The translations under genes were made by a program, and so were the position numbers. Below are positions 1 to 59,065 of a DNA stretch of 59,065 nt, in pieces (positions within the stretch are counted from its first letter, which is position 1; the number at the start of each line of letters is the position of its first letter). Origin of the DNA: a bacterium (GTDB lineage Bacteria; JAMOTN01); contig JAMOTN010000003.1 in NCBI GenBank assembly GCA_027062325.1, forward strand, positions 1 to 59,065, read 5' to 3'. Under the pieces are notes generated by a model. That model saw only the letters and a list, made by a program, of their open reading frames with translations, did no database searches and had not been told where the DNA came from.

Positions 1-59
1 TAAACAACATCAGCTTTTATCTCTCCTGCTGCTATTTTGCAGAATATGCACTCCGGCAT
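1..59 (-). CDS. HIT family (HinT-like) protein, N-terminal fragment running off the left edge
   Basis: Not in the ORF track because it is truncated. Minus-strand ATG at 59-57 with GGGAGG (plus 68-73) 8 nt upstream. Translation MPECIFCKIAAGEIKADVV matches the conserved CIFCKI-x-GE N-terminus of histidine-triad proteins. Confidence 0.5.
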   Translation of the reverse strand, partial: MPECIFCKIAAGEIKADVV

Positions 60-300
60 TAGATCAACCTCCCTTTTACAAAATACCTTTTAAAATTTAA
101 CCTATTAATTCATGTACCTGCGCCTAACCACTCTTTTAAACTTCGAATAACTACATAAATTCAATACATACAAATTTAGCGCTCCATTAATTGCACACTT
201 CCTCAACTACCAAACTCACATCCATTATATGGTTGCATATCCGATTGCTATTATCAAACAATTCAATGTTTTCAACTTCGCCTACATTAGAGTGACGGCG

Positions 301-343
301 CCTCTCTTCTCTTTTTTTCTCTTCTCTTCTCTTCTCTTCCCTT
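301..343. repeat. 43-nt pure polypyrimidine tract containing (CTCTT)x2, T5, (CTCTT)x4
   Basis: Read directly: only C/T on the plus strand from 301 to 343. CTCTT units lie at 304-313 and 319-338. Confidence 0.9.
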
Positions 344-399
344 ATTATTCCCTCCATCTATCGTCCTAACTCCCCTCTAAAGAGTGAGTCGGAAGAAAT

Positions 400-1278
400 T
401 TAATTTATTGGAGTTCCCTCACTTTGAACAAGCTTCTTAAACTCTTCACGCAATTTCAAAGTCCACTTACCAGGCTTTCCATTACCTATCTTTCTCCCAT
501 CAAGTTCAACAAGAGGCATAATCTCAGCTGCACTACCAGTCAAGAAGCACTCATCTGCCGTGTACACATCGTAACGACCAAACAACTCCTCCTTAACCTC
601 CATTCCAACCTTACGTGCAATATCCATCACAGTGTTACGTGTAATCCCCTCAAGGATTCCTATGTACTTTGGAGGCGTTGTAAGGGTATTTCCTTTTATA
701 ATGAACACGTTATCTGCTGTACACTCAGTTACATACCCCTCAGCATTCAACATTATAGCCTCAAGGTAATCTCCGTGAGTTATTGCCTCAATCTTCGCCA
801 TTATGTTGTTCAAGTAATTAAGCGACTTAATACGAGGTGAAAACATTTCAGGATTCATACGGCGCGTAGGAACAGTTATTGCTTTTATTCCTTCTTCGTA
901 AAACTTCTCAGGGTAAAGTTTTATTGTGTCTGTGATTATGATAACTGTAGGTTTGGGACATTTTCTCGGATCCAATCCAAGATCTCCAACTCCTCTTGTC
1001 ACAACAAGTCGAATATAACCATCGTTTAAGTTGTTCTCGCGCAACGTCTCAATAACTGCCTTCTTCATCTCCTCTTTGGTCATTGGAATCTCAAGCCATA
1101 TAGCATGTGCAGAATCGTATAGTCTATCTATATGCTCATCCAGCTTGAATACCCTTCCATTATAAACTCTTATACCTTCAAAAACACCATCTCCATACAA
1201 AAGCCCATGATCGTAAACACTAATCTTTGCCTCCTCCTTTGGATAAAATTTGCCATCAATCCAAACTTTTAAAGACAT
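400..1278 (-). CDS. ilvE: branched-chain amino acid aminotransferase (class IV PLP enzyme)
   Basis: 292 aa. Motifs: [68 protein letters not shown] before the ATG at 1278. Confidence 0.9.
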
Positions 1279-1545
1279 ATCAAATCCCTCCTTTGAAAGG
1301 TTATCTAACTCCTCATCCTAAAGTTTTCAAAACTCCCCTATTATCCAGGCACATTAAAATTCCAACTTCAACAAAGCTTATACTAATCCTTTATATATTT
1401 TAGCAAAAACACCTTTTTCGTCTAATCACTTTTTTATCATCACTGATCACTTATTCACCAATTCTCTTTTGATAAAACTAGTATGCAAAACCATGAGGTA
1501 TCACTAATCATTTATATGCCACATTAAACATTATTTGAACAAAAT

Positions 1546-1575
1546 TTGACACCTAACCTAAAATCAGTATATAAT
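1546..1575 (+). promoter_or_regulatory. sigma70-like promoter (TTGACA-18-TATAAT) upstream of the C11 peptidase gene
   Basis: TTGACA at 1546-1551 and TATAAT at 1570-1575, about 145 nt upstream of the ATG at 1720. Confidence 0.45.
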
Positions 1576-1719
1576 AATATCTTACAGTCATTTGGAACAA
1601 CCAGTAATTTTTACATTAAAATTGAAGTATGCAGGACAGTAGCAGGAAGAATATTGAGGTAAAGCGTTAGGTTACACTTGCTAAATTTTAGGGAGAATGT
1701 AGGTAGGAGGGTGAGGAGT

Positions 1720-2898
1720 ATGAAGAAGTATGTTGTTAGCTTGCTTTCCTTAGTGATGCTTTTGTATTTTAGTGCAGCTGCTCAAACAGCAGAATGGACA
1801 TGGGTCGTATTTATTAACGCTGACAACAACCTTGAAGGCGCAGGACTTGATGATTTGAATGAAATGGAAATCGCAGGTAGCACCGATCAAGTTAACATTG
1901 TCGTTCTTTTGGACAGAGCAAGAGGCTACTCCTATGACGAGGGTAACTGGACAGGAACACGCCTTTTCTATGTTCAAAAAGACCCAAATATGAAAAAGAT
2001 TAATTCTACTCTTCTGAAAGACTATGGCGAACTTGACATGGGAGATTGGAGAGTCCTTGCAAAAGTATTTAAAGATGTAGTTGCTCAGTATCCTGCAAAG
2101 AGATACGCAGTTGTTCTCTGGAACCACGGTTCTGGATGGAAGAAAAAGGACAATCCTCTTTTGAAAGGAATTTCTTACGACGATCAAAGTGGTAATCATA
2201 TCAAATCTTGGGAGCTTCATGAATTTGGAGCAGAGCTTGTCAAGATTGCCGGTAAAAAAATTGATCTTTTTGGAATGGACGCATGCTTGATGGGAATGCT
2301 TGAAGTTGCGTACGAACTCAAGGATTATGCAGATTACCTCGTTTACAGCGAGCAGACAGAACCTTGGGACGGCTGGCCACACGATGACATCCTTACAAAA
2401 CTCGTAGAAAATCCAACAATATCTACTCGCGATTTGGCAGCTTTTATGGCAAAAGCATTCGTTGATTCTTACAACTACGGTTCACAGGGTCATGAGCCAG
2501 ACGTTACTCAAAGTGCCATAGATCTTTCAAAGATCGATGCTCTTGCAGATGAACTCGATGAGGTTGCAAAGGATGTTATAAACCTTGAAGACAAGAAGGA
2601 ACTCCTTAGAACTATGAAGTATTCACCAAACTTCTATTACACCGACTACAAAGACTTAGGAACTCTCTTAAAGCGCATGGATAAGTTTGTAGATACAGAC
2701 AAAGCACTTGAGGCTTACAAAGCTGCCGTAGTTGCAGCTCACACCAATTCAACCAGATTAAAAGTCACCGGCATGTCCATCTGGGTTCCAAAATATGCTT
2801 CTTACTTGATGGATAAATACGGTAAGCTTCAGTTCTCCCAAGATCACCTGTGGGATGACATGCTGGCTGATCTCTTCTCTAAGAGGCTAGCTGAGTAA
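1720..2898 (+). CDS. secreted clostripain-family cysteine peptidase (MEROPS C11)
   Basis: Start moved to ATG 1720 (GGAGGGTGAGG upstream). Signal peptide MKKYVVSLLSLVMLLYFSAAAQ. C11 landmarks: WTWVVFINADNNLE, VVLWNHGSGW (His) and GMDACLMGMLEV (Cys). Confidence 0.8.
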   Translation: MKKYVVSLLSLVMLLYFSAAAQTAEWTWVVFINADNNLEGAGLDDLNEMEIAGSTDQVNIVVLLDRARGYSYDEGNWTGTRLFYVQKDPNMKKINSTLLKDYGELDMGDWRVLAKVFKDVVAQYPAKRYAVVLWNHGSGWKKKDNPLLKGISYDDQSGNHIKSWELHEFGAELVKIAGKKIDLFGMDACLMGMLEVAYELKDYADYLVYSEQTEPWDGWPHDDILTKLVENPTISTRDLAAFMAKAFVDSYNYGSQGHEPDVTQSAIDLSKIDALADELDEVAKDVINLEDKKELLRTMKYSPNFYYTDYKDLGTLLKRMDKFVDTDKALEAYKAAVVAAHTNSTRLKVTGMSIWVPKYASYLMDKYGKLQFSQDHLWDDMLADLFSKRLAE

Positions 2899-2931
2899 TC
2901 CCTGAAGGGGTTAAATTACCAATAATGCGTG

Positions 2932-2969
2932 GCCCTGCTCTCGATTGATGAGGGCAGGGCTTTTTTTTT
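2932..2969 (+). terminator. rho-independent terminator after the C11 peptidase gene
   Basis: GCCCTGCTC / GGGCAGGGC stem (9 bp with one G-T pair), 11-nt loop, followed by T9 (2961-2969). Confidence 0.75.
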
Positions 2970-2974
2970 ATAAT
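2945..2974 (+). promoter_or_regulatory. possible promoter (TTGATG-18-TATAAT) embedded in the terminator hairpin
   Basis: TTGATG at 2945-2950 lies in the hairpin loop. TATAAT at 2969-2974 follows the T-run. It would drive the 3002 gene. Confidence 0.3.
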
Positions 2975-3001
2975 ATTTACGCTCAATACTAAAAACGGGA
3001 T

Positions 3002-3613
3002 GTGGTAGGGATGAGCGACGAAATGCTTTTGGAAGACTTTAAAGACACTACAAAGAAGAAAAACCAACGTATCCCAAAACCATCTGAAATTCTTACTTCT
3101 GGCACCTGTGTTCGCATATTCCAAGACGGTCAAGATTGGATTGTTCAATCCCCAACTTTGTATCCTCAAAAGACAATCTATATCTTATGGGGAGTAAGTG
3201 GTTTTCTAGGTTTTCTAGGTTTAATCTGTCTGTTTAAAATTTTCTCAAATTTCATACTATTTACCTCACTTGCTGCAGCATTTTTGCTGAGCGCCGCATA
3301 TCTTTTCTTACAAACACGTATTAAGTGGCAGATTAGATTTTCATACGACTTCGTTGAAATTACTAAGGAACAAATAGGAACTTCTGTTTACAAAGTTGAG
3401 TTCCCTCAATACAAAAGAGCTGAAATTTTACGTGAAGATCTCCCTGATATATTCGGTTATCCTGTAGCTGTCATAACAGAAGAGGATAGATTTATAATAA
3501 GGGTTCCAGATCAAGAATCTCAACAAACTCTCTACAACGCTCTTCAAGCTTGCTGGCACTACTTCAAGCAGAAAAGATACGAAGCGGGTGAGCTGGAGAT
3601 TGAAGCATCGTAA
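3002..3613 (+). CDS. hypothetical membrane protein (two central TM helices)
   Basis: 203-aa ORF with the hydrophobic stretch YILWGVSGFLGFLGLICLF...LFTSLAAAFLLSAAYLFL. Start is uncertain (GTG 3002 or ATG 3011). No recognisable motif. Confidence 0.5.
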   Translation: MVGMSDEMLLEDFKDTTKKKNQRIPKPSEILTSGTCVRIFQDGQDWIVQSPTLYPQKTIYILWGVSGFLGFLGLICLFKIFSNFILFTSLAAAFLLSAAYLFLQTRIKWQIRFSYDFVEITKEQIGTSVYKVEFPQYKRAEILREDLPDIFGYPVAVITEEDRFIIRVPDQESQQTLYNALQACWHYFKQKRYEAGELEIEAS

Positions 3614-4103
3614 AGCAAATTTAAAAGCCCGAGTAGTTCCAGCAGCAGCAGTTGGTACAGTTGCTTTTCTGGTAATGTTATTCGAGTTTCCAGTTATTCC
3701 AGCAGCCCCTTATCTAAAGGTGGATTTATCTGCAGTTGTATTAGCCACTTTCGCAATTTTAAAGGGTAATTGGGTATCAGCTCTATTTATAAAGGACTTT
3801 TTATTTTTCCTGATGCGTCCAGATCCTATAGGAGTTGCTGTTGACTTTACTCTTAATTCCATATTTTTAAGCTCAGTCTACTTAACTCAGCATTTCCTTT
3901 TATCATCAGTTCTAACCGTCATTAGCGGAATAATTGTAGGTTCTATTGCTGTCAAATTTTACACAGGGCATTTAGATAGCACAATGTTTTTCATTATTCT
4001 ACAATTTAATGTGATAAAGTGGAGCCTTATAGGAATTGTATCCTATTGGATTGTTAGACATAACAAAAGAATTGTGGTGAGACTATGGCAGAAGTTGCGC
4101 TAA
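3588..4103 (+). CDS. ECF transporter S component (RibU-like fold), substrate unknown
   Basis: 171 aa. FLVMLFEFPVIPAAPYLKVDLSAVVLATFAIL resembles the FEFP...LK-x-D-x-S signature of ECF S components. About 5-6 TM segments. Start is uncertain (GTG 3588 or TTG 3600). Confidence 0.55.
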   Translation: MSWRLKHRKANLKARVVPAAAVGTVAFLVMLFEFPVIPAAPYLKVDLSAVVLATFAILKGNWVSALFIKDFLFFLMRPDPIGVAVDFTLNSIFLSSVYLTQHFLLSSVLTVISGIIVGSIAVKFYTGHLDSTMFFIILQFNVIKWSLIGIVSYWIVRHNKRIVVRLWQKLR

Positions 4104-5368
4104 TTGGTCTGGGACTTGCAGGATCCGAATTTGCTCTTAAACTTGCAAGTTTTGGCATAGAAGTCGATGCTTTTGAGAAGCAAGACAAGTTCGCCTATCT
4201 AATATGCAGCAATTCATTGCGAGGCACATCACTTAAAACTGCGGCAGGTATTCTAAAAGCAGAGCTTCTTGCACTCTCAAGTCCGTTGATAACAACAGCT
4301 TACGAGTGTGCAATCTCTAAAGAAGGAGCTTTAACAGTTGACAGAGAAGTGTTTTCCCAAAAGATAACTGCTATGATAAATGAAACTCCTTTGATAAACG
4401 TTATAAAAAAGGAAATAACCTCTTTTGAAGAACTATCTTCTTACAAACTGATAATCTGTGCAGCAGGCCCACTAGTTGACGGAAAGCTTGCCGAAGAGAT
4501 AAAAAAACTATCAGGTGGCTTTTTTCACTTCTGGGATGCCATAGCTCCAGTTGTCTGGGATTATTCACTTGATAAAAGCAAAATGTTTTTTGCTAATAGG
4601 CACGTTCCTCATGCAAAAGACTACCTCAATATTCCTCTAACAGAAGAGGAGTATTTTTCACTTGTAGAAGACCTAAAGAGTGCAGAAACAGTTGAACTTC
4701 ATGATCATGATAAAAATTTTTTTGAGGGATGCCTTCCTATTGAAGAGATGGCAAAGCGCGGAGATTTGACTTTAAAATACGGTCCGCTATCTCCCAAAGG
4801 CTTAGTGGATCCAAAAACAGGAAAAGAGCCGTTTGCAGTAGTGCAACTTCGTCAAGAAGATTTTGAGCAGAAAGCATGGGGGCTTGTTGGATTTCAAACT
4901 CGCCTCAAATGGGGGGAACAAAAACGAATCCTTCGAAAACTTCCGGGTATGGAAAAAGCAGAATTTGTCAGACTGGGGGTAATACATCGAAATTCATACA
5001 TTAACGCTCCAAAAGTGCTGGATGAAAAACTACAGATAAAAGGTACAAACATAGCAATTCTGGGCCAACTTTCTGGAATTGAAGGATATATTGAAGCCAT
5101 TGCCACAGGAATGCTTGCAAGCATATTTACCGCAAACTCCATAAAAAAACGTTTTTTACACGAGGAAATCCTTCCCCCTCAAAATACAATGCTTCGCGGA
5201 ATTTACGAGTGGTTAACCGTTCCAAAGAAAAAATTTTATCCAATGAATGTTTCTTTTGCTCTCATAAAAGCAAAAGTAAAACGGAAAAATCGCGAAGAGT
5301 TTGGTAAATCTTCTGTAAACAAAATAAAAGAGTATGCTGCATATCTCAAAAAGTTAATGCCAACTTAA
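4085..5368 (+). CDS. trmFO: methylenetetrahydrofolate--tRNA-(uracil54-C5)-methyltransferase
   Basis: GLGLAGSE FAD loop, LICSNSLR (catalytic Cys), FFEGCLPIEEMAKRG (second Cys), GFQTRLKWGEQKR, VIHRNSYINAP. Confidence 0.85.
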   Translation: MAEVALIGLGLAGSEFALKLASFGIEVDAFEKQDKFAYLICSNSLRGTSLKTAAGILKAELLALSSPLITTAYECAISKEGALTVDREVFSQKITAMINETPLINVIKKEITSFEELSSYKLIICAAGPLVDGKLAEEIKKLSGGFFHFWDAIAPVVWDYSLDKSKMFFANRHVPHAKDYLNIPLTEEEYFSLVEDLKSAETVELHDHDKNFFEGCLPIEEMAKRGDLTLKYGPLSPKGLVDPKTGKEPFAVVQLRQEDFEQKAWGLVGFQTRLKWGEQKRILRKLPGMEKAEFVRLGVIHRNSYINAPKVLDEKLQIKGTNIAILGQLSGIEGYIEAIATGMLASIFTANSIKKRFLHEEILPPQNTMLRGIYEWLTVPKKKFYPMNVSFALIKAKVKRKNREEFGKSSVNKIKEYAAYLKKLMPT

Positions 5369-6771
5369 TTTTTCTTTTTAAAAATTCTACTAATCCTAAA
5401 ATTTGCAGGTAATTCGTAAAATTGTTCAAACAAAACGTAAGCAATTGGTGTAATAAAAGCAACAATTGCCAATAAACTTATACCCCTTATCCCCATAAAT
5501 TTAAGTGGCAAAAACAAAACTCCATTCAAAGTAAAAGTTTTCAAAATATTAAAAAAAAGCACGCTTATATCAAATCCTTCCTTGACAAGAATATAAGACA
5601 CAACTACAAAACCTACCACACTCGTTCCAAAATATACACCTACTATTCCATAATCCTTCACCAACAAGTAATCAGCTATAACATTTGCTATTATACTCAT
5701 CCAACTCAACTCCCAATAAGCCTGTGGTCTTCCCACAAGTTGAAAATATCTAACCAAATATATCCACTGCATTCCCACTACTAATCTCTGAATAACACTA
5801 ACCCTTAACGCTTCCGAAAATGATATTAAATTAATACTAGCCGGCATCCAGTTAGCAACCACTCTGACAATGTCTGCAGAAAAAAGGTATATAATTACGC
5901 TCACAGGACCTGCTACATAAAAAACCAAATCCGTAAATTTTCTGTACATCCCAAGGTAATACTCCTTACCCTTTTTTGAAAACTCTATGCTTGCTCTCAT
6001 AAACAAAGATTTAATAGCAGAAAAAATTCCCCCCAACATCAGGTTAGTATACTGACCAATAGTAACACTAACGTGATACATCATCATAAAAAAGTAATCA
6101 ACCAAGGCGTATATTTTATTTGCACTAACCTTCAAAATTACTCCCTTAATATTCAACACAAAAATTTTGAATGCTCTATCAAACGTAACTTTTGGAAAAC
6201 TCTCCACTATAGGAGCTATCTTAAACATGTAAAAAGCATATTCTACAAACAAAGTCACAATAGCAGGTAACAAAAACATGTATACCAAAGTCACAACACC
6301 ACTTTTTCCGAAAAATGCCACCAAAAACATGCTAATTGAAAAAACCAATCTCAAAACATTTATAAGCCAGTAGTAACCCGAATAACTTATCTGCACTTCT
6401 AGGTGTACCATCGCTATCTCAACCAAAAAATACAATATTAACAACAACTTCCAAAAAGTCATATACCCTGTAAAAAACACTAGCGTTACTGCGGTTAAAG
6501 TTGCATATCCCATAAATATGAACTCAGACAAAAGCAATAGCTTAAAACCTAAATTTTTCCTACTCTTTCCCAAAAACATAAAAGATCCTTCAAGTGAAGA
6601 AGATATTAGATGCAATCCAAGAGACAACACATTAAAAAACATCCAAAACTTATCATAAGATTGGGATACACCAAATTTTCTAAGTAAAACTATAGTTCTC
6701 GCAAATCCAAAAATTTTTGATAAAAAGAAAGCCGTCAGGTGAACAACACTTTTAAACACTAATCCTTTCAT
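5365..6771 (-). CDS. murJ: MurJ/MviN-like polytopic membrane protein (putative lipid II flippase)
   Basis: 468 aa, highly hydrophobic throughout. The N-terminus SKIFGFARTIVLLRKFGVSQSYDKFWMFFNV parallels the MurJ SR-x-LGF-x-RD...FG...DAF motif. Confidence 0.55.
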   Translation of the reverse strand: MKGLVFKSVVHLTAFFLSKIFGFARTIVLLRKFGVSQSYDKFWMFFNVLSLGLHLISSSLEGSFMFLGKSRKNLGFKLLLLSEFIFMGYATLTAVTLVFFTGYMTFWKLLLILYFLVEIAMVHLEVQISYSGYYWLINVLRLVFSISMFLVAFFGKSGVVTLVYMFLLPAIVTLFVEYAFYMFKIAPIVESFPKVTFDRAFKIFVLNIKGVILKVSANKIYALVDYFFMMMYHVSVTIGQYTNLMLGGIFSAIKSLFMRASIEFSKKGKEYYLGMYRKFTDLVFYVAGPVSVIIYLFSADIVRVVANWMPASINLISFSEALRVSVIQRLVVGMQWIYLVRYFQLVGRPQAYWELSWMSIIANVIADYLLVKDYGIVGVYFGTSVVGFVVVSYILVKEGFDISVLFFNILKTFTLNGVLFLPLKFMGIRGISLLAIVAFITPIAYVLFEQFYELPANFRISRIFKKKN

Positions 6772-6825
6772 ACACCATTATCTTAACAACTCAACCCTTG
6801 GATAGGCTATTTTTTAAGCAACAAA

Positions 6826-7476
6826 CTACTTCTTCTTACGTCCTTTACTTGTCTTTTTAGCAGACTTTGAACTTTTTCCAGTCCTTGATTTAGTCCCTTT
6901 CTTCTTTTTCTTTTGAGTCTCCTCATCTTCTATGAAACTGTTAAACAATAAGCTAACGAACGAAACAGTACTGACAAATAGAAACCCAAAAACAAACAAA
7001 CCAAATAGTAAAAACAATAGGTCCTGTAAGTATTGCCCAAAACTCAAACTCTGGCCCTTTTTCACCCATGAGGTTGAAAGAAATGGCTTCACTACAATAT
7101 CCCCATTGTTTAAACTAGCGTAAAAGTCAGCAGTAACAGTCTCAGTTATAGGCATCCCCTTATCTGGCTGAATACGAATCTGATACGTTGCCACAGTCGT
7201 CCCAGGTATAGTCTGAGGTGGAAATTTGAACACCTTTCCCTCTATATGAGTGAAAAACTTTCCTACATCAAACAACCTCACGTACATGTAGCCAACCAAA
7301 ACACCTATGACTACTAAAAATATGATCTGAGATGCAAATAAAAAACGGCTCTTTTTATAAGTCCTTTTTAACGAATCTATTGGATAGTTAAACACCATCT
7401 TTATAAATTCTATAAATTCACGTACCTCTTCTTTAAATTCCCTCTCCTCCTGAATCTTCCTACCACTTGCTGGCAT
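6826..7476 (-). CDS. hypothetical two-TM membrane protein with a lysine-rich C-terminal tail
   Basis: 216 aa with GGGGGAG SD. TM1 is IIFLVVIGVLVGYMYV and TM2 is LLFLLFGLFVFGFLFVSTVSFVSLLF. C-terminus is ETQKKKKKGTKSRTGKSSKSAKKTSKGRKKK. Confidence 0.55.
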   Translation of the reverse strand: MPASGRKIQEEREFKEEVREFIEFIKMVFNYPIDSLKRTYKKSRFLFASQIIFLVVIGVLVGYMYVRLFDVGKFFTHIEGKVFKFPPQTIPGTTVATYQIRIQPDKGMPITETVTADFYASLNNGDIVVKPFLSTSWVKKGQSLSFGQYLQDLLFLLFGLFVFGFLFVSTVSFVSLLFNSFIEDEETQKKKKKGTKSRTGKSSKSAKKTSKGRKKK

Positions 7477-7584
7477 AAAACTCCCCCCTGATAAACTGTA
7501 GTACCGTCTATATCATACCAAATAGGCTATAAACTGCCAATACAAGCCTTTTTCAAGGTTTATCAATTTTTATTTTCATCTTAC

Positions 7585-9765
7585 TCATCCAACATCATCA
7601 ATCAGCTGCTCAATTTTATCCTCGGCTATCCCAAGTCTACTCAATATACGCGATGCCCCTTCCAAATCCACCAGTACTTTTCTAGGCTTCTTATCTTCAA
7701 ATGGCCCTACAGCCCCAACTTTCTCAAGCTGCTCCATCAAATACATTGCACGTGTATGTCCTATTTTAAAAAGACGTTGAAAATTGGCAACAGAGGCTTT
7801 ACCAGTCTTTGCAACAAGTACCAATGCTTCTGGAAGTAACGGATCAAATTCTTCAAGTTTTTCACCTTCAAATATCACAGTCTCCATCTCTAATGCTTCT
7901 TGAGTATCCCCCCTCCACTTATCAGTAATTTGAATTATTTCTTTTTCCGCTAGGAAAGGTGCTTGAATACGAAGTGGAGTATTGCTGCCAATTGGTTTGT
8001 ATAGCATATCTCCCTTTCCAAGCAAACTCTCTGCACCTTTTGCATCCAAAATAACGCGTGAGTCAGTTGCTGAAGAAACAGAAAAGGCAACGCGCGAAGG
8101 TAAATTCGCCTTTATCACACCTGTGAGCACGTCCACAGAGGGACGCTGAGTAGCAATAACAAGGTGTATACCAATTGCACGGGCTTTCTGCGAGAGACGT
8201 GCAATCGACAACTCAACCTCGTTTCTGGCAACCATCATAAGATCCGCAAGCTCATCAACTACAACCACTATGTAGGGCATCTTCTCTTCTGCCACAGCAT
8301 TATACGCCTCTATATCTTTGACTTTGTAGCGCGTAAGAAGTTCATACCTCTTCTCCATCTCGTCCACTGCCCACTTGAGAGCCCTTGAGGCCTTTCTCAC
8401 ATCAACCACTGGTGGTATGAGTAGATAACGTGATCCTTCGTAAAGCGAAAACTCAACCATCTTAGGATCAACAAGTATGAACTTAACCACATCTGGCGTC
8501 GCCTTGGTCATTATTCCACATATTACAGAATGTAAAAATACACTCTTTCCAGATCCTGTAGTTCCAGCAACGAGAAGATGTGGCATTTTTCTTAAATCAT
8601 CTATTCTTACTCGTCCTGTTATATCAACTCCAAGTAAAAGTGGAAGGGGAGTAGGAGTACGTCTGAAGGTTTTAGAGGAGACAAGCTTTTTAAATAACAC
8701 TGTCTGGCGTTTTTTTCGTGGTAACTCTATTCCCACCGTATCTTTCCCTTCCAATGGCGCAACTATCCTGATTCTACCCGCTGCCAATTTTACCGCTAAA
8801 TCATCTGATAAATTCGTAAGCTTATTCAACCTAACTCCCTTATCCAGCTTTACCTCATACATAACAACAGATGGTCCCGCTTGATAATTGACAACCGTTG
8901 ACTTGACTCCAAATTCCTGAAGTGCCTCTTGTAACTCCTCTTTCAAAGCCTCTAAATCTTCCTCATTTTCCTCAAACTCAACAGTTTCCACTTCATCTTC
9001 AAATTCAAACTCTTCCACACCATCAGCTACAGAACTAGACGACTCCTCTCGAAAAGAATCTTGCACTTCCTTTTTCCCATTCTCCTCAATATCATATGAA
9101 CCTTCCTTCTCAATAACCTCTTCTTCTTTTCCAGTAATTCTTTCTTCAGAAGCACTATCCTCGCTTCTACGAATGTCCCAGATAAACACATTTTTTTTCA
9201 TAAAACTCCACAAATTCAAAATAAAATTGCCAACCCTATCCAGTAAAGCACGTAACACATCCCTTGAAAACGTATAAGCTTTTGACACTCCATCTTCCAA
9301 TAAATCATCATCAATTTCTGTAAACAATACTAACAGCAATACACTGAACGCCAACGCCAAAGTAAATGTATATCCGAAAGCATATTGCAGGAAAAATACC
9401 ATCTTAAATCCAATACTACCGCCATCACCAAAAATTTGCTCAGCCACAAATGGACTTGAAGCAAGAAAAAGCAACCATGGAGCCCAACGCACCCCATCCA
9501 TATGCTCTCTTTGAAAATCTACAACTCTGGAACTATCAACATCATTAATATTCTCCGCTTTTTCAGAAGGAATTGAGATACTTTCTATAGGTTCAGCGGC
9601 CACTTCTTCCAATTCAAGTGCAACTTTCAACAAAAAAATCGAAAACAATAGTGGGGAATACCCGAGTAAATGCCTTATCTCCTTGATAAGCTCTCCAGAT
9701 GAGAGATACGAAATCCATACAAGAAAAACAACTACCCATATAAATCCTTTTATGACCTTCATCAA
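7585..9765 (-). CDS. ftsK: DNA translocase FtsK/SpoIIIE
   Basis: N-terminal TM domain and acidic linker. Walker A LLVAGTTGSGKSV, Walker B VVVVDELADLM, ATQRPSVDVLTGVIKANLPSRVAFSV. C-terminal gamma winged helix ASVANFQRLFKIGHTRAMYLMEQLEKVGAVG. Confidence 0.9.
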   Translation of the reverse strand: MMKVIKGFIWVVVFLVWISYLSSGELIKEIRHLLGYSPLLFSIFLLKVALELEEVAAEPIESISIPSEKAENINDVDSSRVVDFQREHMDGVRWAPWLLFLASSPFVAEQIFGDGGSIGFKMVFFLQYAFGYTFTLALAFSVLLLVLFTEIDDDLLEDGVSKAYTFSRDVLRALLDRVGNFILNLWSFMKKNVFIWDIRRSEDSASEERITGKEEEVIEKEGSYDIEENGKKEVQDSFREESSSSVADGVEEFEFEDEVETVEFEENEEDLEALKEELQEALQEFGVKSTVVNYQAGPSVVMYEVKLDKGVRLNKLTNLSDDLAVKLAAGRIRIVAPLEGKDTVGIELPRKKRQTVLFKKLVSSKTFRRTPTPLPLLLGVDITGRVRIDDLRKMPHLLVAGTTGSGKSVFLHSVICGIMTKATPDVVKFILVDPKMVEFSLYEGSRYLLIPPVVDVRKASRALKWAVDEMEKRYELLTRYKVKDIEAYNAVAEEKMPYIVVVVDELADLMMVARNEVELSIARLSQKARAIGIHLVIATQRPSVDVLTGVIKANLPSRVAFSVSSATDSRVILDAKGAESLLGKGDMLYKPIGSNTPLRIQAPFLAEKEIIQITDKWRGDTQEALEMETVIFEGEKLEEFDPLLPEALVLVAKTGKASVANFQRLFKIGHTRAMYLMEQLEKVGAVGPFEDKKPRKVLVDLEGASRILSRLGIAEDKIEQLIDDVG

Positions 9766-9848
9766 ATCATTTTCGGGCAGAAACGGTATATCTTTAAATG
9801 AACCTTACTCAATAAACAAACTTCAGTTAAACTGCTTTTTCTAATGGT

Positions 9849-11912
9849 TTATTCCTCTAACATCAACCTTCTCATAAACAACTCTTTATTTTGAGACGTT
9901 CTCTGGCTAGTAACTCTTCCATTGATCATTCTATCCTCAGTAATTTTATTCTTCTGAACACTGCTAAAACGCTTCCCCACTCCTGCCAATTGATCCATTA
10001 TCCATTCAACCTCTTTTTCATTCCACCGACCATTTATTTTTTTGTAGCTGTTCATATCACGTCCCACTACCCAAGAGGCAACTATTAAAGGTCTCCTCTT
10101 ACTCCACACCTCAACAACGTATGGTTTACTAACCTCTTGCGCATCACCTGCTCCATCCTCATCGAAATGTTCAGCAGCCCCCGGTAAAACATAAGGAACA
10201 AAATAATCAGCTGTATTCAGCAAAGTAGCAGCCCCCATCACCACAATTTCTCCAGTCATATCAAGGGCAGGCGAAAATTCATTGGCAATGATAACAGCAT
10301 AACTTCCACTTTTGACAGTATCACTGTTTATACGAACACTCTCTCCCAGCTTTTCTAACAAACCATTTAAAACCTTATTTCCATTCAACCATTTCCAATC
10401 ACTCGCTCCCCACATTACAAGAGCACCCTTGTAGTACTTTGTGATGGCGTTTACCTCCCACTTGCTGTAGCGCTTTTTAGGATTAGATATAAGGAGCACA
10501 TCTACACCTCTCAAGTCAGACAAACTTTCAAGCTCAACATAGTTAAATATCTTTGAAAACTTTTTCTTGAACATATCAAGTTTTTTTACATAAATATTCT
10601 TATGCCCCACATCAATAGCTAAACGTGCTTTTTTGGCCTTCACCCACCAATAAGCCGAACCAACCTTAATCTTCTGCCATCCCTCTTTTTTAGGTTTAAC
10701 AGTAACTTTCTCGCCGCTTGTAAAAAGTAGTTCATTTTTCCATTCAACATAAACTTTTGTCCTTGCAACACCAATTCCCTGAGCCGGCGGTAAATCTTGT
10801 GCTACCCACTCGATCTTTATCTTTTTAAACCTCTCGTTATAATTAATAATTTGAATTTTATCCCCGTTTTTAACTCCTGCTTCTGCAAGATAGAGAAGCG
10901 GCAAGCGATGCACCGGTTTTAACTCATCATCCTCATATAAAACTTTTCCGTTCCACAAAACCTTGAAACTTGATGCAAGGCGAGTCTGCCAAACCAAAAA
11001 ATTTCCTCCTTTATACTCTTCAACAACTGGCCCGTATATAACCCCATCTTTGAAGCCTGTGAATACTTCAACAGTATCCTCTCTCATCACAAATGTTATT
11101 GTTCCAACATCCTTTGTCATCCACACTCGCCCATACTTTTTCAATCTCCTTACAGTATCAGGATTTGGATGTCCATAGTCGTTATACTTTCCCACAGAAA
11201 TAGCAATGTAAGAAGGCTTGATAGCATTCAAAAACTCATAAGAGGAAGAAGTTGATGAACCGTGATGCCCCGCCTTTAATATAGTAAATTCACCAGTATC
11301 ATACTCTCCAATTTCTTTCAAATGCTCAACTACTCTCTGCTCTGCAGGAGTTTCCGCATCACCCGTCAACAAAATTCTCCTCCCAGCATATTCAAGCAAC
11401 AAAACTATTGAGTAGTTATTGTAATTATCCTGATATTCAGCATCACATCCATCATAGGGATTAAGCACCCAAATTTTAACACCATCTATTTCAAACTTAT
11501 CTGGCCATTTCCATTTTACTATGGGGGTCTTAGAAGCCTTAACTTGCTTTATCAACTCTTTATAAGCAATGTTAACTCGCGGCTCTTTGTACTCAATAAA
11601 AGTACCAACTTTGAGATACTTCCAGTTATAAACCAACGTTCCAAAGTGATCAATATGAGGATGTGTCACAACAACCCAATCAAGTTTAGTGGCATCTTGA
11701 TGCCTCAGAAAGCTTATAACATCTTCTTTGGCAAATGTATCACCTGCATCAATAAGCATTTTCTTACCACTTGGAAATTCTATTAATATGGAATCCCCCT
11801 GGCCAACATTTATGACGTGAACAATTAAACTCCCCAGCGCAAAAATCCGAACCCCTAGTATCAAAATGCAGAGACTCAAAACCTTAACTCCTAACATTAC
11901 TTCCCTCTTCAT
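9849..11912 (-). CDS. secreted ComEC-type MBL-fold hydrolase with a long uncharacterised C-terminal region
   Basis: Start moved to ATG 11912 (GAGGGTG SD; MKREVMLGVKVLSLCILILGVRIFALG signal/anchor). Motifs VINVGQGDSILIE, LIDAGD, VVVTHPHIDHFG, LLTGDAE, KAGHHGS. About 400 further residues carry no motif I recognise. Confidence 0.7.
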   Translation of the reverse strand: MKREVMLGVKVLSLCILILGVRIFALGSLIVHVINVGQGDSILIEFPSGKKMLIDAGDTFAKEDVISFLRHQDATKLDWVVVTHPHIDHFGTLVYNWKYLKVGTFIEYKEPRVNIAYKELIKQVKASKTPIVKWKWPDKFEIDGVKIWVLNPYDGCDAEYQDNYNNYSIVLLLEYAGRRILLTGDAETPAEQRVVEHLKEIGEYDTGEFTILKAGHHGSSTSSSYEFLNAIKPSYIAISVGKYNDYGHPNPDTVRRLKKYGRVWMTKDVGTITFVMREDTVEVFTGFKDGVIYGPVVEEYKGGNFLVWQTRLASSFKVLWNGKVLYEDDELKPVHRLPLLYLAEAGVKNGDKIQIINYNERFKKIKIEWVAQDLPPAQGIGVARTKVYVEWKNELLFTSGEKVTVKPKKEGWQKIKVGSAYWWVKAKKARLAIDVGHKNIYVKKLDMFKKKFSKIFNYVELESLSDLRGVDVLLISNPKKRYSKWEVNAITKYYKGALVMWGASDWKWLNGNKVLNGLLEKLGESVRINSDTVKSGSYAVIIANEFSPALDMTGEIVVMGAATLLNTADYFVPYVLPGAAEHFDEDGAGDAQEVSKPYVVEVWSKRRPLIVASWVVGRDMNSYKKINGRWNEKEVEWIMDQLAGVGKRFSSVQKNKITEDRMINGRVTSQRTSQNKELFMRRLMLEE

Positions 11913-12042
11913 TCTCCACACCCTCTTTAAATTAATATATACACACCACATCATATCTCCATTCTCTGGTTTTAATTTTAATAAATCATCTCCTTTTTGT
12001 ATCACAAAATTTAAAGTGCCAGCTGCCTTTTCTGTTAAATTA

Positions 12043-13068
12043 TCAACGTTCTATAACTTCAAGCGTCCTATCAAATATGGCTTTATAAGGATTAACTATT
12101 CCAAACTTTTCGAACTCCTCTTCATTCCACACCCTACCTTTTAGCCTATCACAAGCAGGACCAGAGGGAGCTGAAAAACGATATACAGGGAGCCCCGCTG
12201 TCTCTTCAACAAGTGTAGAGTAGTGAGCCCCCTTCAAATAAGGAAGCCACTGATCGTGATAAAGAGAAACGTAAAGCTCAGCATCAAACCAAAAAGCAGT
12301 ATCTGCAGCCTTTATCCCCAAAAATTCAAAGCCATATTGTACTGCCATACTTTTCAGTCTATCTTTTAAAACTAAATCTTCATTTCCAAAAGCGTCTCCT
12401 TCTGAAGCGTGTGGATTAAGCCCCAAAACAACAGTCCTTTTCCCAGCAAGGTAAGAAAACGCTGCTACTTTAAAAAATGCCTGCCATCTCTCAAAATCCA
12501 TCACTAAATCAGGAACTTTTCGCAGCGCAACATGGCGTGTAAACAAAGCAGCGTATAAACGCTTTTTGGCTTCTCCAAACGTCTTCTTCCAAGAAAACGT
12601 CATCAAGCCTTCCTTTTCAAAATATGCCTCTAAAAGCTCCGTTTGCCCCGCAATAACTTCACAATCACCCACTCCAGAGGCACTACCATTAACTTTTAAC
12701 CACATCTTAACCTTTTTTAAAAGCTCTCTTCCTTCCAGCTGCTGAGCTAACCCCCTGTAAAAACGTACTTTGTAAACAGGTCCAGTGATCAAAATAACTT
12801 TTCTTTTTCCCTGTTCTCTCTTTGCCAACTCAACTCCCTTTAAAAAAGCCACCGCTCCACTCTCTTCTTCAGTAGGCACAACTTCAAAAGCACTTACCTT
12901 CTCAAAAGGCCCAATCAAAACTATCTCAGCTCTCTTGCTCAAGCTCTCTAATTTTTCAAACTGCGCTACAACTCCCCAGTAACCAATCCCCGTACTTTCT
13001 CCAGATGTGACAATAATAAGGTTTTTTTTAGGATTTTTATCGAGTTTTTTTAGTGTAAGCTCATTCAT
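12043..13068 (-). CDS. PdxA-family (4-hydroxythreonine-4-phosphate dehydrogenase-like) protein, divergent
   Basis: GLNPHASEGDAFGNED and YHDQWLPYLK match the PdxA NPHAGEGG and YHDQG motifs. The usual RTSVDHGTA is replaced here by RFSAPSGPA. Confidence 0.6.
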   Translation of the reverse strand: MNELTLKKLDKNPKKNLIIVTSGESTGIGYWGVVAQFEKLESLSKRAEIVLIGPFEKVSAFEVVPTEEESGAVAFLKGVELAKREQGKRKVILITGPVYKVRFYRGLAQQLEGRELLKKVKMWLKVNGSASGVGDCEVIAGQTELLEAYFEKEGLMTFSWKKTFGEAKKRLYAALFTRHVALRKVPDLVMDFERWQAFFKVAAFSYLAGKRTVVLGLNPHASEGDAFGNEDLVLKDRLKSMAVQYGFEFLGIKAADTAFWFDAELYVSLYHDQWLPYLKGAHYSTLVEETAGLPVYRFSAPSGPACDRLKGRVWNEEEFEKFGIVNPYKAIFDRTLEVIER

Positions 13069-13176
13069 CGAAACAACTCCCCATCCTACATTTTTCCCAT
13101 CAAAACATACATCCCTCTTTTTATCTTATGATAAATTGGCTAAAATTTAAAAGATAAGGTATAAGGAGGGATCAAG

Positions 13177-14619
13177 ATGTTGACCGTAAGATTTGCACCA
13201 TCTCCCACAGGATACCTTCACGTCGGAGGTGCAAGAACTGCTCTCTTTAACTGGCTTCTTGCTCAAAAGCACGGTGGAAAATTCATCCTACGCATAGAAG
13301 ATACAGACAGAGAACGCAGCAAAGAAGAATACACTCGTCAAATCTTAGAGGACATAAAATGGTTGGGCCTTGTGCCATTTGAAGGTCCATTTTTTCAAAC
13401 CCAACGTCTTGAGCGCTACCGTGAAGTGGCATTTGATCTGCTCAATAAGGGACTGGCATATCGTTGCTTCTGTTCTCCAGAAAAATTGGAAGAGGAGAGA
13501 AAGAGAGCATACAAAGCTGGGAAAGCCTTCAAATACCCCGGCTACTGTGCTAATCTATCAGAAGAAGAGATAAAGAAGCGTATAGAAAATGGCGAGAAGT
13601 TTGCAATAAGAATAAGAATGCCAAAAAACGAAGACCTTTCATTTGAAGACAAGGTGCGGGGCAAAATCAACTTTTCATCAAGCGAGTTTGATGACTTCGT
13701 AATACTCAAATCAGATGGCATGCCAACATACAATTTTGCTGTGGTAATAGATGATCACGATATGAAAGTCAACCTTGTTGTGCGTGGTGAAGATCACATC
13801 ACCAACACTGCTAAGCAGATAGCCATTTATAAAATCCTTGGGTGGGAAATTCCAGAGTTTGCCCACATTCCGCTCATCCTTGGCCCAGATAAAAAACGCC
13901 TTTCAAAGCGTCATGGAGCAAGAGCAGTAGGAGAATGGCGGCGAGAGGGAATTCTACCTGAAGCTATGATGAATTTTTTAGCACTGCTCGGTTGGAGTTG
14001 GGACGATAAGCAGCAGATATTTACACAGGAAGAGCTTGTCGAGAAGTTTTCTCTTGAACGAGTTAGCAAGAACCCAGCCGTTTTTGACGTTGATAAACTC
14101 ATTTGGATCAATTCCGAGCACCTAAAGAAGAAAGCGGACGAGGAAAAGGCAGAACTTGTAATTCCATTTCTTGTAGAAGCTGGACTTGTGGAATCAGAAG
14201 AAAGTATAGACAGAGCTTGGCTGATAGAAGTGATTAAAATAGTTGGAGATAGACTCAAAAAACTCACTGATATAGTCGCGTACGCGGACTTTTTATTCAA
14301 AGAAGATGAGGACATAATATACACTTCAGAAGACGCAAAGAAAGCAATCAAGGGAGATGGAGTAGTAGAAGTTGTTGAGGAGATAAATAAAGTTCTAAAG
14401 GAACTCGACAAATGGGATAGAACAGAGATTGAAAAAGTTATTCGCGATAAAGCAAGCGAGCACAATTTGGGAGCCTCAAAGCCAATTCGTGCAATAAGAT
14501 ACGCAATAAGCGCCAAGTTTGTGACTCCAGGCTTATTCGAGAGCATGGAGTTACTTGGAAAAATCCGCACTATAAATCGCATTAATAAATTCCTAGAGTT
14601 TGTAAAAGCTAACAAATAA
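13177..14619 (+). CDS. gltX: glutamate--tRNA ligase
   Basis: RFAPSPTGYLHVGGARTALFNWL (HIGH region), KLSKRHG (KMSKS region), 480 aa, AAGGAGGG SD. Confidence 0.95.
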   Translation: MLTVRFAPSPTGYLHVGGARTALFNWLLAQKHGGKFILRIEDTDRERSKEEYTRQILEDIKWLGLVPFEGPFFQTQRLERYREVAFDLLNKGLAYRCFCSPEKLEEERKRAYKAGKAFKYPGYCANLSEEEIKKRIENGEKFAIRIRMPKNEDLSFEDKVRGKINFSSSEFDDFVILKSDGMPTYNFAVVIDDHDMKVNLVVRGEDHITNTAKQIAIYKILGWEIPEFAHIPLILGPDKKRLSKRHGARAVGEWRREGILPEAMMNFLALLGWSWDDKQQIFTQEELVEKFSLERVSKNPAVFDVDKLIWINSEHLKKKADEEKAELVIPFLVEAGLVESEESIDRAWLIEVIKIVGDRLKKLTDIVAYADFLFKEDEDIIYTSEDAKKAIKGDGVVEVVEEINKVLKELDKWDRTEIEKVIRDKASEHNLGASKPIRAIRYAISAKFVTPGLFESMELLGKIRTINRINKFLEFVKANK

Positions 14620-14669
14620 CATTTTGCTTGGTTATGAACTAAATATCAGCCATCCGGGAGGGCATAAGA

Positions 14670-15422
14670 TTGCAAACAGTTTTAAAATTTATATTTGCTG
14701 TGGTGCTCATTGTTGCATCAATTATTTTTTATAGATGGTTTGTGGTACTTCAACGTTCACAACTTGCAGTCTCCATTGCTGAAGATGCTATAACCACTCT
14801 CAACTTTAACTCAGCAATAAAAACCGTAGAACGCATAAGAGAAGAGATTGATTCACCATTAAATAACCTGACCTTGTCAATTATTCCTTCTTTTGACAGG
14901 GTTAAATTTATGCTGCGCCTGATACATGCCAAACTTTTATTCGCAAAGGGTTTATCCACGAATGACGAAAATAGTTTGAAGTTGGCACTGCTTCTTTTAA
15001 AAGACATTCCTAACAAGAATTGGCCTGAGGTGAAGCGTGCCCAAAACATCAGAGGTGATTTACAGCTAGTGCTAAATAACTTCAAAGACTATGTTGTCAT
15101 ATCAAATTTTAGCAGTGAATGTCCTAAGTATTTGATAAAGCTGCGCAAATTTTCAGATTGGACAGAAGGACTATTGAAAGAATTTCTCGACCTTTATACA
15201 AAAACAGCAGAAATTCAATCAAAAATAAGCGTATTTGAAAACTTCAAAACTGAAACACTGAGCAATCAAATGGAGAAACTCGCTATTAAAATCAATGCTC
15301 TTGCAAATGCTCTTCAGTTGATGAAGCAAGAGTTAAAACTTAATATGAAAAAACTTGAAGCATCCCAGGATAAGGCAATTAAAAAAGTCTTATCTCAAAT
15401 CAAAGAAACATTTGGATGGTAA
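14670..15422 (+). CDS. hypothetical N-terminally anchored coiled-coil protein
   Basis: TTG start after GGGAGGG. TM helix FIFAVVLIVASIIFYRWFVVL, followed by helical/heptad-like sequence. No recognisable motif. Confidence 0.5.
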   Translation: MQTVLKFIFAVVLIVASIIFYRWFVVLQRSQLAVSIAEDAITTLNFNSAIKTVERIREEIDSPLNNLTLSIIPSFDRVKFMLRLIHAKLLFAKGLSTNDENSLKLALLLLKDIPNKNWPEVKRAQNIRGDLQLVLNNFKDYVVISNFSSECPKYLIKLRKFSDWTEGLLKEFLDLYTKTAEIQSKISVFENFKTETLSNQMEKLAIKINALANALQLMKQELKLNMKKLEASQDKAIKKVLSQIKETFGW

Positions 15423-15825
15423 TTAAATGGAGGATATAACTAAAGAAGTAAAAATACCGATTAACAAGGACCAATTACTTATTCAACATTCAACAATATC
15501 TAGCTAGCATGCTCAAAACTGCTCCAATAGTTAATACAGCATTCGCAGCAGGATTTAAAATAATGATTTTTATTAATCATAACCACGTAATTATTCTTTT
15601 TCCTCTTTTTTATTACCTCTTTTACCACAACTTTCAAACATGGTAAAAATTTCAAGCTAGCAATCACAATACATAACATTACAAATTCCTAAAATTTCTA
15701 AAAGAACTACATTCACCTGTTATTTTTATTCAACAATTATTGTTTTACTGTTTTTGCTTTCATTAAACAAACATTTGAAGGGGCCCATTATAGCATATTA
15801 TTTCATTTCACGTAAAAACAAATGC

Positions 15826-15858
15826 AAATAAAAACCCCGGGAGCATCTGCCCCCGGGG
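15826..15858 (-). terminator. rho-independent terminator after the OmpM-like gene
   Basis: CCCCGGG (15835-15841) pairs with CCCGGGG (15852-15858). On the minus strand it is followed by TTTTTATTT (plus 15826-15834), 28 nt past the stop codon. Confidence 0.7.
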
Positions 15859-15885
15859 CCATTTTAAACCAGCTTTCAGCCAGCT

Positions 15886-17526
15886 TTAGAAGTTCACGAC
15901 AACTTCGCAGCGTACATCGGTGTAATCCTGTCCCTGATCTCCACCGCTTGCGTCATCGTCGAAGGTGTAGTTTCTTACTTTAAGCTTCAAGTTGACGTGC
16001 TTGCTGTACTTGTAAGTTACGATTCCCTGGAATGCGTCGTGCTCTGCATTCAAGAATGCCTTGCTGTCGCTATCGTTGTTTTCAAGGCTTACGTAATCCA
16101 AACGAAGGTCGCACCTATCGTTTATCTTCTTAATAACTGTTACGTCATGTGCCTTGATGTTTGTGAGGTAGTCAACGTAGTTGTAACCTGCTGCAGTGTG
16201 TACCAAGTAGTAGCTCATAAGAAGATCATCGTTCTGAGCAGACTCGTGGTGAAGTCTGTAATCAGCTGATCCACCAGTCATATCAAGCCCGAAGTGCTTG
16301 TCACTCTTTGCAAAGTAATACTGGAACTTCCAATCGTCCTTGTAGTTTGCACGGAATCCAATCTTGAACATGTTACCCTCATCAACGTCACCAGATGCAA
16401 GCCCTGTAAGGTTTCCTTTAACAGTGGCAACCTCTGCATTCATGTAATCAGCATACTCTCTCTCATCAACATTCTCCTTGATAAAGCTTCCGAACAAAGT
16501 AAAGTTGTAATTATCACTTGCCTTCAATTCAAAGTCCAAACCAGCGTAATTTGGGCTAATTCTCTCATTGCTGGTATGATCATCTATTCTTGCAAAGTAG
16601 TAACCTCTGATGAAGTACTTCTCTCCTTCCTTGCTCAAAGCTGCGTAGTATGCATCAAACATGTTGTTGTCTGGATTAGAGATTGCTAATTTCTCGTCCA
16701 TTCTAATTGCTGCCAAGGTAAGACCAAGCTTATCTGCATTTGGCTTATTCTTGAACTCAACCACAAAATCTGGACGGTTTGCAAACAACGTTCCATCACC
16801 AATTCTGTAAATCCAGCGTCCAAGTTTTAAACTACCCCAGCCAAAAATCTCCTTAAGGTTAATGTATGCATCCAACATAGTAAATTCTTTGCTAACACTA
16901 TCCTCATCCATCATACCGCTCCAGAACTGATCTTTCAAGTTGTCGTCAAAGTTTCCGTTGGAAACATATCCGCTTACACATACATCAGTTTTCTCATCCA
17001 GATCTTTCTTAACCTTCAAGGTCCAGTCAATCATTGCACCCTGAAGAGTTGGCTCATCTACAGTCCCACCCTGAACCTTCTTACCATCAAAGCTTCTTGT
17101 AAGGAATACTGCTCTGACTCTGTGCTTAAACTCTGCTCCACCGGTTCCGCCAACTTTCATCTTTGCAACATCTTTCTTCAAGTTTGCAAGCTCATCTTCC
17201 AAAGTGCTTACCTTAACACCCAAAAGGCTAAGCTCGTCTGCAAGCTCAACAGTAAGTTTTTGAATAGTTGCATAATCCTCATCACTCAACTTAATCTCGC
17301 CACTTTTTACCTCATCAAGAACTTTTACCAAAATCTTTGCCAACTCGAAACGGGTAACTGGCTTATTACCCTTGAAAGTACCATCAGGATAACCCTTCAT
17401 GATACCCTTCTTAGCAAGCTCCATAACTGCTTTGTAAGCCCAGTGACTTGCTGGGACATCTCTGTAACCTGCACCAAACGTGACAGCTGCAAACATAAGC
17501 AAGACTACCAAAACCAGCTTCTTCAT
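15886..17526 (-). CDS. OmpM-type outer-membrane protein (SLH domain + coiled coil + beta-barrel)
   Basis: Start moved to ATG 17526 (AAGGAGGTGG upstream; signal MKKLVLVVLLMFAAVTFGA). SLH: YRDVPASHWAYKAVMELAKKGIMKGYPDGTFKGNKPVTRFELA. Coiled coil: LTVELADELSLLGVKVSTLEDELANLKKDV. About 380 aa of alternating beta-strand pattern ends in VVVNF. Confidence 0.8.
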   Translation of the reverse strand: MKKLVLVVLLMFAAVTFGAGYRDVPASHWAYKAVMELAKKGIMKGYPDGTFKGNKPVTRFELAKILVKVLDEVKSGEIKLSDEDYATIQKLTVELADELSLLGVKVSTLEDELANLKKDVAKMKVGGTGGAEFKHRVRAVFLTRSFDGKKVQGGTVDEPTLQGAMIDWTLKVKKDLDEKTDVCVSGYVSNGNFDDNLKDQFWSGMMDEDSVSKEFTMLDAYINLKEIFGWGSLKLGRWIYRIGDGTLFANRPDFVVEFKNKPNADKLGLTLAAIRMDEKLAISNPDNNMFDAYYAALSKEGEKYFIRGYYFARIDDHTSNERISPNYAGLDFELKASDNYNFTLFGSFIKENVDEREYADYMNAEVATVKGNLTGLASGDVDEGNMFKIGFRANYKDDWKFQYYFAKSDKHFGLDMTGGSADYRLHHESAQNDDLLMSYYLVHTAAGYNYVDYLTNIKAHDVTVIKKINDRCDLRLDYVSLENNDSDSKAFLNAEHDAFQGIVTYKYSKHVNLKLKVRNYTFDDDASGGDQGQDYTDVRCEVVVNF

Positions 17527-17554
17527 AAAAGAAGCCACCTCCTTTGCTGGTTTT

Positions 17555-17609
17555 GGAGCCCTGCCGTCCGGTAAGCCGTCCTCGGTTTTCCTTACCAGAC
17601 GCGAGCTCC
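17555..17609 (-). promoter_or_regulatory. GC-rich nested hairpin in the 5' leader of the OmpM-like gene
   Basis: On the minus strand GGAGC...GCTCC forms an outer stem. It encloses an 8-bp stem CTGGTAAG/CTTACCGG (one G-T pair) about 25 nt upstream of the SD. The element is conspicuously GC-rich against AT-rich surroundings. Confidence 0.3.
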
Positions 17610-17745
17610 TTTTTTCATCAGTTAGTTTAGCCAAAACTCGTTCCTTTTGCAAGTGTGCCACTTCCCAAAATAGCAACTTTTCATATTAGATTTGATCTAT
17701 TCAAGATCTTTTCATAAAAAAACAGCATCTTCTTTTCCTTTACAA

Positions 17746-17767
17746 ATTGGTAAAAATATTGGTAAAA
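17746..17767. repeat. tandem direct repeat ATTGGTAAAA x2 (12-nt period) in a divergent promoter region
   Basis: Read directly: copies at 17746-17755 and 17758-17767, between the OmpM-like gene and the 487-aa gene. Confidence 0.8.
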
Positions 17768-17858
17768 TTTTTATTTGCAAGCGTTCTACACTAATTTATA
17801 TCGCCCTAGTAGATTTTCATTTTACCTCAATTTTCGCTTTAATTTTTAGGAGGAAAAA

Positions 17859-19322
17859 ATGCAGGGAGTAGTAAAGAGGGTTACAATCCACGACAAGCAA
17901 AATATAGAGGTGAAATTTGAATACCTTTCAAACCTTGTAACAAACAAAGATACTTACCGCATAGATATGTTTTTCTTTATTCCCAAGCAACTTGAGGTAA
18001 ATGAATCAACTTATCCATCCTCTACTTTCTACAACGACACAAAAACCTATACTCGATTAAAAGAACCCGTTTTAGCCCTTGACAGAGTTGCAGATAAAAA
18101 CTGTAAATTTTCTCCGCTCGCTCGTCTTCATGAAATATTAGAATATCCGAACAGCTTTGATCCCAAGATAATAACAAAGGAAGTTAAGCTTTACGGAGTA
18201 ATAGTCAAAGCAAGATTGAGAGAACTAGAAGACACCGTGTTAGATGAATTGCTTCCAAAGGGAAAAGAGTCCACAATTCTTCATATAATTGAAGAGACAT
18301 TTGAAAATTACATGAAAGCCTCTCGTGAATTCCGTAATTTAAAGGACCTATTTTCATCACAGTACCCGCTATACTCCGGCGAAGTACAAGAGGCCTTTGA
18401 AATTGTTGACGACTACACAAGTGCTATAGCAGAGGGTGTCTTCGCAAAACTAGCCAAATATCTATCAAAATCAGAAAAATTTTACGGTATATTCAGTCAA
18501 ATTGCCGATTTCTTTCAGAAAGAAGACACCTATAGGCGTAGTAAAAATTATAAACTCATAAAACCCTCAAACCCCAAACAAGCTGAAAATTACACTCACA
18601 TCTTAAGCGTGTATAAAAAGTACATATCTTCAGTTTTATTCTTAGATACTCAGCAGAATCAAAAGTACGCAGGATTTATCCACCTTATTGCTGCAGTGGC
18701 AGCAGCCCTTGCCATGCTTGCATACCTTGTGATAACTCTTCCTTACTCTGGAAGTAGTGCAGCTGTGTTGACAATTCTAACTCTGAGTTACGTACTAAAA
18801 GACAGAATCAAAGAAGTTGTGCGCCTTAAACTGTCACCCTACTTACTACGCTACTTTCCAGATCACGAAGTAAAAGTTTTAGATCAGCAAACCTCAAGCG
18901 TAGTGGCAGTTTGCCAAGAAAAGATAAAATTCTTAAACTTTGAAGAGCTGGAAGAAGCTATTAAAGCCGCGCGACAACCATTTTTGACAGCATCTCAAAT
19001 TCAACTTCAAGAGGAGATTATGCAATTCTCAAGGCGTATTACCGTATTCACAAAAAAGATTTTCCAGATACATTCTCGCACTGTAACTTTAACAGACATA
19101 ATTCGCTACAACTTCAGAAAATTTTTGTACAAGATGGACGAACCAGTCGATATTCTGCACTTCTTTGATAAAAATAAGAAAACTCCTACTCAAATCACCG
19201 CCCCACGTGTTTACTTTGTGGATCTCGTACTCAAAATCTCCTCTCACGACCAAACAGTTGTGGAAGTTTACAGAGTGGTACTTGATAAAAAAGGAATAAA
19301 AACTGTTAAGAAGTTATCGTAA
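17859..19322 (+). CDS. hypothetical membrane protein (487 aa, two central TM helices)
   Basis: TAGGAGGAAAAA-ATG start. TM helices are FIHLIAAVAAALAMLAYLVITL and AAVLTILTLSYVL. No motif recognised in the flanking soluble regions of about 270 aa and 160 aa. Confidence 0.6.
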   Translation: MQGVVKRVTIHDKQNIEVKFEYLSNLVTNKDTYRIDMFFFIPKQLEVNESTYPSSTFYNDTKTYTRLKEPVLALDRVADKNCKFSPLARLHEILEYPNSFDPKIITKEVKLYGVIVKARLRELEDTVLDELLPKGKESTILHIIEETFENYMKASREFRNLKDLFSSQYPLYSGEVQEAFEIVDDYTSAIAEGVFAKLAKYLSKSEKFYGIFSQIADFFQKEDTYRRSKNYKLIKPSNPKQAENYTHILSVYKKYISSVLFLDTQQNQKYAGFIHLIAAVAAALAMLAYLVITLPYSGSSAAVLTILTLSYVLKDRIKEVVRLKLSPYLLRYFPDHEVKVLDQQTSSVVAVCQEKIKFLNFEELEEAIKAARQPFLTASQIQLQEEIMQFSRRITVFTKKIFQIHSRTVTLTDIIRYNFRKFLYKMDEPVDILHFFDKNKKTPTQITAPRVYFVDLVLKISSHDQTVVEVYRVVLDKKGIKTVKKLS

Positions 19323-19324
19323 AA

Positions 19325-20476
19325 TCAAAAGAAAAGTATCCACATCAAGGCGAATAAAATTGCAACCCCACTTCCCAACAAGATGAGCAAAATTTTATCA
19401 AATGCTGAATTCTCTGAAGAAGATATAGTTATACCACCAGAACTGCCCCTTGCACTTTCCTTCCTTTTTCCTGCTTCTTTTTTTTCAGTATTCAACCTGG
19501 CAATTTGACCTTCTTTAGCACTATTTTCTAAAGATTGTGAATTTCTAGGGGGAGCAGATAGTGTAATCGAAGTATTCTCCCGACCACTTATCCCTTTATT
19601 TACTCCTTTATTTACTCCTTGTTCATTCATCTCTCCTTTAAATTCCATGTTTACTTTTTCTTTTTTTTCAAAGTTTTTATTTGGAGTTTTACTTGACTGA
19701 AGAGCTTGATGGCTGCTCTTTGCTCTTTGCTCTTCTCTTACTTCTTCAACCTCTGCCATCTCAACTATTTGAAATGCCATATCCTTTAACTTTGAATAAT
19801 CAAATTCATCCGAGTACCTATCAAAAAAAGCCACAACATCTTCTAACTTCTTACCACCTTCAACAGCTTCAACTACAAACTTCTTCCACCTATTAAAGTG
19901 CACCCCCAGCTTTCCCTTTAGAAAATCCAAACCTTCTAAAACCTCATTTCTCCTAACCACAAGTTTTCCGCTCATCAAACTAACAACAACTGCAGTAGTA
20001 AAAAAAACAACTCCTTCTTCACTCTCTTCATCTTCTGAAAATTTCAACACTTTTAAATTTAAGTGAGTATCAAAAAATACATCCTCCATCTTTACAGCTC
20101 GAAGTTTATTCTTATCTCTTAAAGCTTGGAAAAGAGATGCAAGTTGTCGTCCCACACGAGCTGCAATAAGCGGAGCAAATTCTTCCCCTTCTGAAAGAAC
20201 CGAAAAGAGATTTTCACCTTCAAATGGAAGCAGCACAACATAGGGAACCTTAGCACGTGCAACTTTTACCACTTCTACAACCGAAGGATGCTTTATCTCT
20301 GCAGTAATTTCAAACTCCCGCAAAATCTTCTCGCGCATCTTATCAGATAGAAAATTTTGAAGAAAGAGTATCAAAACATTTGAATCTCCAAATTTTCCTT
20401 CGTGCCATACAAACCTATCGTCAACTGCTACCTTTTTACCGACTTTAAATTTCATATTACGATCAAATTCCTCCAC
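19325..20476 (-). CDS. tail-anchored protein with a degenerate Ser/Thr kinase-like (pseudokinase) domain
   Basis: Collinear with Hanks kinases, but catalytic residues are replaced. VLILFL stands for VAIKxL (Lys lost), KLRAVKMEDV for HRDxKPxN (Asp lost), and LKVLKFS for VKxxDFG (Asp lost). IKHPSVVEVVKV and PYVVLLPFEGENL keep the scaffold pattern. Low-complexity linker, then C-terminal TM ILLILLGSGVAILFALMWILFF. Start uncertain (GTG 20476 or ATG 20455). Confidence 0.5.
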   Translation of the reverse strand: MEEFDRNMKFKVGKKVAVDDRFVWHEGKFGDSNVLILFLQNFLSDKMREKILREFEITAEIKHPSVVEVVKVARAKVPYVVLLPFEGENLFSVLSEGEEFAPLIAARVGRQLASLFQALRDKNKLRAVKMEDVFFDTHLNLKVLKFSEDEESEEGVVFFTTAVVVSLMSGKLVVRRNEVLEGLDFLKGKLGVHFNRWKKFVVEAVEGGKKLEDVVAFFDRYSDEFDYSKLKDMAFQIVEMAEVEEVREEQRAKSSHQALQSSKTPNKNFEKKEKVNMEFKGEMNEQGVNKGVNKGISGRENTSITLSAPPRNSQSLENSAKEGQIARLNTEKKEAGKRKESARGSSGGITISSSENSAFDKILLILLGSGVAILFALMWILFF

Positions 20477-20495
20477 TCTAGAAATTAGCTACTCC

Positions 20496-21458
20496 TTACT
20501 CACTTATCCTCTTTTCCTGAACAAGAATACCATCCACATAAACAAGTATCGTGCAACTTCCAGAGTATTTAATATCAACAGCTATGCTCTCCGATGGATC
20601 TCTAACCGAATCGTATATAACTTTTACTCCATTATCATCAACTTTGAGTATCTTAACTTCTTTAGGAAGAGAGCCAGATGGCACTGTAAAAGTGAAGTGA
20701 TAAACTTTACCACGTGCAATTTGTTTACCCGCAACAACAACATCCACTGCGGAATTTTGCTGTAAAATTGTCTTCGCCTCTGGCATCTGAGCAAGTACCA
20801 TTCCTTCAGGATACCTATCGGTTTTTTGATAAAGAATTCGTCCAAGTTTTAAATCCAAGTTCTTCAACTTTTCTGTAGCTTCAGATAACATAGTGCCTAT
20901 TAGATTTGGAACAGCAACAAGATACGGGGGATAATCACTCGCTACAAGTAAGTCAACGCTCTCTCCCTCATAAACCTTGGATCCAGGCTTTGCCGACATG
21001 GCAATAACACTTTGATCAGGATACTTGTTGCGCCATATGTTATCAGTTTTAAGATAAGTTATATTTCCAACCTTTAAACCAAGTGAGTTCAATTTCTTTA
21101 CAGCATAAGACAAAAGTTTTCCACGTAGATCTGGAACAAGTGCTTTTTCTAATCCTTTTGAAAGGACCACAAAAACACGCCTTCCCTTTTTTACTTCTCG
21201 TGAAGCCTCAGGATACTGCTTTATCACCACACCTTTTGGATACTTGTCATTGTACTCCTCTCCTTTAAAGACGAAATTAAGGCCAATGGAATTCAAACGC
21301 TGAGCTGCCTCCTTCCAGTAAAGTCCCACCAAATCCGGCACCAACACTTTTGCAGGGCTAAAAAATGCATCTAGAAAGTACTTTGCAGTTACGAAAGACA
21401 ATTGAAGAGTTATCAAAAGAAGCAGAAAGTACTTTATTATGGCATAAAATTCTCGCAA
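20496..21458 (-). CDS. membrane-anchored PASTA-domain protein (three PASTA repeats + C-terminal beta domain)
   Basis: Three repeats start at VPDLVGLYWKEAAQRLNSIGL, VPDLRGKLLSYAVKKLNSLGL and VPNLIGTMLSEATEKLKNLDL. N-terminal TM is YFLLLLITLQLSFVTAKYFL. Start set to TTG 21458 (GAGGTGG SD); GTG 21467 is possible. The longer ORF-track start overlaps rlmN. Confidence 0.8.
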   Translation of the reverse strand: MREFYAIIKYFLLLLITLQLSFVTAKYFLDAFFSPAKVLVPDLVGLYWKEAAQRLNSIGLNFVFKGEEYNDKYPKGVVIKQYPEASREVKKGRRVFVVLSKGLEKALVPDLRGKLLSYAVKKLNSLGLKVGNITYLKTDNIWRNKYPDQSVIAMSAKPGSKVYEGESVDLLVASDYPPYLVAVPNLIGTMLSEATEKLKNLDLKLGRILYQKTDRYPEGMVLAQMPEAKTILQQNSAVDVVVAGKQIARGKVYHFTFTVPSGSLPKEVKILKVDDNGVKVIYDSVRDPSESIAVDIKYSGSCTILVYVDGILVQEKRISE

Positions 21459-21471
21459 AGTTACCACCTCT

Positions 21472-22521
21472 CTAGTTTTTCCCTCTCTTCCATGCAAGCT
21501 GTCCGCACGCCAGGTTTTCACTCTTTCCCTGCGACCAACGTATAGTAACATTTAACCCCGCCTTTTTTAGAATATTTGCAAAAGTTTTAATAGTGCTGTA
21601 ACCCGGAGCCTTTAAATCTACCCCAGGGACAGGATTATAGGGAATTAAATTAACGTGCACATCCTCAAAGAACCGCAACAAACTCACAAGGCGCCCTGCA
21701 TCATCCGGAGTAGAATTTACTCCTGCTCCAAATAAAATGTATTCAATAGACACACGACGCGAGGTCTCCATGTAATAATCATAAGCTGCATCTAACACAT
21801 CCTTTATTGAAGCACGGACTCCCGGCATGAACGAACGACGCATTTCATCACTCGTAAAGTGCAAAGAAACAGCGAGGCGTGGCTTTACACCACTTCTTGC
21901 AAGCTGTCTTATTTTTGAAGGAATCCCAACAGTTGACAACGTCACATGTCTCATACTGATTCCACAATTTTTCTTAAGTTTTTTTAAAAAGTCCACAGTT
22001 TCAGAGTAATTCAAAAGTGGCTCTCCCATTCCCATTAAAACTACGTTTTTTAACTTATTCCCCACAATCCTTTTGGCAATCAAAAAACTTTGTATAATTT
22101 CCGAAGAAGTCAAATTTCTTTTGAATCTCTTACCAGAAGCACAGAATATGCACCCAACTGGACAACCAACCTGTGTTGAAAGACAAACAGTAGCATAATT
22201 TCTCCTCTCTAAAATCGGAACTTCAAACAAATAACCGTCAGGAGTCTCAAGAAGCAACTTTTTTGTCTGCTCAGCAACATCCACACAGTCTTTAACTTCA
22301 AGAGTGTAGATAGTGAGCTTCTCCCTCAAAATTCTACGCAACTCCTTCGACAAGTCTGTCATAACGTCAAAATTATCTGCAAGCTTTTCATATATCCATT
22401 TTCTAATCTGGCGCATGCGATAAGCTTCATTATGGCACTTGAAGCATTCCTCAATATCCTCTTCTGCTGCGAAAAAGTTAAGCGCTCCTCTTTCTTCTAA
22501 ACACTGCAACAAAGTATCCAT
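21472..22521 (-). CDS. rlmN: 23S rRNA/tRNA (adenine-C2)-methyltransferase, radical SAM
   Basis: CLSTQVGCPVGCIFCASG (CxxxCxxC), MGMGEPLLNY, LAVSLH, NLIPYNP, C-terminal ACGQLA. Confidence 0.9.
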   Translation of the reverse strand: MDTLLQCLEERGALNFFAAEEDIEECFKCHNEAYRMRQIRKWIYEKLADNFDVMTDLSKELRRILREKLTIYTLEVKDCVDVAEQTKKLLLETPDGYLFEVPILERRNYATVCLSTQVGCPVGCIFCASGKRFKRNLTSSEIIQSFLIAKRIVGNKLKNVVLMGMGEPLLNYSETVDFLKKLKKNCGISMRHVTLSTVGIPSKIRQLARSGVKPRLAVSLHFTSDEMRRSFMPGVRASIKDVLDAAYDYYMETSRRVSIEYILFGAGVNSTPDDAGRLVSLLRFFEDVHVNLIPYNPVPGVDLKAPGYSTIKTFANILKKAGLNVTIRWSQGKSENLACGQLAWKRGKN

Positions 22522-23788
22522 CCCAATCTCCTCCCGGGAATACTCTGACCCAATTTACTCCAAACTCTGCCAAAGCAAATTCTGTAGGATCCTTCAAAAA
22601 TTTCAAATTTTTCTCGAAATTAACAGGTATAAAATCGGCATTTTCTCTTAAAAACTCCGAACATACTGCAATTGTCTCCTCTCTCAACATACTACAAACT
22701 ATGTAAAATAGCACACCAGAAGGTTTCACTAACTTTGAAGCCGCTTTAAGCATCTCAAGTTGAGAGGCAGCCGCACTATTTACCAAACCACGTGTTATTT
22801 TATATTTAACCTCTGGATGTCTTCTCACAAATCCAGCATGAGTGCATGGCAAATCTGCAATGACCACATCAAATTTAGCTTTCAAAGGAAGTTTTTGGGC
22901 ATCAGAGCAGATAATATAAGCATTATCAATTCCATAATTTTTAAAATTTCTCTTCAACACAAAGCACTTTTCAAACTTGTTGTCGTTTGAAAAAACATGG
23001 GATACATATTCAGAAGCTATCATACTCTTACCACCTGGAGATGCTGCAATATCCAACACATTTGAACTATCATCCAAGAAACGATCAAATAAACGTTCCA
23101 CAATGTAAGTTGACAAACTGGTTATGTAATATCCAGAGTTTGCAATTTTTTCAACACTATAACCTCTCTCAACTTTTCTAGAAAATTTCACTCTATACCA
23201 ACCCGAAAAGACCTCTGTCAAAGCCCCAGTATGCGCTAAATCAACAGAATTTTTCATTTTCCTTGCAAATACAGGAATCTCCTCGTTAAACTGTCTTAAT
23301 ATCTTATCTCGGTTATTCTCAAAAAACGCATCACTTTTTAAAACATCCAAAAAAGGTTGAGGAATACTGTAGAATACACTATCATCAAACTCTTTCTCTA
23401 AATCTTCCAAGTTCAGGGCAGAAGCACGTCTCAATACAGCATTGAAAAACGATGTTAACCATATCCAGCGCCCTTTTACTATGCTCACTGCAACATTTGT
23501 AACGTGCACAGCCTTAAAGCGCGCAAATAACATCAACCACATTGCAACTTTCAAAAGCATTCGAGCAACTCTTTTTATCCTAACCTTTCCACGCTTACTC
23601 AACCTTTTGATAAGCACATCAAGAAGAATACTATTTCTCAAAACACCGTAAAAAATTGAGACAACCAAACCTTTATCCCACTCACCATCTTTTAATCTAT
23701 GGCGTAAAAACAAATTAGAGAAACCTTTTTTTTCATCAAACTCAGCTAATAATTCAGCTGCTTTTAACATAGTACTCTCAAGCTTCAC
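22478..23788 (-). CDS. rsmB: 16S rRNA (cytosine967-C5)-methyltransferase
   Basis: NusB-like N-terminal domain. DIAASPGGKS (SAM motif I), ADLPCTHAGFVRRHPEVKY, LFYIVCSMLREE. Confidence 0.85.
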   Translation of the reverse strand: MKLESTMLKAAELLAEFDEKKGFSNLFLRHRLKDGEWDKGLVVSIFYGVLRNSILLDVLIKRLSKRGKVRIKRVARMLLKVAMWLMLFARFKAVHVTNVAVSIVKGRWIWLTSFFNAVLRRASALNLEDLEKEFDDSVFYSIPQPFLDVLKSDAFFENNRDKILRQFNEEIPVFARKMKNSVDLAHTGALTEVFSGWYRVKFSRKVERGYSVEKIANSGYYITSLSTYIVERLFDRFLDDSSNVLDIAASPGGKSMIASEYVSHVFSNDNKFEKCFVLKRNFKNYGIDNAYIICSDAQKLPLKAKFDVVIADLPCTHAGFVRRHPEVKYKITRGLVNSAAASQLEMLKAASKLVKPSGVLFYIVCSMLREETIAVCSEFLRENADFIPVNFEKNLKFLKDPTEFALAEFGVNWVRVFPGGDWDGYFVAVFRRKRSA

Positions 23789-24488
23789 TCACATCCCCCC
23801 TACTATGCTCTGGGGAATTGGACAAATCCTCAACCTCTACAACATCTTTTAAAATTTTTTCAATCTCTTCTACATCCACAATAGTATTGATACACGGCCC
23901 CTCCGGCCTTTCATTAATAACTCCGTATACCGGTATTTGCAAGACATCTGCCATTCCAGAAGCAAGATCTCGCTCACAAGCAACGGCAACTATTAATTTG
24001 GGACGTGTGGCTTTAACAACATTTCTTGCAGCAGTTCCACCAGAAACTATGGCGCACAAAATATTATACCTCTCAACCACTTTTCTTAAAGCCGATACAT
24101 CACACTTCCCACAGTGAGCACAGTTTGATAAATCCGGCTTTAAACGAATAGTACAAAAACTCTTTTGCAAACAATGCGGAAGTAGTAACAGAACTTCATG
24201 GGGCTTGAACTTCTTTCCTCTTATTCTTTCAAGAGTTATCTGATTAATTTTTTCTATAAAAAACTTTTCTCCCTTCTCACCAAGTACTAATCGCAACACA
24301 TGATAAGCAGCCGAGAACATAATAACATCAAATTTGCTAAACTTCTCACTCTTAACAGAAAAAAACACCTTGAACGGTGCAAACACAACAAGAGCAAGTA
24401 AAATCCTGTAAAGCTTTCTGAACAATAAAACCGCCAATATGAGAGGTGCAAATACTACTATAAAAAAGGTAATTCTAGAAAACTCCAT
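23778..24488 (-). CDS. DUF116 family Cys-rich membrane-associated protein
   Basis: LLLPHCLQKSFC...CAHCGKCDV...IVSGGTAARNVV...IVAVACERDLASG, with N-terminal TM helices. It sits in the typical position between fmt and rsmB. Confidence 0.7.
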   Translation of the reverse strand: MEFSRITFFIVVFAPLILAVLLFRKLYRILLALVVFAPFKVFFSVKSEKFSKFDVIMFSAAYHVLRLVLGEKGEKFFIEKINQITLERIRGKKFKPHEVLLLLPHCLQKSFCTIRLKPDLSNCAHCGKCDVSALRKVVERYNILCAIVSGGTAARNVVKATRPKLIVAVACERDLASGMADVLQIPVYGVINERPEGPCINTIVDVEEIEKILKDVVEVEDLSNSPEHSRGDVSEA

Positions 24489-24520
24489 CTAATCCTCCTT
24501 TAAATAAACAGTTTATTAGT

Positions 24521-25591
24521 TCAGTCTCGGCTTCTAAAACTTTCGAATTTATCACCAACTTGTACTCTGTATCCATTGATAAAGTCAAGAGATTTTAGCG
24601 CTTTTTTACCCTCAGGTAAAACCTCCATAAACTTTAAAAAACCACGTTTACAAGCAACTATAAGTCCCCTTTTTTTGTCAGCAGCAATAACTCGGCCGGG
24701 CTCGCTGCTTTTTTCTGTTATTCCTTCAACCTCTTTCAATGCCACCGCTTTCAAAACTTTTAAAAGTTTTCCCTTGTAATTGGTGCGCGCCCATAAACTA
24801 CCGTAAAATGCCCTAATAATTCTCTCATCTTGCGCAGCATCCTCAAAGCGTAAATAAGCATCCTCTTTTACATACTTGTAGCAGAAGGTTGGCTCCCCAA
24901 TCTGAGGCTTCAAGTCAAATTTACCCTTGCTGTAACCTTTTAAACACTCAGCCACTTCTTCAAAGGTATCTTTGGTAAGCTCTTGAATTTTAACTCTCAA
25001 ATCAAGAGCAGTCCAATAAGGCAATATATCAAATTCTTTTCTGTAGAGAATATCTCCCGCATCAAGCTCCTTCACCATTTTAAATACACAAAGCTCGCTT
25101 CTATCAAAACCTTGAAGGATCGAAGTCTCTATCGGCGTGGCCCCCCTGAGAAGAGGAAGCGGTGATGGATGCCAGTTGAACCACCCGAATTTCACCGCAT
25201 TTAAGAAGCGATTTGGTATAAGCTTTCCGAACGAAAAGACAAACACAAAATCGAGCTTTGTAAAGTCTACTACTTTCTTAATTTGAGCATTTGAAAGAAT
25301 GGGGGGGAACTTTAACTTTTTATCAGTGTTTTTTAGTTCCTCTATATCAAACGCCGCAAATTCTGATGGACTTTTTTTCTTAAAAGTGTCAACAAATACC
25401 ACATCAACTTTTTTTTCAACTGCAGCCTGTGTTAACTCTGTAGGCCTTAATTTCTTACCACGCCCCGCAGGCTTGGGAGGTGCTGTTAATACAAATTCAA
25501 TGTTAAAGTCAGGATGATTATACACAGCTTCAAACAGAGCAACCGATAAAGAACAACTCCCCGCAACAGCAACCTTATACACTACCTTCAC
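24521..25591 (-). CDS. fmt: methionyl-tRNA formyltransferase (with an insertion in the N-domain)
   Basis: PPKPAGRGKKLRPTELTQAA, NWHPSPLPLLRGATPIETSILQG, DAGDILY. At 356 aa it is longer than usual. Confidence 0.85.
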   Translation of the reverse strand: MKVVYKVAVAGSCSLSVALFEAVYNHPDFNIEFVLTAPPKPAGRGKKLRPTELTQAAVEKKVDVVFVDTFKKKSPSEFAAFDIEELKNTDKKLKFPPILSNAQIKKVVDFTKLDFVFVFSFGKLIPNRFLNAVKFGWFNWHPSPLPLLRGATPIETSILQGFDRSELCVFKMVKELDAGDILYRKEFDILPYWTALDLRVKIQELTKDTFEEVAECLKGYSKGKFDLKPQIGEPTFCYKYVKEDAYLRFEDAAQDERIIRAFYGSLWARTNYKGKLLKVLKAVALKEVEGITEKSSEPGRVIAADKKRGLIVACKRGFLKFMEVLPEGKKALKSLDFINGYRVQVGDKFESFRSRD

Positions 25592-26114
25592 TCCTTAAAT
25601 ACTCTTCAAGCTTTCCATCAAGGTAGAGTCTCAACAACTTTTCTTTCTTTTCAGACCACTTGTCAGAAACCCTATCTATAAATACTATGCCATCAAGATG
25701 ATCTATTTCGTGGCAGAATGCACGTGCATCAAAGCCTTCTGCCCGCAAAAATATCTCCTTACCACTCAAATCCATTGCTTGAACTTCAACTGCAACAGGA
25801 CGTTCTACCGGCAAAAATAAATTTGGAAAACTCAAACAGCCCTCCTCTTCCTCTTCCACTTCATTTGAAGCCCATATTATCTGAGGATTCAAAAAAGCGT
25901 GTATCACTCCCCTGTCATCCTCCACAAGAATCAATCTCTTGTGCACACCAACTTGAACAGCTGCAAGCCCCTTTCCCCTTTCCCTGACCATTATCTTAGC
26001 CATCTCATCAGCCAAACGCCTCATCTCATCCAGTTCAAAAGAGTAAACAGGCTCACTTGGAGTTTTAAGTCGCTCATCTGGCCATTTTACTATCTCTAAG
26101 TATTTCATATACAT
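25575..26114 (-). CDS. def: peptide deformylase
   Basis: GKGLAAVQVG (motif 1), EGCLSFP (motif 2), HEIDHLDG (motif 3). Confidence 0.95.
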   Translation of the reverse strand: MYMKYLEIVKWPDERLKTPSEPVYSFELDEMRRLADEMAKIMVRERGKGLAAVQVGVHKRLILVEDDRGVIHAFLNPQIIWASNEVEEEEEGCLSFPNLFLPVERPVAVEVQAMDLSGKEIFLRAEGFDARAFCHEIDHLDGIVFIDRVSDKWSEKKEKLLRLYLDGKLEEYLRSEGSV

Positions 26115-26640
26115 CCCTCCAGTCGCTACATTTCAAACGAAGCTTTAAATCATCTTTCACTCCAACTCTTCTAATCAACTCCACCTTAACACTTGAAGGG
26201 CGAACTCGCAAGCACTTCAAGTCTAAAATTTCAGACGTTCTAATCCCTGTATGCTCCGGCTTAATTCCTACAATTTCAGATATTGCAGACGGTCCCAACT
26301 TCACCGGTTTATAGTGCTCCTTATTGTTCAACAAATAACCTGCTCTTACAAATATAAAAACATTTCTATCAATGCTTTTTACAAAAACTGTGAAGTTTGT
26401 ACACACTGCCCTAAATATTGAGTAGGCATATATTACACTGTGGGCTGTTTTCAGAAGTTTTTTAGCTTGCTTTCTTTTAAGGTGATGTGAAGAAGGATCA
26501 CCGTCAAAGCCATAAAATTCAAGTTCCGTTAAAAGAATTTTCTCATTTAAAATTAGAGGGACTCGTGAAGAGAAAAACTCAAGTACTGCACGCTCATCGT
26601 CAAAACCTGCATCAATTAACAAGGGCTTAAGTACATTCAT
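26074..26640 (-). CDS. divergent 3-methyladenine DNA glycosylase (AAG/Mpg family)-like protein
   Basis: TELEFYGFDGDPSSHH parallels the family motif ETEAY-x-G-xx-D-x-A-x-H. VIYAYSIFRAVCTNFTV parallels VYxxYGxHxCxNVV. FIFVRAG parallels LIRA. GPSAISEIVGI parallels GPGKLxxALGI. Weak, by-eye assignment. Confidence 0.45.
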   Translation of the reverse strand: MNVLKPLLIDAGFDDERAVLEFFSSRVPLILNEKILLTELEFYGFDGDPSSHHLKRKQAKKLLKTAHSVIYAYSIFRAVCTNFTVFVKSIDRNVFIFVRAGYLLNNKEHYKPVKLGPSAISEIVGIKPEHTGIRTSEILDLKCLRVRPSSVKVELIRRVGVKDDLKLRLKCSDWRDVYEILRDSKMAR

Positions 26641-26686
26641 TGCAGTGCTTGATACCTCTATTCTTATATCCTCATCTACTTATAAA

Positions 26687-27580
26687 TTACCCCTTCAAAC
26701 CGCTCCTTGCAATCCCAGCTATGAACCAGCGCTGTGCCAAGAAGTAACCTATAACAAGCGGCAGGATTGTAAAAGTACTCGCTGCCATCAAAAGTTCCCA
26801 CTCAGTGCATTCACTCGTTGCAAAGTAAGCAAGCCCAACTTGGACAGTGCGCATCTCCGTAGAATTTGTCACAATCAATGGCCATATAAATGCGTTCCAG
26901 TTTGCAACAAATGAAAAAACACCCATAGTTATCATAGGAGGAACACTCAGGGGCAAAAGTATTTGCCAATAAAATCTAAAGTTTGAACATCCATCAATTT
27001 TTGCAGCCTCATATAGGTCTTTTGGAATTGAACGGAAAAACTGTCTGAAGAAAAATATGCTATACACACTTGCAAGCCACGGCACTATCAAAGCCTTATA
27101 TGTATTAATCCAACCAAGTTTGGCAAGCGTTGCATAGTTTGGAATAAGTAAAACCTGAGGTGGAAACATCATAGCAAGCAACAATAACCAAAATAACTTA
27201 TCGCGTCCCGGAAAATTCAAGAACACAAAAGCAAACGCTGCCAACGACGAAAATATCAGCTGTCCTGCTGTAGTCACCACTGCAACAATAGCACTATTTA
27301 AAAAGTAACGTGCAAACGGTTGGGCATTCCAAGCCTGTATGTAGTTGTCAAACAAATACTTTATAGCCGTCAAAATTCCCTTACCACCTTTTATCATAGC
27401 CCATGCAATAGAGAAGCGCTCTGATATCCACTTTGGTGGAAAAACAAAAACCTCACTAGGAAGTTTGAAGGAAGTCGAAATCATCCACAAGAAGGGTAAA
27501 ACCATTGCAATAGCACCAATACTTAGTAGAACATAAGTCGATATTTTCAGTGCTAAGCTTTCCCTTCTCAACACCACCAA
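26687..27580 (-). CDS. carbohydrate-type ABC transporter permease (MalG/BPD_transp_1 family)
   Basis: EAA loop AAKIDGCSNFRFYWQILLPLSVPPM, followed by FVANWNAFIWPLIV. Six TM segments. Confidence 0.85.
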   Translation of the reverse strand: MVVLRRESLALKISTYVLLSIGAIAMVLPFLWMISTSFKLPSEVFVFPPKWISERFSIAWAMIKGGKGILTAIKYLFDNYIQAWNAQPFARYFLNSAIVAVVTTAGQLIFSSLAAFAFVFLNFPGRDKLFWLLLLAMMFPPQVLLIPNYATLAKLGWINTYKALIVPWLASVYSIFFFRQFFRSIPKDLYEAAKIDGCSNFRFYWQILLPLSVPPMITMGVFSFVANWNAFIWPLIVTNSTEMRTVQVGLAYFATSECTEWELLMAASTFTILPLVIGYFLAQRWFIAGIARSGLKG

Positions 27581-27653
27581 CTCCTTACGAATAAGCTTAA
27601 AAAACAGAACACACTTTCTATAATTTTAGACCACAAGCACCGAGGGTGCAAAT

Positions 27654-28958
27654 CTAAAAGACACTCAAAATTTCTTCCGTGAACTCCTCCGCATCTTTGT
27701 AAATCACATTTTTAAGCACTTCGTTATCACTTTTACCCTTAGCATACTCCTCCAACATCTGCACAAACACGTAATCTCCCCAGTTATCCTTTAAATATCT
27801 CCCCAGCAGCAAAGAGGCACTGTAAGCCGCTGCCGCAAGTCGAGCATTTGACGTTTTAAACACACCACTTAAAGCTCCAAATCCTTTCTTCAAATACCCA
27901 TCTTTCAAAAGTTTTTTCAACAACAGCTTTGCCAGTTTAATTCTTGCTGATGTCAACTCCTTTGGTTCTGCAAGTTGAGCCAACGCCTCGTGAATCCAAG
28001 TTGGCGCTCTACCAGAGCTTTTCAAATAAACCAAAACATGCATATACTCGTGTCGCAAAACTCTCCTCAGCTCATTTTTTCCCTGACCACGTGATAAATA
28101 CCAAAGTGGAATTCTAATTCTGCCATCAAAAAATCCACCTGACCAATCAGGAACAATTCCTCTACTTGCTTTTGAAAAATCGCTCCCAGCATAGAGGACG
28201 ACCTCAACCTGTGGAGGATAAACATCCAACCAACCACCAAATTCGTAATAAGCCTCCTGCAAAACCTTCTGAGCCCATCTCTTAGCTTCAGAAGATAGCG
28301 AAAACTTGGGTGGAAACTTAAAACGAAACACTCCGTAATAATCTTCTCCGTAATTCTGTTCTACCTTCTTTGCTCTCTTCCAACGCTCATCTCCATACGT
28401 TGCCGCCGTTGTAACATCTCCTGCTCTACCAGCAGCTTCAGCAAGTAGCATTTTAAAACGTTCATCAGGATACTTACCTATCCAATTAGATAGGTACTCC
28501 TGGCAAGCTGAGTACTCCCCTAATTGAAAATAAGCCATAGCAATATAGTAAACTACCAACTTTTCACTATTCCCAAACTCATTTTCCCTTCCTAAGAAAC
28601 GATTAAGTACCTGCTGCCAATACCCAGCCTTAGCCATGGCAGACAAAAGATTCAACTCTATTACCGGTGAGGGATACTCCTCATAAGCGTCATAAAGATT
28701 GCTAACAGCCTCTTCAACTCGCCCAGAGCGCAAATTCTGAACACCAAGCTGATTCAAACAGTAAGATAACGCCTTCTTTCTAGCCTTCTCATCAATCTCT
28801 CCAGACAAGTTATTCAAAACTTCAACGCAACTTTCCCAATCCTGCCGAGCAATCGCATCCTTGTAATCTTGCCAACTATAAGCACATGCACTAAACGAGT
28901 ATATCAATAATAGAAGAAGAGTTGCCAGCCCATTCAAAATCCTCATTGTCATCTGCAT
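27654..28958 (-). CDS. predicted lipoprotein: TPR-like N-domain + peptidase-MA-type zinc metallopeptidase domain
   Basis: Start set at ATG 28958 (GAGGA SD). Signal plus lipobox is MQMTMRILNGLATLLLLLIYSFSAC. HEYMHVLVY (HExxH) followed by WIHEALAQLAE (third ligand, E-x-x-A type). Confidence 0.65.
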   Translation of the reverse strand: MQMTMRILNGLATLLLLLIYSFSACAYSWQDYKDAIARQDWESCVEVLNNLSGEIDEKARKKALSYCLNQLGVQNLRSGRVEEAVSNLYDAYEEYPSPVIELNLLSAMAKAGYWQQVLNRFLGRENEFGNSEKLVVYYIAMAYFQLGEYSACQEYLSNWIGKYPDERFKMLLAEAAGRAGDVTTAATYGDERWKRAKKVEQNYGEDYYGVFRFKFPPKFSLSSEAKRWAQKVLQEAYYEFGGWLDVYPPQVEVVLYAGSDFSKASRGIVPDWSGGFFDGRIRIPLWYLSRGQGKNELRRVLRHEYMHVLVYLKSSGRAPTWIHEALAQLAEPKELTSARIKLAKLLLKKLLKDGYLKKGFGALSGVFKTSNARLAAAAYSASLLLGRYLKDNWGDYVFVQMLEEYAKGKSDNEVLKNVIYKDAEEFTEEILSVF

Positions 28959-29211
28959 TTTCATCCTCTTCACCCTTAGTAAATACCTCTCCTCCTGAGA
29001 ACCCCTTCTTCTCCTTTTCATCATCCTTAATTTTTCGAGTAGCACTCTCCTTAGTATCTTCTACCTTTAATCTATCCTCCTCTTCTTTCATTTGCTGCCT
29101 TACCAAATCTTCTTTCACTCGCTCTGCCGCTGCTCTTTCTTGAAGCTGTAAATTTTGAGCCTGCTCCGAAACTTTGGCTAAACTTTGAAAATCAACGGGT
29201 CGCAGCTCCAT
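28891..29211 (-). CDS. small acidic hypothetical protein (106 aa)
   Basis: ATG 29211 with AGGGGTGA SD. MELRPVDFQSLAKVSEQAQNLQLQERAAAERVKEDL..., then a strongly E/D/K-rich region. The 3' end overlaps the next gene by about 68 nt in another frame. Confidence 0.4.
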   Translation of the reverse strand: MELRPVDFQSLAKVSEQAQNLQLQERAAAERVKEDLVRQQMKEEEDRLKVEDTKESATRKIKDDEKEKKGFSGGEVFTKGEEDENADDNEDFEWAGNSSSIIDILV

Positions 29212-29329
29212 AAAAATCACCCCTTTACAGGGACACTCCCCCTTACTTAATAGTTTAGACGCATAAATCAAACGTGCAATAAACAAAGTCAAAGTTACTC
29301 GACAACTCAACAATAAATTTCTTTAAAAC

Positions 29330-30259
29330 CTACCTTCCAACTAATTCATACATTCTATCTATGCTTCTTTTAGCAAGTTCTGAAAACTCACCTGGCGGTA
29401 AAACTCTATTCTCCTCAGGTAAATTTTTTACAACCTCATACAACTTCTTCAAACTGCTCATTTTCATCTGATAACATATTGCATCTTCCCGCGCCGGAAC
29501 AAAATTTAACTCTGGAAAAAGCATCTTCAAACTTGTTGCCATATCAATCTCTGTTCCAACTATGAATGTGTCGACATAAGCTCTATTCTTCTCCACATAC
29601 TTTATCATTCCACCAGTGCCTCCAACAAAATCTGCAACCTCCCAACATGCAGGATCCGCTTCTGGATGCACCATAACTTTAGCCTCCGGATACACTTCCT
29701 TTTTTTCTAGTATGTGCTCCGGTTTTATCTGACGATGCACATAACAACTACCATTCCATTTAACGTACTCCTTACCAAGCCTTTCCTCAACAAAACGCGC
29801 CAAATTATAATCAGGAACAAATATCATCTCGTCAAAGTTTTTCAAAACTTCAACTGCAGCAGCACTGGTTACAACAACATCAGCTTCTGCTTTGACATCA
29901 GCATAGGTGTTGACGTAAACTGCAACTTCCTTTTCTGGATTCTCCCCCTTCAAGTTTCTCAGCTGATGGGCAGTTATACTCTCTGCCAAGCCACATCCTG
30001 CCTTAGGATTCACTATGTAAACTTCTTTCCCCAAATCCGAAGCATATATCGAAGCAGTCTCTGCCATGAAGTAAACAGTTGCAAATACTCCTATTTTCCT
30101 CTTATCATCTTTAAAGTATTTGACAAGTTGGAGCGAGTCTCCCACGTAATGAGCTACCTCTTTTATCTCCCGCCTTTGATAGTGATGTGCAAGTATAACT
30201 ATTCCTTTTTTTTCCGCCTCTTCCTTCACCTTTTCCTGTAGGAGCTTTATATCCTCCAT
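29330..30259 (-). CDS. nadA: quinolinate synthase
   Basis: ILAHHYQRREIKEVAHYVGDSLQL, FMAETA, VVTSAA, HPEADP. 309 aa. Confidence 0.9.
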   Translation of the reverse strand: MEDIKLLQEKVKEEAEKKGIVILAHHYQRREIKEVAHYVGDSLQLVKYFKDDKRKIGVFATVYFMAETASIYASDLGKEVYIVNPKAGCGLAESITAHQLRNLKGENPEKEVAVYVNTYADVKAEADVVVTSAAAVEVLKNFDEMIFVPDYNLARFVEERLGKEYVKWNGSCYVHRQIKPEHILEKKEVYPEAKVMVHPEADPACWEVADFVGGTGGMIKYVEKNRAYVDTFIVGTEIDMATSLKMLFPELNFVPAREDAICYQMKMSSLKKLYEVVKNLPEENRVLPPGEFSELAKRSIDRMYELVGR

Positions 30260-30329
30260 TGCTGCACCTCCTACTACAAATTTAAGCTAAAATTATAATA
30301 ACACAACTGAGAAAAAAGGGGGCAAAAAT

Positions 30330-31256
30330 ATGCCTAAGTGCAAACTCTGTTCCGCTCAAAGTGTAATCTGGCTAAGAGATCAAAACAGAGGCCTCTGTCA
30401 AAAACACTTTGAAGAGTACTTTCTAAGCCGTGTAAAAAGAGCAATTTCAAAGTATAAAATGCTAAAAAAAAGCGAAAAGGTTGTAGTAGGTTTATCAGGT
30501 GGAAAAGATTCCTTAGTAACCGCATGGAGTTTAAAAAAACTTGGTTATAATGTTGAAGGAGTTTTTATAGATCTAGGCTTCAAGCACTATTCAGAAGCTT
30601 CATTCAAAGCAGTAGAAAACTTTTGTAAAAGATTCAACATACCCTTCGAAAGAGTGGATATGAAAAACAAATTTGGAGTCACAGTTCCTGAACTACTTTC
30701 TGCCAACCGTAGGAAGAGTTGCAGCCTGTGCGGCAGCGTAAAAAGGTATGTTTTAAACAAAATAGCGCTAGAGAAAAACGCAATTCTTGCAACAGGTCAT
30801 CACCTCAGCGATGAGATAAGTCAACTTATTGGAAATTTTCTAAACCTCCAGCACGAATACTTATGGCGTCAATCCCCAATTCTACCAGAAGAGGAGGGAA
30901 TGGCAAGAAAAATAAAACCTCTTTGCCTTCTCAGAGAAGAGGAGATAGAGAAAATAGCAGAGATTCTGCAAATCCAACCAGTGAGAGAAAAATGTCCATT
31001 TTCTAAGGGAGCTACAACATTCAAAAACAGAAAACTTGCAAAAGAAATTGAAAACATATTTCCCGGAGCATCTTATAGGTTATATACACAATTTCTAGAA
31101 AAAAAAGAGGAAATTTTCAAGCCGCATGAAGTAGAACTAAAGCGTTGTAAAATTTGTGGTTATAAGACCATTTTGGATATCTGCAACTTTTGCCGTTGGA
31201 AGATGAAGTGGGAGGAAAAATCTGGAAAATTAAAAGTTAAGAGCCACAACATTTGA
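30330..31256 (+). CDS. ttuA: TtuA/Ncs6-type tRNA 2-thiolation PP-loop ATPase
   Basis: N-terminal zinc finger CKLC-x17-CQKH. PP-loop GLSGGKDS. Fe-S cysteines CSLCG and CPF. GHHLSDE. C-terminal zinc finger CKICG...CNFC. Confidence 0.75.
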   Translation: MPKCKLCSAQSVIWLRDQNRGLCQKHFEEYFLSRVKRAISKYKMLKKSEKVVVGLSGGKDSLVTAWSLKKLGYNVEGVFIDLGFKHYSEASFKAVENFCKRFNIPFERVDMKNKFGVTVPELLSANRRKSCSLCGSVKRYVLNKIALEKNAILATGHHLSDEISQLIGNFLNLQHEYLWRQSPILPEEEGMARKIKPLCLLREEEIEKIAEILQIQPVREKCPFSKGATTFKNRKLAKEIENIFPGASYRLYTQFLEKKEEIFKPHEVELKRCKICGYKTILDICNFCRWKMKWEEKSGKLKVKSHNI

Positions 31257-32195
31257 AGAGTTCAAGCCATATATTCCTATGAATTTACAAACTCCTGCAG
31301 CAGCCTTTAGAACCAGCTGGAGCGTTGCATTATCTTTCACTGCAGAACCATCAACCAACAACATCAATTTTTCAACAGGCACAGTTTGCGCCACTGTTGT
31401 CACATCATCCACACTATCAACAATAACCGCTACAAAATCAAATACATCGTACAACCAACTATACTTTGCCACATCATCTGCCTTTACTACAAATACAACA
31501 GGCACCTCCTGCAAGCTATTTGCAACCTCTATAACAAACTGCTTAACACTGTTTTTTATCCACTCATCTACTTCAGCTGCAGAAGCCGCTTTTATGTCTT
31601 TTGCATATTCCTTGTAAAATGCTGCCATAGAATACTCTGAAAATGCCGTTTCAATCGGAGGCACTATTTCATCTGTGAAAGCAACTGCAGACACTGAAAG
31701 CTTTTTCAAATCTGCAAGATACCCCTTTACAATTTCAAGAAAGTCAGGATTCCACATGTCAAACACGTGCAAGTCATTTCCATCCGCGTCCTTGGCCATA
31801 AGTTGCTCATACCCTTCAACTTTTGGATTCAAACTGACAGTCTTTACAACGGGAATAACCCCCATTCCATTCTGCAAAGCTCCAGTTACAACAGCAGAAA
31901 GTGTGGTAACCCCTGCAACCTTTAAAACTTGAGTTGGGAATAGAGCATAATCTCCCGAAAACGCCTCAGCAAACACAAACTTACTTGCAGTGAAAATTTC
32001 AGGCTGGGCGGTAAATTCTCCCACACTTGAGGACGGTAGATATCCTATCTTAGTAATAGTCGCCTCAAGAGACTGTAAGGGTTCGACTAACTGATTACAT
32101 CCCGCAAAAAATACTGCTGCAAACAGCGTAACAAATAACTTAGCCAGCATCCTTTTTGATGGACTTTGAATGTATATAAACCCCCTTCTTCTCAT
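31230..32195 (-). CDS. predicted lipoprotein, function unknown
   Basis: Start set at ATG 32195 (GGGGTGG SD). MRRRGFIYIQSPSKRMLAKLFVTLFAAVFFAGC carries a lipobox. The 3' end overlaps the convergent ttuA by 27 nt. Confidence 0.55.
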   Translation of the reverse strand: MRRRGFIYIQSPSKRMLAKLFVTLFAAVFFAGCNQLVEPLQSLEATITKIGYLPSSSVGEFTAQPEIFTASKFVFAEAFSGDYALFPTQVLKVAGVTTLSAVVTGALQNGMGVIPVVKTVSLNPKVEGYEQLMAKDADGNDLHVFDMWNPDFLEIVKGYLADLKKLSVSAVAFTDEIVPPIETAFSEYSMAAFYKEYAKDIKAASAAEVDEWIKNSVKQFVIEVANSLQEVPVVFVVKADDVAKYSWLYDVFDFVAVIVDSVDDVTTVAQTVPVEKLMLLVDGSAVKDNATLQLVLKAAAGVCKFIGIYGLNSSNVVALNF

Positions 32196-32307
32196 ATACA
32201 CCACCCCTTTTCATACATTGCATCGACAAAAAAAAAGGAGATTTTAGTAAGAAAAGGTAGTAGTGGATGAAGACACTAAAATCAGTACTAGAATCCAAAA
32301 CTCAATA

Positions 32308-33030
32308 CTAATCAGCTTTTACAAAGAGGAAAACTTTAGAATCAAACTTTAAATTTTCAAATAAATCGTAATCAATCCTCACCCAAAAATCAGTACATTC
32401 AACCTTAACTCCATCTTTTAAAACCACATTTATTAAAAGGCTCTTTCTATAACCGGAATACTCAATCACCTTTTTATCTTTAACTTTAGCAACAAACACA
32501 TTCCAACCAGGCTCTTTGTAGTCAGTTTGCGAAACAAAAATCTCACTCATAGCCACAGCTTTACCATCAAGCCATCCACTAATAGCAGTTTCCAAGCGCA
32601 CGCTCAAAGGTGTAAAGTCAAGAAGCTTTACCAACTGTTTCAAATCCTTTGAATCCAGCTTCAAATCTAAACTCTCTAACCAAGTTTTAGCACTTTCAAG
32701 ATCTACCCTCTGGGGAAAACTTCTAAAATCGCATTTTCCAAAAAAGGCCAACTTTAACTTTTTAGAATCAAATACTCGAGCTATAAAATCCTTTACAATA
32801 ATGTGTAAATTCCCATAAAATTTAGCAGTTCTCAACCAATCCAACAAGTAACTTTCAAACTCCACACTCCACTCAAATAACCTCAGATCAACTACAGGAA
32901 AAGCTAATCTACTAAAAAAAATGGGGGCTGCCCGATCAGGAACAACCTCAAGCACTTCCAACCCGGACAGCCCTCCCAACTTACCTAAATCTAATCTAAC
33001 AACCTTTGGCAAATACCAAAACTCCACCAT
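32308..33030 (-). CDS. hypothetical protein (240 aa)
   Basis: ORF begins 16 nt downstream of the HEAT-repeat gene with an AAGGCGG SD. No recognisable motif. Confidence 0.5.
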   Translation of the reverse strand: MVEFWYLPKVVRLDLGKLGGLSGLEVLEVVPDRAAPIFFSRLAFPVVDLRLFEWSVEFESYLLDWLRTAKFYGNLHIIVKDFIARVFDSKKLKLAFFGKCDFRSFPQRVDLESAKTWLESLDLKLDSKDLKQLVKLLDFTPLSVRLETAISGWLDGKAVAMSEIFVSQTDYKEPGWNVFVAKVKDKKVIEYSGYRKSLLINVVLKDGVKVECTDFWVRIDYDLFENLKFDSKVFLFVKAD

Positions 33031-33046
33031 ATCGCCGCCTTACACA

Positions 33047-36000
33047 TCACAACTTATTTTTCTGATAAATCTTTTTCAAAGCCTCCGAAGCCTTCTGTCG
33101 TACAAGCCTACTCTTATCCTTTAAAGCCGCTCTAAGCGGCACAATGGCAGCCACATCTCCAATTTCACCCAAACTCCAAGCCGCAGTAGCCCTCACCTGT
33201 TTACTCCTGTCGTTGAGCAACATTGCCAATCCATCAACAGCCTCTCTGGCCCTCATGAGTCCAAGTGCTTTTGATGCAGCTTCTCTAGCATATCGCGACG
33301 GTTCACTTAACATATCTATGAGAAGCGGTACAGCTTCAGGATACTTAAACTTTGCAAGAACCTCTACTGCCTTTTGTCTTATAACCTCCCTCTCATCACG
33401 CAGAGCCGCAACTAAAGGCTTCACTATACTCTTACCCATACGACGCAACACTTCAACGACCTTTCCCTTAAGCTTAGGATCTGGATCATCTAGCATAACC
33501 GTAAGTGGAACAACTGCTCTTATATCTCCTATCTTACCCAGAGCCTCAACAGCAGCAACGCGCACCTCCACATCCTCATCCTTTAGCATTCCTATCAACT
33601 TATCTACCACCTCTTCACTGTTGAGTTCCCCGAGCTTTTCACAAGCAAGCGCTCTTACTTTTGCTGAAGTATCTTCAAGAGCCGACAATAAAATCACAAC
33701 TGCCCTTGAATCTTCTATTTGAGCTATAGCCCTCACAGCTTCCATTCTAACTTCTTCATTCTCATCCTTGAGCATTAAAGCAAGCTGCTCTACATGAGAA
33801 ACTTCTCCAACTTTTCCCAGCACTTTAATTGCCTCTCTTCTAACCGAAGCATCGCTATCCTTCAAAGCAAGCAACAATCTCTTTGCCACATCAGAAGCAG
33901 CCTCTCCTGTTGCCATCTCACCAAGTGCCTTCACAACCTCAAATCTAACAGCATCATCTGGATCCCCCAACAAATTTGCAAGTGCACCAATTGCTTCAGG
34001 ATTTTTCATCTTCCCAAGCAGTCTTATTATAGAAATTCTATTTTCAGCAGCTCCCAAAGCCACAACAAGTTTTCCAACTAACTCTGGATTTTTGCGAGCC
34101 AACAAAGCTTTTTCAACCCATTCTTCACTAACTTTTTCACGTCCCTCTATTAAGTAAGAGAGCAACTTATCCTCCGCATCTTTTAAACGGCTTTTTCCAA
34201 GAGTGTATATGAACCACTTTATTGTTCCCTCATCAGAGTAATCTATCTCCTCATCAATTCTTTTAACCAATTCAGAAAGATTAAAACCTCCAGCTACATT
34301 GGCTACCTGCCTTCTCATTGCCTCAAGAGACTCTCTCAACACCTTCTGAAGGGTGTAATCATATTCTTGAGCTGCTTCCTCAACATTTACCGTATCCCTT
34401 ATCAAACTAAGGAATATCTCAACAGATCTAATATCTCCATTATCCCCCATCAACTCCATCACATCTTTTCTTACCCAGGCCCAATCAAGTGAGTACGACG
34501 GCTTCAAGCTCTCTGTTCTCAAAAAGTGTTCATCTATATCCCACAGAGCATCCAAAAGCTCTTGAGTAACACCTCTTCTCTCTGCCAGCTCCATCAAAGC
34601 CTCTGCAGCCCTTACATCCCTTATCCTGCCAAGAGTTTTTATCAATTCAGTTCTAACCTCATCGTCCACTACATCTAACCTCGAAATTATAGGAATAACA
34701 GCCGGTTCTCCTATCTCAACCAAAGACCAAAGGATTTTCTCGACTAATACTCCTTTTTTTTCACGTTCAATCAAAGCAAGAAGTGGCTCTATTGCTTCTG
34801 CAACCTTTATCTTTCCTAGAGCATTCACAGCTGCAATTCTGACGTCAACCGAAGGATCCTCCAAAAGCTCAATGAGTATTTCAGAAGCTTTCTTAAGCCC
34901 AAGCTCTCCTAAACTCCAACTTGCTGCCTCTCTTACTTCTGGATCAGGATCAAAAGCAGTCTTTGCCAGTGCATCAAACGCCTCCTCATCCTTTATCATT
35001 CCAAGTGCCCTTACTAAACGTATCTTTATCTCTCCCTCAACCTCTTCAAGCTTTCTTACAAGAAACTCCACTGCTTTAGGATCAGCAATTCTTCCAAGTG
35101 CATCAATTGCTCTTAAAACAACCTCTTCATCCTCATCATCTAAAAGTGAAATCAATCCCTCAGTAGCAAGGGGAGACGCAATCTTTCCAAGCGCCTCTGC
35201 AATTGTTCTTCTAAGGTAAAGTCCAGCAGTTGGTAAAACTCTCAAAAGTGGTGTAACTGCCTCTTCCAAACCAAGCTCCCCCAAAGCAGCTGCAGCTGCT
35301 TCTACAACTTCCTGATCCTCATCTTCCAAAAGCTCAATCAACGTTTGTAACGCTTCAGTATCCTTGATCAAGCCAAGACTCTCTGCTACAGCTGCCCTCA
35401 CCATTGGCGACATATCAGAAGCAAGACGGCAAAGATGCGGCACAGCCTCAGTCGCACGTAATAATCCCAAACTCTTAGCAGCAATATATCGTAGATCTTC
35501 ACTCGCCTCTTCCAACATAAGGACAAGCTTTTCTACTGCTTTAGTCTCACCAATCTTTCCTAGTGCTTCTGCAGCTACATAAACTAGATCATCATTTTCA
35601 TTATCCAAGAATTTCATCAACAACTCAGAACTCGCAGGAGAACCTATTTCTCCCAAAGCCTGTATTATTAAGTAACAGGTGTCTTCATCAGTCTCACGCT
35701 TTAATAACTCCATCAAAGGCTGTACAGCCCTGTCATCTTTGATCTTTCCCAGAGCTTCAACAACTGCATCTTTTATATCCTTTTGCGGAACTGAAAGTTT
35801 CTCAATCAAAGCCTCTACAGCCTCTGTTAGGCGCAACTCGCCCGCTTTTAAAATAGCCTCATAAGCTTCATCTTCGTTTTCAGAATTTATAGCTTCAATT
35901 ATACGAGCAGCAATATTTTCTTCTTTTTCTTGAGGTACATATACAACAACATTGTCAAGCACATCTTCCGAGGCTGCTTCTCCAGACTCTTCAACTTCCT

Positions 36001-37513
36001 CTTTAAACTTACTTCGCGTTCTCTCAATAAGCGGTATAACTTCTCCACCCTTCTCTTTAGAACTTTCAGGATCCTCGCTTACAAGCTCTGCCTCAACCTC
36101 TTCAACAATTTCTTCACCCAATTCCTCCTTAGATTCATCTGCTTCCTTTACAACCTCACCTGCGTTTTCTTCTACTAAAATAGCCTCGCTGCTACTTTCA
36201 CCTTCTACTTGTCCTGGCTCCTTACCTGTGTGAGCCTCCGTTTCTTCAACACTTACTCCTTCCTTTTGCTGTATAAACTCAAGCAAATCCTCCCCTGCCT
36301 CTTCGGTAAACTCTAACTCCTCAAAACCAGAATCAGGTTCATTGGGAAGCTCAACAGATTCTTCACCACTCATCTCAGAGCTATCATCAACAAGCAGTTC
36401 CAGTTCCTCTCCTGATGAATCCCCAGAAGCACTTGTCTCTTCTAAGGATAAAACTTCAGCATCTGAACTCTCCTCTAACATCAACTCTTCTCCAGCATCC
36501 AGTGACAACTCAAGTTCTGCTCCCTCATCTGCCTTTTCATCACTTAAAGTTTCCCCACTTAGCAACTCTAAATCTTCTCCTAAATCTCCCACGCCAGCAT
36601 CCGAGACCGTTTGCTTAGTCTCCTCTTCTCCAAGTTTTTCTAAATCAAGCTCCTCTGCACCATCTAAAGACAATTCAAGTTCACTAGAATCCAATTCCAA
36701 ACTTAAATCTTCACCACTTGGGGAGTCGGAAGCATTCTCTTCTCCATCAACAGTTAACTTAACTTCATCTCCACCAAGATCCCCAAGATCCAACTCACCA
36801 TCTAAAGATATCTCTTCTATTCCATGACCTTCACCTGTTTGGCTATCACTTCCTTCCAACTCAAGCCCTAAGTCCCCACCTTCAACATCCAAATCAAGGC
36901 TTATATCTCCTTCACTCAATCCATCATCCGTCAGTTCAAGCTCTATCACTTCTTCAGATGAACTTGAAGCTCCCTCCTGCTCAGTCGCCTCATTTTCCCC
37001 CGATAAATCAAGCTCAACCTCTTCCATTCCCAAATCTGAAATATCCATATCACCAACATCCAAATCCAACTCTATTACATCTTCACCTAAACTTTCAGAA
37101 GCTTGAGCTGTCGACTTTGCCGACTGATCATCTGAGCCTTCACCAGCCTCAACCTTAGTATCTTCTGCGCCAACATCCACATCTAAACCATCAAGTTCAA
37201 GATCACCTAAATCCAAATCAGCATCCAAATCTATTTCTATCTCATCAGTTCCTTCAGAGGCTGCTTCTCCACTCGCCTGTTTTGCGGAAAGCTGATCAGT
37301 AGAACTCTCTGTTCCCACTCCTGCTGAAGTAGCAGAGTCCGCAGCTGTGCCGTCATCTAATCCATCCATTCCTAAATCCAATTCCAAATCTAGATCATCA
37401 ACATCAAGATCCAAATCCAACTCAAGATCTAAATCTCCTCCCAAATCAGCCCCGCATTTTTCACACTTTTTAGCACCTTCCGGATTCTCAGCTCCACACT
37501 TAGGACACTTCAT
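33047..37513 (-). CDS. giant zinc-ribbon / polyacidic / HEAT (PBS-lyase-type) repeat protein, 1,488 aa
   Basis: GGAGGG SD. N-terminus is MKCPKCGAENPEGAKKCEKCG. About 470 aa of D/E/L/G/S-rich sequence follow (LDLELDLDLDVDDLDLELDLG...). After that, more than 20 repeats of the type VR..AA.ALG.IGD.RAV..L. Confidence 0.85.
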   Translation of the reverse strand: MKCPKCGAENPEGAKKCEKCGADLGGDLDLELDLDLDVDDLDLELDLGMDGLDDGTAADSATSAGVGTESSTDQLSAKQASGEAASEGTDEIEIDLDADLDLGDLELDGLDVDVGAEDTKVEAGEGSDDQSAKSTAQASESLGEDVIELDLDVGDMDISDLGMEEVELDLSGENEATEQEGASSSSEEVIELELTDDGLSEGDISLDLDVEGGDLGLELEGSDSQTGEGHGIEEISLDGELDLGDLGGDEVKLTVDGEENASDSPSGEDLSLELDSSELELSLDGAEELDLEKLGEEETKQTVSDAGVGDLGEDLELLSGETLSDEKADEGAELELSLDAGEELMLEESSDAEVLSLEETSASGDSSGEELELLVDDSSEMSGEESVELPNEPDSGFEELEFTEEAGEDLLEFIQQKEGVSVEETEAHTGKEPGQVEGESSSEAILVEENAGEVVKEADESKEELGEEIVEEVEAELVSEDPESSKEKGGEVIPLIERTRSKFKEEVEESGEAASEDVLDNVVVYVPQEKEENIAARIIEAINSENEDEAYEAILKAGELRLTEAVEALIEKLSVPQKDIKDAVVEALGKIKDDRAVQPLMELLKRETDEDTCYLIIQALGEIGSPASSELLMKFLDNENDDLVYVAAEALGKIGETKAVEKLVLMLEEASEDLRYIAAKSLGLLRATEAVPHLCRLASDMSPMVRAAVAESLGLIKDTEALQTLIELLEDEDQEVVEAAAAALGELGLEEAVTPLLRVLPTAGLYLRRTIAEALGKIASPLATEGLISLLDDEDEEVVLRAIDALGRIADPKAVEFLVRKLEEVEGEIKIRLVRALGMIKDEEAFDALAKTAFDPDPEVREAASWSLGELGLKKASEILIELLEDPSVDVRIAAVNALGKIKVAEAIEPLLALIEREKKGVLVEKILWSLVEIGEPAVIPIISRLDVVDDEVRTELIKTLGRIRDVRAAEALMELAERRGVTQELLDALWDIDEHFLRTESLKPSYSLDWAWVRKDVMELMGDNGDIRSVEIFLSLIRDTVNVEEAAQEYDYTLQKVLRESLEAMRRQVANVAGGFNLSELVKRIDEEIDYSDEGTIKWFIYTLGKSRLKDAEDKLLSYLIEGREKVSEEWVEKALLARKNPELVGKLVVALGAAENRISIIRLLGKMKNPEAIGALANLLGDPDDAVRFEVVKALGEMATGEAASDVAKRLLLALKDSDASVRREAIKVLGKVGEVSHVEQLALMLKDENEEVRMEAVRAIAQIEDSRAVVILLSALEDTSAKVRALACEKLGELNSEEVVDKLIGMLKDEDVEVRVAAVEALGKIGDIRAVVPLTVMLDDPDPKLKGKVVEVLRRMGKSIVKPLVAALRDEREVIRQKAVEVLAKFKYPEAVPLLIDMLSEPSRYAREAASKALGLMRAREAVDGLAMLLNDRSKQVRATAAWSLGEIGDVAAIVPLRAALKDKSRLVRQKASEALKKIYQKNKL

Positions 37514-39035
37514 ACTCTTCCCTCCAACGTTTTATTTCACTTTTTATCCTTTCAATAATTCTATACGAAAGCGGCTTCGAAGCCCATCCTTCTATAATTC
37601 TCTTCGGCACTTTTGATAAAAATGAACAAACTCTTTCAGCAGCAGACAGCTCCACACTTATGTAATCAACCCCTGTAACAAGACACAGGACTGCCCCTTC
37701 AGGATCAGAAGCCAACTGTCCACAAACTCCAACCTCTTTTCCCGATCGTTTAGCAGCATTTACAATTCTCTTGATAGCCATAACAACTGCAGGATTCTTA
37801 TCATTAAAGTAAAGCTCTCCTTCTGGATCTCTCCTATCAGCCGCAAATAAAAGAGTCGTTAAATCATTTGTTCCAACACTGACAAAATCAGCAAACTCCA
37901 GCCATGATAAATCCACCACCAAAGCAGGCACTTCGACCAAAACTCCTACCTCACAACTCACATTGTATCTTCTAATGACACTCCTTACCTCGGCAACTTC
38001 CCACGCCTCAGACACGAATGGCACCAAAATTTTAAAATTATCGTATCCTCTCCTTTGAAGTTCACGAAAAGCTAAAAGTTGATTCACTCTCAACCTTTCA
38101 TCCTTTAACCATCTTCTAACTCCTCTAAAGTAAGGGGAACTTCCATCTCCTGCTAAAACTTTATCACCACCTACATCAGCTAATCTAAGTATCACATCAT
38201 CAAACTCTACAAGCAAACTCTCATAAAATTCTAACTGTTCCTCCACACTCCACTTTCCTTTAAGATAAAGAAATTCAGTCCTAACCAAACCAATTTTTTT
38301 AAACCCAACTTTTTGGGCTTTATCAACGTCAACCTGTGAATTAATATTAACCCTCATAATACAATTCTCACTTAACCGTCCCGAACACATTTCTTTAAAA
38401 TCTCTGGTATAGCGCCGCTTACCAATCTCGACTACCATCTTCTCAGTATCAAATCCTAAATATTCTTTTCCTTCCAACTCAGATACATCCGATACCACAA
38501 AGTAAGGTATGCCGTAAGAGCGCAAAATCAGGGCTAGATGAGAATGCTCATTCGCCCTCTCAACACAAACCCCCTTCACCTTACTTAAATCAAATCTGGC
38601 AATCAAATCTATACCAACTTCAGGAGCTATTACTACAACTTCCTCATCAACCTTTTGCCAACCACTCAACCAATCAATTAAAAACTTAGTAGCAAAGGCT
38701 AGATCGTTTATCCGAACTTTTATAAAAGGATCTGTAAACTCAGAAAGTTTTTTCACAGTATTATAAGTTGCCCTTTTCAGAGCTTCTATCACATCACCTG
38801 TTGATAAGTACTCTTTATAGAGAAGCTCATTGAACTCTTCATCTCCCTCTATAAGAGAAGCTAGGTATTCATAAGCCTCTCCACCTTGCTTTAAACATTC
38901 ACTTATAAGCTGACTACGCCTTCTTTGAAACTCCTCCCAGCTAATTTTTTTACGAACAGGTTCTTTGAAAAAAAATGCCCTTCCACTCCCACGCCCCGGC
39001 ACTATTACTCTTTCTATTTTCAGAATTGTAGCCAC
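37500..39035 (-). CDS. Enzyme-I-like PEP-utilising phosphotransferase (PtsI family), orphan
   Basis: GTG start after AGGGGGAG. His loop EHSHLALILRSYGIPYFVV, then GLVRTEFLYL, RLADVGGDK, LVEVPALV, FVSVGTNDLT. Cys loop VGVCGQLASDP. 511 aa. Confidence 0.8.
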   Translation of the reverse strand: MATILKIERVIVPGRGSGRAFFFKEPVRKKISWEEFQRRRSQLISECLKQGGEAYEYLASLIEGDEEFNELLYKEYLSTGDVIEALKRATYNTVKKLSEFTDPFIKVRINDLAFATKFLIDWLSGWQKVDEEVVVIAPEVGIDLIARFDLSKVKGVCVERANEHSHLALILRSYGIPYFVVSDVSELEGKEYLGFDTEKMVVEIGKRRYTRDFKEMCSGRLSENCIMRVNINSQVDVDKAQKVGFKKIGLVRTEFLYLKGKWSVEEQLEFYESLLVEFDDVILRLADVGGDKVLAGDGSSPYFRGVRRWLKDERLRVNQLLAFRELQRRGYDNFKILVPFVSEAWEVAEVRSVIRRYNVSCEVGVLVEVPALVVDLSWLEFADFVSVGTNDLTTLLFAADRRDPEGELYFNDKNPAVVMAIKRIVNAAKRSGKEVGVCGQLASDPEGAVLCLVTGVDYISVELSAAERVCSFLSKVPKRIIEGWASKPLSYRIIERIKSEIKRWREEYEVS

Positions 39036-39056
39036 CTGTCTCCCCCTTGTGCTGTA

Positions 39057-39536
39057 TTACTCTTCTTCATCATTTCCTGAAAACTCAGGAGTAACCCACT
39101 TCTCTATGTCTCGTTTTACAGAATATATCTCCTCATCTGTAAAGAAAATACTCATCTCACGCCTTGCACTCTCTTGAGAATCAGAAGCATGAACAACATT
39201 ATAAGTTACGAAAACCGAAAAATCTCCCCTTATACTACCCGGAGTACTACCATCTGGAGATGTTGCTCCTATTAACTTTCTTACAATTTTTACAACTTCA
39301 GGTCCTTCCCAGACCATCAACATAACGGGGGAGGAAGTAACAAAATTTACTAGCTTTTCATAGAAAGTTTTCCCCTTGTGTACTTTGTAAAGCTCTTGAG
39401 CCTCTTCCCTGGTCAACCGCTTGAACTTGGCAGCTATAAGACGCAATCCTGCCTTCTCAAGACGGGATATAACCTCCCCTATAAGCCCCCTCTGATATGC
39501 ATCAGGTTTTGTCATAACAAAGGTTCTCTCTATCAT
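39057..39536 (-). CDS. ndk: nucleoside-diphosphate kinase
   Basis: Start set at ATG 39536 (GGGGGTGG SD). MIERTFVMTKPDA, GATSP...PGSIRGDF, NVVHASDS (catalytic His). Confidence 0.95.
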   Translation of the reverse strand: MIERTFVMTKPDAYQRGLIGEVISRLEKAGLRLIAAKFKRLTREEAQELYKVHKGKTFYEKLVNFVTSSPVMLMVWEGPEVVKIVRKLIGATSPDGSTPGSIRGDFSVFVTYNVVHASDSQESARREMSIFFTDEEIYSVKRDIEKWVTPEFSGNDEEE

Positions 39537-39549
39537 AAAAGCCACCCCC

Positions 39550-40029
39550 TTAATCCTTCATTTCAAGGCGCATTATCCATCGATCTTCTCCTTCACCGTA
39601 CAAATTCTCAACAAACTTCTCTTTTTCAAATCCAAAACTCTCATACAGTTTTATTGCAATATCATTCTTAGGAGAAACTGTCAGTTTTACCCTCTTTACT
39701 CCCCACTTTTTCAAATCCTTCAACACCACATCCAATAAAAATTTTCCTAAACCCTTCGATTGATAATCTGGGTGTATGGATATTGCAAATAGATGCGCTT
39801 CCTCTGCTTGCCACGCTCTGAATATCTCACAGCTTCCGATAACAAACCCAAACTCATCAACTAATGCATAAACTCTTCCAAACTCTATAAATGGGGCAAG
39901 GATCCACCTGTTAACAGCAGCATCTTTGAAGGTAATTTTTTCAAGTTCCTCTATCCCTCTTATTATCTCCTCATCTTCTAAGCCAACTATAACTACACTT
40001 TTTCCGCTATGAGTATCGAGTACGTCCAA
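39550..40029 (-). CDS. GNAT family N-acetyltransferase (RimI-like)
   Basis: AISIHPDYQSKGLGKFLLDVVL...LTVSPKNDIAIKLYESFGFE (acetyl-CoA binding motif A region). Confidence 0.8.
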   Translation of the reverse strand: MDVLDTHSGKSVVIVGLEDEEIIRGIEELEKITFKDAAVNRWILAPFIEFGRVYALVDEFGFVIGSCEIFRAWQAEEAHLFAISIHPDYQSKGLGKFLLDVVLKDLKKWGVKRVKLTVSPKNDIAIKLYESFGFEKEKFVENLYGEGEDRWIMRLEMKD

Positions 40030-40730
40030 AGATAAAACACCTCCTCAGGAAAATCACGCTTGATACCACTTTTTATCTTCTCAATCTCTTTATCACTCAG
40101 CAATTCAAATGTAGTGAAAATTCTCTTATCTATGCGCTCTATTATTCTACTTGTCTTCTCTCTCAAGTGCTTACACTTTCCAATGTATGAGAAGTTGTCA
40201 AACCCCACTTCCTCCAGAAGAGCATGTATATCTGGTAAATCAGGAATCCTCTCTTCATCCTTCTTTCTGTACTCATCGCTGTAAGCGGAAAACAAACTAT
40301 TCGCTATATCCTCATGTGACAACGTAACAATGAGAATTATTCCACCTTTTTTCAAAACGCGCCAAAACTCTTTTGCTGCTTTAAAAGGATGCTGAAGGTG
40401 ATGCCACACAAACGAAACCAACACAACATTAAAGCTTCCTTCAGCAAATGGAATATTATGAGCATCTGCGCATACCAAATTTCTCGTGTATTTTTTGCTT
40501 TTCTCCAACATTGAAAAACTTAGATCCATTCCAACAGTCCAATTTCTCTTCACCAGTTCCTGAAGGGCTCTTCCGCTCCCGCATCCAACATCCAAAACCC
40601 TGGCTCCCATTGGGATAAATCCAAACACATCAGGGGGATAGTCATTCAAAATATTGTAGTAATCAGCTTTTTTCTCAAAGAACTCCTTTGTATCAAGCGA
40701 CACAGAAAATCTCCTCCTAGGCACATCCAA
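39993..40730 (-). CDS. class I SAM-dependent methyltransferase
   Basis: VLDVGCGSGR (motif I), FNVVLVSFVWHHL, LKKGGIILIV. Start uncertain (TTG 40730 or GTG 40724). Confidence 0.8.
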   Translation of the reverse strand: MDVPRRRFSVSLDTKEFFEKKADYYNILNDYPPDVFGFIPMGARVLDVGCGSGRALQELVKRNWTVGMDLSFSMLEKSKKYTRNLVCADAHNIPFAEGSFNVVLVSFVWHHLQHPFKAAKEFWRVLKKGGIILIVTLSHEDIANSLFSAYSDEYRKKDEERIPDLPDIHALLEEVGFDNFSYIGKCKHLREKTSRIIERIDKRIFTTFELLSDKEIEKIKSGIKRDFPEEVFYLWTYSILIAEKV

Positions 40731-42072
40731 TCCTTTTCAAATGACTGGCTACTATTAAATTTTGCCAAAAATCAGCTCTCTTTTCCAAAAAGTCTCGAGC
40801 CCATCTCAATACTTTTTCCGTATGCATTTCTAACAAGAGCATCTGCATCATTTTCAAATCGTAAAAGTCATAGAGCAAACTTTTAATAGGAGCAGTAAAC
40901 TTGTAATCTTCTACCTCTACGTCAACTCTACTTTTATTCGCCACCACAACATCCCCTACACCAACCTCAACCCCCATCTTAGCACTTCCACCGTTAACCA
41001 ACGAATTTGCTACCACCCACGCGGAGTAAAAACATTCAAGTAACGAATTGGAAGCAAGCCTGTTTTTCCCATGAAAACCTGAGTACACAAGCTCCCCTGC
41101 AGCATAGACATCAGCTAAAATTCCACCCACTGAAACAACTCTAAAATCACTATCAACTTTTACTCCACCCATAGTGTAGTGAGCAACCGGAGTAATTGGA
41201 ACTTTCTCTTTAGGAATAGAAAATTTTTCTAAAAAAGACAAAACTTGTGGAAAATTATCTAAATCAACTCTACTCAAATCAAGATACGCTTTTTTACCAG
41301 AAATTTCAATTTCTAATATCGCTCGCGACACGTTAAAACGATTATCCAATGGATCCACAAACTCCACTCCATCATCATCAACAAGGCGCGCCCCCTCTCC
41401 TCTCAATGCCTCAGTCAAAAGCGGCAATGGAGTAACACCAACGCTCAAAGCAGTAGGATGAAATTGTATCCAATCTAAATTTGAGAAAACCACTCCTTTT
41501 AAGGCTGTATGCAATAAAGCAGGATAAAAATCATTAGTGGTTGAAGCAAATGAACTTGCATAACCTCCAAAAGCCAGCACTAACTTATCAGCCACTAACA
41601 CAAAAGATGGAGTTAGAACCGCTCGATTTTCTAAATCAACTCCTTCCACTCTCGAAACAAAAAATCTGACATTCTCAAAGCGCCTCACATAGTTAAAAAG
41701 CAGTGAAGTAATCTTTAACCCCGTATAATCTTTATATGCCCAAATTCTACGCCTGCGGTGTCCACCTTCTCTCCTTTTTTCAGTAGCAGTAAACCCTATC
41801 TCTTCAAATGTTTCCTTTAAAACAGGTGTAAAGCCAATAACCTCTTTAAGTAAATCTATGTCAGCTGTAAAAAAAGAGGCCTTTAGTGTATCCGACACCC
41901 ACTCCTGATCTTCAGGTACAACTATCCCTCCTTGCGCTTTCTTGCTCTGCGAATCTGGAAGTCCAACAAGGCATATTCTCAAAGAGCAATCATTTTTTAA
42001 GAGAAAATAGGCAGTTGCCAACGCTGAAACACCCATTCCAACAACAATCACATCAAAGGTTAATTTTTCCAT
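40717..42072 (-). CDS. nadB: L-aspartate oxidase (short form)
   Basis: DVIVVGMGVSAL FAD loop, IQFHPT, HYTMGGVKVD, GELVYSGFHGKNRLASNSLLECF. 451 aa with GGAGG SD. Confidence 0.8.
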   Translation of the reverse strand: MEKLTFDVIVVGMGVSALATAYFLLKNDCSLRICLVGLPDSQSKKAQGGIVVPEDQEWVSDTLKASFFTADIDLLKEVIGFTPVLKETFEEIGFTATEKRREGGHRRRRIWAYKDYTGLKITSLLFNYVRRFENVRFFVSRVEGVDLENRAVLTPSFVLVADKLVLAFGGYASSFASTTNDFYPALLHTALKGVVFSNLDWIQFHPTALSVGVTPLPLLTEALRGEGARLVDDDGVEFVDPLDNRFNVSRAILEIEISGKKAYLDLSRVDLDNFPQVLSFLEKFSIPKEKVPITPVAHYTMGGVKVDSDFRVVSVGGILADVYAAGELVYSGFHGKNRLASNSLLECFYSAWVVANSLVNGGSAKMGVEVGVGDVVVANKSRVDVEVEDYKFTAPIKSLLYDFYDLKMMQMLLLEMHTEKVLRWARDFLEKRADFWQNLIVASHLKRIGCA

Positions 42073-42086
42073 TTAAACCTCCAAAA

Positions 42087-42680
42087 TCATTCGAACTTGA
42101 AAGTTTCGGCTACCTGTTCGGAATTTATTGCTCCCTCTCTTAACACTTCAAAACTAACACTTTCTCCTTCAACAATCAACTTCACCACAGTTGAAGCCTC
42201 TTTTAAAAGACAGCGCCCCATCAAAACGACATCAGCCGCTTCCAAAAATGGTCTCGGTATCTCATCCCACCTGATCACTTCCGGTTCTCCAGAAACATTT
42301 AAACTCGTTCCCCAAACAGGCCCCGCCCAATCAACAAATTCCCAAAATACAGGCATATCAGGACACCTTAGTCCCAGAAAACCGGTAGAAGTCATCTTAG
42401 GATACTCTCTGCAAAACTTCTCACTAGGCTTAACTAAAATTGTGAGAGGCCCCGGCCAAAAATTCTTAGCAAAGCTAACTAAATATGGTCTTGCAATCTC
42501 TAAGTAATCCTCATCTATCAACTCCATGTAATCAACTGATGGGGAAATATGGAGTGAAAATGGTTTGTTATAATCTCTTCCCTTTAGTTCATAAATTTTA
42601 TCTACTCCTACCATATCATCAAAAGTTGCTCCAACGCCATAAACTGTCTCTGTTGGAAATATTACTATCACTTTAATCAA
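42087..42680 (-). CDS. tsaC: L-threonylcarbamoyladenylate synthase (YrdC/TsaC family), short N-terminus
   Basis: FPTETVYGVGA, KGRDYNKPFSLHI, WPGPLTIL, GTSLNVSGEP. Only about 8 residues precede the PTETVYG motif. Confidence 0.7.
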   Translation of the reverse strand: MIKVIVIFPTETVYGVGATFDDMVGVDKIYELKGRDYNKPFSLHISPSVDYMELIDEDYLEIARPYLVSFAKNFWPGPLTILVKPSEKFCREYPKMTSTGFLGLRCPDMPVFWEFVDWAGPVWGTSLNVSGEPEVIRWDEIPRPFLEAADVVLMGRCLLKEASTVVKLIVEGESVSFEVLREGAINSEQVAETFKFE

Positions 42681-42709
42681 CCCCCAAGGAGTTGCACTTA
42701 TTCAGAGCA

Positions 42710-44260
42710 TTATTTTTTACCCTCAAAATTGCTTTCAGAAAAGACAAGAGCTTCAAATGCATAAAGTTGGGTATCCTTATCCTGCCATGCATCCGGAGGA
42801 AGCCCTGCTTTGAAACACACGTGTTGCAAAAACTCCTCTCTATCCCACCCCCACTCAACCGGCACTTGCGGCAATAACAATCCAGACTTCCAACCCTTCT
42901 TTATATACAACCCATGCTTTCCCACAATAACCTCTTCAGGACTTATAGGATAAAGAGGAGTAAGAACGGATATTTCTACTTCCAAAGAGGGAAGCTCATC
43001 CAAGGTCACAGGCGGAAAGCGTGGATCGTGAACAGCCGCTGCAATTGCTGCCTCCTGAACTGTTTTCCAAAGAGGTTGGGTTCCTATTATATAGCCTATA
43101 CATCCACGCAGTGCTTTTTCTTTAGGAACTGATCGCCTATTTAAAGTCACAAAAGCACCCGCCTTTTCAAGCACATTTGAACTGAGTTTACCTGCACGTA
43201 CAAGTTCTTCAACCTCTTCAGCAGCGTTGTAAACTTCTCGTGACGACAAATAAGCTTCTATCGTTTTTCTAGCAAGCTCTAAAAGATACCGCTTATCTTC
43301 ATCCGTTAAACTAAACATGGGCACCCTCCTTCCTTTAGCAGTGAATACCAATCCCGCATATCCTACAACACTTGTAGTATCACCAGTAGTATCAGCACTA
43401 GTAGCCGTTGCTACAACCTTTCCTTTACATCCATTGTACAACAATTTGAGTAACTTCAAAGCAACCAAAGTAGCATTTAAACCGCACATTTCAATCTCTC
43501 CAGAACGCGCCAACTTATATAATCCAACTTCATCTAGCTTAACTAGCTTTTCAAGTGCTCTATCATCCATTCTTCTTACAACAGAAAGGGGTTTATAATG
43601 AGCAAAATCACTGCTTATAACTATAAGAGCTCTTTCCTTCTCAAGTGCCTTATAAAGAGCACTTGCAACAACATAAGCCATTTCCAAATCCAACCAGCCT
43701 ACCAACAAAGGCAAAACCTCTATCTCACGCTTAGCCAAATACTGGATAAACGGCAACTCAACTTCAATCGCATGTTCCCTTTCTTCTGCAGGTCTTGCAG
43801 TGGTGAAGTAGCGTTTTCCATACAACCTAGAAGCCAGCCATCCTGCTACCTTAACTTTCCCAAGAGGAGTTGAGTAGTACTCAAATGTTGGCAAAGCCAC
43901 CCCTGTAAAATTTCCATAGTGAGATGGAGCAAGCAACACTACCACATTATACCTTTTCCAATTCACCTGTTTAAAGACTGCAGCAGCCACTTTGCCAGAA
44001 TACACCCAACCAGCATGCGGCACTAAAGCACCTACTATCTTGTCCTTGAAGGTTAGAATTTTAGCACGTGAGGCAAAATCTTCAAGTGCCTTTTCTAGAA
44101 CATCTTTGTCTTTGGGATAAAACATGCCAGCAACAGCAGAGGATCGAGTATTAGATTGGAATACATTACAAGCTGCAAACACTTGAGCAGAGATCACAAA
44201 CTGCAAAACTGCAAAAACTAAAAATATTTTAACTATAAATTTACCTTTATCAACATTCAA
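42710..44260 (-). CDS. Memo-like (AmmeMemoRadiSam protein B) + AMMECR1 (protein A) fusion with an N-terminal lipoprotein-type signal
   Basis: TTG start after GAGGGTGA. Signal MNVDKGKFIVKIFLVFAVLQFVISAQVFAAC. Memo motifs: VPHAGWVYSG, LLAPSH, EHAIEVELPFIQY, SSDFAHY, MCGLNA. AMMECR1 motifs: GAFVTL, LRGCIG, HDPRFPPV, LEVEISVLTP, GLLLPQV. Confidence 0.8.
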   Translation of the reverse strand: MNVDKGKFIVKIFLVFAVLQFVISAQVFAACNVFQSNTRSSAVAGMFYPKDKDVLEKALEDFASRAKILTFKDKIVGALVPHAGWVYSGKVAAAVFKQVNWKRYNVVVLLAPSHYGNFTGVALPTFEYYSTPLGKVKVAGWLASRLYGKRYFTTARPAEEREHAIEVELPFIQYLAKREIEVLPLLVGWLDLEMAYVVASALYKALEKERALIVISSDFAHYKPLSVVRRMDDRALEKLVKLDEVGLYKLARSGEIEMCGLNATLVALKLLKLLYNGCKGKVVATATSADTTGDTTSVVGYAGLVFTAKGRRVPMFSLTDEDKRYLLELARKTIEAYLSSREVYNAAEEVEELVRAGKLSSNVLEKAGAFVTLNRRSVPKEKALRGCIGYIIGTQPLWKTVQEAAIAAAVHDPRFPPVTLDELPSLEVEISVLTPLYPISPEEVIVGKHGLYIKKGWKSGLLLPQVPVEWGWDREEFLQHVCFKAGLPPDAWQDKDTQLYAFEALVFSESNFEGKK

Positions 44261-44342
44261 CTCTCATCACCCTCAAAAATTTTATCAAATTAGCGATATT
44301 ATGTGAGAGAAGTGCAAGTAAACTTGAAAAGGAGGAATAAAC

Positions 44343-44480
44343 ATGGCAAAAGTTTTGATCCCCACAGTAATATTCCTAATTCAGCTTACTCTAAGTTTCC
44401 TCTCAATAAAGCTTGCAATCAAAATCATATCGCACTACAGCAATTCCAAAAAATCAGCAGAACTTCACAGCAAAAATTAA
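44343..44480 (+). CDS. small hydrophobic peptide (45 aa), unannotated in the ORF track
   Basis: AAAGGAGGA SD 7 nt before ATG 44343. MAKVLIPTVIFLIQLTLSFLSIKLAIKIISHYSNSKKSAELHSKN is one TM helix plus a basic tail. TAA at 44478-44480. Confidence 0.4.
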   Translation: MAKVLIPTVIFLIQLTLSFLSIKLAIKIISHYSNSKKSAELHSKN

Positions 44481-44485
44481 TCAAA

Positions 44486-45670
44486 CTAAACCATATCTAT
44501 CAAATCCCCCACCTTTTTCACTACAAAGTCTGCCTCACCAAGACAAGAAGCAACTTTGAACCCCAAGCTATGAGCAAACTCTAAGCGTACCACCTCATCA
44601 GGAGAAGGCAATATCTCTCCTGCTGGGGTAACATTTCCCAAAAAAACCACCCGTTCCTTTAACCTATCTCCAACTAAAGCTGCTGCAAACAGAGAGAGTA
44701 ATCCCCCAGAATCTTGAAGGGTGTAAGGATGAGCAAAGAAGACTCCGCCCTTGACATTTTTGTAACGCTTAACAACCTTTAAAAAATAAGTTGCTAATCT
44801 TAAATCAACCATGTTGGTAACTACACCATAACCTGCCCTGACATCAACCTTCAACACGTTCAATTTTTCATCAACCGTATATATCCCTCTGCCAAAATCT
44901 ACACTTCCCTCAACCAATTTGCCCTCCTGCCATTCAAGAACCTTAGCCTCAAGCGGAGCAAATCTATTTTTCAAAGCCTTTACAACTACACGCCGATAAG
45001 TGTACCAACTCATTGATACCACTACATCCACTATGTGCTCTAGAAATTTTGGACCTGCACTTTGCCCAGCTTTTGTTATATGATCTGTAATAACTAACAC
45101 CTTATTCTCCTTCCGCACAAGAGCAACAAGAGAGTTTATTACATCCGCAAACTCCCTTGAGATACTCGGCTTCAAAAGAGCAGGAAGAGAATCAAGTACT
45201 ACAAAGTCATAATCTGAAATTAGTGAGAAAACCTCCTCCACATCACTTGCAAATACAAACTCAACTTCTCCATTAATCCTCTCAAGCTTTTGAGCTATTC
45301 TATCCTCGCTTTCTTCAGAAGATATAAAGAGTGTTTTTATCAAAGCTTGGTTTGAATATGTTGGAGTACGGGATACGCGCACCGCAATATCAAGAAGCAA
45401 AGTAGTCTTTCCAACGCCCGGCTCACCGTAGAATAGATACACCGCACCTTTTAAAAACCCTCCCAACAGCTCATCGATAGCAGCAAAGCCGGTCATTATC
45501 TTATCCTGAGTCTTTTTAGGCTTTAACCTTGTCGCTTTAAGACGCTTCTTTCTAGGAGCATCCGCCTCTTCTCTCACCTCTTCAAATGTATCCCATTCAC
45601 CACACTCCGGGCACTTTCCATACCACTTTATGCTGCGAAATCCACACTTATTGCACACGTAATAAGCCAT
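44486..45670 (-). CDS. radA: DNA repair protein RadA/Sms
   Basis: Zinc finger YVCNKCGFRSIKWYGKCPECGEW. Walker A GEPGVGKTTLLL. KNRFA (KNRFG motif). Lon-like C-terminal domain. Start is ATG 45670 or 45691. Confidence 0.8.
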   Translation of the reverse strand: MAYYVCNKCGFRSIKWYGKCPECGEWDTFEEVREEADAPRKKRLKATRLKPKKTQDKIMTGFAAIDELLGGFLKGAVYLFYGEPGVGKTTLLLDIAVRVSRTPTYSNQALIKTLFISSEESEDRIAQKLERINGEVEFVFASDVEEVFSLISDYDFVVLDSLPALLKPSISREFADVINSLVALVRKENKVLVITDHITKAGQSAGPKFLEHIVDVVVSMSWYTYRRVVVKALKNRFAPLEAKVLEWQEGKLVEGSVDFGRGIYTVDEKLNVLKVDVRAGYGVVTNMVDLRLATYFLKVVKRYKNVKGGVFFAHPYTLQDSGGLLSLFAAALVGDRLKERVVFLGNVTPAGEILPSPDEVVRLEFAHSLGFKVASCLGEADFVVKKVGDLIDMV

Positions 45671-46364
45671 AGTAATCCCGTGCCTCCTCAATTTCTTTCC
45701 AATAAAACTTTTTAAATTCTCGCCACGAAGTAAAATTAAAGGTGGAAGCTAGCTTCAATAACCTCCTAGCTTCAGCATTCTTTATCAACATAAACTTAAA
45801 ATCTGGAACGAGTGAGCTGACTTTTTCGATTTTGGCTGGTAAGCTCTCTTTCACAATCAAGACAAGAATTCTTCTCATCTGATAAGGCATCTCAACAACC
45901 ATTGGAAACATCTGAAATCCTACTAACTTTGCTCTAAGCATACCAAAGTACGCAGCAACCCACTGCGGTGTAACATCCGGACTTCCTATATCCACAATAG
46001 CAGCTTCAAAAGTAGCTGATAATTCACGATAAAGTCTAGCAGGCTCTAACAATTCAGAATCAACTGGATCAGCAGGACACACAACCAGCACCTTCAAAAG
46101 ATGGCCAGCGGCAGCTTTACCCTCTTCATACCACGGCGAATCCACAAACACTAGTTCATATCCCTTTCTATGGGCAAGCTTAGCAGCAAGATCCGCCAGT
46201 TTCTCCACCCAGTACAACTCAACATTTGAATCTGCAAGAGTACCCCATCTTTTGGTATCCACGACCACCGCTACCTCAACACTTGGCAAAAAGTACATTG
46301 CAAACGGTAGCAAAAATACAAATATGAACAACACAATCTGCCAAAATCTCCAAGCTTTTCCCAT
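45648..46364 (-). CDS. hypothetical N-terminally anchored protein (238 aa)
   Basis: TM helix FWQIVLFIFVFLLPFAMYFL. No recognisable motif. Confidence 0.5.
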   Translation of the reverse strand: MGKAWRFWQIVLFIFVFLLPFAMYFLPSVEVAVVVDTKRWGTLADSNVELYWVEKLADLAAKLAHRKGYELVFVDSPWYEEGKAAAGHLLKVLVVCPADPVDSELLEPARLYRELSATFEAAIVDIGSPDVTPQWVAAYFGMLRAKLVGFQMFPMVVEMPYQMRRILVLIVKESLPAKIEKVSSLVPDFKFMLIKNAEARRLLKLASTFNFTSWREFKKFYWKEIEEARDYYGLLRVQ

Positions 46365-46455
46365 TTTTTCAATCCTTATATCACCATCTTCAAAGCAAAT
46401 TAATTTAGATTCGCAAACTCAAGCCGCCAAACTAACGTTATTAGTTGAAGCATGA

Positions 46456-46995
46456 CTAACTCGCAGGATAAACCTCAACCTCTTCCTGAAGTAGAGGCCT
46501 TCCCTCTGCAACTTCGTAAACTCCCTCTTTCCAATCTTCCATAACTATCAGATACTCACCCTTTTCATCTTCCCATTCCCAGTACTCAACCATCTGCCTT
46601 CCCTGAGCTCCTTCTGGACCATAAATCGTAGCCTCAGCTATTCCATGCTCAACAAGACTGAATTTTTTTCCCTCAGCTTCAAACTTTTCTGGCAAAAGTT
46701 TCGTAGCAGGCTTTTGCTCCTCATACAGTGCAAGCTCCCATTCACCATCTTCAAAAGCAGCAGAAAACCAGTACTTTTTCTTATCCCCCGGCCTTACTAA
46801 GCGATAATCATACCATATCCAACCAGATTCGTAGTAAACTATACGAGCTGTAACTTGATAATCTACTCCTTCAATTTCGATCATATCCCCCACATTTATC
46901 TTGTCCCAAGGATACTTGGCATAAGAAGTTCCAGTCCCAGTTGTAGCATCAGAAGTGCTGTGCGAATCACCAAAAAATTTATCAACTATTCCCAT
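46456..46995 (-). CDS. DUF4178-like protein
   Basis: INVGDMIEIEGVDYQVTARIVYYESGWIWYDYRLV...YWFSAAFEDGEWELALYEE fits the DUF4178 pattern (beta-rich, W-x-EY/DY, WL-x-VE-x-D). By-eye assignment. Confidence 0.45.
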   Translation of the reverse strand: MGIVDKFFGDSHSTSDATTGTGTSYAKYPWDKINVGDMIEIEGVDYQVTARIVYYESGWIWYDYRLVRPGDKKKYWFSAAFEDGEWELALYEEQKPATKLLPEKFEAEGKKFSLVEHGIAEATIYGPEGAQGRQMVEYWEWEDEKGEYLIVMEDWKEGVYEVAEGRPLLQEEVEVYPAS

Positions 46996-47038
46996 ACCTC
47001 ATCCCCCCTACAACTATCTCACCCAGGGCATTTTAGGT

Positions 47039-47545
47039 TTAAATCTCAATCCACTCTGTCTCCTGAGTCTCCACATCCAACACCATAACACTGTTTTTAT
47101 CCTTCGCAATAGCACACGACGACGGATTCAACACTCTTATTCCATTTACTACCTCATCTCTTCTCTGGTGAGTATGTCCATGAACGAACATATCAGCTGC
47201 ATAAGCTTTGGCTATCTCAATTTTTTCCGGCTCATGAGCTGCAACGATAGTTTTATCTCCAACTTTTAATACTAAAAACGGAGCAAGTTTAACTTCTAAA
47301 ACAGACTCATCAACATCTGAGTCGCAATTTCCTTTAACCAGTAAAAGCCTGCCTCTCCTCATCTTCTCCTTGATGAATTCTGCCAACTCCATCGGAGCAT
47401 AAGTGTCCAAAATTGGATTACGCGGCCCGTGATTTAGAATATCCCCAAGATGAACTACAAAGTCCACCTGCTCTATTAATTTTTCAAACCCCCTCTTAAA
47501 TTGTTCGTAATTCCCGTGCGAATCAGATATAAAACCCACTTTCAT
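47039..47545 (-). CDS. YfcE/MJ0936-type metallophosphoesterase
   Basis: ISDSHGN, HLGDI, GNCD, HGHTH. 168 aa. Confidence 0.85.
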   Translation of the reverse strand: MKVGFISDSHGNYEQFKRGFEKLIEQVDFVVHLGDILNHGPRNPILDTYAPMELAEFIKEKMRRGRLLLVKGNCDSDVDESVLEVKLAPFLVLKVGDKTIVAAHEPEKIEIAKAYAADMFVHGHTHQRRDEVVNGIRVLNPSSCAIAKDKNSVMVLDVETQETEWIEI

Positions 47546-47657
47546 ATTTCAACACCTCTTTAAAATTACTTGTTTTAATTTTAATCTCCCTCACCTTTAA
47601 TTTTACTACTCCTCACTCATATTCCGTAAAACAACACCAAAATTTGCTTTTTTAGAA

Positions 47658-47686
47658 TTGATACCAGTAGCTCCATCAGGTAAAAT
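47658..47686 (+). promoter_or_regulatory. sigma70-like promoter TTGATA-17-TAAAAT for the DUF1858-ferredoxin-waaA-rtcB string
   Basis: TTGATA at 47658-47663 and TAAAAT at 47681-47686, about 29 nt before the ATG at 47715. Confidence 0.5.
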
Positions 47687-47714
47687 TAACGTTAGAGTAA
47701 AGGGAGGGATTTGT

Positions 47715-47915
47715 ATGAGCACTGAAATAGAGATAAGACCAGATATGACAATTCGCGAAGTACTCGAGGCAAAGCCACAAGCTGCCCGTGTTCTTCTATC
47801 AATGGGTATGCACTGCCTAGGCTGTGCCATAGCAAACTCTGAAACTTTGGAAGAAGCAGCAATGGTACATGGTGTCGATATAAACAAGTTAATTGAAGAT
47901 ATAAAAAATTGTTGA
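47715..47915 (+). CDS. DUF1858 (hybrid-cluster-protein-associated redox disulfide) domain protein
   Basis: Start moved to ATG 47715 (AAGGGAGGG SD). MTIREVLEAKPQAARVLLSMGMHCLGCAIANSETLEEAAMVHGVDINKLIEDI matches the family CxGC signature. Confidence 0.75.
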   Translation: MSTEIEIRPDMTIREVLEAKPQAARVLLSMGMHCLGCAIANSETLEEAAMVHGVDINKLIEDIKNC

Positions 47916-47969
47916 TACTCTTTTCAGTGAGTAATAATCCCCATAACTTCAGTAAAGGAGGCGGTAGAT

Positions 47970-48149
47970 ATGGCAATCAAGATTGACAAGGATTGTTGCG
48001 TAGGATGTGCGGCATGCGTAGATGCATGTCCAGTAGGAGTAATCGAAATGGTAGATGGTAAAGCAGATCCTGTGAGAAATGACGACTGCACCAGCTGTGG
48101 TGTATGCGTTGAAACATGCCCAGTAAACTGCATCGAGTTGGCAGACTAA
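47970..48149 (+). CDS. 2x[4Fe-4S] ferredoxin (59 aa), absent from the ORF track
   Basis: AAAGGAGG SD. MAIKIDKDCCVGCAACVDACPVGVIEMVDGKADPVRNDDCTSCGVCVETCPVNCIELAD carries two CxxCxxCxxxCP motifs. Confidence 0.85.
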   Translation: MAIKIDKDCCVGCAACVDACPVGVIEMVDGKADPVRNDDCTSCGVCVETCPVNCIELAD

Positions 48150-48174
48150 CGATTCAGGTAGGCTTGAAGAAGCT

Positions 48175-49521
48175 ATGTCAGAGGACCTAGGTAAGCCTAT
48201 AATATCATCACATTCTAGTTTTATATGGAAGCTTTACGGGGGAGTTGCTAGAGTGGCAGAGATAGCAGCTCCCCTTTTTCGTTTATTCGGCAAAGAGTTA
48301 ATTTATCCTCTTCCCGATATACAACAGGGTAAAATTGACATTCTCTTTCACGCAGTCTCAGTTGGAGAAGTTAAGCTGATTTCTCCACTTGTGGAAGAAT
48401 TATCCAAAACCTTCAAATGTGCAATTCAGATTGGCACAGACACAGGTCTTGAATTTGCAAAAAAACTCTTTCCAAAACTTCCCGTTTGGAGATACAAATT
48501 GGATCTTCCCTCTTCCCTAAAGCGAATCAAAATAATTAATCCCAAACTCATAGTGGCAGCTGAATCGGAAATTTGGCCTCTCTTGATGCTTGAAGCTGAA
48601 AAGCTCAAAATTCCATACGTTCTTGTATCCGCACGCATAACAGAACGGGCATTATGTAGATGGCGTGTAGCAACAATTTTCAAAGCTGTACGTCAAATCT
48701 TCTCGATCCCCACAATACTAGCCAAAGACCTAGAAGACGCATATTCATTTAGGGAGTTAGGAGCGAATAAGATAGCCGTCGTTGGAAATCTCAAATTCAG
48801 CTTTGTTAAGAATAAAACGAGGAGCCAATCGGATAGAAACTTTAAGCCCAATCTTCCTGTAATATCAATAATCAGCACGCATGATTCCGAAGAAAAATTG
48901 ATAGTGAAATCAATTTTAGAAGTTGCACCTTCTCCTCTTCCAAAACTTATAATAATACCTCGCCATCCAGAGCGAGCTAGAGCTGTTCAAGGAGAACTTC
49001 AAAAGCTTGGTCTCAATATTCCTCTTCTCTCCAGACTAGAAGACGCCGAATTAAAGGAAGCTCACACATTAGTTAACTTTGTAAAACGTAACAACGCCAT
49101 CATAGTTGATAAAATCGGACTTGTAAAAGAAGCTTTACAACTCTCAGACCTTGCACTTGTGGGAGGCTCATTCACTCCAATAGGAGGCCACAACTTCTTA
49201 GAACCACTTGAATTCGCTGTGCCCACAATAACTGGACCATTTCTTTCGAACTTTAAAGATGTTTTACAAGAGGTGCAATTTCTAACATCCAAACTCTCCT
49301 TGAAGCCAAAACCTCTAATAGTAACTGACGAAGCCGAGTTGGGTAATACTATAAAATTCGTTATGGCAACCCTTTCTTCTTTCAAAAAAAGTGCACTGAA
49401 ACTCTCACAAAACTTATACATGATTGACAAAACCTCAACCTATATAGCAATACTGCGAAAACTATTATCACAAATTTCTCCTCAAGCAGAATCACTCTAC
49501 AAGAGAGGGGAAGTAAATTGA
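48175..49521 (+). CDS. waaA: 3-deoxy-D-manno-octulosonic acid (Kdo) transferase
   Basis: FHAVSVGEVKLISPLVEEL matches the WaaA HAVSVGE motif. PRHPERA. VGGSFTPIGGHNFLEP. Confidence 0.8.
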   Translation: MSEDLGKPIISSHSSFIWKLYGGVARVAEIAAPLFRLFGKELIYPLPDIQQGKIDILFHAVSVGEVKLISPLVEELSKTFKCAIQIGTDTGLEFAKKLFPKLPVWRYKLDLPSSLKRIKIINPKLIVAAESEIWPLLMLEAEKLKIPYVLVSARITERALCRWRVATIFKAVRQIFSIPTILAKDLEDAYSFRELGANKIAVVGNLKFSFVKNKTRSQSDRNFKPNLPVISIISTHDSEEKLIVKSILEVAPSPLPKLIIIPRHPERARAVQGELQKLGLNIPLLSRLEDAELKEAHTLVNFVKRNNAIIVDKIGLVKEALQLSDLALVGGSFTPIGGHNFLEPLEFAVPTITGPFLSNFKDVLQEVQFLTSKLSLKPKPLIVTDEAELGNTIKFVMATLSSFKKSALKLSQNLYMIDKTSTYIAILRKLLSQISPQAESLYKRGEVN

Positions 49522-50939
49522 CAAGCCTCCTTGAAAAAATACACGATTACATTTTTCGTGTAAAAAGAACCTCCTCAATGAAAGTTGACGCTTATGTAGT
49601 AAAGCATCCTACCATGTCGATTGAACTAGACGCACTGAAGCAACTTATAGATACCGCATCCCTACCGCACATTTTCAAACACATTGTTTCAACTCCCGAC
49701 ATTCACAAAGGCTTTGGATGTCCTATAGGCACAGTAATTGCGTCGAAACAAATAGTTGTTCCCGCAGCTGTCGGATACGATATAAACTGTGGTGTCAGGC
49801 TGATGCTTCTCCCACTCCCCATAAAAGAAGTTGAAAAACGCTCTGAAACCTTACTAAGCCGTATCTGGCGTGAAATTCCTGCGGGAGAAGGCGAGGAAAA
49901 CATACAAGTTGATGAGTTCACCTTAAAAGAAGTGTGCGAGAAAGGGTTACGCTTTTCCTCTTACTCATCTACCAGCTGGTTTAAAAAATACACCTCTTTT
50001 ATTGAGCCAGAAGAATTGGATTGGCGTGTGGATGCTGACGAAAGCTCAAGCACCCTTTCTGCTGCAGACTTCAAACGTGTCTCATATCGTGCAATTGAAC
50101 GTGGTAGCTCGCAACTTGCAACACTCGGAGGAGGTAATCACTTCATAGAAATCGGCTACATCAAAGAAGTTTTCAACATTTCAGGCGATTTGAAGCGCTG
50201 GGCAAGTGAGTTTTTCACACCTGAGAAAGAACTGACTTACATCATGATTCACTCTGGTTCGCGTGGCTTTGGTCATCAAATAGGCGATGACTATATGAAG
50301 CCTGCGAAGAGTATGCGCAAACGAGAAGGTATTTTACCCAACCAAGGACTAGGATTCTTTTACAAAAGCGAAGATTGGTATGAAGCATACCTGGGAGCGA
50401 TGGCGTGTGCTGCAAATTTTGCTTATGTCAACAGAGCTTTGATGGGGGCTATAATTCGAAAGATCTTTGTAGAAACTTTAGGCGTAGAGCCAATTTTAGT
50501 TCGCGATATCTCACACAACATAGCCCGCTTTGAAAAATTTGGAAAGCAAACAGTTCTTGTTCACAGAAAAGGCGCTGTATCTGCTCGCAAAGGAAAAATA
50601 GTGCTACTTCCCGGTTCTATGGGAACAAATAGCTTTGTTTTGCTTGGAGAAGAAGAAAAACATGCTTCCTTAACCTTCTTCTCCTCTGCCCACGGAGCAG
50701 GGCGCGTTATGGGAAGACGAGAAGCAGCTGGGAAAAGAGGACGCCCTGGAAAAGTATCATGGGAAGAGTTTGAAAAGAGTATGGAAGGCATCAAGTGGAA
50801 GACAAAAAGCAAGCGCAGCGCACTTGAAGAAGCCCCCATGTGCTACAAAGATGTGAACTTAGTCGTAGAGACAACGGAGAAAGCAGGGATAGCTTCTCGC
50901 GCACTCGAACTCAAGCCCAAACTGGTCATAAAGGGGTGA
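49518..50939 (+). CDS. rtcB: RNA 3'-phosphate ligase RtcB
   Basis: TTG start overlapping the waaA stop (TTGA). VGYDINCGVR, GGGNHFIE, HSGSRGFGHQIG, SSAHGAGR. Confidence 0.9.
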   Translation: MTSLLEKIHDYIFRVKRTSSMKVDAYVVKHPTMSIELDALKQLIDTASLPHIFKHIVSTPDIHKGFGCPIGTVIASKQIVVPAAVGYDINCGVRLMLLPLPIKEVEKRSETLLSRIWREIPAGEGEENIQVDEFTLKEVCEKGLRFSSYSSTSWFKKYTSFIEPEELDWRVDADESSSTLSAADFKRVSYRAIERGSSQLATLGGGNHFIEIGYIKEVFNISGDLKRWASEFFTPEKELTYIMIHSGSRGFGHQIGDDYMKPAKSMRKREGILPNQGLGFFYKSEDWYEAYLGAMACAANFAYVNRALMGAIIRKIFVETLGVEPILVRDISHNIARFEKFGKQTVLVHRKGAVSARKGKIVLLPGSMGTNSFVLLGEEEKHASLTFFSSAHGAGRVMGRREAAGKRGRPGKVSWEEFEKSMEGIKWKTKSKRSALEEAPMCYKDVNLVVETTEKAGIASRALELKPKLVIKG

Positions 50940-50944
50940 ACAAG

Positions 50945-51649
50945 TTGATAGGTTTAGATCGACACAAGAAATTTTGGAAAACGTGGCAAGCGTTGAAAGA
51001 GGCTCGCAAGTACAAAAAAGAGATGAAAAAGTATCAAACTGAGCTTGCCTCTTTGCAAGAGAGAATAAAAAATTTAGAAAACACAGTTGAGAAGAAACGC
51101 GCATCATTAAAAGAAGCTGAGCTAAAGCAGATGAACATTGAAGACAAAATAAAGCAGCTTGATGAAGAGAAAGAAAAGCTCTCCAGCCTTACAAAGGCCA
51201 ATTGGCAAGAGATTGAGGAGAAGATAGTCCACATAGACAACGAGATCGCTTCACTTGAAGAAGAAGGAATTGAACTACTTCAGGACATAGAAACTTTACG
51301 AGCTGAACTTGCTTCACTCACTCAAAACCTAGAGGAAGCTATGAAAGTTTTTGAAGAAAAGAAACCCATACTACAAGAAAAAATTTCTGAAGTCGGAGAA
51401 AACTACAGGGAAGCACTTGAAAAATACAAAGTTTATTTAAAAGAGTTAGACGACATAGCACGTGAAAAATGGGAAAGGCACAAAAAACTAAAGGTAGTGG
51501 TTGCAAAGTTGCTCGATGGACGCTGTTCAAACTGTTCAACAGAGCTCTTTAAATCGGATCTTGATAAGCTCTCCGATCCTGACTCAATAGTGATATGTTC
51601 AAAGTGCAAGGCACTTCTTGTAAACCCAAAATTTTGCGATCAGGATTAA
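50945..51649 (+). CDS. coiled-coil protein with C-terminal C4 zinc ribbon (COG1579-like)
   Basis: Start set to TTG 50945 (AAGGGG SD, just after the rtcB stop). Long heptad region, then CSNCSTEL...ICSKCKALL. Confidence 0.55.
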   Translation: MIGLDRHKKFWKTWQALKEARKYKKEMKKYQTELASLQERIKNLENTVEKKRASLKEAELKQMNIEDKIKQLDEEKEKLSSLTKANWQEIEEKIVHIDNEIASLEEEGIELLQDIETLRAELASLTQNLEEAMKVFEEKKPILQEKISEVGENYREALEKYKVYLKELDDIAREKWERHKKLKVVVAKLLDGRCSNCSTELFKSDLDKLSDPDSIVICSKCKALLVNPKFCDQD

Positions 51650-51750
51650 TGAGTAAACCTGATCTGAATTTTCTAGTAATATGCTAGCTTTTGTTAAAAT
51701 AGCACTTAGAGGTGTAGTGGTCAGAGACAACTTTAAAGGAGGGGTAAGCC

Positions 51751-52665
51751 GTGAAGAGTTTTTCTGAAATTTTGCAAAAGCTTCAAGACATTACTGAAAA
51801 GGAGATTCTGGCAGTCGCAGGTGCTGCCGATGAAGAAGTTTTAAAGGCGGTAAAAAAAGCAAGTGACGAAGGAATTGCAGAGGCAATTCTGGTAGGAGAT
51901 GAGGAGAAGATCAAAGAAATTGCACCATCAATTGGAATGGAGCTATCTAAGTTTGAGATAGTCAATGAACCAGATCCTCGCCAAGCATGTAAAAAAGCTG
52001 TCGAACTTGTGAGAGAAGGTAAAGCCAATATGCTCATGAAGGGATTGGTGCAGACAGCCGACTATCTGCGGGCAATTCTCGACAAGGAAAAAGGATTGAG
52101 AACAAATTCTCTAATGTCTCACATAGCTTTTTTTGAGTTGGAGCACTATCCAAAGCTTCTGGGAGTCACAGATGCAGCAATGAATATCGCGCCAACTCTT
52201 GAAGAAAAAGTTAAAATCGTTCAAAATGCAATAAATGCAGCGCGTGCAATTGGGATTGAAGAGCCAAAAGTGGCACTCCTTGCAGCAGTAGAAACGGTAA
52301 ATCCTAAGATGCCAGCAACTCTTGATGCTGCAGCAATTGCAAAGATGGCAGCACGCAATCAAATCAAAGGCGGAATAGTTGATGGACCTCTTGCACTTGA
52401 TAATGCAGTAAGTGAAGAGGCAGCAAAACATAAAAAAATAGAAAGTCCGGTTGCAGGTAAGGCTGACATTCTCGTAACTCCAGATATAGAAGCAGGAAAT
52501 GTCCTTTACAAAGCTTTAGGCTTTCTTGCAAAGGGTAAAGTCGGAGCTGTTCTTGTGGGTGCGAAAGTTCCGGTTGTGTTGACTTCCCGTGCAGATTCAG
52601 ATGAAGCAAAACACTTGTCAATTGCTCTTGCAGCAGTCATGTCAAAGGGGATGCAAAATCTCTAA
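51751..52665 (+). CDS. ptb: phosphate butyryl/acyltransferase (PTA_PTB family)
   Basis: GTG after AAAGGAGGGG. LMKGLVQTADYLRAIL, LSHIAFFE, VETVNPKMPAT, DGPLALDNAVS, TPDIEAGNVLYK. Confidence 0.85.
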   Translation: MKSFSEILQKLQDITEKEILAVAGAADEEVLKAVKKASDEGIAEAILVGDEEKIKEIAPSIGMELSKFEIVNEPDPRQACKKAVELVREGKANMLMKGLVQTADYLRAILDKEKGLRTNSLMSHIAFFELEHYPKLLGVTDAAMNIAPTLEEKVKIVQNAINAARAIGIEEPKVALLAAVETVNPKMPATLDAAAIAKMAARNQIKGGIVDGPLALDNAVSEEAAKHKKIESPVAGKADILVTPDIEAGNVLYKALGFLAKGKVGAVLVGAKVPVVLTSRADSDEAKHLSIALAAVMSKGMQNL

Positions 52666-52693
52666 GCTTCTAAATTAGTGAGAGGTGGATATC

Positions 52694-53557
52694 ATGTTTT
52701 TCTGGAAAGATCTGGAGGAGAAAGCACGCGGTAAAAAATTCATCGTATCTGTGGCTGCTATTAACTCTTCTTCTTTTGAAGCACTAAAAAATGCAAAAGA
52801 TAAAGGAATTGTTGAAAAAGTTATAGCAACAGCAATTGGAGAAGTAGATTTTGAAGTACCAAGCTGGATAGAGATAATAAAAGTTGAAGATGAAAAACAG
52901 GCCGCCAAGATAGCTGTATCTAAAGTACGCAACAAGGAAGCCGGCGCAATAATGAAAGGTAAGGTACAAACTTCGACTTTTATGAAGGCAATACTTGATA
53001 AGGAAGAGGGACTACGCACAGGACGTCTTCTCTCTCACATTTTGGCAGTTGAGCATACAGAAAAGGGAATCATGTTCATAACAGACGGTGGAATCAACAT
53101 CGAGCCAACCCTAGAAGAGAAAGCTCAAATAATTGAAAACGCTGTTGAATCATGGCTCAAGATAGAGGATAATATGCCGAAAGTTGCTGTTGTAGCAGCA
53201 GTTGAAACTGTTAATCCAAAAATGAATGCCACTCTTGAAGCAGCAAGTCTCACCCAAATGGCAATTCGTCGTCAGATAAAGGCAATAGTTGATGGTCCCC
53301 TTGCACTCGATAACGCAGTAAGTAAAGAGGCAGCTCTTCATAAAAAGATCACAAGTTTTGTAGCGGGGGAAGCCAATATCATAATTGTTCCAGACATAGA
53401 AGCAGGAAATATACTTGGAAAAGCGTGCATATACCTTGCTGGAATGAAGGCAGGCGGTATAGTTGCCGGAGCATCAGCTCCTATTATAATGCTTTCTAGA
53501 GCAGACACAGAAGTTGAGAAGTACAACTCAATAGTTTTAGCCGCAGCTATTTCATAA
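52694..53557 (+). CDS. second phosphate butyryl/acyltransferase paralogue
   Basis: ATG 52694 (GAGAGGTGG SD). IMKGKVQTSTFMKAIL, LSHILAVE, VETVNPKMNAT, DGPLALDNAVS, VPDIEAGNILGK. Clear paralogue of the upstream gene. Confidence 0.8.
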   Translation: MFFWKDLEEKARGKKFIVSVAAINSSSFEALKNAKDKGIVEKVIATAIGEVDFEVPSWIEIIKVEDEKQAAKIAVSKVRNKEAGAIMKGKVQTSTFMKAILDKEEGLRTGRLLSHILAVEHTEKGIMFITDGGINIEPTLEEKAQIIENAVESWLKIEDNMPKVAVVAAVETVNPKMNATLEAASLTQMAIRRQIKAIVDGPLALDNAVSKEAALHKKITSFVAGEANIIIVPDIEAGNILGKACIYLAGMKAGGIVAGASAPIIMLSRADTEVEKYNSIVLAAAIS

Positions 53558-53615
53558 ACTGAACATCAAATCATTCAAATTATTCTGATTAAATATACTA
53601 GGGCCCGGAGGTTTC

Positions 53616-54890
53616 TCAAGCCTTCGGGCGCTGGTTCTTTAGTATCGAATTACCAAACACTAGGTTATCCCTGGCAAACATCATTGTAAAAACAAATGAA
53701 AGTATCACATAAGGTGCAAGTTCTATCCTTCCCGTTAACTCCAATGAAAATATCAACATAGAAATAGGTGCTTGAAAAACAAAACTAAACATCCCAGCAA
53801 TTCCTACAACGAAAAACATATCTGGTTTCAAATCAAACAATAAAGCATAGCTAACACCTAACAAACCACCTATTACCAGAGTGGGCGCAACTATACCAGC
53901 GGGAACTCCAATACCAGCAACCATTGAAATAATAAGTAACTCCACTCCAAAAGCCACCAACGCTTCCCTCAACCCCAATGTTATTTTTCCCGACAGAAAC
54001 ATCTGCAACTTTCTCAAGAAAAATTCGGAACTAGAAAAAGCTGCATCTGTCAAACCAACTCCAAAAGCTGCTAATACTCCAACTCCAATTAGCACAGCAA
54101 CATATAACCCCTCTTTATATACCAATTTTTCTCTTAACCTCAAAAAATACGAAAACAACCTGATAAACACACTTCCTACAACGGCAATCAAAATGCCAAA
54201 AGATATCAAATGAATCGCATATACAGAATTGAAGGATATCTTATCTGAATCAATAACTCCTAAAAATGTGTAAGTTTGAAAATCCAACTTCGCTCTTACA
54301 AAGTATCCGGTAAACGCAGCCGCAAAAGCAGGCATAACGTACTCTTCCGCAATTCCCTTTTTAAAGAAGATTTCAACAGCAATCAATGCCGCAGCTATAG
54401 GGGTTTTAAACATCCAGGCAAACGAGGAAGCTACTGCCATAGTATAAAGATACCTATAGTCCTTTATCATATAACTTCCCATCAATGCAGCCACAATACA
54501 CGCCAAAAACATTGCAGGGCCAGTCTTCCCAGCAGCTATTCCCACACCGCTCACAATAAATACTGCAAAGGCATCAACTAAATTATCAATTCCAAGTTTT
54601 TTGTTTATATGATACGCATAAATTGCAGTATCAAAACTACTAAACGCCCTATCTATCCCCAAGATCCACCTCTTCATCCACACAACAAATACAGTAACAA
54701 ACGGGTAGAGTAAAAAAATCCAGTGATAATTTTTCCTCAACACAGTATAGCTCCAAATTGAAAAGTTATACGATCCAATAACAAAAGCTGAAACAACAAG
54801 GGCAGTAATACTACCAATAAGCACTGGCAAAACCAGCGAATAAAACAAACGATATAAAATTCTCAAAACCCTTGCTTTGAAAACTTCCAT
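53616..54890 (-). CDS. ClC/EriC-like channel/antiporter family membrane protein, divergent
   Basis: 424 aa, about 10-11 TM segments. GIAAGKTGPAMFL resembles G(K/R)EGP. GIGVPAGIVAPTLVIGGLLG resembles GxFxP. No canonical GSGIP motif seen. Confidence 0.45.
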   Translation of the reverse strand: MEVFKARVLRILYRLFYSLVLPVLIGSITALVVSAFVIGSYNFSIWSYTVLRKNYHWIFLLYPFVTVFVVWMKRWILGIDRAFSSFDTAIYAYHINKKLGIDNLVDAFAVFIVSGVGIAAGKTGPAMFLACIVAALMGSYMIKDYRYLYTMAVASSFAWMFKTPIAAALIAVEIFFKKGIAEEYVMPAFAAAFTGYFVRAKLDFQTYTFLGVIDSDKISFNSVYAIHLISFGILIAVVGSVFIRLFSYFLRLREKLVYKEGLYVAVLIGVGVLAAFGVGLTDAAFSSSEFFLRKLQMFLSGKITLGLREALVAFGVELLIISMVAGIGVPAGIVAPTLVIGGLLGVSYALLFDLKPDMFFVVGIAGMFSFVFQAPISMLIFSLELTGRIELAPYVILSFVFTMMFARDNLVFGNSILKNQRPKA

Positions 54891-54993
54891 AAAAGCTACA
54901 CTCCTATCTGCTAACTGTTATAACAAAATTTATAAAACTCATCATTTTTTTTATACTAAAACTTAGAAACTCCAAAGCAAAGAGGTGATAAGT

Positions 54994-56061
54994 ATGCCAA
55001 AGCTAATTTTAGCAATAAATCCCGGATCAACTTCAACAAAAGCAGCTATTTTTAAAGGAAGTGGAGAAGAGGTGGAGCTTCTTCACGCTAAAACGATTCG
55101 CCATTCTACTGATTCACTTCCTGATGATTTATTTAAGCAACTTCCTATAAGAACACAGCTCGTTTTAGAGTTTCTCAAAGAAAACAACGTAAAATTGGAA
55201 GATATTGATATATTCATTGGGAGAGGTGGACCAATAATCCCACTTGAGTCAGGAACTTATGTGGTTGATGAGAATATGGTAGAAATTCTCAAAACCAAAT
55301 ACACCGCTTATCATCCTTCACTACTTGGTGGACTAATCGCAAAAGAACTAGCTGATAAAGTAGGGAAGATGGCTTTTATAGCAGACCCAGTTTCTGTTGA
55401 TGAAATGTGGGATTGGGCACGCTTTTCCGGCCTCAAAGAAATCGAGAGAAAAAGCCTTGCTCACGCTCTAAATATCAAAGCAGTTATAAGAAGATTTTGC
55501 AAAAACAAAAACCTAAATTACAAAGACCTTAAGTTGGTAGTAGCACATCTAGGAGGCGGAATATCCGTCACCGCTCACGTCAGAGGTCAAATGGTTGACG
55601 TAAATAACGCAAACGACGAAGGTCCATTCAGTCCAGAAAGAACCGGGACTCTTCCTGTCACGCAACTGGTGCAGCTTTGCTACAGCGGCAAATACTCAGA
55701 AAAAGAGATGCTGAAATTGATAACTAAAAAAGGTGGTCTAGTTTCTTACCTTGGAACAAACGATGGAAAACTAATAGAAGATGAAATAAAAAAAGGCAAC
55801 AAAGAGTGGCAACTTGTATACGAAGCAATGTGTTACCAAATCAGCAAAGAAATAGGAGCCATGGCAGCAGCTGCAGGCGGAGTCGACTACATTATAATCA
55901 CCGGTGGACTGGCTCGTGATGAGTTTTTAATAAACTTTATAAAGAACCGCTGCTCATGGATAGCCCCAATCGAAGTCTATCCCGGCGAAGACGAGATGCT
56001 AGCACTCGCAGAAGCAGCATTCTTTGCTAGCAATAAAAAATCATACAAGACGCTGAATTAA
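54994..56061 (+). CDS. buk: butyrate (short/branched-chain acyl) kinase
   Basis: ATG 54994 (AGAGGTGA SD). ILAINPGSTSTKAAIF, VAHLGGGISV, ITGGLARDE. About 355 aa. Confidence 0.9.
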   Translation: MPKLILAINPGSTSTKAAIFKGSGEEVELLHAKTIRHSTDSLPDDLFKQLPIRTQLVLEFLKENNVKLEDIDIFIGRGGPIIPLESGTYVVDENMVEILKTKYTAYHPSLLGGLIAKELADKVGKMAFIADPVSVDEMWDWARFSGLKEIERKSLAHALNIKAVIRRFCKNKNLNYKDLKLVVAHLGGGISVTAHVRGQMVDVNNANDEGPFSPERTGTLPVTQLVQLCYSGKYSEKEMLKLITKKGGLVSYLGTNDGKLIEDEIKKGNKEWQLVYEAMCYQISKEIGAMAAAAGGVDYIIITGGLARDEFLINFIKNRCSWIAPIEVYPGEDEMLALAEAAFFASNKKSYKTLN

Positions 56062-56117
56062 AGTTTGTATAAAGTTAATAAACTGCGCCCTATAATCAAA
56101 TAAAAGAATTAAGTATA

Positions 56118-56906
56118 TCAATTGAGGGGTGGAGTGGTAATCGCTTTGTTAATTAATTTTTTCAGCTGCTCCACCTCTTTTTCTGTAAGATAACGCCACT
56201 CTCCCGGAAGCATTTTGCCAAGTTCGATATTGCCTATTCTTACCCTTAGAAGTTTTTTTATTTTCACACCTAAAGCAGCAAATGCCCTTCTTATAACTCT
56301 ATTTCTACCAAGCGTTATAACAAGTTTAAAAACCCAGTTATCTCCATCTTTAACTAATTCCACCCTGCATGGCTTAAACAAATATTCTCCTCTATCGTCT
56401 TTTAACCTCATTCCACACTTCAACCTTTCTAAAACTTTACTCACCAATCCTTTGCCCCGATATTTTTTCTTTAAGTCTGTCCAAACCCAATACTCCTTTT
56501 CAATACCAAAGTGTGGCTTTAACAGCTTCTGAGCCATATCTCCATCATTTGTAAAAAGCAATAAGCCTTCTGTATTGTAATCAAGCCTTCCTACTGGAAA
56601 AACCCTGGTTTGGAAATTTTTGAAGTAATCCATCACATTTTTTCTTTTATCCAAAATACTTCCTATTCGTTGGTTTCTAGTCGTTGTTAAAACTGCACGT
56701 GGTTTATAAAAAGCTATCCAGACACTTTCACCAATAGGCTCAACTCTTCTTCCATTAATTTCTACAATATCATCCTCACTAACATGGTAGGCTGGATTTA
56801 AAACTACCTCTCCGTTAACTTTGACTTTGCCCTTTAAAATATACTCTTTTTCTGCTCTTCTCCTTGACGCAACACCACATCTTGCCAAATAAAGATTAAG
56901 TCTCAT
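56118..56906 (-). CDS. rluB: RsuA/RluB-family pseudouridine synthase with N-terminal S4 domain
   Basis: RLNLYLARCGVASRRRAEKEYILKGKVKVNG (S4 domain). GRLDYNTEGLLLFTNDG (catalytic Asp motif). Confidence 0.75.
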   Translation of the reverse strand: MRLNLYLARCGVASRRRAEKEYILKGKVKVNGEVVLNPAYHVSEDDIVEINGRRVEPIGESVWIAFYKPRAVLTTTRNQRIGSILDKRKNVMDYFKNFQTRVFPVGRLDYNTEGLLLFTNDGDMAQKLLKPHFGIEKEYWVWTDLKKKYRGKGLVSKVLERLKCGMRLKDDRGEYLFKPCRVELVKDGDNWVFKLVITLGRNRVIRRAFAALGVKIKKLLRVRIGNIELGKMLPGEWRYLTEKEVEQLKKLINKAITTPPLN

Positions 56907-56917
56907 TCCTTCACCTT

Positions 56918-57859
56918 CTAATTTAACTCTAAAATTTCAAAATCCAAATTGTAAATATCCTTTAAGTACTTTGAAAAATTATTAACAGTACTATTTTGTG
57001 GCAAAATCACACGCCTTAAGTTATCTTTAAATTTTAGCAACAGTATTTCTAAAGGAAGATTAACCTTCAACTCTTCTACATTTAAATCACGCAACTTAAA
57101 CAAATTCAATAATTCAGTTTTATTATTTCTTCTTTCTCGCGGATGAAATTTTACAAGAATTTTTTCTTCTGGCGGCAAATTCAGAAATATTTTTCTCACC
57201 AAATCATCTGATTTTCTCTCAGCTGTCATAAAAGGCAAAACAAGCAATGTTAAATTACCATTCAAAATATTATCTTCTCCCTCAAAAAATTTCAGCATAA
57301 AATCAAAATCACTCTTCGAATAAAAGTACACTTTTTGGCATCTAACCCATTTATTTGAAAAACTAAAAAATGGAAACATATAACACTCATCGTAAAACAT
57401 CCTAGTCCCTGGGGCAAATATATCCTTTCTCTCTTGATAAAGGCCATCACTACCTAAACAGTAAATTATCTTTCTTTTATAAAAAACCTTATTCAAAAAA
57501 ACACTCAAACAAACGGCTGCCAGTTGAGACATTACCCTATCGTTAAAAATAACAACCTTTGAAAAATTTCTCAACCTTTTAAAAGACTTGAGAAAATTTT
57601 TGAAGGTGAACTTTCTTATTTCAAAATTCAACCTTCTATTTAAAATTTCCAAAACCGTAAAAGTCGCTGTGAAATTTCGCCTATAAACTAAGATAGCAAG
57701 TTTAGCAGCAGTCATTTCACTTGCCGAAAGTATCAACGGAATTTGCAAAGCATGTAAGGGAGTTGAAATCAAAAAAAGATAATCAAAAAAAGAACCTGAA
57801 GACTCCACATCAACTTCTAAATTAGTAATTCCGATTTGCCGTTTCAATTCTTCCTTCAA
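56918..57859 (-). CDS. hypothetical protein, possibly a GT-B-like glycosyltransferase
   Basis: Start moved to TTG 57859 (GGAGG 7 nt upstream), because the longer ORF runs through the tRNA-operon terminator. FLISTPLHALQ and KFHPRE faintly resemble GT52/capsule-polymerase motifs. Confidence 0.5.
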   Translation of the reverse strand: MKEELKRQIGITNLEVDVESSGSFFDYLFLISTPLHALQIPLILSASEMTAAKLAILVYRRNFTATFTVLEILNRRLNFEIRKFTFKNFLKSFKRLRNFSKVVIFNDRVMSQLAAVCLSVFLNKVFYKRKIIYCLGSDGLYQERKDIFAPGTRMFYDECYMFPFFSFSNKWVRCQKVYFYSKSDFDFMLKFFEGEDNILNGNLTLLVLPFMTAERKSDDLVRKIFLNLPPEEKILVKFHPRERRNNKTELLNLFKLRDLNVEELKVNLPLEILLLKFKDNLRRVILPQNSTVNNFSKYLKDIYNLDFEILELN

Positions 57860-57879
57860 AGCAATTCCTCCACAACAAT

Positions 57880-57910
57880 AAAAAAACCCGCACTTAAAAC
57901 TAAGTGCGGG
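57880..57910 (-). terminator. rho-independent terminator of the tRNA operon
   Basis: 10-bp stem CCCGCACTTA/TAAGTGCGGG with a 4-nt loop. It is followed on the minus strand by T7 (plus 57880-57886). Confidence 0.8.
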
Positions 57911-57922
57911 TATTATCGACAA

Positions 57923-57999
57923 TGGTAGGCGCGGGCGGACTTGAACCGCCGACCTCTTGCGCGTCAGGCAAGCGCTCTGACCAACTGAGCTACGCGCCT
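57923..57999 (-). tRNA. tRNA-Val (anticodon GAC), CCA encoded
   Basis: Folded by hand: acceptor AGGCGCG/CGCGCCT, D stem GCTC/GAGC, anticodon stem CTTGC/GCAAG with loop CTGACGC, T arm GGCGG-TTCAAGT-CCGCC, then A-CCA. Confidence 0.95.
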
Positions 58000-58009
58000 A
58001 TATAAAGAG

Positions 58010-58082
58010 CGCTCCCGACGGGATTTGAACCCGTGCTGCCGGCTTGAAAGGCCGGTGTCCTAGACCCCTAGACGACGGGAGC
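58010..58082 (-). tRNA. tRNA-Glu (anticodon TTC), CCA not encoded
   Basis: Acceptor GCTCCCG/CGGGAGC, D stem GTCT/GGAC, anticodon stem CCGGC/GCCGG with loop CTTTCAA, T arm ACGGG-TTCAAAT-CCCGT, discriminator G. Confidence 0.9.
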
Positions 58083-58098
58083 GCATCCCTTCCTCCGG

Positions 58099-58175
58099 TG
58101 GTGGGCCTGCCAGGACTCGAACCTGGAACCTACCGGTTATGAGCCGGGTGCTCTAGCCAATTGAGCTACAGGCCC
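58099..58175 (-). tRNA. tRNA with anticodon CAT (elongator type; Met or lysidine-dependent Ile2), CCA encoded
   Basis: Acceptor GGGCCTG/CAGGCCC with a G1-C72 pair, so not an initiator. Anticodon loop CTCATAA. T arm CCAGG-TTCGAGT-CCTGG. Confidence 0.9.
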
Positions 58176-58187
58176 GCTGCACTTCAC

Positions 58188-58216
58188 ATTTTATACCAAT
58201 CATTTACCTTTGTCAA
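58188..58216 (-). promoter_or_regulatory. consensus sigma70 promoter TTGACA-17-TAAAAT driving the tRNA operon
   Basis: On the minus strand, TTGACA (plus 58211-58216), a 17-nt spacer, then TAAAAT (plus 58188-58193), 12 nt before the tRNA 5' end. Confidence 0.6.
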
Positions 58217-58261
58217 GCACCAAGCCATTTTTATTCTTCTCGCTTTTCTCAAACTTTTCTT

Positions 58262-58640
58262 TTAATCGCTGCCAAAACTCTTCAAATAGAAAACTTGCAG
58301 TTTCCACAGTATGCCAACCCACATGCTATAATTTGCGCATGAGGAAGTTGAAAATTTGGTTTGTGTACTCATCGATTCATAAAAACCTCGCAATATCAAG
58401 TTGGTATCTGAAAACGCAAAGTTTTTGCTAAAAAGAGGGCATAATGTTTGGATTGGTAGGAGAAAAAACAAAAGATACATATTCTTTCCTTTCAAACCAC
58501 ATAATTTCCATTGGATCAGAAATCCCCTGCCACACTTTAAACACGTAACTCAAAAAAGCATTTGCATACCTTGTCAGAAACCTTTCACCAAATATCGCAA
58601 TCTTTGAAGGAGAACACACACTTTTTTTGTTTTTTCTCAC
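58262..58640 (-). pseudogene. possible frame-broken gene remnant
   Basis: Two consecutive minus-strand ORFs (58428-58640 and 58262-58495) overlap in different frames around a T-run (GTTTTTTCTCC). No good SD and no recognisable motif. Confidence 0.2.
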
Positions 58641-58959
58641 TCACTTAGAAAAATATTACCCCAAAAAACTTATCATGCGCGCCCAGCTAAATTTTTACGG
58701 TTTGTTCAAAAGGTTCGACCATTATAACAGTCCGTCTCCATCAACATTCGAAGGACTAAACACCATAATTTTTCCATCACAAAACAGTAAATTCTACTGG
58801 GAACAAGCAATAAAACACGTAAACCCATTGTGCAAAACCTTCTTTTTGTCAATTCCACCGATGACTTGCAGCAAGGCGAGAAAAATCAGGCAAGATTTTA
58901 GTCTAGCTCCTACTTGGGGCACTCACAGCTTTCCCTATTTTTTCAAAAAAATAAAAAAG

Positions 58960-59065
58960 GGCTGGCGGACACCTATTTTTCCACCCCTTCCCGGCGGGGC
59001 AGTATCGTCGGCTGTAGGGGGCTTAACTTCCGGGTTCGGCATGGCTCCGGGTGTTTCCCCCCTCA
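58960..59065 (-). rRNA. 5S rRNA, 3' portion (5' end beyond the window)
   Basis: The reverse complement reads GGGGAAACACCCGGAGCCATGCCGAACCCGGAAGTTAAGCCCCCTACAGCCGACGATACTGCC...AGGTGTCCGCCAGCC, which is the classic 5S loop B/C and helix IV/V sequence. A T-run follows. Confidence 0.85.

What the first reader, a model, noticed from the sequence alone, without database searches (positions are those of the whole stretch)
31230..39035. Orphan Enzyme-I-like PEP phosphotransferase translationally coupled to a 1,488-aa zinc-ribbon/polyacidic/HEAT-repeat giant plus two unknown proteins
Seen in sequence: ORF 37500-39035 keeps every Enzyme I landmark in order. These are the phospho-His loop EHSHLALILRSYGIPYFVV, GLVRTEFLYL, RLADVGGDK, LVEVPALV, FVSVGTNDLT and the catalytic Cys loop VGVCGQLASDP. 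Its stop overlaps by 14 nt the ATG (37513, GGAGGG SD) of a 1,488-codon ORF. That ORF is built from a CPxCG...CxxCG zinc ribbon, a ~470-aa polyacidic tract and more than 20 PBS-lyase/HEAT-type repeats. A 240-aa ORF with no recognisable motif follows 16 nt downstream, and then a predicted lipoprotein (FFAGC lipobox). No HPr, EIIA/B/C or other PTS gene is visible anywhere in the 59 kb. Established knowledge: EI normally phosphorylates HPr and is encoded beside ptsH, and EI paralogues such as PtsP are regulatory. Inference: the coupling suggests stoichiometric co-production of a PEP-driven phosphotransferase with a giant repeat scaffold. This could be an undescribed PEP-sensing, phosphorelay or assembly module rather than a sugar transport system.
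Basis: partly seen in the sequence, partly recalled or inferred. Interest (0 to 1): 0.75.

Follow-up and report, generated by a model that had tools for sequence, protein, structure and literature searches.

The report
Diverged Enzyme I beside conserved HEAT giant
A shortened but apparently working sugar-signalling enzyme (PTS Enzyme I) overlaps the gene for a 1,488-residue scaffold protein, and the same pairing occurs in two other little-known bacterial phyla, so the link is probably ancient; what the scaffold does is unknown.

Summary

- **EI-like protein:** it has a full Enzyme I fold (AF2 pLDDT 86; best Foldseek hits are full-length EI). His166 matches E. coli His189 and Cys438 matches Cys502. 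It is short (511 aa), gives no PF05524 hit, and its nearest homologue is about 30% identical.
- **The giant is not unique:** it belongs to an uncharacterised family of 1,400-1,500-aa proteins in Candidatus Wallbacteria and Riflebacteria.
- **Conserved adjacency:** in 17 of 35 informative loci the giant lies directly downstream of ptsI. In Wallbacteria the two genes overlap by 26 nt. This arrangement looks ancestral.
- **Relatives have a normal PTS:** there EI follows ptsH and, in the two Riflebacteria loci annotated, mannose-type EIIC/EIID. "Orphan" applies only to the 69 kb visible here.
- **Downstream ORFs:** the 240-aa ORF and the lipoprotein have no homologues and are not part of any conserved unit.
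- **No phospho-acceptor:** no His is conserved in the giant, and no Cys outside the zinc ribbon, so a phosphorelay onto it is unlikely.

Best reading: a remnant ptsI-giant core of an ancestral PTS cluster, with the giant as a binding partner or scaffold. This is inferred from synteny only.

The parts
37500..39035 (-). Diverged, shortened Enzyme I (ptsI-like), 511 aa. The phospho-His166 codon is at 38538-38540 and the Cys438 codon at 37722-37724.
   Evidence: Pfam PF00391 and PF02896. TIGR01417 scores 176.8 bits against a cutoff of 341.7. AF2 pLDDT 86 with a full EI topology. Top Foldseek hits are full-length EI structures. His166 aligns to E. coli His189 and Cys438 to Cys502. All residues invariant in the 41-sequence EI alignment, which includes the window protein, are therefore present in it.
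37500..37525 (-). EI stop / giant start junction: 14-nt overlap (37500-37513) and GGAGGG Shine-Dalgarno (37520-37525).
   Evidence: Read directly from the sequence. The equivalent junction in two Wallbacteria loci overlaps by 26 nt.
33047..37513 (-). Giant protein of 1,488 aa, a member of a conserved Zn-ribbon / acidic disordered tract / HEAT-solenoid family.
   Evidence: Pfam. Homologues P0127 and P0130-P0136, P0146. Collinear alignment A2. 45 further family loci (L008-L052 except L051) in genome contigs.
37442..37510 (-). N-terminal zinc ribbon (aa 2-24, CPKCG...CEKCG).
   Evidence: PF13240, E=7.8e-8. C3, C6, C17 and C20 are invariant across the family.
35954..37438 (-). Polyacidic low-complexity tract (aa ~26-520) with repeated LDLDL-type motifs.
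   Evidence: 35% D+E, 3% K+R and 22 [DE]L[DESGT]L motifs. An LDLDL motif just after the ribbon recurs in Wallbacteria and Riflebacteria homologues.
33050..35881 (-). HEAT/PBS-type repeat solenoid (aa ~545-1488), including a less regular middle section (aa ~990-1160).
   Evidence: 12 HEAT_2 stretches. Alignable end to end with Wallbacteria and Riflebacteria proteins, including the C-terminal ...IYxKNKL.
32308..33030 (-). 240-aa ORFan, 16 nt downstream of the giant. Not part of the conserved unit.
   Evidence: No hit in 5.8e9 clusters or in 1.84e9 representatives by full HMMER. No tblastn hit in related loci. AF2 pLDDT 33.
31230..32204 (-). Predicted lipoprotein (likely start at the ATG at 32195; lipobox FFAGC), about 110 nt after the 240-aa ORF. 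Lineage-specific.
   Evidence: Sequence. No Pfam, NCBIfam or PADLOC hit. No tblastn hit in related loci.
39057..39545 (-). ndk (nucleoside diphosphate kinase), 21 nt upstream of the EI-like gene. It occupies the position held by ptsH in relatives. Context only.
   Evidence: PF00334, E=3e-52. HPr is at this position in L003 and in 13 Riflebacteria loci.

Best explanation
The region holds a two-gene unit, not four genes.

Gene 1 is a diverged, shortened but catalytically intact PTS Enzyme I. It should dimerise through its C-terminal TIM-barrel domain, take phosphate from PEP onto His166 and pass it to an HPr-type acceptor.

Gene 2 overlaps it by 14 nt. It encodes a cytoplasmic giant from an uncharacterised family restricted to this lineage, Cand. 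Wallbacteria and Riflebacteria. The layout is an N-terminal zinc ribbon, a ~500-aa polyanionic disordered tract with LDLDL motifs, and a ~950-aa HEAT solenoid.

The pair is the surviving core of an ancestral sugar-PTS cluster, (GH57/ABC sugar genes)-EIIC-EIID-ptsH-ptsI-giant. That cluster is still seen in Riflebacteria and, without EIIC/EIID, in Wallbacteria. In this lineage ptsH and the EII genes have left the locus, and ptsI has become co-translated with the giant.

Shown: the EI fold and its catalytic residues, the family membership of the giant, and the conserved gene order. Inferred: the giant works with EI as a non-phosphorylated binding partner. It would act as a scaffold that positions or sequesters EI, or reads its state, rather than as a phospho-acceptor. 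The 240-aa ORF and the lipoprotein are unrelated lineage-specific genes.
For: EI identity. Pfam and NCBIfam hits. PDB sequence hits at E=4e-31 to EI. AF2 model with pLDDT 86, a helical EIN subdomain (aa 33-123), a His domain and a TIM barrel. Foldseek TM up to 0.75 to full-length EI. All residues invariant in the 41-sequence EI alignment are present.

Giant family. P0127 is 34% identical over 100% of the HEAT part and has the Zn ribbon. The alignment is collinear. 45 further family loci were retrieved.

Synteny.
- ptsH-ptsI-giant in Wallbacteria L003, with a 26-nt overlap. L008 shows the same overlap; its contig begins inside ptsI, so ptsH cannot be seen there.
- 15 Riflebacteria loci have ptsI upstream, 13 with ptsH visible; 13 spacers are 90-220 nt, one is about 335 nt and one 2.2 kb.
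- An NJ tree of the giants places the EI-linked arrangement in the window, in Wallbacteria and in basal Riflebacteria.
- Within Riflebacteria the EI tree has the same major groupings as the giant tree.

Established knowledge: gene order that survives at about 30% protein identity is usually confined to functionally interacting products.

Why a partner rather than an acceptor: no His is conserved in the giant across the lineages, and no Cys outside the ribbon.
Against: - 18 of 35 informative loci lack ptsI upstream of the giant. Most of these have GAF-HD/recJ/comFB there instead.
- In some Riflebacteria the 90-220-nt spacer carries a conserved promoter-like motif, so the giant may be transcribed on its own.
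- Overlaps are common in this compact genome: 7 of 17 neighbouring pairs.
- The window EI is an isolated long branch. Its orthology to the Wallbacteria and Riflebacteria EIs is not resolved.
- No physical-interaction evidence of any kind could be obtained.
- Whether ptsH exists elsewhere in the genome is unknown.
Confidence: 0.5

Rival explanations
1. Historical synteny only. The EI-like protein is simply this organism's ptsI and serves an HPr (and perhaps EII or regulatory partners) encoded elsewhere. The giant has an unrelated function, and the two genes stay adjacent through inheritance and genome compaction.
For: - The helical EIN subdomain that binds HPr is retained in the model, which suggests that an HPr-type acceptor still exists.
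- In relatives EI sits in a normal PTS operon.
- Half of Riflebacteria separate the two genes.
- A promoter-like element lies upstream of the giant in Riflebacteria.
- Overlaps are common in the window.
Against: The adjacency persists across three lineages whose proteins are only 23-34% identical, while everything else around it has changed. In the two lineages outside Riflebacteria the genes overlap.
Confidence: 0.35
2. The EI-like gene is a decaying relic of a lost PTS: a pseudo-enzyme or a non-functional remnant.
For: - It is about 65 aa shorter than canonical EI, and PF05524 is undetectable even at E<=10.
- The linker is truncated.
- It scores below the TIGR01417 cutoff.
- No ptsH or EII gene lies within 69 kb.
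Against: The ORF is intact and every residue invariant in the 41-sequence EI alignment is retained, including His166 and Cys438. All three domains are modelled with confidence. The start is well placed, with a GGGGGAG-type SD.
Confidence: 0.08
3. The four genes form an anti-phage defence or other conflict system built around a HEAT giant.
For: PADLOC gives partial hits of the giant to HEAT-ARM_XIII and other HEAT-containing candidate defence proteins.
Against: - The hits cover only generic HEAT repeats.
- There is no nuclease, NTPase or other effector domain.
- The context is housekeeping (ndk, nadA, radA, sua5) and chromosomal.
- The family is inherited vertically along with ptsHI or recJ-comFB.
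Confidence: 0.02

Closest known systems
PTS Enzyme I (PtsI; TIGR01417; structures 2HWG, 2WQD, 2KX9)
   Same: It shares the three-part architecture: EIN alpha/beta plus helical subdomain, swivelling His domain and C-terminal PEP-binding TIM barrel. It has the phospho-His (His166 = E. coli His189), the catalytic Cys (Cys438 = Cys502) and the RTEF, DxGGDK, VE(V)P and GTNDL motifs. In relatives the syntenic gene is a bona fide ptsI next to ptsH.
   Different: It is 511 aa rather than about 575, with a shortened inter-domain linker and helical subdomain. PF05524 is not detected. It scores half the NCBIfam cutoff, and its nearest homologue among 5.8e9 clusters is about 30% identical. No ptsH or EII gene lies within 69 kb. 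Its stop overlaps the start of a 1,488-aa HEAT protein.
EI-Ntr (PtsP), the regulatory EI paralogue
   Same: It is an EI that may act in regulation rather than in transport.
   Different: PtsP carries an N-terminal GAF sensor domain and works with NPr and EIIA-Ntr. No GAF domain is present here, and no NPr or PtsN homologue was found.
Uncharacterised 'HEAT repeat domain-containing protein' family of Cand. Wallbacteria and Riflebacteria (e.g. P0127 in GCA_028687545.1; P0146, GX221_08250)
   Same: They share the same N-terminal CPxCG...CxxCG ribbon, an acidic disordered tract with LDLDL motifs, a collinear ~950-aa HEAT solenoid and the C-terminal ...IY/F-x-K-N/H-K-L. About half of the family loci lie directly downstream of ptsI.
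   Different: Identity is only 26-34%. The window protein has the most acidic and most repetitive linker. Its upstream EI lacks an adjacent ptsH. No function is known for any member.
PBS-lyase-type HEAT proteins (CpcE/CpcF, NblB, E. coli YibA-like 'putative lyase')
   Same: The repeat type is the same (PF03130/PF13646).
   Different: The similarity is at repeat level only and falls below every NCBIfam equivalog cutoff (for example NblB 220 against 300). The organism has no phycobilisome context, and the protein is five to seven times longer.
TmaR-controlled polar clustering of EI in E. coli (recalled from memory, not checked here)
   Same: It is a precedent for a non-PTS protein that binds and sequesters EI to tune sugar uptake. 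That is the kind of role proposed for the giant.
   Different: TmaR is a small coiled-coil protein with no homology to the giant. No evidence here shows localisation or binding.

Membership tests
PTS Enzyme I (PtsI) | PEP-binding C-terminal TIM-barrel domain (PF02896) with the catalytic Cys and the Arg/Glu/Asn/Asp set | tested here: met
   PF02896, E=6e-49. Cys438 = E. coli Cys502 and R252 = R296, read from the residue numbering printed. R284, E368, N390/D391 and R401 lie in the RLADVGGDK, VEVP, GTNDL and DR motifs that align with the E. coli motifs and are invariant in the 41-sequence alignment. TM 0.83-0.85 to EIC crystal structures.
PTS Enzyme I (PtsI) | Swivelling phospho-histidine domain (PF00391) with the active-site His | tested here: met
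   PF00391, 29.4 bits against a cutoff of 23.1. His166 aligns with E. coli His189.
PTS Enzyme I (PtsI) | N-terminal helical HPr-binding subdomain (PF05524) | tested here: inconclusive
   The HMM is not detected at E<=0.01 on the whole protein or at E<=10 on aa 1-130 alone. The AF2 model nevertheless shows a five-helix subdomain at aa 33-123, inserted as in EIN. Isolated EIN structures match at TM 0.55-0.62. D65 and D111 are invariant in the EI alignment.
PTS Enzyme I (PtsI) | Scores above the curated equivalog cutoff (TIGR01417) | tested here: not met
   176.8 bits against a cutoff of 341.7.
PTS Enzyme I (PtsI) | An HPr (ptsH) acceptor encoded in the genome, typically adjacent | tested here: not met
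   No HPr was found in the window plus 10 kb by phmmer, tblastn or an HPr HMM. ndk occupies the ptsH position. The rest of the genome is not available, so absence from the genome cannot be tested.
PTS Enzyme I (PtsI) | PEP-dependent autophosphorylation and transfer to HPr | not testable with these tools
   This needs a biochemical assay.
EI-Ntr (PtsP) | N-terminal GAF domain | tested here: not met
   No GAF hit. The protein begins directly with the EIN beta-strands.
PEP synthase / pyruvate phosphate dikinase | N-terminal ATP-grasp nucleotide-binding domain (PF01326) | tested here: not met
   No PPDK_N hit. A separate bona fide 902-aa PPDK is encoded about 6 kb left of the window's start.
Zn-ribbon / acidic / HEAT giant family (Wallbacteria, Riflebacteria) | N-terminal four-Cys zinc ribbon M-x-C-P-x-C-...-C-x-x-C | tested here: met
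   PF13240. C3, C6, C17 and C20 are invariant.
Zn-ribbon / acidic / HEAT giant family (Wallbacteria, Riflebacteria) | Long acidic disordered tract with LDLDL-type motifs between the ribbon and the HEAT array | tested here: met
   35% D+E and 22 motifs. Comparable tracts occur in P0127 and P0130-P0136.
Zn-ribbon / acidic / HEAT giant family (Wallbacteria, Riflebacteria) | Collinear ~950-aa HEAT solenoid with a shared irregular middle section and a shared C-terminus | tested here: met
   Alignment A2, 26-34% identity end to end. tblastn E values of 1e-104 to 2e-143 for most full-length loci.
Zn-ribbon / acidic / HEAT giant family (Wallbacteria, Riflebacteria) | Location immediately downstream of ptsI (ancestral arrangement) | tested here: met
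   The window has a 14-nt overlap. 17 of 35 informative loci show the same order.
PBS lyase / NblB (HEAT_PBS equivalogs) | Score above the NCBIfam equivalog cutoffs, with a phycobiliprotein context | tested here: not met
   NblB 220 against 300, CpcE 178 against 330, CpcF 116 against 220. There are no phycobilisome genes in the window.

The most novel reading that the evidence does not exclude
In this lineage Enzyme I has been freed from HPr and from sugar transport, and works directly with the giant. PEP-dependent phosphorylation of the EI dimer would control its docking on the zinc-ribbon/polyanionic/HEAT scaffold. Together they would form a new PEP-sensing regulatory or organising module, whose ancestral form is a PTS accessory protein shared by Wallbacteria and Riflebacteria.
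Probability: 0.18. Interest if true: 0.75.

Novelty: new variant of a known kind. Interest (0 to 1): 0.5.

Why it matters
If the link is functional, the general PTS enzyme EI would have a previously unrecognised giant partner. That partner is conserved across at least three deep, uncultivated bacterial lineages.

The window would then show the minimal form of the partnership: EI plus scaffold, with no HPr or permease nearby. This gives a concrete system for asking how EI's phosphorylation state is read by non-PTS proteins. It also gives a first functional handle on a family of 1,400-1,500-aa bacterial HEAT proteins that is currently annotated only as 'HEAT repeat domain-containing'.

If the link is only historical, the finding reduces to a very divergent ptsI next to an uncharacterised but conserved scaffold protein in a poorly sampled lineage.

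Tried and rejected
- **Source contig by exact EI product:** not on record. The NadA look-up found a 104-kb ENA contig that is 100% identical to the window over the 20.9 kb fetched, so it offers no sequence diversity for selection tests.
- **Genome-contig scan with the EI-like protein:** nothing found.
- **240-aa ORF:** word-indexed search, full HMMER over 1.84e9 representatives, Pfam at E<=10 and single-sequence AF2 (pLDDT 33) were all empty or unusable, so no fold search was run on it.
- **Metagenome-contig scan with a window+Wallbacteria giant alignment:** the tool chose only zinc-ribbon patterns, and every hit was an unrelated ribbon protein.
- **EI phylogeny:** the window EI is a lone long branch, so orthology to the syntenic EIs is unresolved.
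- **Promoter/terminator scan of 30.8-40.2 kb:** counts were no better than shuffles.
- **Defence-system reading:** rejected, because PADLOC gave only generic HEAT hits.
- **PEP synthase/PPDK and PtsP readings:** rejected on domain content.
- **Other large HEAT hits:** P0128, P0129, P0133, P0142 and similar proteins lack the ribbon, the acidic tract and collinearity, and have unrelated contexts.
- **Literature:** searches for Riflebacteria + PTS, Ozemobacter, Wallbacteria, and EI + HEAT returned nothing relevant.


Full report
**1. Observation**

All four ORFs lie on the minus strand at the stated coordinates.
- The EI-like ORF (37500-39035, 511 aa) ends GAG TAT GAA GTG TCC TAA. The ATG of the 1,488-codon ORF (33047-37513) lies inside that sequence. 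This gives a 14-nt overlap, with GGAGGG 6 nt upstream of the ATG.
- The 240-aa ORF starts 16 nt after the giant's stop. The lipoprotein ORF (lipobox FFAGC) follows after about 110 nt.
- Pfam finds PEP-utilizers and PEP-utilizers_C in the first protein. In the giant it finds a Zn_Ribbon_1 and 12 HEAT_2 stretches. It finds nothing in the last two ORFs.
- Residues 26-500 of the giant are 35% Asp+Glu and 3% Lys+Arg, with 22 [DE]L[DESGT]L motifs.
- No HPr, NPr, EIIA or mannose-type EIIC/EIID homologue is detectable in the window or in the 10 kb beyond its left end. Pfam annotation of most of the remaining large ORFs shows no PTS family.

The description is therefore correct, with one qualification. 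The overlap by itself says little, because 7 of 17 same-strand neighbouring gene pairs in this stretch overlap (gene calls). The surrounding genes are an unrelated housekeeping array: radA, memo-ammecr1, sua5, a FAD oxidase, a methyltransferase, a GNAT and ndk.

**2. The EI-like protein**

It is most similar to PTS Enzyme I: TIGR01417 at E=6e-52 and PDB EI chains at E=4e-31. It is also unusually divergent.
- Its score is half the equivalog cutoff (176.8 against 341.7 bits).
- The nearest of 5.8e9 protein clusters is about 30% identical.
- Every listed homologue carries the N-terminal PF05524 domain. That domain is not detected here even at E<=10.

An AF2 model built on a 41-sequence alignment is confident (pLDDT 86). 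It shows the complete EI topology:
- N-terminal strands;
- a five-helix inserted subdomain (aa 33-123), the part that binds HPr in canonical EI;
- the His domain;
- a short linker that is disordered in the model;
- the TIM barrel.

The best Foldseek matches are full-length EI structures, with TM up to 0.75. His166 aligns with E. coli His189, Cys438 with Cys502 and R252 with R296. The other EIC signature motifs also align, and every residue invariant in the 41-sequence EI alignment is present. About 18 residues are deleted from the inter-domain linker, with further deletions elsewhere.

I conclude that it is a minimised but probably active EI. It is not PtsP, because it has no GAF domain. It is not a PEP synthase or PPDK, because it has no ATP-grasp domain. 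A true 902-aa PPDK lies about 6 kb left of the window.

**3. The giant**

A search with its HEAT part returned mostly generic HEAT proteins, but a coherent set stood out at the top.
- P0127 from a Cand. Wallbacteria MAG is 1,430 aa, 34% identical over 100% of the query, and has a Zn ribbon.
- A series of 1,400-1,455-aa proteins comes from Cand. Riflebacteria/Ozemobacteraceae.

Their sequences share four features:
- the N-terminal M-x-C-P-x-C-G...K-F-C-x-x-C-G ribbon;
- an acidic disordered tract with LDLDL motifs;
- a HEAT solenoid that aligns collinearly from end to end, including an irregular middle section;
- the C-terminal ...IY/F-x-K-N/H-K-L.

A scan of GTDB species representatives with this alignment gave 45 family loci (L008-L052 except L051). 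Nearly all are Riflebacteria, plus a second Wallbacteria. The giant therefore belongs to a conserved, lineage-restricted and wholly uncharacterised family. Its only annotation is 'HEAT repeat domain-containing protein', and four literature searches found nothing on it.

**4. The adjacency test**

- In Wallbacteria L003 the gene order is ROK kinase, GH57, HPr, EI (589 aa, with PF05524), giant. EI and the giant overlap by 26 nt. The second Wallbacteria locus (L008) has the same 26-nt overlap; its contig begins inside ptsI, so the genes upstream cannot be seen.
- tblastn with the Wallbacteria EI and HPr finds ptsI directly upstream of the giant, on the same strand, in 15 Riflebacteria loci. ptsH is visible upstream of ptsI in 13 of these. 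Thirteen spacers are 90-220 nt, one is about 335 nt and one is 2.2 kb.
- Of 35 loci with enough upstream sequence, 17 have this arrangement and 18 do not. Most of the 18 have GAF-HD, recJ and comFB upstream instead. In EI-linked loci the same recJ block lies downstream in inverted orientation, which points to an inversion.
- An NJ tree of the giants places the EI-linked arrangement in the window, in Wallbacteria and in the basal Riflebacteria branches. I therefore read it as ancestral.
- Within Riflebacteria the EI tree has the same major groupings as the giant tree.
- In the two Riflebacteria loci annotated (L037, L019), EI is part of an ordinary sugar cluster: an ABC sugar-binding protein, GH57 or a MalK-type ATPase, mannose-type EIIC and EIID, HPr, EI.
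- The window's 240-aa ORF and lipoprotein have no counterpart in any related locus and no homologue at all.

**5. Interpretation**

Gene order that survives between lineages whose orthologues are only 23-34% identical is usually limited to products that work together. That is established comparative-genomics knowledge.

Here the ptsI-giant junction is the one element kept in all three lineages while everything around it changed. In the two non-Riflebacteria lineages the genes overlap.

- The ancestral setting is a normal sugar PTS with ptsH.
- The unit is two genes rather than four.
- No His is conserved in the giant across the lineages, and no Cys outside the ribbon. Phosphotransfer onto it is therefore unlikely.
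- Linkage has been lost in about half of Riflebacteria.
- Some Riflebacteria spacers carry a conserved promoter-like CAAGACAAAT-N15-17-GATAAT element, which suggests separate transcription there.

My preferred model (confidence about 0.5) is that the window preserves the remnant ptsI-giant core of an ancestral PTS cluster. In this model the giant acts as a docking or sequestering scaffold for EI, or for the EI/HPr pair.

The main rival (about 0.35) is inherited synteny with no functional tie, with EI serving an HPr encoded elsewhere. The retained helical EIN subdomain, with its invariant Asp residues, does suggest that an HPr-type acceptor still exists. The relic and defence-system readings are unlikely.

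**6. Limits**

- Only 69 kb of this genome could be seen. The second assembly of it is 100% identical over the 20.9 kb compared, so no selection analysis was possible.
- The organism is not among the GTDB representatives, and its taxonomy is unknown. It looks like a fermentative diderm: it encodes a Kdo transferase, an SLH-domain protein, two PTA_PTB enzymes and an acetate/butyrate-kinase-like protein.
- No tool here could test protein-protein interaction.

**7. Verdict**

The EI is a new, highly divergent member of a known family. The giant is a member of an undescribed but conserved family. Their conserved linkage appears to be unreported. I rate it a new variant of a known kind, with moderate interest (0.5). 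The interest would rise if an EI-giant complex, or genome-wide absence of HPr, were shown.

Noticed in passing
L010, L016, L023, L034, L037, L046, L048 (spacer between ptsI and the giant): A conserved promoter-like element, CAAGACAAAT followed 15-17 nt later by GATAAT/GCTATC/GATACT, lies upstream of the giant. An invariant CGGAGGT Shine-Dalgarno follows. This suggests that the giant has its own promoter in these Riflebacteria.
   Followed up: partly
L007, L010, L011, L013, L014, L017, L018, L022-L024, L027, L029, L032, L035-L037, L040-L043, L047-L050, L087, L089: In Riflebacteria the giant is nearly always next to a GAF-HD phosphodiesterase / recJ / comFB block. The block lies upstream on the same strand (loci without EI) or downstream and inverted (EI-linked loci). 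This is a second conserved neighbourhood, and it suggests an inversion event.
   Followed up: partly
L002 16563-19271 (about 6 kb left of window position 1): A canonical 902-aa pyruvate phosphate dikinase (PPDK_N + PEP-utilizers + PEP-utilizers_C) is encoded near the window, next to trkH/trkA. The organism therefore has a second PEP-utilising enzyme besides the EI-like one.
   Followed up: no
window 42710-44260 (-): A single 516-aa ORF fuses a Memo-like domain with an AMMECR1 domain. These two are usually separate genes.
   Followed up: no
window 51751-56061 (+): Two tandem phosphate acetyl/butyryl-transferase paralogues, a CLC channel on the opposite strand, and an acetate/butyrate-kinase-like gene. 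This is a fermentative acyl-phosphate module.
   Followed up: no
window 15886-17676 (-) and 48175-49521 (+): An SLH-domain protein and a Kdo transferase in the same contig indicate a diderm envelope with an SLH-type outer-membrane tether.
   Followed up: no
window 5365-7476, 14670-15422, 17859-20476, 45648-46364, 50840-51649, 56918-57922: At least eight further ORFs of 216-487 aa have no Pfam hit at E<=1e-5, in line with a deeply branching, poorly sampled lineage. The EI-like protein's best database match of about 30% fits the same picture.
   Followed up: no
window 57923-59065 (-): tRNA-Val, tRNA-Glu and tRNA-Met, then a 5S rRNA cut by the contig end. Both assemblies (59 kb and 104 kb) stop here, presumably at the rRNA operon.
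   Followed up: no
L016, L028, L029, L041, L048 (record titles): Contigs that carry typical Riflebacteria giant/ptsHI/recJ neighbourhoods are labelled Rhodobacterales, Avigastranaerophilus, Erysipelotrichia or Methylomirabilis in their MAG titles. These are probably mis-binned or mislabelled.
   Followed up: no
window 1-48000: GC skew is strongly negative (down to -0.49) and nearly all genes lie on the minus strand. This is consistent with one replichore and pronounced strand bias.
   Followed up: no
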